Shown piece after piece: positions 1 to 32,000 of a stretch of 32,000 nt of DNA. The DNA lies in the NCBI RefSeq assembly GCF_000019345.1, contig NC_010503.1, positions 600,001 through 632,000 on the forward strand. The letters are read 5' to 3'. Origin of the DNA: Ureaplasma parvum serovar 3 str. ATCC 27815. Its GTDB lineage: Bacteria > Bacillota_I > Bacilli_A > Mycoplasmatales > Mycoplasmoidaceae. Under the pieces are notes generated by a model. That model ran no database searches. It was not told the DNA's origin and was given only the letters and a program-made list of their open reading frames with translations. Position numbers and translations under genes: made by a program. Numbering within the stretch: the stretch's first letter is position 1; every line of letters starts with the position of its first letter.

Positions 1-3000
1 ACCAATAATTGAATTTGAAGCGTTTTTATCAAAACTAAACACATAATCATGTGTATTTGTGCTAACTAATAATGGTTGAGTTTCAAAGGTTTCGTTATTA
101 TTTTGTGATTGATAAACTAATTTTAGTTTTTTAGCATTTAAATATGGATCAATTTTATTAAATTTAGCGTTAACTTTAATTTCTTCTTTATTTGATGCGT
201 AAGTATTTTTTATAGTTTTAATACTATTAATTTCAAAAATAGGTGTACTTGTTGTAAAAATAATTGAATGTGTTTGATCATTTGAATAAAACTGATCATT
301 ATATTTGTTATTAATATGTTTATAAGCATTATTTGGTTGTTGTTTAAATTCAACACTAACTAATATATATTTAGTATTTGGTTCTAAATTATTTAACGTA
401 AAGCTAAGTTTTGTTTGGTTATTTACATTCGCAACAACACCATTAGCTACAAAAGTCTTAGTTAAATCATCACCTTTAGCAAAATGACCTATAATTTGTG
501 AATTTGGTTTAAAAATATCACCATCATTTGTACTTATAGAACAATTAATATCAGCTGATGTTGAAGTAATATTTTTAACTTCATGTGAACTAATTGTTGT
601 TGCTGATGGATTTATAACTATTTTTTTATTTGTAATTGATGAATTAATTGGAATTTGATTTGTGTTTGTGCATGCAAAATCATTATTTTGGTCTGAGAAA
701 TAAATAGCTTGGATTTCATAAGCCTTATTAGCAATTAATTTGTCATGACCAATCTCCACACTAGCTTTATTATTAGTAATTTTAAAAGCACTACTAAATT
801 GGTCATCTTGTTTAAACTTATGACCACTTACACTATATTTAACACGAATGTACTTATTGTTTAATAAATTAGAACTTAATTCAATCGGTCAACTAATCTT
901 GGTGTTTTGATCATAATCAAGATCTTGTTTATTAATTGTAACTTTATTAACTTCACAATCTAAAGCAATTTTTTGATTTATATCTTGATTATTAGTACTT
1001 AAAAGAGCTAAAGGATGTTGGGTATCATTAATTTTAGCAAATGCGGCATGAATTGGTTTATTAGCAAAACTAATTTCAAAAATACCATAATCTTGATTTA
1101 AAGTTAAATTATCAATATCAAATTCACAATAGAATTGTTTATTTTGTTGATCATATTTAATTGTAATATTGTTAATTAAATTAGCATTTTGCGTTTGATT
1201 AAATAAAGCATATTTAACATTTAATAATTCTTTTGAGCAATCAGTTGAATTTAAAATACCATCAGGATCATTAATTATATATTTAACATGTGCACTAACA
1301 GATTGATTATCTTGAACTTTTGTAATTGTAATTGTTGGTTTTTGCACATCCATTTTATTTGGCGCTAACCCTAAAGCTAATGATAGATGATTTTCATTTA
1401 AATCTTTTTTAATTTCATTGTTTGCACCCTTGTTTTTAATTGCACAAATTTCACTCAACTCATATTGATGATTAGGTGTAATTTGTGATTTTAACAATTC
1501 AAATTCATAAACTTGATTTGAATTTGAATTAATGTTATTAGAGCTTTTAATTTCAATAGCTGGTTTGTTAGGATTTGTTTTATCTACAAATTTAGCATAA
1601 ATTTCATATCCTTCAAGTTCATGGCCTTCTTTATGTAAACCAACACTAAATTTAACATTTTCGTCTTTTGCACATTCATAAACTCCATTTACTAATTTAG
1701 AGTTTGATGCTAATTTAAAATCTTTAATGAAATTATGAGCAACCTTAGTTGTTAAATCTAGTTTTTCTAATTGTTTTTTAGTAGTTTCATTATATTGAAT
1801 TGGTGATGTTTTTACATTAGGTGAATGAACATGTGTTGTGCTAATAGCACCAATTTCATAAGTTGTATTTGGTGTTAAATCCTTTAATGTAACATTAATT
1901 TTATGATTTTTAACACTAACTTCACCAGCTTTTGAACTTGTTCAAGCTTGTTCACCTTTTTTGCGATATGTAATTGTAATTTGGTCATTATCAACTAAAT
2001 TATGATCTTGATCATCATAATCGAATGATAGATGGATTTCATCATACGTATTTGATCCACTTTGAATAACATTATTAACACTAATAGGTGTAGGTTCGAT
2101 ACTAAATTTAGCATCATCTTTATTAAAATTAGGTGTTAAATCAAGTGTATTAGCGTTTTTAAAATCAGCAGTATCACTAATGATTAACTTAACAAATTCA
2201 AAATCACGATTAGCAACTAAGCTAGTTTGATTATTATTAAAACTAAATTCTTTATTAAATGGTTTTGTAGTTGTATCTGAATTCAACAATACAGGATCTG
2301 ATTCAATTTGTTGGTTATTATTATCTTTATAAACTAATTTCGCATATTTGTTTTCTAAACTAGAACCTGTTTTATTAAAACCAACCATTAACTTAATTGA
2401 TTCATTCTTGTTAAAGTTTGTTTTTGTTGGTTTAACACTATTTAAAGTTGATTTTTCTAAAGTTTTTAAATCAATATTAGTATTATGATTATTAATTGGA
2501 TAAACTATATTGTCCTTATTAACGCCATTATAGATAGTATCACTTGGTTTGCTTGTGAACCAAACTTTTTTCACTCGATATTTAGTATTAGGTTTTAAAT
2601 TAATCAGTTGGGTTTTTAATAATCATTCATTATTTTCTTTTTCTAATGTTAAATCATAATCATGCGTTGTTGAATTAATTATTTGATCATGTGCATCAAG
2701 TTCATCAATACTGATTTTAGCGATTTTTAGATGGTTATTCTTATCTTCAAAAATTTGGTCATTTGAATGTAACAATAAACTTAAAGTGATTTTATTTTCA
2801 TCTGCATTTTGTGCTTTTAAATCAACATACGTACTTGATGGTTTAGTGCTTATTGTTTGTGGGTTTACATTATTTTTAATAACTACCATATTTGCATGAT
2901 TTTCATCAACATTAACATCTTTTGAATAGTATAAAGCAGCAAAAGTGTATAAACGATTTGAAATAAGTTGGTTTTGGTTTAATTCAAAATTTAAAGCAAT

Positions 3001-6000
3001 ATTATTTTTATTATTACCTATATTAGTTGGCGCAGGGATTGTATTAGTTCAAACGACACGATTATCATTACTAATATATTTTGCTTTAAAATGATATCCT
3101 TGAATTGTTTCAACTCGTGAATCTAAATTAATACTAATATTTTGTTTATTTGCTACATCAACATCAGTTAAGTTATTACTAAAACTTGCAATAGCAAATT
3201 TATTTGTAAATACGTATGTTTGTGTTGTATTAACACTAGCATCATAAACAACATTGTTTGGTTCTTTATAATCATTTTTAAAATTAATTTTATAAACACC
3301 ATTACCAACATCTTGGTTTTCATCAAAGTAGATTTTATAAACTTTATATTCTTTGTTAACTTTAATGTTATTAAGATTAGCAACAAAGAATTTTTGCCCA
3401 TCAATAATTTCTACTTTACCTTCATGTTCGCTAATCTCATTTAAATTAGCACCATTATTTTCATTTGGTTGAATATTAAACTTAAAGGTTTGATTTTCTT
3501 TTAAAACATCATCAAAATCATTGATAGCAAATTTTAGTTGTACTTTTGCACCATTATCACTAATTTCTTTAATTGGTGCACCAATAATCCCTAATGGTTT
3601 AGTTGGTAATAATTTAAAAGTTTTATTAAGATTTTCATATATTCATAGATCAATATAATCACTTTCACTAACGTTGCTTTGATTAAAATCTTTATTTTTA
3701 AGATAAACGACACGCTCTAAAGTGTATTCGCGATTACGTAATAAATCTTTAAATTCTCATTCATAATTTGCGTCATTTGCTGATGTAACTTTATGAATAA
3801 ATGAAATTTGCTTACCATCATTTTTACGTTTGAAAATAAATTTGATATCTTTATTAAATAAAGAAGCGCCAATGTTTTCGATTCGTAAATTTATTTTTAA
3901 ATCTGCTGTGTTTTTATTTTCATGATAAACAGGATCCATACTTAGACTTGTTATTTTAAAAACAGGGGCAAGAGTATAAAAACCAATTGGTCCTGATGGT
4001 AGTTCAAAAATGATAGGAGAAACATTCTTGGTTTTTTGATTCTTAATTGTAACACTCACAATTTCATAATCAAGACCAGCAATTAAATTAGTTGCCATAC
4101 ATTTTGTATATCTTTTATCTTGATCACTAATTGTAGCTGGGGTTGAAATAATATTTTGTGTTCCTTTAATACGATAATTGATATTAATTTCATCACCGCT
4201 ATGTAGTTGATTATCACTATCATCTAAAATTAATTTAATCAAGGCCTGGTTTTGTCATACATCAATAGCGTTTTTGCTAACTTTAATTTTTGCTGGCGTA
4301 GTACTAAAGCTTGAATTAACTAAAGAGGGATTTAAAGCTAAAATATTTTTTTGTTCATTAATAGCATCAAAATTTTGTTCATCACCATAAACAACTTTTA
4401 ATAAACGATAAAGGTGATTTGGTTTTAAATTACTAAAACTAAAATTTTGTAAACTAATTAAATTAGTTTGGTCTAATTTATTAACTAAAAGATCGTTTGT
4501 ACTTATTAGTTGGTGTTCATTGTCCTCAAATACTACTTTAACATATTTATTATTAAGCTTATTATTGTTCTTAATAATATTAATATTGAATTTAACATCA
4601 TATATGCCATTATTATTTTTTGGATAAGCATCTGCTAAATTACTAATTTCATTAACAATTGATTTTGATAATGTATGAATAGTTTTTTGATTATCTTCAA
4701 TATTGTTTAAAAGAATTTCATTATTATTGTTGTTATTAATATTAACATTAGCTAATTGTGGTTTTTGTTTTAAACTAACACTTGTTAAACGATAAGTATG
4801 ATCTGCTAATAAATTAGTAATTACCCCTGAAGCACTAAAACTATGTTCATCTTTTTTAACTAATGTTGTTTGTGTTTTTAAAACTGGTTGGTTTTTATCT
4901 ACTAAATTTTCAAAACATAATTCAACAAGCATTCCAGGTTCTAAAACTTGATCATCATTATTAATGTTAAAATCATAATTAAATTGATCTTCATCAACAT
5001 TGTGTGTTTTAAATTCTAATAGTTGGGTAGTTGAAGCTAAAGTACTAAAATCATAAGTTTTTGAATGCTCTTTTACAAAAATCTTCTTACCTTGGGTTTC
5101 ATCATTATTTTGATTTTGATCATTAAAATAATAAATTCCTGCAAAATTGTATTTACGATTAGGTGTTAAATGATTGAAATTTAAATTAATATGTGCTAAA
5201 TCAACATTATTTACACTAGCATAATCACTTCAAATTTTTTGGTGGTTATTATCAATATATAAAGCTCGTAAATATTGGTCTTTTAATAAGTTTTGACTAG
5301 ATTTTAATTCAACATCAATGCTTGCAGTAGGATTTAAATTTGTATTAGGTTGATTAACATTAATGTTGTTAACAAATAATTCGTTTGTAAAACTTAGAAT
5401 TTTACTTGGATTTGAACTAGCATCATAAATACTATTTTTATTAGAATTATTACTAATAGCATTGGCAGGTTGAATTTTATTTTTTGTTGCATAATTAATA
5501 TTATCAACAATGTATTTATGATTTGGTTGAATTTTAAATGTGTTAGTGTTTTCTACACTAAATTCAAGTGTTTTATTATTATTAGCGTCAACATTGATTT
5601 TACCAATAACATTATGAGTTGTTTTATCTTTTTCATCATGGAATGTAATTTCTAAAATACTATCTTGTTCTAAAAAATCATTAGGATCATTTATTTGAAG
5701 TTTTAAATTAATTTTATTTAAATTTGAATCTGGTTTGCGAACTAGTTTAGTATCTATTGTTAATTGCTCGTTAACTGATGCTGTTTTAAAAGTGTTTGTA
5801 ATTTTTTGATTATTTAAAAAACTAAATTTATAATCATTTTGATTAGGTTCAGTATAAATCAGTTTTTTAAATGAATAAATACGATTATGTTTTAAATCAT
5901 CTAAATTAAAATCATATTCATTAACACCATAATTTAAAACAACAAAGTTATTAGATACTAAATCATGTTCCCCATCGTTATACACAATTTTAGCTTTACA

Positions 6001-9000
6001 ATTATTTAAACTTGTTCCATCATTATTAATAACAATATGAACACTATTAGTTTTTACATTCGCATCTACTACATCACTTGCAGTAACACTAACTAAATCA
6101 AAACTTGCTTTTGGAGTACTAAAACCTGGTGTTTTTTGTGAATCAATTAATACATGATTATCATCACTATTATTAACATTAAAAGCACCTAATACTGGTT
6201 TTTGTCTAAATTTAACAGATTTGATCTGATAATTAACTTCTGGGCTTAAATTATTTGCATGAATTTTAACGCCTCACGTTTTTGTTATATCATCATATTC
6301 TAAATTAGATGTAAACATTAAATCATTTTTCGTATTATCTTTATTGCCAATAGTAACATCAATAACTTGATCTTTTGCAAAAATATCATCGGTTGACACT
6401 AATGGTAAATATAAATCCGCACTAGCAGGAGTGATGTTATTAATAGTTACTTTTGGTGAATTAAGATTGATTTTTGAAGCTGTTTGAATTTGTAAAGGTG
6501 TTATATTGTTCATATTAACCTTATTAGCTGATGTTATCTTAACAGTATTAACATCTTTGAAATAATATAACCCATCAAATTTATAAATACGGTTTGATTT
6601 TAATGCATTTTTGTCTGGTAAATTAAATTCATATTCATTATTAACATTATTAATTGAAACAGGATCAGATCAAACAACATCACCATTATTATCAATATAC
6701 TTTAGTTTTAAATAGTATTCATTCATTAAATTCAATGAACGTTTAAGGGTTAATTTAACTTTATAATTTAAAACATTTGTTTTTACATCTGTTATATTTG
6801 GCTCATAATTATAAGTATTAACTAATAATTCATTACCAAATTCACTCAATTGTGGTTGAGAATTATTTAACTCATAAACTTGTTCATGATTTTCATTTTG
6901 ATTAAAAGCAGCGTTGATTGGTTTATTAATCAACGTGATATTGTTAATATGATATTTATGGTTTAATGAAACATTAGGAACATCAAACTCTAAATTACGA
7001 TTCCCGTTTTGATCAATCACTATTTTTTGATTATCTGCATCAAAAAGATTATTAGGATCATCTAAATCACTAATTTTAATAGTAAATGAACTACCATCAC
7101 TGTCAACTAAGACATGATCATTATCAACTAATGGAATTGATAATCTAATACTATCATCAGTACGTTTAATTACTTGTAAACTATTATTTTTTAAACTAAT
7201 AATTCCTGTTGGTTCTGTTTTAAAACCATGACTTAAATCAGTGCTATTTTTTATCACCGCATCAGTGCTTTGTAAATCATTTTGATCTTGTGCATATATT
7301 AATTTAACAAATTTATAAACACGATTTGATAAAAAACCATTTGGTTTATTATTTGTTAATGTGAATTTATAGTTACTATTGCCAACATTTAATAATAAAG
7401 GTTGAGATAAACAAACTTCATTATCTTTACTAATATAAACTAATTGGGCTCAAACGTTATTTAATGTTTTATCTTTTTGTGAGAAAACAATTTTTACATT
7501 AACATCAAGTTTATTTTCATCTTTTTTAATTACTTCATTTGAACTAATTGATTCAATATATGTTCCAATTAATTTCGTACTAAATTGATTATGTTTTTGA
7601 TCAAAAGGGGCAAATACAACTTTTTGATACGCATCATTTGCTAAACCTAAGGCCTTTAATTCTAACAATTCATAATTATTATTAGATACTAAATTATTAA
7701 GTTCAAATTCTAACGTACCACTTTTGTTGGTTTTGTTAATTCCTTTAACATACCCTATTGTTTTATAAACTTGTTGATTATTCTTATTTAAATAAGTTAA
7801 TTCAACTGGGTTACCAATTCTTAATTTTTGATCTTGATCTACAAAATCAATTGCTATTCGTGCATCTTGTGATTTAATAATTTGTTTAGGATTGTTAACA
7901 TCAAAATTAACTATAGTAGCATGTGGAGTTGTACCAAAAATTAATGGAGTTTTAATTGGAGTTGAATAATGAATTTTATTGTTGTTTTCATCATTAAAAC
8001 CCAACAATAAATATTTACTATTGCCTTTTAAATTTTGCAAATGTGCTACATAATTTTTTTTCACTAAATCATAATTTAGGTTAGCAACTAAATCTGGTTC
8101 TAATGCGTTATTATTTTCATCTAATAAACGATAAGTAATTGTTTTGGGGTGCTTATTAGTTGTACTAATATTTAAATTTAATTTAGTTGCATTAGGATCA
8201 GTATCATATTGATGATAATCCTCTAATACCAATGTATTAGTAGAAAAAATTCTAAATGTATAACCAATAACTTGATCTTTAATAATATTGATTTTAGTTT
8301 GACTATGAGCTTCAGCGTTTAAATCAGTAAGATTTAAATTATTATTTTTAAAAACTAAATTTTTAATGTAATAAGCAGTATCTGTTTGTAAATGATTAAA
8401 ATCAAAAACTAAACTATTATTTTTATAATCAATTAAGCCATAAGCACTAACACAATGTTTTGGATCGTTTTTTAAAGCAAGTGTTAATTTTAATCGTTCA
8501 TTTAAAGCTAATTTATTAGGGTCATTAACTGTTAAAATTAAAGTTGTGGGTTTGTTTTGAATAACACTAGGATTTTTAACAATAATTTTACGGCCCAGAT
8601 CAACTTCATTATTTAATGTTTTAACTGAATTATCAACATCATCTGAACTAATAATTGTTTCTTTAGGAATGTGATATTCATCTTCTATGCTAATTGAATC
8701 AAAATGATAAATCTTATCTTTTGTAAAATTAGGGTTGTTTGATAGATCAATTTGTAGTTGGTGTTTATTATTAACAATTGCAGGAATTTTTATCAAATTA
8801 CCATCAACATCTTGGTAATTAACAAAAACGTCTTCGCCTTCTTCAACATTTTTTGGCACATCAAAAACTAATTGGTTATTAACAATTTTACCAATATTTA
8901 GTTTGTTAACAATAATTTGTTTTTGATCCAAATCAGCAACATTAATTACTTTTTGACCATCATATTTAAGAGCAATTAGTTGATATTTATGATGGTTAGG

Positions 9001-11358
9001 TAAAACCTCATCACTAGTTATAAATCGTGTTTGACCTAATGAATCAATAATAGTTTTTGCTTTAACATGATATTCTTTTTGATTTTCATCAATAAAAGTT
9101 GCATCTAATGAACGATTAAACAAATTCTTATCAAAAGTTAGTAGGTTTAAATTTTTATTTGCATCTTGTTTAATAATTGCAAGTGGTTTAATAATGCTAA
9201 TTCTGTTTAAAGGATTAATTTCGTTTGAATTTAATAAAATTTGCTCATGCTTGTTTTTATCAACAATATTTAACAATTGATAGTGGTGGTTTGCATCTAA
9301 ATCTTTTGTGTTAATACTTATTTTATTCTTATTTAAATCAACTTTAGTAGGAACAAAATAATCTTTATTATTTTCATCAATAAAATGAGCAACAGCATCT
9401 TGAGTTGTTATTTTATTTAAATTATCATTAATGTCAATAATTAAATTTCCTAAATCATCATAGGTGTATGTATTTAATTGTTGTAATTTATTTACATCGA
9501 CTTTTTCTAATAATCTATCTTTTCTATCTAAATCATTAACATTAACGATTGGTTGATTATTAACATTAGTAATTTTAGTCAATGTATAAGTGTGATTATT
9601 AGGTAGTAAATGATCATCATTTGTTCTTAAAATTAATTCTTGTTGATCATTTAATTTACCAGTTAATTGATAAGGATGATGATTTTCATCTTCAAAAGTT
9701 AAGACAACAGACTTATTAGCTAAATCAGGGTTTAAAAGTTGAATTTTATAATTATTATCTTCTAATGCCCCAACAATCGCAGCTGGTTTACTAAACTTTG
9801 TTTTTTGATTAATTGCAAGTTCATAATCATTTAAAACATTTGTTTCTGGCTCTTCTAAACTAATAACATGTTTTAGTTTATATGTATGATTTAAGTTTAA
9901 ATCAGAAGTGTTAATTACAATATTGCCATTTAGATCAACCTTTGTCAACACTTTATGTTCATTATTTTTTTCATCAATAAACACGGCTTCAACTTGATCA
10001 TTAGCGAATTGTTTAGAATCTACTTTAGCATTAAAAATTAAATTCCCTTTATCATCATAATGATATGGATCATTTAATGCATTAGTGTTTAATTTATTAA
10101 TAGTTTTAGCACTTTCATTTAAATCATCTAAGTTAGCAACGCGTTTTGCTGGAGAGGTATTATTAATGCTAATATTATCTAGTTTATATAAGTGTCCATC
10201 TTTTAAATTGTTTAAATCTACAGTAATTTCACCATTATTAACCTTAGCAATAATATTGGTTTTATCGTGGTTTTCGTTTTCAAAACTAAGTGTTAATAAT
10301 CGATCATTTAAACTTGAATCAACTTGAATATGAAGTGCTTTTTGTAAACCATTTTTATCAGTTTCAATTTTTATTTTATTTGGTTTATGGACAATATTTT
10401 GATGTGCCGCATCTAATTTATTAGGTTTTATAACATCATGATTATCCTTATCAACAATTTGAATTAGTTTATAATCATGGTGATTTTCTAAATCTTTTGT
10501 TAATAAACGCACAAGACCATCAGTACCAACTATTGCCTTTAAAGTGTGTAATTGGTGTTTTTCATCTTCAAATAAGGCATTAATATTTTGATTAGCTAAA
10601 TTTTGTGAAACACGTGCGTTAATAATAACGTTTCCTTGATCATCAAAACTGCGTGTTTTATCAATACCACGAATGGGTTCACTAATTTCATCTAAATTAA
10701 CAATTTTTGTGTTTTTATTATCTTCTTTTAAAGTTAAACCTACGAATTTATAAAAATTTCCTAAAGGTAGTTGTTTAGTTCCAACAATTACATTACCATT
10801 ATGATCAACCTGAATATTTTGAATATATTTAGCATTATTTTGATTAATAAAATGCGCAGTCAAATACTGATTACTCAATTCATGGTTTAATTTAATTTCA
10901 AAAAATTTATCGCCTTCTTTATTAAAATTAACTTTAAAGACATTAGGACGATCGACAAGTATTTTTTGTTGCCATACCAACTCATTATTATTGATTAATG
11001 TATTATTATTTTCATCAACAATACGATCTAAAACTCAAGAATTATTCAAACCTAAACTCGTTGTGTCAATTCGTGCTACTTCTTTATTTCTTGTAATTAA
11101 AACTGAAGTTTCCTTGCCTAATTTATCTTTAAAAATCGCATAAATCTTTTGGTTAATATCATTATCTCTTGTAAATAAACGAACCTTAATAATTAAATTA
11201 CCATCTTTTGTATATTCATAGTATTTACTAAAAATTTGATTGGAATGCTGATTTGCGAAACGTAATACAATTCCTGTAATTACACCAGCTCAAATTAAAG
11301 AACTAATTGTAAGTCCAGTAGCTATTTTGGCATTACGTTTTTTATTTTTATTATTCAT
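1..11358 (-). CDS. Giant membrane-anchored modular surface protein. The 5' end is complete and the 3' end lies beyond the window (at least 3,786 codons).
   Basis: Nine minus-strand track ORFs (889-1497, 1942-2574, 2623-2889, 3757-4242, 4255-4932, 5230-5985, 6274-6513, 6670-7257, 7450-10980) share one frame (upper coordinate divisible by 3). I hand-translated the gaps 1-888, 1498-1941, 2890-3756, 7258-7449 and 10981-11358 and found only TGA, never TAA or TAG. The ATG is at 11358. The N-terminus MNNKNKKRNAKIATGLTISSLIWAGVITGIVL has a basic stretch followed by a hydrophobic anchor. The body carries a recurring L-x-(P/S)-N-(H/R)-x-Y-x-(L/F) motif. Confidence 0.8.
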
Positions 11359-11402
11359 AAATAATCATCTCTTTTTTATAAAATTTTCCTGTTTTTCAGT
11401 CT

Positions 11403-11420
11403 AAAAAAAAAAAAAAAAAA
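11403..11420. repeat. A18 homopolymer (T18 on the sense strand of the giant gene) in the divergent intergenic region.
   Basis: Counted directly: 8 A at 11403-11410 plus 10 A at 11411-11420, flanked by ct and c. It lies 45 nt upstream of the ATG at 11358 and 166 nt upstream of the ATG at 11586. Confidence 0.95.
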
Positions 11421-11455
11421 CTAATTTATTTTGTGTAAACTGTTAAACTACACAA

Positions 11456-11464
11456 ATTATACCA
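11456..11464 (-). promoter_or_regulatory. Candidate extended -10 box (TGGTATAAT) for the giant gene.
   Basis: The reverse complement of attatacca at 11456-11464 reads TGGTATAAT. If this box is used, the T18 tract falls in the 5' leader. This is motif-only evidence. Confidence 0.35.
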
Positions 11465-11585
11465 TTTATCCGCTTGCTCTCTTGTTACAAAATACACAAA
11501 TAATGTAAGTTTTTACTATATTGAAAATATCTTTGGTTATAATTTAATTTGATAATAAATTTAAATTTTATGATAGGTTAAAAAT

Positions 11586-12719
11586 ATGAAAAAAAACACA
11601 CATAAGAAACTTTTGCCTTTAATTTCTATTTTTGTTTTAATCCCTTTGAGTTCACTTGTTGTAATGTGTTCAAAAACTAAAACAAAAATAGTAAAAGAAC
11701 AAAAGCAAATTACTGCTTCATCGTTAAGATCTACTGATATTGATTTAACATCAATTAACCTTGAAATCTATTTTGCTAAATTTGATGTTAATGATATTTT
11801 AGTTAAAAAATTCAGCATTGAATTAGAAGATGATAAGGGAAATAAGATAAATGTTGATATAAATCCCGAATATAACAAAAATTTACAAATGCTAAGTTTT
11901 AAATTAGAAAACTTAAAACCAAACACTACATATAAAATTACAAAGTTTAATATCACAGGACATGAGGTTGATCTAACTCAAATAAAAGATTCATTATTCA
12001 CTACTAAAGCTGAGAATCTTTTACCTGATATCCCTAATTTACCTAATAGTGTTGGTATTGAAATTAAAGATATTAAAACTAATTCACTTAGCAATGATGC
12101 AACAAAAGTGAATGTTAATGTCAATTTAGAAATTAACCAATCAACATTAGAAAATCAATATGCCCGATTAGTTTATAAAAGCAATGATAATTCTTGAAAG
12201 CTATCAAATACTTTAAAAATTGCTGAAATTAAAAATAGTAATTTTGTTTTAGATGGTTTAATATCAAACCGTAAATATCTTTTTAAAGAATTAATTATTG
12301 GAAGCCAAAGTGATTTAAATTTAACTAATGCGCAAACTAAAATAACTACTAATAATGAGCTAAGTTTCACTACAGCTCCAAAACCTGTTGAAATAAAAAG
12401 TGTTTTAATTGATACAAAATTTGATAATCATCCAAGTAGTTTAATTAATTTGAAGTTTAATGATAGTGAGAATAATTTAAAAGAAAATGATATTTTAAAA
12501 ATTAAATATAAAAAAGTAGGACCAAATGAAGTCATCTTTGAAAAAACAGTTCGATTAGCTAATAATTTTGAACTATTATTTGAAATTGAAAATACAAAAA
12601 AGAATGAAAAATATGAAATCTTAAGTTTAGAATCAAACACTAAACATGGATATAATGTTGCACCAAGTATATTTAATTTTATTTCTAATGATTTACGCAC
12701 TTTTGAAATCAAAGGTTAA
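11586..12719 (+). CDS. Putative lipoprotein (377 aa) carrying the same module and motif as the giant protein.
   Basis: Track ORFs 11586-12197 and 12450-12719 are in the same frame. I translated the intervening stretch and it is open except for TGA at 12195. The signal peptide MKKNTHKKLLPLISIFVLIPLSSLVVMC has Cys at residue 28, a relaxed lipobox. Motifs seen: LKPNTTYKITKF, SNRKYLFKELII, NEKYEILSLE. The stop TAA is at 12717-12719. Confidence 0.8.
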
Positions 12720-12745
12720 TTTGAATAAAAATCTAGTTACTCATT

Positions 12746-12783
12746 AAAAAAACGGCACGGCGCCGTTTTTTTTTTTTTTTTTT
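12746..12783. terminator. Bidirectional rho-independent terminator between the convergent lipoprotein gene and rpsD.
   Basis: The structure is A7, CGGC stem, acggc loop, GCCG stem, T18. The GC stem can extend through A:T pairs. It sits between the stops at 12719 (+) and 12818 (-). Confidence 0.8.
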
Positions 12784-12817
12784 GATTGGTTAATTGCTTA
12801 TCTTGTAATATAAGTAA

Positions 12818-13426
12818 TTACATTAATCGGTTGTATCATTCAACAACGTAAGCTTCATTTACATCTGCTGGTAATTCATTACGTTCTGGTAAACGTGCTA
12901 ATTTTGCAACTTTTTTTTCTTTATCGATTAATTCAATAAAATCAGCTGGTTTGTTTAAAGTATTTTTAATTAAAGGTATTTCTAATGATTTAGCCTTAAG
13001 AGCAATTGTACTACCTACTTCAACTAGTGCTGAAGGGATGTTAACCTTTTTATTGTTAACCAAAACGTGTGAGTGATTTACTAATTGACGTGCAGCACGA
13101 CGTGTTGGAGCAAATCCAGCACGATAAACTAATGAATCTAAACGTGATTCAAGAACTTGTAATAAATTTAAAGTAAGTACGCCTGGACGGCCTAGTGCAA
13201 CTCTATATAAACGTCTAAATTGACGATCATTCAATCCATATAAAAACATTAACTTTTGTTTTTCAACTAATTGTTGGCCATAATTTGATAATTTAACTTT
13301 TTTATTACCGTGTTGTCCTGGACCGTATGTTCTTTTTTTACCAGAATTAAATTCTTTATTATTTTCTAATAAAGAAAATCCTAAACGGCGTGATTTTTTA
13401 TAAATACTACCTGTATAACGACTCAT
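12818..13426 (-). CDS. rpsD: 30S ribosomal protein S4.
   Basis: MSRYTGSIYKKSRRLGFSLLE... is a canonical S4 N-terminus. The track ORF ends at TGA (12836-12838). Reading it as Trp gives ...AYVVEWYNRLM, then TAA at 12818-12820, which matches the conserved S4 C-terminus (IVEFYSR type). Confidence 0.95.
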
Positions 13427-13691
13427 GATTATATTCTCCTCAAATTTATTTTAAGCATATAATCACAAAAATTTAGATTCTATAATTTTTTATTTAATTT
13501 TGATAGTTTCAGAGAAGTCAGCAACTTTCTTACTAATAAACATATTTTTTTAATATGAATTAAATAGGCAAATGATATATCTAATAAGCTGATTAATATG
13601 CTATTAACTATTATAATATATTTTGTGATTTAAAAAATACAAAATTATTTGATTATAATTTAATATACACCATCTATAAAGGAATTTGTTA

Positions 13692-15383
13692 ATGTCTTTA
13701 ATTTATCTTCTAATAGGTTTTATTTTATTATTTTTACTTATTTACTCTACTTTTGCATTATTGGACATTTGAACACTTAGAAAATATAACACATTCCGTC
13801 AAAATTTTTTTAATTTTGATCAATTAGTCAATACAAAATTTAATGATATTTATACTCATACAGATAATATCTATGCACGTACAAGTAAACAAAAAATAAC
13901 AATTATTAATAAATACCTAATTGCAATTAATAATGAATTAGATTTTCATAAAAAAAGTCTAATTAAATTACAAGATTATCTTGAAAATCATAAATTATTC
14001 TCTTATTTATCACTTATTAAGTTTATTAAAGCAAATGAAATTAAAATTAAAAATAATGTAGATGAATTTGTAGATTTAATTCAATCTTTTTGAAATGATT
14101 TTATTATTATTGATCAACAAGAAAGAAAAATTGAAGATACCCATAAGAAATTAGATTTAATGTATAAAGATCTTATAAGTAAATATAGTATTCCAAATTT
14201 AAATTATCAAAAAGCAATTAATTGAACTACTGATTCATTTAATAATTTAATTGAAACTAAAATTAGTATGAATTATTCAAAGTATAATTATTTTTTAGTT
14301 CAATTAATTCATCGTATTAAAAATAAAGTTCATTTATTAAAAAATATCATTGTAGTTTTAAATTCAATCAAAATTATTGAAGAAGCTAATAAAAATAGCT
14401 TACAAAAAGTGCAAGAAATCACCTTTTTGACTGATGACAAAATTAAAGAATTAAGACAATTTAACCATGATTTTAATGATTTTATTAATAACCAATTAGC
14501 TGATTTTATTTATAATTCAAAATTTGTTAATTTAAATAACCTTTATTTAAATAGTTATTATCAACAAGCCTTAAATTGACTTAATATTAGTTCGCAAAAC
14601 AATATTGGTGGGGCTGTTTTTGATAAATATAAAAAACGTTTTTATGATGATTTTAGCTTCATTAATAGCACTATTATTAAAGTAAATAATATTTTAGAAA
14701 AAATAAAGAGCACTTCAAAAAACTATCAATTAAACCAATTAAACCAATTAATTTTAGACTTAGATCAAGCTAATCAAAAAATTATTAATTCTAAAATTGA
14801 TAAAAATGATATCAAACAAAATATTGATTTCATTATTTCAACACAATTATTCTATGATAATTTAAAAAATTTATTGTTTTATTTAAATGATTTAAATGTT
14901 AAGTTAGCAAATTGGAATCACCACTGAAATACACTAGTTAAAAAAACTATCACTATTTATAATAAAAAAATCGAACTTGAATCTTATATTAAAAACAAAG
15001 ATATATTTTTTAATTTATCTAATGAAATTTTTTTAGATGATTTCGAATATATTGAAAATATATTTCAAAAAATAAATGCTTCAAATAGTTTTGATCCCCA
15101 AATTTTAACCAATCATGAGTTAATTATTCACCAATTAAATTTAATTAATGAACGTTTTGATTATCTTATTGAATATATTAACCAAACCCAATTATGGATG
15201 CCAAAAATCTATGATTTGCTTTATAATAAAATAAATTATTATGGTATCAACTATGAATGAATAAAAAAAGAATTTCAAAATTTAAATTGAAACAATGTGC
15301 CTCAAGCATCTAAATTATTAAATGAATTTATTGATAATATTATTATTGCTGATCACGCTTTAAAACGTTTAAAATTTAATTAA
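13692..15383 (+). CDS. N-terminally membrane-anchored protein, probably helical or coiled-coil (563 aa), with EzrA-like architecture.
   Basis: The ATG at 13692 is in frame with track ORF 14268-14579. Several TGA codons are read through and TAA is at 15381-15383. The N-terminus MSLIYLLIGFILLFLLIYSTFALL is a single TM segment. The rest is a K/E/N/L-rich, probably helical sequence. Its size and topology resemble EzrA (562 aa in B. subtilis), but homology was not tested. Confidence 0.75.
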
Positions 15384-15387
15384 TAAC

Positions 15388-15417
15388 AAAAAATACTAGC
15401 TTTAAGCTAGTATTTTT
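15388..15417. terminator. Bidirectional hairpin terminator between the EzrA-like gene and the 3' end of the tRNA cluster.
   Basis: AAAAATACTAGC-tttaa-GCTAGTATTTTT is a perfect 12-bp stem with a 5-nt loop. It has A/T runs on both sides. Confidence 0.75.
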
Positions 15418-15430
15418 AATTTTATTTAAA

Positions 15431-15506
15431 TGGTGGTTTCGGACAGAATCGAACTGTCGACACACGGATCTTCAGTCCGTTGCTCTACCGACTGAGCTAC
15501 GAAACC
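15431..15506 (-). tRNA. tRNA-Phe (GAA).
   Basis: The reverse complement GGTTTCGTAGCTCAGTCGGTAGAGCAACGGACTGAAGATCCGT...CCGAAACCACCA has anticodon loop CTGAAGA and an encoded CCA. Confidence 0.92.
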
Positions 15507-15507
15507 A

Positions 15508-15583
15508 TGGCGGTCCTGACGGGAGTCAAACCCGCGATCTCCTCTGTGACAGAGAGGCATGTTAATCACTACACCACAGAACC
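15508..15583 (-). tRNA. tRNA-Asp (GTC).
   Basis: The reverse complement GGTTCTGTGGTGTAGTGATTAACATGCCTCTCTGTCACAGAGG...GGACCGCCA has anticodon loop CTGTCAC. Confidence 0.92.
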
Positions 15584-15585
15584 AT

Positions 15586-15662
15586 TGGTTGCGGGAGAGG
15601 GATTTGAACCCCCGACCTCCAGATTATGAGCCTGACGAGCTACCAAGCTGCTCTATCCCGCG
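15586..15662 (-). tRNA. tRNA-Met (CAT), initiator type (fMet).
   Basis: The reverse complement CGCGGGATAGAGCAGCTTGGTAGCTCGTCAGGCTCATAATCTGGAGGTCGGGGGTTCAAATCCCTCTCCCGCAACCA is near-identical in layout to E. coli tRNA-fMet. It has the C1-A72 mismatched end. Confidence 0.88.
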
Positions 15663-15719
15663 ATAATAACTTTATAATGTTGTGTGTAAACATTGATAAA
15701 GTATTTTATATTTATATAA

Positions 15720-15812
15720 TGGCGGAGAAAGAGGGATTCGAACCCCCGCGCGACTTGCATCGCCTCTCAGTTTTCAAGACTGATCCCTTCAGCCGGACTT
15801 GGGTATTTCTCC
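15720..15812 (-). tRNA. tRNA-Ser (TGA), class II with a long variable arm.
   Basis: The reverse complement GGAGAAATACCCAAGTCCGGCTGAAGGGATCAGTCTTGAAAACTGAGAGGCGATGCAAGTCGCGCGGGGGTTCGAATCCC...GCCA has anticodon loop CTTGAAA. Confidence 0.9.
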
Positions 15813-15880
15813 ACAGTATATACTAAACTACAACCTTTTTATTATAACATAGTTTAGTACATTAATTTTATATATTTTAT

Positions 15881-15958
15881 TGGTGCTTCTAACAGGACTT
15901 GAACCTGTAACCAACCGATTATGAGTCGGGGGCTCTAACCAAATTGAGCTATAGAAGC
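15881..15958 (-). tRNA. tRNA with CAT anticodon, most likely tRNA-Ile2 (lysidine-modified CAU).
   Basis: The reverse complement GCTTCTATAGCTCAATTTGGTTAGAGCCCCCGACTCATAATCGG...TAGAAGCACCA has loop CTCATAA and a GGTTAGAGC D-arm, which is Ile-like. Its position matches the Met-Ile-Ser-fMet-Asp-Phe order known from M. capricolum and B. subtilis clusters. The Ile versus Met identity is inferred. Confidence 0.8.
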
Positions 15959-15960
15959 AA

Positions 15961-16037
15961 TGGTGGCTGGACAGAGATTTGAACTCTGAACCTCCCGGGT
16001 ATGAACCGAGCGCTCTAACCAGTTGAGCTATCCAGCC
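15961..16037 (-). tRNA. tRNA-Met (CAT), elongator.
   Basis: The reverse complement GGCTGGATAGCTCAACTGGTTAGAGCGCTCGGTTCATACCCGGGAGGTTCAGAGTTCAAATCTCTGTCCAGCCACCA has loop TTCATAC, as in Bacillus elongator Met. Confidence 0.88.
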
Positions 16038-16041
16038 AAAA

Positions 16042-16118
16042 TGGTCGGGAAGACAGGATTCGAACCTGCGACCCCTTGGTCCCAAACCAAGTGCACTACC
16101 AAGCTGTGCTACTTCCCG
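16042..16118 (-). tRNA. tRNA-Pro (TGG).
   Basis: The reverse complement CGGGAAGTAGCACAGCTTGGTAGTGCACTTGGTTTGGGACCAAGGGGTCGCAGGTTCGAATCCTGTCTTCCCGACCA has loop TTTGGGA. Confidence 0.92.
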
Positions 16119-16165
16119 AACGATTAAGATAATATTTCATAATACTATCTTTTTAAAAAATTTAA

Positions 16166-16242
16166 TGGCGCACCCTAAAGGAGTCGAACCCTTAACCTTC
16201 TGGTCCGTAGCCAGACGCTCTGTCCAATTGAGCTAAGGATGC
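16166..16242 (-). tRNA. tRNA-Arg (ACG).
   Basis: The reverse complement GCATCCTTAGCTCAATTGGACAGAGCGTCTGGCTACGGACCAGAAGG...GGGTGCGCCA has loop CTACGGA. Confidence 0.92.
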
Positions 16243-16245
16243 ATA

Positions 16246-16320
16246 TGGAGGTGCCAGTCAGATTCGAACTGACGAATAAGGAGGTTGCAGCTCCTGACCT
16301 TACCACTTGGCTATGGCACC
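16246..16320 (-). tRNA. tRNA-Cys (GCA).
   Basis: The reverse complement GGTGCCATAGCCAAGTGGTAAGGTCAGGAGCTGCAACCTCCTTATTCGTCAGTTCGAATCTGACTGGCACCTCCA has loop CTGCAAC. Confidence 0.92.
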
Positions 16321-16404
16321 AAGAATAAAATTAATTCTTTGGAACTAAACCTAATAAATTTTAAATTAATTTTGTGTTTTGAAATATTTAAAAACACATA
16401 TAAG

Positions 16405-16433
16405 ATAATAACAAAATTAAACTTAAAAGTCAA
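16405..16433 (-). promoter_or_regulatory. Candidate sigma-70-type promoter for the tRNA cluster (TTGACT-N17-TATTAT).
   Basis: On the minus strand, TTGACT is at 16433-16428, a 17-nt spacer follows, and TATTAT is at 16410-16405. This is about 85 nt upstream of tRNA-Cys. Motif-only evidence. Confidence 0.5.
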
Positions 16434-16440
16434 TCTTTTT

Positions 16441-17232
16441 TTATTTTTCATAAATTACAATAGGTGTAATATTAGTTGGAAAATTTGTTTCATCATCAAT
16501 TTCAACTAAACTAGCACAAAAAACATATTTTTCATCACTTGGTTCTAATATAAAACGTTTATTTGGATCACGAAATCGTTGAATAATACTACTTGGATTT
16601 GCCCCAATCACGCTATTAGCAGCACCACACATTCCTAAATCAGTTTGAAAAGCCGTATGATCGACAATTCTAGCATCATTTGTTGGAATATGTGTATGAG
16701 TACCATAAACTAAAGACAATTTACTTTTAAAATCTAAAAAAAGTGCATTTTTTTCACTTGTTGTTTCAGCATGAAAATCAACAATATGAATCGGTGCTTC
16801 ATTAAAAGCAATAATTTTATCTAAAGATTCAAAAGGATTTGTTTGTAAACCTTTCATATCAATAGAATTACCTAATAAATTAGTTACACGAATCATTTTT
16901 TTATTACAATAAAAAACTCGTGAACCAGAACCTACTAAGTGATACTGATGCGTATTAATAATATTATATGGACGAATAATATTTGTTTTGGTTGTTAGGA
17001 TTTCAAAAATATCAGGATGATCTCAAGTATGATTGCCCATAGTAATACAATCAATTCCATAACCTAATAATTCTTCATAATGTTTTCAACACAAACCGCG
17101 ACCATGTGTTGTATTCTCAGCATTAGCAATTACAAAATCAATTTGATACTCTTGTTTTAGCTTGGGCAATTCATTGGCCACTGCTTTTCTTCCTTGTTTT
17201 GAAAAAATATCTCCAATAGCTAAAATTTTCAT
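16441..17232 (-). CDS. ymdB: YmdB-family metallophosphoesterase (2',3'-cyclic-nucleotide phosphodiesterase-like), 263 aa.
   Basis: Track ORF 16441-16896 extends in frame through TGA codons to the ATG at 17232. The N-terminus MKILAIGDIFSKQGRKAV...VIANAENTTHGRGL...ITMGNHTWDH parallels B. subtilis YmdB (MRILFIGDVVG...INGENAAHGKGL...ITMGNHTWD). Confidence 0.88.
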
Positions 17233-17235
17233 TTT

Positions 17236-19467
17236 TTAACCTATTCTTCTTACGATTGTTTTATGATTAAAATTAATTTGTTTTGGTTGACGATATTTAC
17301 TGAAAGCAATTGTTAAGATATCACCATCAATTCCAATAATAACACCATCACCAAAACTTGTGTGAACAATTCTTTCACCAATTTCAAAATCGTTTTTCAT
17401 TGTTTGATAAAAATTATCTTCAACTTCTTTTTGTTTTTGTTTTGAATCGAACCATGAACGTTCTTCTTGTTGTTTTAAGAATGATTTTAATGGCATATCC
17501 TCTGGTTTATTATTTTTAAAACTACTATTTATAATCTTTAAATTATTAAAACCAATTTCATTAATAAAACGACTTTCAAATACTTGTCTTCTTGCTAATG
17601 GATCATAACAACAAGCAGATGAAATATAAAGATTTTTTTTTGCTCGTGTTAAGGCTACATAAGCAATTCTTCGTTCTTCTTCAACTCCTTTAATTGGATC
17701 ATCATTAATTGCTCGATCAGAAGGAAGAAGTCCTTCGTTCATACCAGCAACGAAAACGTTTTCATATTCTAGACCTTTAGAATTATGAACTGTCATTAAT
17801 AAAACATTTTCTTTACTATCTTTACCATCCTTATTCAAATATAAAGCAATCGAATTTAAATAATCATTAATCGTGTCATCTGGATGACGATCAACATACA
17901 TTTTCATAGCGCGTTTTAATTCATAAACATTATCGATTTTATCTTCTGCTTTTTCGTTTTCTAATAAATAAGCTTCATAGTTAACTTTTTTGTAAATTAA
18001 TTCTAAAATCTCATGAATTTTTAAATCTTCCATTTCATCACGGATTTCTTTAATTAAATTAACAAAATTTAAAATATTCTTTTTTTGTGTGTTATTTATT
18101 AAATGGTTTTTTTCAACTTCAGCTAATGCTTCAAATAAAAATAAATTATTATTTATTGCATAATGTTTAACATGTTCAAAAGTAGTTGGACCAATCGCAC
18201 GACGTGGTGTATTAATAATCCTTAAAAAAGATAGTTCATCTAAATCATTAACTACTTTTAAATAAGCAATCATGTCCTTAATTTCAGCACGTTCATAAAA
18301 CTTTTTACTGCCAAGAATTGTATAAGGAATGCTCTCGCGCATCATTGATTGTTCAATCGTACGAGAATAGTGATTGCTTCGGAACAAAACAGCGATTTGG
18401 TTAGCTGGCGTTCCTTCTTCTAACAATTCTCTAATTTTTCTAGCAATTCAATTAGCTTCATCAATTGGGTTTTGCCCTCGTAAATAAATTGGTAAATTAT
18501 TGTCATTAGTATTAAAAGCAGTTAAATTTTTTTTATAATTGTTGTTATTAGCATCGATTAATCTATTAGCTGTATTTAAAATTGGCTGAGTTGAACGATA
18601 ATTTGTTTTTAAAATTGTTACTTTTGTATTCTTAAAATTTTGACTAAAATTATTAATAATTCATTGTTCAGCACCTCTAAATGAATAAATCATTTGATCA
18701 GGGTCGCCAACCACAAATAAATTTTGATGTTTAGTTGCTAATAAACTAATTAAATCATATTGAATTTTATTAGTATCTTGAAATTCATCAACAAGAATAT
18801 AATCAAATTTATTTTGTCATTTTTCTAAAACTTCTGGAAACTCAATAAATAACTTATGAGTTAAATTGATCAAATCATCAAAATCAACATAATTTAATTT
18901 AAAACATCGATCACAATAAATCTTATAAATATCAACTAATCTTTGTGCATCATTTAAATCAACCAATTCTAAATACTTGTGATTTTTTTCATTTAGCATA
19001 TCGTTTTGATCAAAAAATTTATTTTTAACTTTACTAATCGTTTTAATTATTTTCTTAATAACTTGCGATTTTTTTTCAATGTTTAATTGATCAAAAATTT
19101 CTTTAAGCAAAACTTCTTGATCGTCTGTATCAATAATTTTAATATTGTTATGATAATTTAAATAATGAATATCTTGTTGTAAAATTTTTACACACATTGA
19201 ATGAAAAGTACTTAAATAAGGAATAGAAACGCCAATTGTTTTTCCAACACGTTCTTTCATTTCATCAGCAGCCTTATTAGTAAAAGTAAAACCTAAAATC
19301 CGTGATGGATGAATATTTTTTTCAGTAATTAAATAAGCAATACGTAAAGTTAAAACAGATGTTTTTCCTGTCCCTGCCCCTGCAATTACTAATTGCGGTC
19401 CTAAGTCTGCTGTAACTGCTTCTTTTTGTTCTTGATTTAAGCGTGAATAATCAATTCCTAATCCCAT
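17236..19467 (-). CDS. pcrA: ATP-dependent DNA helicase of the PcrA/UvrD family (743 aa).
   Basis: Track ORFs 17236-18426 and 18817-19467 are in the same frame. Motifs seen are AGAGTGKT (Walker A), and in the joined gap DEFQD, GDPDQ-IYSFRGA and TNYRS. The C-terminal part has VALTRAK. Confidence 0.92.
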
Positions 19468-19491
19468 AAAAGCTTCTCCTTATTTTTCATT

Positions 19492-20313
19492 TTATATTTT
19501 ATCTAGTTCTTGAATTAAATTATCGATTTTTTGAATCTCAACTTCACGTTTTGTTTTATGTTTAGGCGCTTGTTTTGGTTTCTCATAATGCATCCATAAT
19601 AAAACAACTTTTGCTACTTGATCATGTAAAGCACGTTTTTTTGAATTCATAAACATGTGAATTACAATAATACAACTAACTAAACCCATAATTGAATATA
19701 GACTTTTAACTAAAATACTTAAAATAGCCATAGTTGTAGTATTGGTGAAATTATCATTAATTTTTAAAGATAAAATTGACTGCACATAAGCTTTTAAATC
19801 TTTAATTTGATGATAATACTCTTTTAGCTCAGTCTCATTCATAGCTTGAATTGATTTAAAACTTGCATCAGCAAAAACAAAACAAAATCCCATCGCTAAT
19901 AAATTAATTATGGTAAAAATTAATCAAGTTAATAAACTATGTTTAATTAAAGCAATAAATAAAATTTTTTTATCGTTTTGTTTTACTAAACTAATCATTC
20001 TAATCGAAAATGCTCATCGAAATAAAGTATAAGATTTACAAAATAAAGGAATAATAATGTAGTATGTAGAATAAACAAAAAAAGCAATTATTCCCATTAA
20101 GAATAAACGTCAAGGTTCAGGAGCAAGCTCATCATTATTAACAAAAATATCACTAATTTTAAAATTACTATTAATAAAAACTAATAAAGATAATAAAAAA
20201 GCAATAATGGAAATAAAAATATAATCTAAAACACTAGCGCTAGCACGCCTTAGTGCACCAACAACGGGATATTCGATCGTATTTTCTTGTTTTAATGTTG
20301 ACTTATCACTCAT
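19492..20313 (-). CDS. RDD-family integral membrane protein (273 aa).
   Basis: Track ORFs 19492-19893 and 20110-20313 are in the same frame. I translated the gap 19894-20109 by hand and it is open, with three TGA codons (20110-20112, 20014-20016, 19924-19926). Features seen are GALRRASASVLDYIFI near the N-terminus, multiple hydrophobic segments, and KRALHDQVAKVVLL near the C-terminus (RDD signature positions). Confidence 0.75.
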
Positions 20314-21252
20314 TTAATTTAATCCCTGTTTTGATTTTAAATAATATTTTAAAATATTAATTTTAAACTTGCGAACATATAAATTATTCTCAAAATTAGC
20401 AAAATAAATCTCTAAATACTTTTTAGCATTTGATAAGGCATGACTAATAATCATTGTTCGTTCTTTAATTTGTTTTTTAGAATTAATATTAATTGTGTAT
20501 AATTCATAAATTTTTTTCAAAAAAGAATGAAAACAAATTCCCGTAATTCAATAACACAATTCGTCCTTATAAAGATCTAATAAATCATCATTACTAAATC
20601 TTATGTATAATTCATTAATTTGTTGTAGTAAATCATAAACATTATAACCAACCTCACCACTATTATTGCTAATGAAGTTAATATTTACATTTCTTCATGA
20701 ATTAAATTTGGTAAAAAGATCATAAATAAATAAAGCAGGGTATCATTTATCATTATAAAAAGCTAGTTTGTTTTTTCTAATAAAATCTAAAGCAATAATT
20801 TTATTAGAAACTGATTCTCATAATCCAACTAATATCTCTTTATTCAAACTATCAAAAACCAATGATGGATTTTGGTTAACATTATCATTTAAATTAAAAC
20901 TAATAACATCGTAATCTTTCTCTAAAACCGAAAACAACAATGAACTAGCATCTAAATTTAATTCAACATGACCTCCTAAATATCAAATGTATTTACCGTG
21001 AGCATATTTCGTTGCTAAATTATATGCATAAGCATTGCCTTGTGTTTCATTTAAATAAAAATATTTAATCTTAGCATTAGTATTTTCAATTAATGGTTTT
21101 AATGTTTTAAATAAATTATAATCACTAGCATCATCAATAATAATTAATTCAATATTTTTTTGATTTTGATTTAATAAATCTAAAAAATAATTAAAATTTT
21201 TTTTTAGATAATGAGTTGTCTTTGATAAATAAAAAGCAATTGTTAATAACAT
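20314..21252 (-). CDS. Family 2 glycosyltransferase (312 aa).
   Basis: Track ORFs 20314-20520 and 20983-21252 are in the same frame, and I checked the first TGA junction by hand. NIELIIIDDASDYN is the GT2 DxD-type nucleotide-sugar region. The stop (20314-20316) abuts the RDD start (20313). Confidence 0.8.
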
Positions 21253-21294
21253 GATTTGACCTCATATCTTATTATTATACTATTATATAAAAAT

Positions 21295-21327
21295 AAAACT
21301 AGAAGCAAAATAAAATGCTCTAGTTTT
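21295..21327 (-). terminator. Hairpin downstream of tRNA-Arg(UCG), just upstream of the GT2 operon promoter region.
   Basis: The minus strand reads AAAACTAGAGC-attttatttt-GCTTCTAGTTTT (one bulged base) followed by a T-rich run. A TATAAT box (complement of 21274-21279) and TGAGGT precede the ATG at 21252. Confidence 0.5.
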
Positions 21328-21338
21328 ATTTTAATTAA

Positions 21339-21415
21339 TGGCGCACCCAAAGAGACTCGAACTCCTAACCCTATGCTTCGAAGGCATATATTCTAACCAA
21401 TTGAACTATGGGTGC
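21339..21415 (-). tRNA. tRNA-Arg (TCG).
   Basis: The reverse complement GCACCCATAGTTCAATTGGTTAGAATATATGCCTTCGAAGCATAGGGTTAGGAGTTCGAGTCTCTTTGGGTGCGCCA has stem TATGC/GCATA and loop CTTCGAA. Confidence 0.85.
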
Positions 21416-21448
21416 ATTATTTTATATATTTTATATTATTTTAATAAC

Positions 21449-21481
21449 AAAAAAAAAAAAATCTGCAACCATGCAGATTTT
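21449..21481 (-). terminator. Intrinsic terminator between the two tRNA-Arg genes.
   Basis: The plus strand reads A13-ATCTGCA-acca-TGCAGAT-TTTT. On the minus (tRNA) strand the 7-bp hairpin is followed by T13. Confidence 0.7.
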
Positions 21482-21491
21482 AGTGTATCAA

Positions 21492-21568
21492 TGGCGCACC
21501 TGAAGGGATTCGAACCCCAGACCGTACGCTTAGAAGGCGTATGCTCTATCCAACTGAGCTACAGGTGC
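21492..21568 (-). tRNA. tRNA-Arg (TCT).
   Basis: The reverse complement GCACCTGTAGCTCAGTTGGATAGAGCATACGCCTTCTAAGCGTACGGTCTGGGGTTCGAATCCCTTCAGGTGCGCCA has loop CTTCTAA. A TATAAT box (complement of 21580-21585) lies just upstream. Confidence 0.9.
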
Positions 21569-21665
21569 AAATACAATTTATTATAACTTAAATCTTATTA
21601 AATTAATTAATTTAATTTTCATTTTTAATATTTTAATACTAATTATTTAGTGGAGGTATTAATTT

Positions 21666-21869
21666 ATGAACACAGAAAAAATAATACAAATTTTTTTATA
21701 TAAAACAAAATTATTCCGTATTCAATATTTATTTTTAGATGTTTGAGATGAAAAACAATACTTAAAAACTGAGGTAATTAAAGATTTGCAATTTATTAAT
21801 AAATGAAACATTAATAAAATTAAAAACTTACATTCTAATGAAAAAGAAGGTGATAAAAATGATCAATAA
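21666..21869 (+). CDS. Small hypothetical protein (67 aa).
   Basis: The ATG at 21666 is preceded by GGAGG (21652-21656). Two in-frame TGA codons hid it from the ORF track. Sequence: MNTEKIIQIFLYKTKLFRIQYLFLDVWDEKQYLKTEVIKDLQFINKWNINKIKNLHSNEKEGDKNDQ. The stop TAA is at 21867-21869. Confidence 0.55.
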
Positions 21870-23001
21870 TTCACCAAACATTAATTATTATTTACAAGAT
21901 AAAAAATATATTCCAAAATATGCTTACTATGTTAATAAAAAACAAAAACCTATCGAGCTATTTGCACGATATAAAGGACGTCCTGCTCTTTTTATTCGTG
22001 AAAATACCATGATTAATACTTCATTAAATTCAAATGTATTAAATTTAGACTTTGAATTTGAAGTTGCAGGAGATTTTAAATTACCTATTAATTACTTTTT
22101 TATGGATATAAAAAGTGATATAGGTGAATTTCGTAATTTAGAAGTTTATGAAACTAAACACTCTTTGTATGAAATCGGAGGAGTGATTTATGACTTATAC
22201 ACTTATAAAACCAATTTAAAAATTAATCTTAATCAAGCTGGTTTTGTTAATAAGAACACTTTAAGTAAAAAAATTAATTTTGCTTTTTTTCTTCGTATTA
22301 ATGATGATAAACGAATTCATGAACAAATTAATTATACATGTGAAAAAAGTTTGTTTTTTGAGGCAGTACAAAAAGAATTTCAAGATCTTAATTTTGATTA
22401 TTTTTACAAAAATACATTTTTATTAAATAAACACGAAAAAGTTAATCCTACTAATTTTTGAGAAACAATTCCATTATTTTGAATTCAAGATAAAGAACTT
22501 GATAATGAAATAAAAATCAAAAATAATAAGCGTTATATATTTAATACAAAATTTAGTTTAAATGATGATAATTCATGAAATAATCGTCCTACGAAAGAAA
22601 CGTTTGAATTGATTAAATACTCCTTAGAATACGTAAATTTAGCTAAAGAAAATAAAAAAATTGAATGAATTGAAGATTATCAAAATATTAATATTACATA
22701 TGATTATTACCAAAGACCTATTGATTTTTTATTAAAAATGAAAACAAAATTCTTGTATGATTTTAAAAACGATCAATTATCTATTAATAATAATTATGGT
22801 TTTAATGGTATTTGATTACCAAATAAACAAATAGCAAAATTAAAAATTACAGTTATTAATAATTATCTAACACCACAAAAATTTGTAATTAATCAATTAA
22901 TTAACATCGAAAATGATTTTAATTCTATCAATAAACAAAAAATTAGTGTACAGAAAGCAATAATTGAAAATTATGAAAATTTTAAATCACTTGAAAATTA
23001 A
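21859..23001 (+). CDS. Hypothetical soluble protein (~380 aa) with no recognisable motif.
   Basis: Track ORF 21838-22461 continues in frame through TGA codons to TAA at 22999-23001. The ATG at 21859 has a GAAGGTGA Shine-Dalgarno sequence and overlaps the upstream stop. The ATG at 21838 is an alternative start. Confidence 0.7.
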
Positions 23002-23833
23002 TTGGCGTAGTCATAAAATAAAGGTGATTGTTGGTGGAATTATTAGTTTATTAATTGTAATTACTGCTATTATTTTAGGTGTTATTCTATCAACTCAAAA
23101 TACAAATAAAATTAGTAAAAAAGAACCCTTAACTCAAATTGAAGATAATATTAATAATAAAAAACAAGATGCACATAAGGTTAATGAAAATATAACAATT
23201 ATTGATAAAAAAGGTGGTATAATCCATAAAAAGACAGACATTACAAAAATTAACCAAATAAATCAACAAAAAGAAATTTTAAAGGATTATTTAAAAAATA
23301 AAGAAGAAAAAAATAAGGATCAAATAAATAATACTAACGAAAATCTAAATAAACCAATAATTAATGTTAAAAATGTAGATGATAAAAACAAACAAGAAAA
23401 TTCAACTAAATTAAAAAATAATGATTTTATTTCTAATAATGATAAAAACAATAAAATCAACGAAAATAATAATATAAGTTATGAAGAAAAACCTTTTAAA
23501 CTAAAACGCTTCAATATTATTAATGTAATTGCGAAAAATAAAGATTTATACCAATTATTAGATTTCAAAACTTATTTTTCTAATGAAAACATTAATAATG
23601 ATATTAAATTTAATGAAAAGTTGTTTATTAAAAATATCTATGAAATAGTCAAATCTGCTATAAGTAGTTTTCAAGAATTTTGTAATATCATGCAGTATAT
23701 TAAAATTGATATCAAATATAAATTTAATAAAGATGCAAAAAACATAATTGTTATTGCTAATTGATTATTCGATAATTATAATATTAAAAATGAAACAAGA
23801 TATTATGAAGAGTTTGTTTTAAGTATTAATTAA
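22973..23833 (+). CDS. Hypothetical single-pass membrane protein (~286 aa) with a K/N-rich linker.
   Basis: Track ORF 22964-23764 is extended through TGA to TAA at 23831-23833. The start is ATG 22973 (or TTG 22964). The TM segment is KVIVGGIISLLIVITAIILGVIL. The 5' end overlaps the preceding gene by 29 nt. Confidence 0.7.
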
Positions 23834-23849
23834 AAGAAAGATTAATTAT

Positions 23850-24083
23850 ATGTCTATTAATATTAAAGATTTAATCATGAAAATCGCTAAGGAAAATAAA
23901 ATTGCTTTAAATATGGATAATTTAAATATCGAATTAAAATCATTAGGAATTGATTCGCTAAGTGCTATGAATTTAATAATGAAAATTGAGGATCAAATTG
24001 GCGTTCAATTGCCTGATGAAAAATTATTAAAAATCAAAAATTTACGTGATTTAATTAACGCGTTTGAAGATGTATTAAAATAA
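23850..24083 (+). CDS. acpP: Acyl carrier protein (77 aa).
   Basis: SLGIDSLSAMNLIMKIEDQIG contains the G-x-D-S-L phosphopantetheine attachment motif in the usual helix-2 context. The size is typical of ACP. Confidence 0.8.
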   Translation: MSINIKDLIMKIAKENKIALNMDNLNIELKSLGIDSLSAMNLIMKIEDQIGVQLPDEKLLKIKNLRDLINAFEDVLK

Positions 24084-24146
24084 TTTAAGTATTAATAAAA
24101 AATTTAGTATAATATTTAAATGTATGAATTTATTAATACATTTATT

Positions 24147-24221
24147 AGGGGTATAGTTCAATGGTAGAACTGCGGACTTCAAATCCGCGTGTTGTGGGTT
24201 CGAGTCCTGCTACCCCTGCCA
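24147..24221 (+). tRNA. tRNA-Trp (TCA), which decodes UGA and UGG.
   Basis: AGGGGTATAGTTCAATGGTAGAACTGCGGACTTCAAATCCGCGTGTTGTGGGTTCGAGTCCTGCTACCCCTGCCA has stem GCGGA/TCCGC and loop CTTCAAA. The overall sequence resembles Bacillus tRNA-Trp. Confidence 0.92.
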
Positions 24222-24233
24222 TATAATAACAAC

Positions 24234-24266
24234 AGGACTGACACTTTTTGTATCAGTCCTTTTTTG
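24234..24266 (+). terminator. Intrinsic terminator after tRNA-Trp.
   Basis: AGGACTGA-cactttttgta-TCAGTCCT is an 8-bp stem followed by TTTTTG. Confidence 0.7.
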
Positions 24267-25137
24267 TTTTTGAAAAAAATTTTATTTATTAATTTGATAA
24301 AATTATATTTTCAAACTATCCAATAAATGTTTCTAATACAATCGAACATAAGCAATCAATAAAATTCACATAAGTTGTTTTTGTAAGACGAGTAGTTAAA
24401 CAATTAATAGAAGTATTAAAGTTCACAAAATAACATAAAAAAAGTATTTTTTTACTTGAATATAATCTTAATTTATAGACCATAGCTAATTATTATATTT
24501 ATAGTTTTAATAGGTGATAGTTTTCTTGATTTAATAGTTGCTAATTGCATAGAAAATTTAATTAACCAACCAACTTTACCATTTAGAGAAAAGTCAGTGA
24601 CATATAAAATAAGTATCAAATTGAAGTTAGCCTAAAAAATCAATCATTTGGAATTGAAACTGAATTTAATTCAACACCTTCACCAGTTATCTCTTATGGC
24701 ACAATCATATTATATGCTGTATCGTTATATTTTTACTACATTAAACAACTAAATAAAACAAAACTTCAATTAACATATCAAGATATTTGAACCTCCAGCG
24801 AGATTTTTTTTAACTTTTTGTTGATCATATAGGTAATCTTTAAAAATATCTCTTAATTAAGATAAAAATGTTTTTGTCAAAATGTGACCAATAACGATAC
24901 TAACATCTTTTAATTTAATTGTTTATTGTTTCATATTATCCTCAATATATCTAGAGTAAATATTTTACCTTTATTCTGAATATTAAAAAAGAGTCAAATA
25001 TTTGTATTTTTATCCAATTAAATCTTTTTTAGCATCTTCTGATCAAACAAAAACTTCTAAACTTTATTATACAAAAAAAACAACATAACCTCTTCTTCTA
25101 CAAAATTATACGTAGACACTCGTAAATTATGATACAA

Positions 25138-25171
25138 ATAAAAAAGAAGCGAATTAAATTCACTTCTTTTT
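25138..25171 (-). terminator. Hairpin terminator downstream of pepA.
   Basis: The plus strand reads AGAAGCGAAT-taa-ATTCACTTCT (one C/A mismatch) flanked by an A-run and a T-run. It lies 18 nt past the pepA stop. Confidence 0.6.
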
Positions 25172-25188
25172 CTTTATCTAAATTTAAA

Positions 25189-26556
25189 CTAATTAAATTT
25201 TTGATTTTGAGCAATACGATAAAATGTTCTTAACATTACACCAGTTCCTTTATGACCAACATCTGCAGTAATAGCAATGTCAAAATGAGCATATGGAACG
25301 CCTTCAGTAAATTCTTTTAAGAAACATGCTGCACGTGAAGAACCACCACGAGGATCAGATACTGAGTTAGCAATATCAGCAACATTTGAATTTAACATTT
25401 TTAAGAAATCATTGTGGAATGGTAATCTTCAAACTAATTCACCAGCATAATCAGCTGCTACAACTACTTCATTTCAGATGTCGTTATTTGTTGCTCATAC
25501 ACCAGAATATGTATCACCTAAAGCATAAATCATAGCACCTGTTAAAGTTGCAACATCAAATAATTTAGAAGCTTTTAAATCACGAACAGCATATGTTAGT
25601 GCATCTGCTAAAATTAAACGTCCTTCTGCATCAGTGTTATCTAATTCAATTGTTTTACCATTATATGATTTCACTATATCATCTGGTTTTTGACCTTCTG
25701 GAGCTAATAAATTTAATACTAATGGACATACAGCCACAACATTAACTTTTTCTTTATTTAAAGCTAAAGCTCTCACTGTCATACTTACAATAGCAGAACC
25801 AGACATATCAAATTTCATTCAACGCATATGTGATCCCGTTTTTACATTATATCCACCTGAATCAAAACATACACCCTTACCAACAAAAGCATATTTTTCA
25901 TTTGTTTCTGGATTATTATTATATTCAACAACAACTAAACGAGGCTGTGCTTTATCACTTACTGCAGCTTTACCAACACCAACATGAGCGTTCATTCCTT
26001 TAGCTTCTAAATCTTTACGATATAAAACACTTACTTTAACTTCTGGCAAGTCTTTAAATAATTCTTTAATTCGTTCTTCAAAATCACCTGGTGTCATTAA
26101 ATTAGCTGGCGTATCTTGTAATGTTCTTGTAATTGTTTGTGATTGAGCAATTACATGTAATTTATTAATTAAATCATGATATTTTTGATCAACTACTAAA
26201 TTATGTATATTTTTTGTTTCAATTTTAGATTTTAGTGAAAATGGCGTTACTTCAACATATTCTAATGCACTAATAACAACATTTAATAAAGATGCATGTC
26301 TTGATTCTGGGACAAGTGATAGAAATGAATTTAAATCAACACTAACAGATTTAGGTGATTTTTCTAAAAAACTAATCAATGATCTTGATAGTTCATTAGA
26401 ATCAAAATCTGGTGTTAAAATTAAGTATTGTTGTTTTTGATATAAACCTCCAAAAACAACATGTTCAGTTGTATTTTCTTCAAAACCTTTTAGGTTGTGA
26501 TTTTTTTCAACAGCTTTTAATTCATAAACAAATTCTTTTTTTTCATTTAATGTCAT
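25189..26556 (-). CDS. pepA: Leucyl (M17 cytosol) aminopeptidase, 455 aa.
   Basis: Track ORFs 25189-25398, 25495-25818 and 25819-26556 are in the same frame. Motifs are VGKGVCFDSGGYNVK, MRWMKFDMSGSA (W = TGA) and the NTDAEGRL signature. Confidence 0.93.
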
Positions 26557-26668
26557 AAAATTCCGTTCCTTCTTTAATATTGATAGTTTTAATTTTAATA
26601 TTCTTATATTATTATAATGCTTTTATCTAAATTATGTGCCTTGTTAGTTTTAATATAAACAAATATAA

Positions 26669-28972
26669 TTATTTATTAAAAAAATTTTGGGTTCTTGATG
26701 TTAATCTTGTTTCATGACGATATTCATCAATATCATAATCAGCACTATTGATTTCATTAATAATATTAGCAAACTGTTCATTTGTAATTTTTGCTGTTTG
26801 CAATCGTAGTGGCAAATTATCAAAATTGCGAATTAATAACATATCCCCAAAACCAACCAAATTATTACATCAATTACGATCAGTTAATAAAATACTTTCA
26901 TACGGATTATTTAATTTTAATACAATGGTATAATCAAATACATTTTTAAAAGAAACTGTGCTTTCGTTAGTTATATTTGATGAAATTATTAAAACGATTC
27001 CGTGTTTTTTAGCAATATTTGCTATATTGCGAATTAAGGTATCAAAACGTGTATTAAATTGACTACTTACTATCTCAACATATTCAGAAATAATGATTAA
27101 TTTTTTAGGTAATTTTTGATTTTGATTTTTTAGATTATATTCATCTAAATTATCAACATTATTATCAGCAAATAATGTATTTTGCTTGTTAATATCATTC
27201 ATAATTTCCCTTAATAAATTAATAACATTTTCAAAATCATCATGATCAACGCTTTTTTTTGTATGCTTTAATTTAGCAAATTCTTTTAATGATTTTGAAC
27301 CATTATTAATAATAAATAATTCTAATTCATTAGGTGATTTAGTATATAAAGCACTAATAATAATGTTAGAAATTAACATTGATTTTCCAGAAAATTGTTG
27401 ACTACCATGAATTAAAATACTTCCAGCTTGTGTATCTTCTAATCAAACTACTTTTCTTTCTTTTAATTTTCCAATTCCTAAACATAATTTATCATTGTAT
27501 TCTAAATTAGTTAGAATATCTTTAATATTAATTTGAGGATTTAAATCTTTGACTTTGGCTTGAATGATTAAAAAGTCATTGTCATTATAAATATTGATTT
27601 CATAATCATCTGTATCATTAACTGCTTGTTTCATTAAATTTAAAAAATTTTTTAAAAAATTGTTTAATGATGAACGAGTAAACTGATAAACAATTTCAAC
27701 ATTTGAAAAATAAGGATTAATTGCATTAAAATGATATTCTAATTGGTTATTTTCTAAAAATTTATCGATAATTAATTTTAAATTTTCACCTTTTGATTTA
27801 AGTTCATGCAAATAATCTTGACTTTTGCCATCTATAATATCAATTCGTGGATAAAAATTGTACTTGTTATTCTTGATTGTTGATGGATTTTCTCGGAATT
27901 GGTTAATATCATTAACAATTGGTTCTAAAATAGTGGTTTTTAGTTTATCATTTTTTGTGATACATGAAGAATTAGTTTGCCGATCATTAAAATTTTTAAT
28001 TTGTAAATTTTGTTCTTGGATAACTTCTTTTTGCTCCAATTGTTTATCAATATTGTGGTGATCTTCACCAAGTTTTTCTTCGAAAAAGTTTTGTTCACTT
28101 AATTGATAATCTTTTTTGTGATAGTTATTGATATTAGTGATTATTTTATTAACTAATCATTTTTTGAATTTTAATCCTAAATGACTTTTCGTGCCAAAAG
28201 TGATTAGAATAAAAGAAATAAGAACTAAAACCATAAACATAATTACAATAGTAAAAATTCAAGCATTAGCACGATATAAATCTAAATTAGCATATCCTAT
28301 AATTCCACCATAAGCAAAAACACTAGTATAATAATAATGTTTTTCATCAATCGCTTTTAAAAATTCTTGCGATCAGCTATAAGCTCACCACTCACATAAA
28401 TGTAATTTTTTTGAGTGTAAATTTACTAAACTAATATATTCGAAATTATCTTTATGTAAATTAAGTATTTCCTTATTAATCATTTGTTGATTTGTATTAA
28501 TAATGAATTTATAAGTTAATGAATTTGTGATAATTCCATAACCAACTGCACCAATAATTAAAGCAAATAAAATTAGTGTAATAATATAAAAAACAATCAT
28601 TCATTTACTAAATAAACGCCTTCTGACTTTTTTAATATAAAAAACAATTAAAAATAATAATAAAATTACATAAACATAGTATTTAACTCATCCAAAAAAA
28701 AATTCTAAAACATTGTCTAAAATCGCTCCTGTATATGGGGCTTTTAAAAAAGCAAGTATTAAAATTAAAAAGCTTAATATAAAAAAACAAATTCCAATAA
28801 GCTTTTTTTTATTAAAAAAATAATTTTTTTGAACTTTGAATTTTTTTGTCTTTAAATTGCTTTTTTCTTGTTCTTTTCCGTTTGATTCTGTTTTTTGTGC
28901 ATCTAGTTGATTGTCATAACTATAAAAACTAATTGTTTCCTTATTTAATGTGTTTTTATTGTCACTAACCAT
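26669..28972 (-). CDS. FtsK/SpoIIIE-family membrane protein (767 aa) with non-canonical ATPase motifs and no gamma domain.
   Basis: Five track ORFs (26669-26860, 26870-27379, 27443-28039, 28385-28600, 28688-28972) share one frame. Hydrophobic segments lie in the N-terminal third. The motor region aligns by eye to SpoIIIE: ILIHGSQQFSGKS (P-loop), LPKKLIIISEYVEIV (Walker B position), GIVLIISSNITN (TQRP position) and VGFGDMLL (GRGDML). Confidence 0.8.
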
Positions 28973-28988
28973 ACATTACCTCTAAAAA

Positions 28989-30659
28989 TTATTTTGTTTT
29001 ATAACAGTCAACTACTGTTGGCAAAACTAATGGACGCTTATTAAATTTCTTTTCAAATAATTTAGTTAATAAACGTTTTAAATTTGCTTTGGTATCTTTT
29101 AGTATTAAGCGTTTACGTTCATCATAAACTAAACATTCACCCATACGTTTTTTAAATGTTTCTTCAATTTCTTTAATTTGAGCGTCATTATTAACAACTC
29201 CACAATAATCAAATTCAACATAATTAAATAGTTTTTGGAATTGTTTATCAAAAATAACAATTAAATTAATAACACCATTCTCGCCCATTTGTGATCGTTC
29301 AAATAAAATATTAGCACCAACATCAAGTGCATCAAAAGATGAAATATATTTATCTTCTAACTCAATAATTTGGGGTTTAGGATTTAAAACTTTATCTTCT
29401 ATAGTGAATAATTCGCCATTAGAAACACTAATAATCTGATCACTTTTAATTCAAGATGTTGTAACTGTAGAACTAAATTTAACCTCAGTTTTATATAATC
29501 CATTAATTGGAATTAAAAATTTTGGTTGTAAAAAATTAATTAGATGTTTTAAATCTTCATCAGATTGTGTCATTGGTAAAACTGTTTTAGGTAATGCTTT
29601 ATAAGGAATGTCTAAACGACCTACTTCATCACTTAGTTCAGCTGCTAACATTTCAAAACCTGGTGTAATAACAACGCCTAATATTAGTTGATCATCAGAA
29701 GACAAATTAACATATTTATCTTCGTTATGTAGAATTTTATTTAATTTTGAAAAAAGAGTATCTTGATTTTCAATTACCACAATAATTGCATTTTTTGAAT
29801 TATTAATTTCAGAAACCGGTAAAGAAATTAAATTTTTACTATTAAATAATTTCAATTTCAATACACCAATAAAAGTGTTAATGAAGTTATTACTATAAAC
29901 AATAAAGGGGCGATTTTGTTGTTTTGCAATTGTTGCCAAAGTAAAAATACTATATGCATCATTGCTATAACAACCAACAATTAAACGATTTTTAGTATTT
30001 TGCAATGCAGCTTCATAAAAAGCCTTATTTTTATGATTGGGAGCAGTAAAATAAGGATTTCCTGCTTGACCCATTCCTACAATCAAAGCTAGAGTATTAT
30101 TTTTAGTAATGTTATTTAAAAGATTAATTTGTGAATCAAAGGTTTTATTTTTATCATTTGAAATAATAAACTCATCAACATAAACAATTGCTCCATCGCT
30201 TGTTTTTAATACAAATCCATATGAATGAGGCATTGAGTTTGAAACTTTAAAAGATGTAACATAAATTGATCCAATTTTCTTATCTGAAATTGGATCTAGC
30301 TCAATAATATTAGGTTCAATTTTTTTATTGTTTACTTTTTGTTCAAAAATTTTTTTAATAACAATTGCTCCTATTGGGCTTGTGTAAATTGGGATTTTAT
30401 AACCTACTTGTCCTAGTAATAATTTAATTCCCATAACATTATTAAATGTTGGTGTACCAATAAAAATTCCCTTAACGCGTTTTGCGTTTTTTTCTAAATA
30501 AGAATAATCACAAACAATCATATTTACGCCAAAAACATCACTTGTTGGAATTTTCGCACCAGCATTAAAAATAAAAATATCATCGTTCACTTCAAGAACA
30601 AAGCAAGATTTTCCTCTTTCATCTTGTCCTCCTAACGATAAAAAATTAATTTTAGCCAT
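28989..30659 (-). CDS. RNase J-family protein (556 aa) lacking the HxHxDH metal-binding motif.
   Basis: Track ORFs 28989-29288 and 29451-30659 are in the same frame. An AAGGAG Shine-Dalgarno sequence precedes the ATG at 30659. CDYSYLEKNAKRVKGIFIGTPTFNNVMGIKLLLGQV aligns with B. subtilis RNase J1 [35 protein letters not shown]. The length matches RNase J. Confidence 0.8.
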
Positions 30660-30798
30660 AAAGCTCCTTTATATATAAAAATGTAAAATAATATGTGTTT
30701 TAATCCTTAAATTATACTCTATTATATCTTATCGATATAAATATAAATTTTTTAAAAGAACATTATTTTCAACTAATTATTTAAAAGAGGTGATTATA

Positions 30799-32000
30799 AT
30801 GAAAATTGTTCAACAAACTTCTGATAATGAATGTGGTGTGTGTGTTATTAACATGTTAGCAAATTATTATCATAATAAAACAATTGATAAAAACATCATT
30901 CTTCAAAAAGCAAATTTAACAAAAAATGGTTTGAGTTTGCAAGAACTTGAAAACTTAGCAAATGAATTTAATTTAGATGCACAATCATTTGAATGTAGTT
31001 TTGAGGAGTTAATTGATGAAAAAATCAATGACTATTTTATAGCTTTAATTAACAAAAACGGTTTGAATCATTTTGTTATTGTTAAAAATTATAACAAAAA
31101 TTTTTTTCGTATTTATGATCCAGAAAATAAAATATATGAATTAAATAATGAAGAATTTAAAAAAATATTTTTAAATATAATTGTGCGTGTTTCTAAAAAT
31201 CATCAAATTTTTGACCTTCCCATATTTAAAGAATCTTATTTAAAAAATATTAAACTCTCATCGTTAATTATCATATTATTTATAGAGTTATTAAATATTC
31301 CTTTAAATATTTTTTTAAGTAAAATTGTAAACTTACTAATAGATTTAGTTTTAATTGACACACAAATTAAAAACTTAACATACTTATTTATTGTTTTTAG
31401 TTTATTTTATATTAGTAATGCTTTCAAAGATTTACTAATTACTATATACATAAATAAAATTAGTAATAATATTTTTTCTAATATTAATAATAAAATAGTT
31501 AATAATTTAGCTAATAAATCAATTATTTTTTTTAATAAAACAAATTTAGGTGAATTAAGCTCGATTCAGATTCATTTGAATAATATAATTCATTTTCTAT
31601 TAGTTAGTCGTATAAAATTATTAGTTAATACTTTATTTGCAATTTGTATTATTTGTTTATTAGGTTTACAAAATTGATCTTTATTATTAATAAGTTTAGG
31701 GTTTAGTTTGTTAAATTTTATAATAGGATTGATTAATTGAAAATATTTTAAAATCCACAGTTTAAAAATAATTAATATTGAAAACTCATTATTTATTAAA
31801 TATCAAAATTTTATTAAATTAATTAATCTCGAATACAATATCGATAAATATAATAACTATATTAATAGTTATAAAAAGCAATTTGATGAATTAATAATTT
31901 TTAAAAATAAAATTACTATTTTTAAATCGAATGTAAATTTTTATTTATCAATTATTAATAATATTGGTTTATTGATTTTATTAACTTATCTAATCATTAA
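30799..32000 (+). CDS. ABC exporter with an N-terminal C39 cysteine-peptidase domain (PCAT). The 3' end lies beyond the window.
   Basis: The ATG at 30799 follows AAGAGGTGA. MKIVQQTSDNECGVCVINMLANYY carries the Gln and Cys of the C39 active site. NHFVIV (His) and IYDP (Asp) lie further on. Hydrophobic TM helices start around residue 160. The frame stays open through TGA codons to the window end. Confidence 0.8.

Follow-up and report, generated by a model that had tools for sequence, protein, structure and literature searches.

The giant DUF1410 gene and its reading frame

The first third of the window (the whole stretch of DNA that was analysed, 32,000 nucleotides) is taken up by a partial coding sequence on the minus strand (1..11358). 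Its open frame, its identity to a known protein, and its Pfam matches define it as codons 1-3786 of a 5,803-codon giant DUF1410 gene. The ATG start codon lies at 11356..11358 (minus strand). An in-frame stop is present 14 codons upstream, and the same MNNKNKKRN start is found in full-length U. parvum orthologues. The gene covers 11,358 of the 32,000 bases (35.5%) and its frame reaches position 1 without a stop, as a preliminary description of this DNA had stated in giving it an open end and more than a third of the window. The window holds its 5' two-thirds, and the other 2,017 codons are located past position 1.

The preliminary description had proposed that nine ORFs fuse into one gene of at least 3,786 codons under code 4, in which every interruption is TGA. 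The single gene stands, but the count of nine hangs on the length threshold: seven ORFs of at least 100 aa occur in this frame, and the TGA codons cut it into 14 segments. From the ATG at 11358 to position 1, the 3,786 codons include 13 in-frame TGA (upper coordinates 11292, 11037, 7452, 6672, 6276, 5232, 4257, 3759, 3645, 3051, 2625, 1944, and 891), no TAA, and no TAG. The pattern thus extends over the whole frame, including five gaps that had been left untranslated earlier (2575-2622, 4243-4254, 4933-5229, 5986-6273, and 6514-6669), where re-translation gave no TAA or TAG. Based on the base composition of the strand, TAA and TAG together are expected at 7.7% of codons, and in the strand's two remaining frames they make up 7.7% and 15.6%. 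The probability that 3,786 codons are free of both by chance is about 1e-131.

TGA is read as tryptophan in the window, that is, translation table 4 applies, because three lines of evidence converge. First, all 13 window genes that were checked contain in-frame TGA and terminate in TAA or TAG. Second, TGA and TGG are swapped between orthologues at aa 23, 129, and 2933 of the giant protein, and 12 of its 13 TGA codons align with Trp in each orthologue. Third, the window encodes a 75-nt tRNA with the anticodon UCA (24147..24221, plus strand), which is read as a tRNA-Trp decoding UGA. ARAGORN reported its anticodon as tca with the label SeC, and Rfam assigned it to the general tRNA family RF00005 with 66.5 bits.

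Identity and relatives

The gene is identical to UPA3_0513 of U. parvum serovar 3 ATCC 27815, already annotated as 'DUF1410 domain-containing protein'. The 5,803-aa GenBank protein, a single CDS, shows 100% identity over all 3,786 window-encoded residues and has the same start and the same neighbouring genes. It agrees with the proposed minimum of 3,786 codons and supplies the 3' end that had to be sought beyond the window, giving a true length of 5,803 codons. Likewise, a strain 98% identical to the window gene carries one single 5,785-aa gene. The gene itself is not new, as it stands in GenBank as one CDS under a domain-of-unknown-function label. An older ATCC 700970 record (AAF30907.1) names it a 'unique hypothetical membrane lipoprotein' of 5,005 aa that begins at about residue 799; the N-terminus of the full-length protein does not support the 'lipoprotein' label.

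The U. urealyticum orthologue (5,769-5,804 aa, 73% identity) is sometimes named 'fibronectin repeat protein'. Paralogues of 5,759-6,490 aa with 24-28% identity are present in U. parvum and U. urealyticum, including a second giant of 5,759 aa in U. parvum itself. The Ureaplasma paralogues share the N-terminal anchor motif of the giant protein and differ among themselves at their C-terminal ends. Beyond Ureaplasma, DUF1410 giants of 3,253-3,911 aa occur in Mycoplasmopsis canis, Mesomycoplasma dispar, and Mycoplasma sp. 480/613B. Like the protein studied here, these other Mollicutes DUF1410 (PF07198) giants carry tens of copies of the same module without a characterised function, and the number of modules across the DUF1410 giants ranges from about 20 to 57. 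As a family, the module is tiny, with 107 representatives among 1.84 billion proteins, and all of the named bacterial members that were looked up are Mollicutes (Ureaplasma, Mycoplasmopsis canis, Mesomycoplasma dispar, and Mycoplasma spp.). A search of a contig collection evidently without U. parvum and U. urealyticum gave no confirmed relative of a 1,176-aa ORF; an RNase J-like protein matched only uncultured Ureaplasma MAGs (39-40% identity) in the same collection. Literature searches, locus tags included, found nothing on the giant gene or on DUF1410 function, no expression, surface-location, or binding results for the protein, and DUF1410 named only in passing, in two papers.

N-terminus and predicted topology

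The giant protein (664 kDa, pI 6.4) begins with MNNKNKKRNAK followed by IATGLTISSLIWAGVITGIVL. A basic segment (aa 1-13; 11320-11358, minus strand) with 6 K/R among its 13 residues precedes the sole hydrophobic segment (aa 14-32; 11263..11319, minus strand). The 19-residue Kyte-Doolittle score peaks at aa 14 with 1.78, and the second-highest value is 1.24. Based on the positive-inside rule, this segment is a putative signal anchor with an N-in/C-out topology. Within it, WAGVITGIVL is kept in paralogues of just 28% overall identity. A lipobox, the mark of bacterial lipoproteins, is absent, and no Cys occurs before residue 969. The start at ATG 11358 with a basic segment and a hydrophobic anchor but without a lipobox is therefore as first described. 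LPxTG and a second hydrophobic segment above 1.24, as would be expected of a sortase-anchored, MSCRAMM-like protein, are also absent.

Other motifs that could betray a function were searched for. The 5,803-aa protein contains no match to the RTX motif GGxGxD (searched as GG.G.D), no HExxH, and no RGD, and its C-terminal 2,085 aa have no RTX Pfam match. The earlier observation that no enzymatic motif is visible holds for the whole length of the protein: neither Pfam nor NCBIfam detected an enzymatic domain, with the C-terminal 2,085 aa covered too.

An array of divergent modules

The rest of the protein is mostly a tandem array. Pfam DUF1410 (PF07198) matched it in 15 stretches with 281.7 bits (E=1.7e-85), above the cut-off of 25.5, which places it in the family. 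An iterative HMM of our own resolved 33 modules in the window and 42 in the full-length protein, and the gaps fit about 6 more, for a total of about 48. Modules 1-9 (aa 39-921; 8596..11244, minus strand) are short, 93-111 aa. Modules 10-33 (aa 922-3786; 1..8595, minus strand) are longer, 112-134 aa, and the last of them is cut by the window edge. The longer modules alternate in a two-module super-repeat, as identity is 19-20% between modules an even number of positions apart and 13-15% between those an odd number apart. Overall, identity between modules is 13-27%. At the DNA level, TRF on 1-12800 gave only two trivial 2-copy arrays. BLASTP comparison of the protein with itself found no internal repeats because the modules are too divergent for it, and iterated HMMs were needed. 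The module alignment was built on fixed module windows, as a three-module HMM slid out of register.

Predicted fold of the modules

The preliminary description had suggested predicting the structure of two or three tandem modules. An AlphaFold2 model of modules 3-5 (aa 228-518; 9805..10677, minus strand) yielded three domains of seven or eight beta-strands, predicted to be beta-sandwiches, with a pLDDT of 82.3 and a pTM of 0.71. The top Foldseek match was 6xi3, a 'tetra-tandem repeat in extending region of large adhesion protein' (E=2.8e-8, 12% identity), followed by the FN3 tandems of EpoR and IL-4R, fibronectin FN3 10-12, and the Bap C region. Altogether, 48 PDB matches were found at E<=0.001, mostly FN3 tandems. 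Further evidence comes from the module alignment, which contains a nearly invariant Tyr in L-x-x-N-x-x-Y, similar to the FN3 tyrosine-corner motif. A window-derived profile also matched tenascin-X (E=3.8e-12). With a predicted seven-strand beta-sandwich and a conserved F-strand Tyr, the modules appear to belong with FN3 domains by fold.

Are the modules homologous to FN3 domains? Pfam fn3 (PF00041) scored 14.9 bits against a threshold of 25 (E=0.032) and FN3_DSCAM 19.2 against 39, a profile of 32 modules found no PDB sequence at E<=0.01, and hhalign against human 10Fn3 was not significant (E=0.079). Sequence-level proof of FN3 homology was dropped on these results. What stands is a likeness in predicted fold and in motif only. 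The same holds in comparison with eukaryotic FN3 arrays such as fibronectin FN3 10-12 (PDB 6xay), tenascin-X, and cytokine-receptor pairs. The giant protein has in common with these arrays the predicted seven-strand sandwich and a motif like the tyrosine corner (L-x-P/x-N-x-x-Y against L-x-P-x-T-x-Y), whereas the fn3 score falls below threshold and neither the PDB profile search nor the 10Fn3 hhalign gives a significant match. FN3-like arrays are also found in proteins that are not adhesins.

The fold bears on where the protein works. Giant proteins of Mollicutes are often structural, and an acidic to neutral pI would suit an intracellular or cytoskeletal scaffold like the structural or motility giants of other Mollicutes, for example Gli349 and Gli521 of M. 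mobile and HMW2 of M. pneumoniae. That role is highly improbable here, as the all-beta FN3-like fold and the basic N-terminus followed by a transmembrane segment point to the outside of the cell, and the model has no coiled-coil content. Ureaplasma is not known to glide.

The model also contains linkers of 10-25 residues between the domains, whose confidence is lower (pLDDT 50-72). Such linkers could be accessible to proteases, and large surface proteins of Mollicutes are well known to undergo endoproteolytic processing, for example those of the large adhesin families of Mycoplasma hyopneumoniae. The product could then be a precursor that is cleaved after translation into several surface pieces. 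We consider this unlikely, as no cleavage motif was identified; it would concern maturation only and would be compatible with a surface fibre.

The distal C-terminus

The far end of the protein is a roughly 200-residue non-repeat C-terminus. A homology search with the last 329 aa returned only one 229-aa fragment and no relatives outside the orthologue group, and a search of PDB sequences gave nothing meaningful. AlphaFold modelling of the distal domain from a 3-row alignment reached a pLDDT of only 30.7. A serine-protease-like 'GDSGG' motif at residue 5508 was rejected, as orthologues have G, R, or S in place of its Asp and no peptidase domain was detected.

The upstream region and the neighbouring gene

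A candidate extended -10 promoter element, TGGTATAAT, was read from the sequence about 100 nt upstream of the ATG (11456..11464, minus strand). Its TATAAT is kept in U. urealyticum; a two-hexamer promoter scan did not list the element. Directly downstream of it lies a palindrome, TGTGTA-N11-TACACA (11432..11454), that is unique in the window (0.01 expected by chance) and is kept at the U. urealyticum locus. Between the candidate promoter and the ATG, locus comparison identified a T18 homopolymer (11403..11420, minus strand). The tract has 18 T in the window, 17 T at another U. parvum locus, and is absent at the U. urealyticum locus; metagenome pattern scans added no alleles to those of 18 and 17 T. 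The predicted RNA fold of the 5' leader was no better than that of shuffled sequences (z=0.38).

On the other side of this region, a divergent gene (11586..12719, plus strand) encodes a 377-aa lipoprotein with a signal peptide ending in a lipobox-like VVMC. It has DUF1410/FN3-like modules of its own (Pfam DUF1410, E=1.3e-7) and adjoins the giant gene at both the U. urealyticum and the other U. parvum loci.

Selection and strain variation

Over the first ~4,200 aa, the U. parvum and U. urealyticum proteins are 62-86% identical with a dS of 0.4-0.8. For comparison, the genome-wide average difference between the two species is 9.5% (PMC3511179). The dN/dS ratio between them is 0.25 overall and 0.16-0.37 across 500-codon windows, which indicates that the array is under purifying rather than diversifying selection. 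The distal third exists in several alleles within U. parvum (79-96% identity). The history of the gene between U. parvum and U. urealyticum is mosaic.

Many strains of the two species carry the ORF intact, at ~17.4 kb. Some deposited copies are interrupted: the serovar 1 ATCC 27813 copy breaks into two after aa 2096, WP_318023354 carries a frameshift at aa 2873, and the ATCC 700970 copy is annotated only from about aa 799. Because interrupted copies occur in several deposited strains, the protein would seem dispensable at least in culture, unless these records hold sequencing errors. The same copies could be taken as signs of a decaying gene without current function, or of a set of separate shorter products. 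This is very hard to reconcile with the intact ORF in so many strains, the low dN/dS in every window, the negligible chance of a random frame staying open for so long, and the conservation of the candidate promoter and the neighbouring gene.

A proposed surface fibre and its possible roles

What does the protein do? We consider it fairly likely that it is a membrane-anchored chain of about 48 FN3-like modules that serves as a surface fibre for host contact, by adhesion or spacing. The short basic N-terminus would stay in the cytoplasm, and a single transmembrane helix (aa 14-32) would anchor the protein in the cell membrane. Outside the cell would lie about 48 divergent DUF1410 modules, each a seven-strand FN3/Ig-like beta-sandwich. 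Placed end to end, with 3.5-4 nm for each FN3 domain, they would make up a fibre about 150-200 nm long. In this fibre, the repeat array would be the extender, and interaction would fall to the distal part.

The preliminary description had proposed an adhesin, a surface shield, or a host-interaction fibre. This reading would fit the fold, because the modules are predicted to be tandem FN3/Ig-like sandwiches and the best PDB match is an adhesin extender. From this we infer surface exposure, a fibre shape, and a role that is probably adhesion or surface shielding.

A somewhat doubtful alternative is a passive coat or decoy, that is, a long brush of high antigenic diversity that shields the wall-less membrane from antibodies, complement, or phage and has no specific host ligand. 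The great size of the protein with no recognisable binding or enzymatic domain would agree with it, as would the high divergence between species relative to the genome-wide difference, the alleles of the distal third, which are expected of an immune-exposed antigen, and the second giant paralogue in the same species. Against it, the dN/dS indicates purifying selection over the array, the modules are old and stable and have no DNA-level repeats, unlike the size-variable MBA, and the best structural match is an adhesin extender.

The multiple banded antigen, MBA, is the characterised major surface antigen of Ureaplasma, a surface-exposed, repeat-containing lipoprotein whose short near-identical tandem repeats vary in size and phase by slipped-strand events and site-specific recombination (PMC3511179). 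As a repeat-containing protein of the same organisms, it resembles the giant protein, but neither the lipoprotein signal nor the DNA-level repeats of the MBA superfamily are found in the latter, whose modules are far from identical.

The surface-fibre reading has closer parallels in giant adhesins of other bacteria. The LapA/RTX-type 'large adhesion protein' (PDB 6xi3) and Bap (PDB 7dm0) are likewise very long beta-sandwich arrays that project a distal region, and SiiE of Salmonella is another giant non-fimbrial adhesin with a tandem Ig-like extender. Through its match to 6xi3, the giant protein shares with RTX/LapA-type extenders the predicted long tandem of Ig-like beta-sandwiches. At 12% identity, this likeness is one of design, not of homology. 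Furthermore, the RTX/LapA-type adhesins have C-terminal RTX nonapeptide repeats and type I secretion, whereas the giant protein lacks GGxGxD and LPxTG and appears to be anchored by a transmembrane helix at its N-terminus. Mollicutes have no outer membrane, which rules out secretion and retention by the type I mechanism.

Both U. parvum and U. urealyticum are common pathogens of the human urogenital tract and of newborns. Their adhesins have been reported as unidentified (PMC3511179). A more speculative proposal, which we hold only tentatively, is that the giant DUF1410 proteins are the long-sought cytadhesins of human ureaplasmas, with an N-anchored stalk of ~48 domains and a distal region that recombines between U. 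parvum and U. urealyticum. If so, exchange of the distal region would move host-binding or antigenic specificity across the species boundary, and the variable T-tract in the 5' leader might also tune expression. The family now has a concrete, testable description, with an N-terminal membrane anchor, about 48 FN3-like modules, and a distinct distal end. Because of this description and the mosaic history between two human species, the gene is a reasonable first candidate for adhesin work in human ureaplasmas. It makes up ~2.3% of the 0.75-Mb genome, and together with the 5,759-aa paralogue ~4.6%.

A single gene with TGA as a sense codon

The minus-strand reading frame that starts at ATG 11358, hereafter the giant gene, runs for 3,786 codons and is still unclosed at window position 1. 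When the reverse complement of 1..11358 was translated, its sole interruptions were 13 in-frame TGA codons, read directly on the minus strand at upper coordinates 11292, 11037, 7452, 6672, 6276, 5232, 4257, 3759, 3645, 3051, 2625, 1944, and 891. Neither TAA nor TAG occurs in this frame in any of the 3,786 codons. This includes five gaps that the preliminary description had left untranslated, and the frame is intact throughout. The window has a G+C content of 24.4%. TAA and TAG together are expected at 7.7% of codons from strand composition, and they make up 7.7% and 15.6% of codons in that strand's two remaining frames. The probability of an open frame this long arising by chance is ~1e-131. 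Table 11 splits the frame into seven ORFs that reach 100 aa or more; table 4 gives a single ORF covering 1..11400, with its first ATG at 11358.

The use of TGA as a sense codon extends to other genes. All 13 genes checked within the window carry in-frame TGA (1 to 13 each) and terminate in TAA or TAG. In alignments, Trp stands opposite 12 of the 13 giant-gene TGA codons in each of two orthologues. At residues 23, 129, and 2933, the window and the U. urealyticum orthologue differ at the DNA level by a TGA/TGG swap (residue numbers refer to the full-length protein). A 75-nt tRNA with the anticodon UCA is located at 24147-24221 on the plus strand. ARAGORN labelled it SeC, but its Rfam match is to the general tRNA family (RF00005, 66.5 bits). 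We take it to be the Mollicutes tRNA-Trp(UCA), the decoder of UGA, and read in this way it is evidence for code 4 from within the window.

The database record leads to the same gene structure. The window protein is 100% identical across its 3,786 residues to P0009, the database protein for UPA3_0513 in U. parvum serovar 3 ATCC 27815 (ACA32944.1, WP_012316995.1; 5,803 aa), so the giant gene has already been annotated as one CDS. The observation in the preliminary description that the minus-strand ORFs form one gene under code 4 is thus fully confirmed. GenBank labels the CDS 'DUF1410 domain-containing protein'; for some U. urealyticum orthologues the label is 'fibronectin repeat protein'. The final 2,017 codons fall outside the window, and the entire gene is 17.4 kb long, or ~2.3% of the 751,679-bp genome. 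An older record from ATCC 700970 begins at about residue 799 and describes a 5,005-aa 'unique hypothetical membrane lipoprotein'. As a discovery the gene is ordinary: an annotated U. parvum CDS that belongs to a named but uncharacterised Pfam family.

A search of 5.8 billion proteins found five giant relatives, all of which contain Pfam DUF1410. These were a 5,785-aa protein with 98% identity (cluster names: Ureaplasma parvum), a 5,796-aa protein with 73% identity (cluster names: U. urealyticum), and three further giants of 5,759-6,490 aa with 24-28% identity.

Predicted membrane anchor and module array

The protein begins with MNNKNKKRNAK, followed by IATGLTISSLIWAGVITGIVL. This is the sole strongly hydrophobic segment among the 5,803 residues, with a Kyte-Doolittle 19-residue maximum of 1.78 at residue 14 and a runner-up of 1.24. 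A lipobox is absent because the first Cys is residue 969. The motif WAGVITGIVL is kept in paralogues just 28% identical overall, which suggests that the segment is retained as an anchor and not removed. From the positive-inside rule, we infer an N-in/C-out topology.

Most of the window protein is an array of DUF1410 (PF07198) repeat units, or modules. Pfam DUF1410 matched 15 stretches (E=1.7e-85), and fn3 matches were sub-threshold. An iterated HMM located 33 modules in the window and 42 in the full protein, in which double-length gaps in the module map fit ~6 additional modules. Modules 1-9 are 93-111 aa long and later ones 112-134 aa. Pairwise identity between modules is 13-27%. Even-offset pairs are 19-20% identical whereas odd-offset pairs are 13-15% identical, so the array is organised as a two-module super-repeat. 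No DNA-level tandem repeats were found in the giant gene. The C-terminal 2,085 aa contain no Pfam domain above threshold, and no NCBIfam model matches the first 2,109 aa. RTX, LPxTG, HExxH, and RGD motifs do not occur in the protein. A GDSGG motif, present in a single copy, was set aside as it is not conserved among orthologues.

What fold do the modules adopt? An AlphaFold2 model of residues 228-518 (modules 3-5) was built on an alignment of 27 rows, taken from the corresponding three-module stretches of the orthologue and paralogues (mean pLDDT 82.3, pTM 0.71). It consists of three all-beta domains, each with seven or eight strands, and the short linkers that connect them have lower confidence. 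Foldseek matched the model to 48 PDB entries at E<=0.001. The top match was 6xi3, a 'tetra-tandem repeat in extending region of large adhesion protein' (E=2.8e-8), followed by cytokine-receptor FN3 pairs, fibronectin FN3 10-12 (6xay), contactin FN3 1-3, and the Bap C region. TM-scores were low, ~0.2, because inter-domain angles differ. The predicted structure resembles FN3 at the level of the fold. At the sequence level, fn3 membership was found neither by Pfam (below threshold), nor by a PDB profile search, nor by hhalign against human 10Fn3. The 32-module alignment has one nearly invariant residue, the Tyr of L-x-x-N-x-x-Y-x-h-x-x-h, and hhalign placed this motif, without significance, on the LKPGVDYTITV segment of 10Fn3.

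Among 1.84 billion cluster representatives, a profile built on the 32 window modules matched only 107 proteins at E<=0.001, of which 46 passed E<=1e-10 and 18 passed E<=1e-30. Many of these proteins are giants of 3,200-7,969 aa, in which as many as 57 stretches were matched. Names were looked up for ten matches, and the named bacterial ones came from Mycoplasmopsis canis, Mesomycoplasma dispar, and Mycoplasma spp. The profile also reached tenascin-X (E=3.8e-12) and a lamprey protein. The module is a rare FN3-like variant whose named bacterial members, among the ten looked up, are all Mollicutes. The best match, P0049 from a Logan contig of 23,969 bp, has 7,969 aa and 57 modules and exceeds every named family member.

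Selection and interrupted alleles

Between the window and the U. urealyticum orthologue, dS was 0.62, dN 0.16, and dN/dS 0.25 (Nei-Gojobori), and every 500-codon window gave a dN/dS of 0.16-0.37. By this measure, purifying selection acts along the entire module array. A decaying gene is therefore a poorly supported explanation, countered also by the fold and the topology signal. The gene is split or truncated in other strains (P0012, P0014, P0017, P0019, P0013), at residues ~799, 2096/2143, 2873, and 3534. In serovar 1 ATCC 27813, residue 2,096 is followed by a stop in place of the window's GAG codon, and WP_318023354 has a frameshift at a T5 run near residue 2,873. The interrupted copies in deposited genomes may be real null alleles or sequencing errors.

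Proposed role

The best-supported reading is that the protein is a type-II-like membrane-anchored fibre. A basic N-terminal stub would lie in the cytoplasm, one transmembrane helix would span the membrane, and ~48 FN3-like domains would extend outside the cell. With a rise of 3.5-4 nm for each FN3 domain, the length of the array would come to roughly 150-200 nm. Giant adhesins that have Ig-like extenders offer an analogy: the array would keep a distal interacting region clear of the membrane, and a non-repeat region of roughly 200 residues would sit at its distal end. The same array could alternatively serve as a passive shield or decoy, or be a precursor cut into fragments by processing. An internal scaffold is poorly supported, as the fold, the topology signal, and dN/dS all argue against it. 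The hedged proposal of an adhesin, a surface shield, or a host-interaction fibre is thus supported as far as sequence analysis reaches, with a membrane-anchored fibre preferred here. A literature search found no expression, localisation, or binding data for the giant gene. Ureaplasma adhesins are unidentified according to a comparative-genome paper (PMC3511179), and the gene is of moderate interest as a candidate for the missing adhesin.

Two ancestries within one gene

Orthologue divergence shifts sharply at about residue 4,300, which lies outside the window (~nt 14,400 of L002, a related U. parvum locus). At the protein level, ATCC 27815 and U. urealyticum are 62-86% identical through residue 4,200 and 86-99% identical past residue 4,400. 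Between L002 and L001, the U. urealyticum orthologue locus, dS falls from 0.4-0.8 before the breakpoint to 0.03-0.06 after it. A 15-fold shift of dS inside one gene means that its two parts differ in ancestry, and this points to inter-species recombination within the giant gene. Nucleotide identity between the species follows the same course: 75.6% in the neighbouring lipoprotein gene, 65.5% in the intergenic region, 73-86% in the 5' 13 kb of the giant gene, and 94-99% in its 3' 4.4 kb. The low-divergence block extends into dnaG and glyS (98%). Genome-wide, U. parvum and U. urealyticum differ by 9.5%, and extensive gene exchange has been reported among ureaplasmas (PMC3511179). Several alleles of the protein's distal third exist within U. 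parvum, some of them nearer to U. urealyticum. Variation within the species peaks at residues 4,800-5,600 (79-96% identity), where some U. parvum strains are less similar to ATCC 27815 than U. urealyticum is.

Leader and neighbouring genes

Three elements were found upstream of the giant-gene ATG: a candidate extended -10 element, TGGTATAAT, at 11464-11456 (minus strand); a palindrome, TGTGTA-N11-TACACA, at 11432-11454; and a T18 homopolymer at 11420-11403 (minus strand). The palindrome is unique in the window (0.01 expected by chance) and conserved in U. urealyticum. In another U. parvum strain the T tract is one base shorter (T17), and U. urealyticum lacks it. The leader may act as a slipped-strand switch of expression or as an operator, though only two T-tract alleles were seen. 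Folding of the leader was no better than that of shuffled sequence.

Divergent to the giant gene, at 11586-12719 on the plus strand, is a gene for a 377-aa lipoprotein whose signal peptide ends in VVMC and which carries DUF1410/FN3-like modules. The pairing is kept in both related loci (U. parvum and U. urealyticum), and the lipoprotein may be a small member of the family or a partner of the giant protein. The related U. parvum locus has dnaG, glyS, recO, era, and ybeY on the downstream side of the giant gene.

Another run of 18 identical bases (T18, plus strand) occupies 12766-12783, in the interval where the lipoprotein gene and an rpsD-like gene converge. Nine minus-strand tRNA genes (Phe, Asp, Met, Ser, Met, Met, Pro, Arg, Cys) occupy 15431-16320, and a pair of tRNA-Arg genes occupies 21339-21568, also on the minus strand, with an A13 run between them (21449-21461). 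Both clusters are ordinary for a Mollicutes genome. A 286-aa membrane-anchored protein is encoded at 22973-23833 on the plus strand (Pfam DUF5452, E=6e-59), and the start of its gene overlaps the preceding uncharacterised 387-aa gene (21838-23001, plus strand) by ~29 nt.

Follow-up and report, generated by a model that had tools for sequence, protein, structure and literature searches.

Mollicutes are without mismatch repair, and slippage-prone homopolymers in front of their surface-protein genes are a known kind of element, with the poly(A) tract of Mycoplasma hyorhinis vlp as one example and the poly(T) tract of M. arthritidis MAA2 as a second. In Helicobacter pylori, the T-tract of sabA acts as a rheostat, and a variable G-repeat in the leader of tlpB is targeted by RepG.

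In the vlp system, the poly(A) tract is situated in the promoter beside the −10 box and its length sets transcription ON or OFF (Citti & Wise 1995, as summarized in PMC10502178). The same source places a (TA)n repeat in the promoter spacer of M. mycoides Vmm (Persson 2002, as summarized in PMC10502178). For Ureaplasma itself, an (AT)9 repeat between UU171 and UU172 was proposed as a switch (Rocha & Blanchard 2002, as related in PMC3047005), but the switch shown experimentally at UU171/172 was a DNA inversion and not the repeat (PMC3047005). The displacement of that repeat by an inversion is a caution for the locus described here. Recombinase inversion at inverted repeats of 21–25 nt operates at both mba and UU172 of Ureaplasma (PMC3047005, PMC3511179, PMC3599477).

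The DNA analysed here, referred to as the window, is a stretch of 32,000 nt from Ureaplasma parvum serovar 3 str. ATCC 27815 (NC_010503.1, positions 600,001 to 632,000), and positions are those of the window unless given as genome positions. It contains an A/T homopolymer, the focal tract, ahead of a giant surface-protein gene. The tract is like vlp in being an A/T homopolymer of about 17–20 nt upstream of a Mollicute surface-protein gene and in being variable by slippage. It is unlike vlp in its position, since it follows the predicted start of one, conserved promoter (P1) by about 30 nt or precedes the −35 box of a weak alternative (P2). With Vmm and UU171/172 the locus shares the presence of simple repeats 5′ of Mollicute surface genes, and the fifth member of the protein family described below has (TA)13; the Vmm and UU171/172 repeats, however, are dinucleotides in the promoter spacer, unlike the focal run. 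As in sabA and tlpB, the homopolymer lies outside the −35/−10 spacer, and those two tracts tune expression by degrees with length, but they belong to another phylum and rely on DNA phasing or a small RNA. A sabA-type placement directly upstream of −35 holds only if the weak, non-conserved P2 is active. The mba and UU172 systems are from the same organism and also concern surface variation, whereas at the focal locus the recognition sequence was absent and no inverted configuration was seen in about 30 loci. The final comparison is with terminators of the same genome that have long U tails. These resemble the focal tract in having a T-run, in length range and in polymorphism, but unlike it they abut a G+C-rich hairpin at a gene end.

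Organization of the intergenic region

The original prediction proposed an uninterrupted A18 as a candidate slipped-strand phase switch, located in a 227-bp gap between a giant gene on the minus strand and a small, related lipoprotein gene on the plus strand. The sequence agreed with this layout. The A18 is uninterrupted at 11403–11420, and the gap extends over 11359–11585 between the ATG codons at 11358–11356 (−) and 11586 (+). A domain search found DUF1410 in both flanking products. The box predicted upstream of the run is present as ATTATACCA on the plus strand at 11456–11464, equivalent to TGGTATAAT on the minus strand. For the predicted hairpin, both arms were located (TTGTGTA at 11431–11437 and TACACAA at 11449–11455), but the start predicted from TGGTATAAT falls inside its 5′ arm. 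The features of the locus are listed below.

11403–11420, minus strand: homopolymer, A18 on the plus strand and T18 on the giant-gene strand, 44 nt before the giant ATG
11456–11464, minus strand: extended −10 box TGGTATAAT, P1 of the giant gene, predicted start at ~11449
11431–11455, no strand: inverted repeat TTGTGTA-N11-TACACAA, overlapping the predicted start and including the TTGTGTAAA/TACACAA motif
11375–11403, minus strand: weak alternative promoter P2, with TAGACT (11403–11398), a 17-nt spacer and TATAAA (11380–11375)
1–11358, minus strand: 5′ part of the giant gene, whose product has a TM anchor at its N-terminus (…LIWAGVITGIVLRF…) and repeats of DUF1410
11586–12719, plus strand: DUF1410 lipoprotein gene, 377 aa, with its own −10 TATAAT at 11538–11543
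12746–12783, plus strand: bidirectional terminator, a GC hairpin then T18, between the lipoprotein gene and rpsD

The giant gene is a single ORF of 5803 aa under code 4 (genome 593947–611358, minus strand), and its product is basic at the N-terminus and carries a single hydrophobic anchor and numerous DUF1410 repeats. The 377-aa lipoprotein has one DUF1410 domain and is identical to the copy at the same map position in AF222894, which is U. parvum serovar 3 ATCC 700970 (PMC3047005). An effect of the tract on the lipoprotein promoter is unlikely because the tract lies about 118 nt upstream of the lipoprotein −10 box.

Two short reading frames were noted near the giant-gene start. A short out-of-frame uORF (AUG AUU AUU UAU GAA UAA) at 11351–11368 on the minus strand overlaps the giant start codon. 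An upstream ORF across the T-run, with an ATT start and poly-Phe content, was dropped as too speculative.

Promoter prediction and comparison with a second species

The locus was compared with that of a U. urealyticum-like genome (G026). The lipoprotein ortholog there is only 66 % identical, and the region is therefore diverged strongly enough for conservation to be informative. Two blocks were conserved, the lipoprotein TATAAT (11538–11543) and TTTTGTGTAAA…AAACTACACAAATTATA, the latter consisting of the palindrome and the minus-strand TATAAT. The inverted repeat is the best-conserved block of the intergenic region between both species, and everything from the palindrome to the giant ATG differs between the window and G026. 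No run of at least 9 nt was found at the G026 locus, with A18 and T18 both absent. The giant ortholog of G026 is intact at 5822 aa, and the absence of the tract beside it indicates that the tract is dispensable for the gene. The tract may thus be young, a U. parvum-specific addition that G026 does not share.

P1 was taken as the promoter of the giant gene because it is the sole promoter conserved between the species. By the usual spacing, transcription would most likely start at ~11449, giving a leader of 91 nt with the T-run at about +30 to +47; the T-run is 36 nt downstream of the TGGTATAAT box. P2 escaped the promoter scan because its −10 box has no T at −7, and G026 does not share it. The tract is directly upstream of the P2 −35 box, and P2 would give an 11-nt leader beginning at an out-of-frame AUG. 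With the starts predicted in this way, the tract is outside the −35/−10 spacer of either promoter. The original prediction had cited the vlp poly(A) tracts and the M. gallisepticum GAA repeats as precedents, and the comparison lent no support to a promoter mechanism of either type, as the one promoter that both species share lies upstream of the tract and the intact G026 ortholog has no tract. A vlp-type ON/OFF mechanism is not supported for the focal run.

RNA structure was assessed for the leader and the hairpin region, neither of which folded better than its shuffles (z-scores +0.84 and −0.76). The focal hairpin comprises 9 bp, two of them G-C, with a computed energy of −7.2 kcal/mol, and its end is 9 nt upstream of the T-run, so that no stable G+C-rich hairpin stands immediately before the run. 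Since the predicted start at ~11449 is within the 5′ arm, the hairpin would be incomplete in the P1 transcript. A terminator scan of the window reported none at the focal run, and an Rfam search gave no match.

Length variation among strains

Loci from other strains were fetched via two identical neighbour proteins, the lipoprotein and ribosomal protein S4, and alleles were counted over 23 distinct U. parvum samples, the window included. The focal tract had 10 alleles in the 23 assemblies, as follows.

A10: 1 of 23, serovar 1
A16: 1 of 23
A17: 1 of 23
A18: 5 of 23
A20: 1 of 23
A9CA4: 7 of 23
A12CA4: 1 of 23
A15CA4: 3 of 23
A16CA4: 2 of 23
A17CA4: 1 of 23

These alleles span 10–22 nt without clustering, and the C interruption was present in more than half of the assemblies. 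The 300-bp intergenic alignment was otherwise identical, bar one base beside the run. In a 2.3-kb alignment of 19 assemblies there were nine SNP columns, and all indels were confined to two homopolymers. One five-SNP haplotype had A10, A16, A17, A18 or A20, and another SNP haplotype had A12, A15, A16 or A17, then CA4. The finding of many tract lengths per SNP haplotype indicates that the tract mutates far faster than single bases, and it is in line with the earlier statement that an 18-mer is long enough to slip. The strain comparison of tract length, which had been set beforehand, found that the tract was not invariant across the 23 assemblies. In assemblies of short-read metagenomes, homopolymers may be miscounted by 1–2 nt, an error that the difference between A10 and A20 exceeds.

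The T18 tail of the terminator (12766–12783), 1.3 kb away, had lengths of T15 to T19 across these assemblies, with variation inside haplotypes as well. Because this tail is equally variable, length polymorphism shows mutability and not function. The lengths of A18 and T18 varied independently among strains, and their equal length in the window is therefore a coincidence.

Apart from AF222894 and serovar 1, the giant gene was one ORF (5782–5803 aa) in every spanning contig, at tract lengths from A12CA4 to A20. Contigs with A9CA4 end within the giant gene, and the copy beside A10 in serovar 1 was called as 2096 aa. The integrity of the gene at many tract lengths is uninformative on any effect on expression. 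In AF222894 an additional T within a T5 run (window 8949) breaks the giant gene into ORFs of 805 + 5005 aa. This split and the shorter call in serovar 1 may be real frameshifts or errors of old assemblies.

Genome-wide distribution of long A/T runs

A census of runs was made over the whole genome (751,679 bp, 25.5 % G+C), in which 0.018 A/T runs of at least 18 nt would be expected under base composition alone. The run lengths were bimodal, with 337 runs of 8 nt, 29 of 9 nt and one of 10 nt, none of 11–12 nt, and then ten of 13–18 nt. This bimodality makes the focal tract part of a distinct class, which in human ureaplasmas covers A/T runs of 13–19 nt. Of 19 genomes from the genus, 16 had runs of at least 14 nt, and G026 had 16 runs of 13–17 nt.

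Of the ten long runs, six stand immediately next to a hairpin and are terminator-like, whereas the focal run and those at genome positions 45227, 537538 and 553382 do not. All seven runs located outside convergent gaps and tRNA ends were upstream of genes for lipoproteins or TM-anchored proteins, a class that by a crude test accounts for about 22 % of predicted genes. Three of these seven 5′-region runs double as terminator tails, belonging to the preceding gene or to an orphan hairpin.

The sister runs also varied among strains (8 and 15–19 nt at one, and 14–17, 15–19, 15–19 and 16–18 nt at others). In this genome, polymorphism extends to every run above about 13 nt, and by itself it is not evidence of phase variation. 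Six sister runs were kept in position in G026, where they measure 13–17 nt, with a flank divergence of about 2 %. The purity of these six conserved runs was used as a test for selection, and the zero interruptions observed were not significant (P=0.16).

Two of the sister runs are situated close to −10 boxes. The T18 at genome 45227–45244, which precedes the gene for an 838-aa lipoprotein with a Myco_protease domain, is followed after 4 nt by a perfect TATAAT; it is T16–T17 in other strains and T13 in G026. It is the most vlp-like tract of the genome, closer to vlp than the focal run is. The T-run at genome 576471 is 18 nt before a perfect TATAAT, in the −35 region.

The anchored protein family and the TACACAA motif

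Five proteins, of 5803, 4735, 775, 1025 and 1313 aa, have the anchor W-[AS]-[GA]-[VA]-I-x-[GA]-I-V-L. The genes of four of them, each starting a transcription unit, have a run of 16–18 nt located 44–81 nt before the ATG. The fifth, encoding the 1313-aa protein, has (TA)13 against its ATG (genome 539973–539998). The leader of the 1025-aa gene has the exact 17-mer TTTACACAAAATAAATT in common with the focal leader, and in both leaders the run that follows is equally far from the ATG. Read on the gene strand, the run after TTTACACAAAATAAATT is A17 in the 1025-aa gene versus T18 in the giant gene, which argues against an RNA-level role of the U-run. If both runs act alike, their job would be strand-symmetric, such as DNA spacing, stiffness or mutability.

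Other members of this family differed among strains. The second giant DUF1410 gene (genome 555594–572858) is split into 4735 + 925 aa both here and in AF222894, and is single, at about 5754 aa, in several other strains. In three assemblies (loci L089, L095 and L096) the 5′ end of the 1025-aa gene, the T17 tract and the motif are deleted (region of genome 553332–553400).

To identify motifs associated with the runs, intergenic DNA at most 150 nt from runs was compared with all other intergenic DNA, over 6,000 to 22,000 k-mers. TACACAA, TACACAAA and TTGTGTAAA were top at k=7, 8 and 9, respectively, with P about 1e-10, which survives correction. The TACACAA motif was found at every one of the seven 5′-region loci but was absent from the three that are purely terminators, and the focal palindrome consists of two copies of it in inverted orientation. 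TACACAA(A) may be an operator for a regulator. A reading of the TTGTGT/ACACAA half-sites as an NrdR box was dropped, as the outer halves, compared by eye, mismatch that palindrome.

Interpretation of the focal tract

Chance is a poor explanation for the family placement and the motif association, which fit the pattern of Mollicute contingency loci such as the poly(A) of vlp and the (TA)n of Vmm. We therefore lean, tentatively, towards reading the tract as a length-dependent tuning or contingency locus of known kind. Its length would change presumably by replication slippage, and a change in length would shift expression of the giant gene by degrees and not between ON and OFF, by way of either the mRNA leader or the upstream DNA geometry. 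What the sequence data show is the tract itself, its hypermutability, its placement relative to sequence elements and its ties to a class of runs and to a gene family; the start site, any effect on expression and reversibility within a clone are inferred. As a candidate phase switch, the tract thus retains part of its original standing. It slips, it belongs to the 5′ region of a gene for a surface protein and paralogs have like tracts, but the promoter-spacer mechanism is not supported. The evidence against a switch is that the alleles are wide and unclustered, that the C interruption occurs and that the gene is intact at many lengths, all as for a neutral tract. The lack of the run in G026 and its placement away from the promoter spacer count against a switch as well.

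A neutral by-product is only a little less probable. Under this explanation, a run in an AT-rich genome that grows past about 10 nt may expand to a mutational equilibrium near 15–19 nt and drift with no effect on either flanking gene, and its placement reflects long, weakly constrained intergenic DNA together with shared paralog ancestry. The unclustered alleles of 10–22 nt with a common interrupted form and the intact giant gene at many lengths are what it would predict. Further points in its favour are the like length range and strain polymorphism of the terminator tail, the intact gene of G026 without a tract, the position outside the spacer of the conserved promoter, the A-run of the paralog where the giant gene has a T-run, the long runs of 16 of the 19 genomes of the genus and the non-significant purity of the six conserved tracts (P=0.16). 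It is less compatible with a placement that is strongly non-random, in that four of the five family members have a run and the fifth has (TA)13, and that all seven 5′-region runs precede surface-protein genes. The co-occurrence of runs with TACACAA (P about 1e-10) and the six runs that keep position and length between two species also count against it. Improbable, in our view, is a device of the vlp or sabA type, with P2 as the real promoter and the T-run as a UP-like or phasing element that sets its strength or ON/OFF state. The required geometry can be read from the sequence, vlp provides a precedent (PMC10502178), and at the sister loci 45227 and 576471 a T-run is in the −35 region of a perfect TATAAT, at 4 and 18 nt. 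The P2 box, however, is missing its −7 T and is not conserved in G026, and its 11-nt leader would begin at an out-of-frame AUG. The tract is also upstream of −35, so its length leaves the −35/−10 spacing unchanged, and the alleles are unclustered by helical phase.

The remaining explanations assign the run a role in termination or in rearrangement. An AU-rich hairpin followed by U18 could act as a terminator, attenuator or insulator that stops rpsD antisense transcription or read-through, or attenuates P1, with tract length setting the efficiency. Six of the ten long runs do abut a hairpin and resemble intrinsic terminators, the sister giant gene has a hairpin followed by T16 in its upstream region, and the focal hairpin reaches −7.2 kcal/mol. 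This role is nevertheless very unlikely for the focal run, given a hairpin that contains no more than two G-C pairs, stops 9 nt short of the run and overlaps the predicted P1 start with its 5′ arm, the fold z-scores of +0.84 and −0.76, a terminator scan that was negative at the run, and the A17 carried by the paralogous leader. The A18 and T18 could also be viewed as a pair of inverted repeats through which the 1.3-kb lipoprotein segment, P1 included, would invert and so uncouple the giant gene from its promoter. In this strain the runs do match in length and stand in opposite orientation, and ureaplasmas use short inverted repeats for inversion (PMC3047005). We nonetheless rejected this inversion as extremely improbable, because all of the approximately 30 loci have one gene order and orientation, the run lengths vary independently among strains, and the published 25-nt recombinase site was not found in the window with up to 3 mismatches allowed. 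Both runs are also missing from G026.

It is conceivable, though unlikely, that human ureaplasmas have, besides the known recombinase inversions, a second, simple-repeat system of surface variation in which a TACACAA(A)-type operator plus a hypermutable 15–19-nt run or (TA)n controls the TM-anchored DUF1410 giants and several lipoprotein operons. The focal A18 would then be a recent, U. parvum-specific addition to it.

Significance and related repeats

U. parvum has been linked to preterm birth and neonatal lung disease. To our knowledge, the surface variation demonstrated in this species comprises only size variation and recombinase inversion at mba and UU172. If the runs tune or switch the DUF1410 giants, surface proteins of about 5,000 residues would form a further layer of antigenic variation, and tract length would be a simple genotypic marker for clinical isolates. 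Our literature searches turned up no description of homopolymer switching in U. parvum and no study of the DUF1410 giants; Rocha & Blanchard 2002 may list the repeats. To the best of our knowledge, the genome-wide view obtained here by sequence analysis is new. It combines the bimodality of run length with the terminator tail as a control, the pattern within the protein family and the co-occurrence with TACACAA.

Several other simple repeats were observed in this genome and its relatives. Runs of (AT)7–10 are present upstream of lipoprotein genes at genome 210166, 270439 and 297432, and a (CT)10 repeat at genome 549756–549775 is within an ORF resembling a restriction-modification methyltransferase. 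In the terminator hairpin at genome 407520–407561, the inner stem and loop are reverse-complemented relative to G026 (locus L051; gccata versus tatggc), with the outer stem kept. In another species of the genus (G002), A/T runs reach 25 nt, at 317995–318019 and 356533–356557.

What the first reader, a model, noticed from the sequence alone, without database searches (positions are those of the whole stretch)
28989..30659. RNase J paralog that has lost the entire HxHxDH zinc-binding motif
Length (556 aa), domain order and many local matches identify the RNase J family. Examples are DYSYLEKNAKRVKGIFI versus [17 protein letters not shown] in B. subtilis J1, and ILFERSQMGENGVINLIV versus VLRDRRQLSEDG. 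The catalytic [10 protein letters not shown], however, is replaced by GTPTFNNVMG. The next metal-ligand region, FRTTHSIPDS...GDFKFD, reads FKVSNSMPHS...VDEFIISND. All four motif-II ligands are gone, so nuclease chemistry of the metallo-beta-lactamase type is unlikely. The protein could be a structural partner of an active RNase J (analogous to J2 with J1) or be repurposed.
Basis: partly seen in the sequence, partly recalled or inferred. Interest (0 to 1): 0.6.

Follow-up and report, generated by a model that had tools for sequence, protein, structure and literature searches.

The report
Catalytically dead RNase J2 of Ureaplasma
This Ureaplasma gene is the RNase J2 counterpart, which keeps the whole RNase J fold but has lost nearly all metal-binding residues; it is strongly conserved and probably helps the intact RNase J1, and inactive mycoplasma copies of this kind were already noted in the literature.

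Summary
ORF 28989-30659(-) encodes a 556-aa protein (one TGA=Trp) that matches the RNase J family model end to end. Its predicted fold superposes on RNase J1/J2 structures (TM 0.88). HxHxDH reads TPTFNN, and the ligands of motifs I, III, B and C are also replaced; only an acidic residue at motif IV remains.

It is not an isolated or decaying variant.
- A canonical RNase J1 with every motif lies about 80 kb away in the same 751,679-bp genome.
- A 75-protein tree places the window protein inside the RNase J2 (RnjB) clade of Bacilli. An AU test rejects a mollicute-specific duplication.
- The rnjB-ftsK gene order is shared with non-mollicute Bacilli.
- dN/dS against U. urealyticum is 0.046.
- All 149 Mycoplasmatales genomes scored have a match, and all but three gave two. 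26 of 34 J2-like sequences examined keep none of the four motif II ligands.

Best reading: a non-catalytic RnjB that partners RNase J1. This matches S. aureus and B. subtilis, where the J2 active site is dispensable.

Novelty is low. Inactive beta-CASP paralogs in M. genitalium, M. pneumoniae and M. gallisepticum were noted from 2002 to 2011. What is added here is the link to J2, the order-wide extent and the selection measure.

The parts
28989..30659 (-). rnjB-like gene: 556-aa RNase J2 ortholog with a degenerate active site (stop codon included)
   Evidence: ORF under table 4. TIGR00649 388 bits end to end. AF2 pLDDT 88.8 and Foldseek TM 0.88 to RNase J1/J2 structures. Placed in the J2 clade. 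dN/dS 0.046.
30664..30669 (-). Shine-Dalgarno AAGGAG, 4 nt before the ATG at 30659
   Evidence: Read directly from the sequence. The MAKI(N/K)F N-terminus is shared with homologs, which supports this start.
30558..30569 (-). Motif I remnant FNAG (residues 31-34): the ligand Asp is Asn32
   Evidence: Aligned to IDAG of the own J1.
30429..30458 (-). Motif II remnant GTPTFNNVMG (residues 68-77): His, His, Asp, His replaced by Thr69, Thr71, Asn73, Asn74
   Evidence: Identical in U. urealyticum.
30222..30242 (-). Motif III remnant SNSMPHS (residues 140-146): the ligand His is Asn141; Pro144 and Ser146 of the family signature are kept
30159..30179 (-). Motif IV region VDEFIIS (residues 161-167): acidic Glu163 kept at the Asp position; Asp162 invariant in the subfamily
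29652..29993 (-). beta-CASP domain (residues 223-336)
   Evidence: Pfam PF22505 E=4.3e-5, below its gathering score. The fold is confirmed by the model.
29562..29585 (-). Motif B remnant TVLPMTQS (residues 359-366): both His of HxSGH are lost
29493..29510 (-). Motif C remnant PINGLY (residues 384-389): His is Asn386
   Evidence: This His is also missing in the J2 of other Bacilli.
29451..29453 (-). TGA codon read as Trp403 (Mycoplasma/Spiroplasma code)
29007..29306 (-). RNase J C-terminal (dimerisation) domain, residues 452-551, with the basic pair K541-R542 before Pro543
   Evidence: Pfam PF17770 E=3.2e-9, above its cut-off. dN/dS 0.048 for residues 446-556. In the 3zq4 alignment K541-R542 aligns to B. 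subtilis R544-R545; Asp446, just upstream of the domain, aligns to D449.
26669..28972 (-). Downstream FtsK/SpoIIIE-family gene, 16 nt after the rnjB stop, with its own GAGG site; probably co-transcribed
   Evidence: No terminator-like site was found between the two genes. Pfam FtsK_SpoIIIE in the U. urealyticum ortholog. The gene order recurs in other Mollicutes and Bacilli.

Best explanation
The gene encodes the Ureaplasma ortholog of RNase J2 (RnjB). It keeps the complete three-domain RNase J architecture: a metallo-beta-lactamase core, a beta-CASP insert and the C-terminal dimerisation domain. It has lost the di-metal centre, so it cannot cleave RNA by metallo-beta-lactamase chemistry. It most likely acts as a non-catalytic subunit that pairs through the conserved C-terminal domain with the fully intact RNase J1 (RnjA, G000:C1:709974-711608, outside the window). 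In that role it would stabilise J1 and/or tune its substrate choice, and J1 would supply the only active site. Shown here: family, fold, ligand loss, orthology to J2, co-occurrence with J1, conservation and purifying selection. Inferred: absence of any nuclease activity, the physical J1-J2 complex, and the cofactor role. The loss is not specific to Ureaplasma. J2 of other Bacilli is already partly degenerate, and the Mycoplasmatales J2 clade carries the erosion nearly to completion, apparently in several lineages independently.
For: - Family and fold: TIGR00649 E=5.6e-116 end to end; RNase_J_C domain above its cut-off; AF2 pLDDT 88.8; Foldseek TM 0.88 to a deposited RNJ2-RNJ1 model and 0.87 to 3zq4.
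- Ligands: 9 of the 10 tabulated ligand positions are replaced.
- Partner present: the canonical J1 in the same genome has [29 protein letters not shown] and IHGEYK.
- Orthology: J1 clade support 100, J2 clade 99, Mycoplasmatales J2 clade 99, nested in the J2 of other Bacilli. AU test against a mollicute-only duplication: delta-lnL 241, p=3e-52. The best sequence match in the PDB is S. epidermidis J2, 184 bits, against 132 bits for B. subtilis J1. rnjB-ftsK adjacency is seen in Ureaplasma, Williamsoniiplasma and Spiroplasma and in 4 of 8 other Bacilli genomes.
- Selection: dN/dS 0.046 at dS 0.56 against U. urealyticum. This is as low as pepA (0.059) and lower than ftsK (0.217). The degenerate N-terminal core alone gives 0.036.
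- Spread: all 149 Mycoplasmatales genomes scored have a match, and all but three gave two. The three single-match genomes yielded a weak second match with the family model; read out in one of them (G126), it is an intact 532-aa ORF.
- Precedent: the S. aureus J2 active-site mutant has no phenotype while the deletion does (PMC3937233). B. subtilis J2 H76A does not change target half-lives while the deletion does (bioRxiv 10.64898/2026.05.27.728192).
Against: - No direct evidence of a J1-J2 complex or of inactivity in any Mollicute was obtained.
- The residue in Ureaplasma J1 that matches B. subtilis D449 is Ser (alignment). That preprint predicts a J2 R544 to J1 D449 salt bridge, so it is not conserved on the J1 side.
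- Former active-site positions are fixed to new polar residues in the subfamily (Asn32, Asn74, Asp162, Glu/Asp163). This could mean a structural hydrogen-bond network, or a new ligand site.
- Overexpression of M. pneumoniae J2 gave no transcriptional effect (PMC6721554), which is uninformative either way.
- Expression in Ureaplasma could not be checked because the run finder was unavailable.
Confidence: 0.72

Rival explanations
1. RnjB has been repurposed for a function independent of RNase J1. It could act as an RNA- or nucleic-acid-binding scaffold or chaperone, perhaps connected with the FtsK/SpoIIIE translocase encoded immediately downstream.
For: The rnjB-ftsK gene order is conserved from non-mollicute Bacilli to Ureaplasma. 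The two genes are 16 nt apart with no terminator between them. Purifying selection is strong even on the dead core. Subfamily-specific invariant motifs such as GGQDE, FTxPNHK and RPFxIYS are absent from J1.
Against: Most other Mollicute loci examined show no ftsK within the 4-kb flank fetched, yet keep rnjB, so the linkage is not obligatory. J1 co-occurs with J2 in essentially every genome searched. Where J2 has been studied it works through J1 (PMC3937233; bioRxiv 10.64898/2026.05.27.728192).
Confidence: 0.15
2. The protein is still a nuclease or another hydrolase that uses a remodelled site, for example Mg2+ or Mn2+ held by Asp162, Glu163, Asn32 and Asn74.
For: An acidic residue survives at motif IV, and neighbouring Asp162 is invariant in the subfamily. 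Asn32 and Asn74 replace ligands and are themselves invariant among the closer relatives. dN/dS of the core is very low.
Against: All six tabulated His ligand positions (three in motif II, one each in III and C, two in B) and two of the three Asp ligands are gone. The replacements differ between Mollicute families (TPTFNN, YPSQSN, NSASYN, DVHNES, KPSDDA), which does not fit a conserved new catalytic site. I know of no active metallo-beta-lactamase-fold nuclease that lacks these histidines.
Confidence: 0.08
3. The gene is a decaying, strain-specific pseudogene remnant of an RNase J duplication.
For: Catalytic motifs are lost. The score is just under the curated family cut-off (388 against 400 bits). 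There is no Lactamase_B Pfam hit.
Against: The frame is intact, with a strong ribosome-binding site. dN/dS is 0.046. Intact orthologs occur across the order. The predicted fold is confident.
Confidence: 0.01

Closest known systems
RNase J2 (RnjB) of Bacillota, e.g. S. epidermidis 6K6W, S. aureus and B. subtilis RnjB
   Same: Orthologous by tree and by synteny. Same three-domain fold. Co-exists with a canonical J1. Motif C His is already missing and motif II already imperfect (HGHEHA in Staphylococcus, HGHDEN in B. subtilis). The active site is dispensable in vivo (PMC3937233; bioRxiv 10.64898/2026.05.27.728192).
   Different: The J2 of Bacillota sampled here keeps 2-4 of the four motif II ligands. 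The characterised enzymes keep the motif III His and retain weak in vitro activity. The Ureaplasma protein keeps none of the motif II ligands and lacks the ligands of motifs I, III and B as well.
'Inactive' beta-CASP paralogs of mycoplasmas (M. genitalium MG139/MG423 pair, M. pneumoniae pair, M. gallisepticum NP_852865.1)
   Same: Same protein family and the same phenomenon. The pairs are listed as active:inactive in PMC8501993 (citing Callebaut et al. 2002). PMC3155973 states that most family-typical residues are not conserved. M. gallisepticum-group homologs are about 40% identical to the window protein and are degenerate at the same columns.
   Different: Those reports did not place the inactive copy as the RnjB ortholog. 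They also did not measure selection or survey the order. The Ureaplasma member is not named in the passages I could read.
CPSF100 with CPSF73, and IntS9 with IntS11 (eukaryotic beta-CASP pairs)
   Same: A catalytically dead beta-CASP paralog that heterodimerises with an active one through C-terminal domains. Weak fold matches to IntS11 and CPSF73 (TM 0.53-0.57).
   Different: An independent duplication in another domain of life with a different C-terminal domain. This is an analogy of mechanism, not membership.
RNase J1 (RnjA), e.g. B. subtilis 3ZQ4 and the own-genome paralog P0002
   Same: Same fold and domain order; 23% identity to the own J1.
   Different: J1 has all ten ligand positions intact in all 26 sampled sequences. 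It forms a separate clade.

Membership tests
RNase J family (TIGR00649, beta-CASP metallo-beta-lactamase ribonucleases) | Three-domain architecture: metallo-beta-lactamase core, beta-CASP insert and RNase J C-terminal domain | tested here: met
   TIGR00649 aligned over positions 1-545 of 546. PF17770 is above its cut-off; PF22505 is weak. AF2 model with Foldseek TM 0.85-0.89 to RNase J structures.
RNase J family (TIGR00649, beta-CASP metallo-beta-lactamase ribonucleases) | Score above the curated family cut-off | tested here: not met
   388.1 bits against a cut-off of 400. The own-genome J1 scores 460.
RNase J family (TIGR00649, beta-CASP metallo-beta-lactamase ribonucleases) | Motif II HxHxDH metal ligands | tested here: not met
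   TPTFNN sits at those columns in three independent alignments.
RNase J family (TIGR00649, beta-CASP metallo-beta-lactamase ribonucleases) | Motif I Asp, motif III His, motif IV Asp, beta-CASP motif B His and motif C His | tested here: not met
   Asn32, Asn141, LPMTQ and Asn386 replace them. Only the acidic motif IV position survives, as Glu163.
RNase J family (TIGR00649, beta-CASP metallo-beta-lactamase ribonucleases) | 5'-3' exo- and endoribonuclease activity | not testable with these tools
   Needs a biochemical assay.
RNase J2 (RnjB) orthologous group | Falls in the J2 clade, separate from J1, in a tree rooted outside Bacillota | tested here: met
   J2 clade SH-aLRT 99 and J1 clade 100, outgroup Dictyoglomaceae RNase J. 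The AU test rejects joining Mollicute J1 and J2 (p=3e-52). Caveat: long branches, and only a 'quick' tree search.
RNase J2 (RnjB) orthologous group | Co-occurs with a canonical RNase J1 in the same genome | tested here: met
   P0002 at G000:C1:709974-711608 has every motif. Two paralogs were found in nearly all Bacilli and Mycoplasmatales genomes searched.
RNase J2 (RnjB) orthologous group | Conserved neighbourhood: rnjB followed by an ftsK/spoIIIE-family gene | tested here: met
   Seen in Ureaplasma loci, Williamsoniiplasma and Spiroplasma and in 4 of 8 complete non-mollicute Bacilli genomes. Not universal.
RNase J2 (RnjB) orthologous group | Forms a heteromer with RNase J1 | not testable with these tools
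   No multimer prediction or interaction data are available here. The C-terminal domain is conserved.
Pseudoenzyme partner of an active paralog (works like CPSF100 or IntS9) | Catalytic residues lost while the fold and purifying selection are retained | tested here: met
   Ligand table, confident fold, dN/dS 0.046.

The most novel reading that the evidence does not exclude
The metal-free RnjB of Mollicutes has a function of its own beyond propping up RNase J1. It might bind RNA or DNA without cutting, and act together with the FtsK/SpoIIIE-family protein encoded in the same conserved operon. That would explain why even genomes of about 400 kb keep an intact copy, and why the minimal-cell design retains rnjB.
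Probability: 0.1. Interest if true: 0.6.

Novelty: new member of a known kind. Interest (0 to 1): 0.3.

Why it matters
RNase J1 and J2 are among the few ribonucleases reported in all Mollicutes (PMC4014445). Both are kept in the minimal cell JCVI-syn3.0, where the presence of RnjB was called unexpected (PMC4993169). Papers on Mollicute RNA decay describe J2 as a 5'-3' exonuclease (PMC4014445; bioRxiv 10.64898/2026.09.08.750226; bioRxiv 10.64898/2026.10.06.757197). The ligand tables here show it cannot be one by the known chemistry.

In effect, nature has repeated across a whole order the active-site knock-out that was made in S. aureus and B. subtilis, and has kept the protein under tight selection. 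That supports the view of J2 as a non-catalytic cofactor or specificity factor. It also makes Mollicutes a clean system for finding out what that non-catalytic function is. Annotation as 'ribonuclease J' without qualification is misleading.

Tried and rejected
- Alternative alignment registers that might restore His or Asp ligands: none appeared in the HMMER-to-PDB, MAFFT or BLASTP alignments.
- Pseudogene or strain-specific decay: rejected by dN/dS and by order-wide intact orthologs.
- Mollicute-specific duplication of J1: rejected by the tree and the AU test.
- The search for related loci with the broad alignment A2 failed for lack of a conserved stretch. The narrower A3 worked.
- U. urealyticum J1 could not be reached through the L165 record, so dN/dS of J1 could not be compared. 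Neighbouring genes served as yardsticks instead.
- Callebaut et al. 2002 is not held. Its claim is cited only through PMC8501993 and PMC3155973.
- No essentiality data for syn3A rnjB were found in the library.
- Model coordinates are not exposed, so conserved surfaces and the interface could not be mapped in 3D.
- Promoter scan: fewer consensus hits than in shuffles (36 against 41.7), so no promoter is claimed.

Full report
**What is there**

The window comes from a single-contig, 751,679-bp genome with about 24% G+C that reads TGA as Trp. The closest named protein is RNase J of Ureaplasma urealyticum, at 94% identity. An earlier follow-up in this scan calls the genome Ureaplasma parvum.

Under table 4 the ORF 28989..30659(-) encodes 556 aa with one TGA codon, Trp403. 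An AAGGAG ribosome-binding site lies 4 nt upstream of the ATG. An FtsK/SpoIIIE-family gene starts 16 nt after the stop, on the same strand. No terminator-like site was found between the two genes.

**Family and fold**

- The protein matches the RNase J family model TIGR00649 over positions 1-545 of 546 (E=5.6e-116). The score, 388 bits, is just under the curated cut-off of 400.
- Pfam finds the RNase J C-terminal domain (3.2e-9) and, weakly, the beta-CASP domain. It finds no Lactamase_B domain.
- An AlphaFold2 model built on 39 homologs is confident (pLDDT 88.8, pTM 0.79).
- The model superposes on RNase J structures over its full length. TM is 0.88 to a deposited RNJ2-RNJ1 model, 0.87 to B. 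subtilis J1 (3ZQ4) and 0.9 (target-normalised) to S. epidermidis J2.
- By sequence, the best solved relative is S. epidermidis RNase J2 at 184 bits, ahead of B. subtilis J1 at 132 bits.

**The ligands**

Three independent alignments agree on the register. The same genome's canonical paralog serves as reference, and it aligns letter for letter with B. subtilis J1 at the motifs.

| Motif | Canonical paralog | Window protein |
|---|---|---|
| I | IDAG | FNAG (Asn32) |
| II | [10 protein letters not shown] | GTPTFNNVMG |
| III | CHSIPDS | SNSMPHS (Asn141) |
| IV | GDFRFD | DEFIIS (Glu163 kept) |
| B | HASGHA | LPMTQ |
| C | PIHGEY | PINGLY (Asn386) |

Nine of the ten ligand positions tabulated are replaced.

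**A canonical partner exists**

The family model finds exactly two genes in the genome. One is this gene. The other lies at G000:C1:709974-711608(-), scores 460 bits and carries every motif. The two proteins are 23% identical.

**It is RnjB, not a new duplicate**

I built a tree of 75 proteins:
- 26 J1-type sequences;
- 14 J2-type sequences from non-mollicute Bacilli;
- 34 J2-type sequences from Mycoplasmatales and allies;
- a Dictyoglomaceae RNase J as outgroup.

The method was IQ-TREE with LG+C20 PMSF and the 'quick' search. J1 forms one clade (support 100) and J2 another (99). All Mollicute degenerate proteins form one clade (99) nested inside the J2 of other Bacilli.

Forcing Mollicute J1 and J2 together costs 241 log-likelihood units (AU p=3e-52). 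Long branches could bias both results, so I looked for independent evidence in gene order:
- An ftsK/spoIIIE-family gene follows rnjB in every Ureaplasma locus with enough flank, in Williamsoniiplasma and in two Spiroplasma.
- The same order holds in 4 of 8 complete non-mollicute Bacilli genomes examined.

**It is conserved and constrained**

All 149 Mycoplasmatales genomes scored have a match to the protein, and all but three gave two matches. In a sample of the whole class, 120 of 121 genomes have a match, most of them two. The three single-match genomes belong to one family of very small genomes. There the family model finds a weak second match. In the one I read out (G126, about 400 kb) it is an intact 532-aa ORF, extremely diverged.

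| Group | Motif II ligands kept |
|---|---|
| J1 | all four, in 26 of 26 sequences |
| J2 of other Bacilli | 2-4 of four |
| Mollicute J2 | none in 26 of 34 sequences; never more than two |

At least five state changes on the tree suggest stepwise erosion that is partly independent between lineages.

The named species checked all lack the motif II histidines, each lineage with its own replacement string. They include U. diversum, U. canigenitalium, U. ceti, M. testudinis, M. amphoriforme, Mycoplasmoides alvi, M. imitans, Malacoplasma muris, Mesoplasma, Williamsoniiplasma, M. yeatsii and Spiroplasma.

Among 171 full-length representatives at 50% identity, 15 keep all ten ligands and 87 keep two or fewer.

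Against U. urealyticum, dN/dS values are:

| Gene or region | dN/dS |
|---|---|
| rnjB, whole gene | 0.046 (dS 0.56) |
| rnjB, degenerate N-terminal core | 0.036 |
| pepA | 0.059 |
| ABC exporter | 0.128 |
| ftsK | 0.217 |

**Mechanism**

Without the His/Asp di-metal site the protein cannot perform metallo-beta-lactamase-type phosphodiester hydrolysis. This step is inferred from established knowledge of the family.

In S. aureus an active-site mutant of J2 has no phenotype while the deletion does. The authors proposed a structural role in a J1+J2 complex (PMC3937233). In B. subtilis, J2 has HGHDEN, and the H76A mutant leaves target half-lives unchanged while the deletion stabilises about a third of RNAs. 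The authors call J2 a specificity factor for J1 (bioRxiv 10.64898/2026.05.27.728192).

The Ureaplasma protein keeps the C-terminal domain under tight selection. Asp446 aligns to B. subtilis D449, and the basic pair K541-R542 aligns to R544-R545. In the preprint those residues are interface contacts.

The most likely reading is therefore a non-catalytic RnjB subunit of a J1-J2 complex (confidence about 0.7). Three points count against over-confidence:
- The J1-side counterpart of D449 is Ser in Ureaplasma.
- Several former ligand positions are fixed to new polar residues within the closer relatives (Asn32, Asn74, Asp162).
- No interaction or expression data could be obtained.

Rivals are a J1-independent function, possibly tied to FtsK (0.15), a remodelled catalytic site (0.08) and pseudogene decay (0.01).

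**Comparison with the literature**

The phenomenon is already on record:
- A 2021 review lists active:inactive beta-CASP pairs in M. genitalium (MG139/MG423), M. pneumoniae and others, citing Callebaut et al. 2002 (PMC8501993). I could not read the primary paper.
- A 2011 paper notes that the M. gallisepticum paralog lacks most family-typical residues and may be an inactive form (PMC3155973).

Other papers still treat Mollicute J2 as an active exonuclease. They are the Mollicute translation-apparatus survey (PMC4014445), a syn1.0/syn3A transcriptome preprint and an M. pneumoniae proteome preprint.

- identification of the dead copy as the RnjB ortholog;
- the order-wide ligand census;
- the synteny;
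- the selection measure.

**Verdict**

This is a new member of a known kind, of modest interest (0.3). It is of practical use for annotation, and Mollicutes offer a natural active-site knock-out for studying the non-catalytic role of RNase J2.

Noticed in passing
window 26669-28972 (-): The FtsK/SpoIIIE-family gene just downstream evolves much faster than its neighbours: 74% aa identity and dN/dS 0.217 against U. urealyticum, compared with 0.05-0.06 for rnjB and pepA. Another first-stage note (e1-2533080) reports eroded Walker motifs. I did not examine the motifs.
   Followed up: partly
L166-L169 (G014, G049, G088, G111) and L148, L156, L157: An ftsK/spoIIIE-family gene lies within about 1-1.2 kb downstream of rnjB, on the same strand, in 4 of 8 complete non-mollicute Bacilli genomes and in Williamsoniiplasma and Spiroplasma. 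This looks like an old linkage with no stated functional reason.
   Followed up: partly
L179 721-2319 (-) (G126, genome of about 400 kb); also L180-L183: In one family of very small Mycoplasmatales genomes (0.2-0.7 Mb) the J2-like gene is so diverged that the family model gives only 22-55 bits. In G126 it is still an intact 532-aa ORF, with LNNSSLKNSGS at motif II. J1 in the same genomes scores above 450 bits.
   Followed up: partly
L078 (G129), L011 (G046), L077 (G137): A few lineages inside the Mollicute J2 clade still have remnants of motif II (SHGHQEN, SNGHPEN, THAKKN). Complete loss therefore probably happened more than once rather than in a single ancestor.
   Followed up: partly
window 30790-32000 (+): A divergently transcribed peptidase-C39 ABC exporter lies upstream of rnjB (Pfam Peptidase_C39 and ABC_tran in the U. 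urealyticum ortholog). dN/dS is 0.128. Other first-stage notes already flag it.
   Followed up: no
L001 1378-3165 (-) (own RNase J1, outside the window): The canonical J1 carries an extra tail of about 40 residues, acidic at its end, beyond the RNase J C-terminal domain. The tail is absent from B. subtilis J1. At the position of B. subtilis D449 this J1 has Ser.
   Followed up: no
literature: PMC8501993 and PMC3155973 give the M. pneumoniae pair as MPN280/MPN261, whereas PMC6721554 names RNase J2 as MPN621. The former looks like a digit transposition carried over from the source.
   Followed up: no
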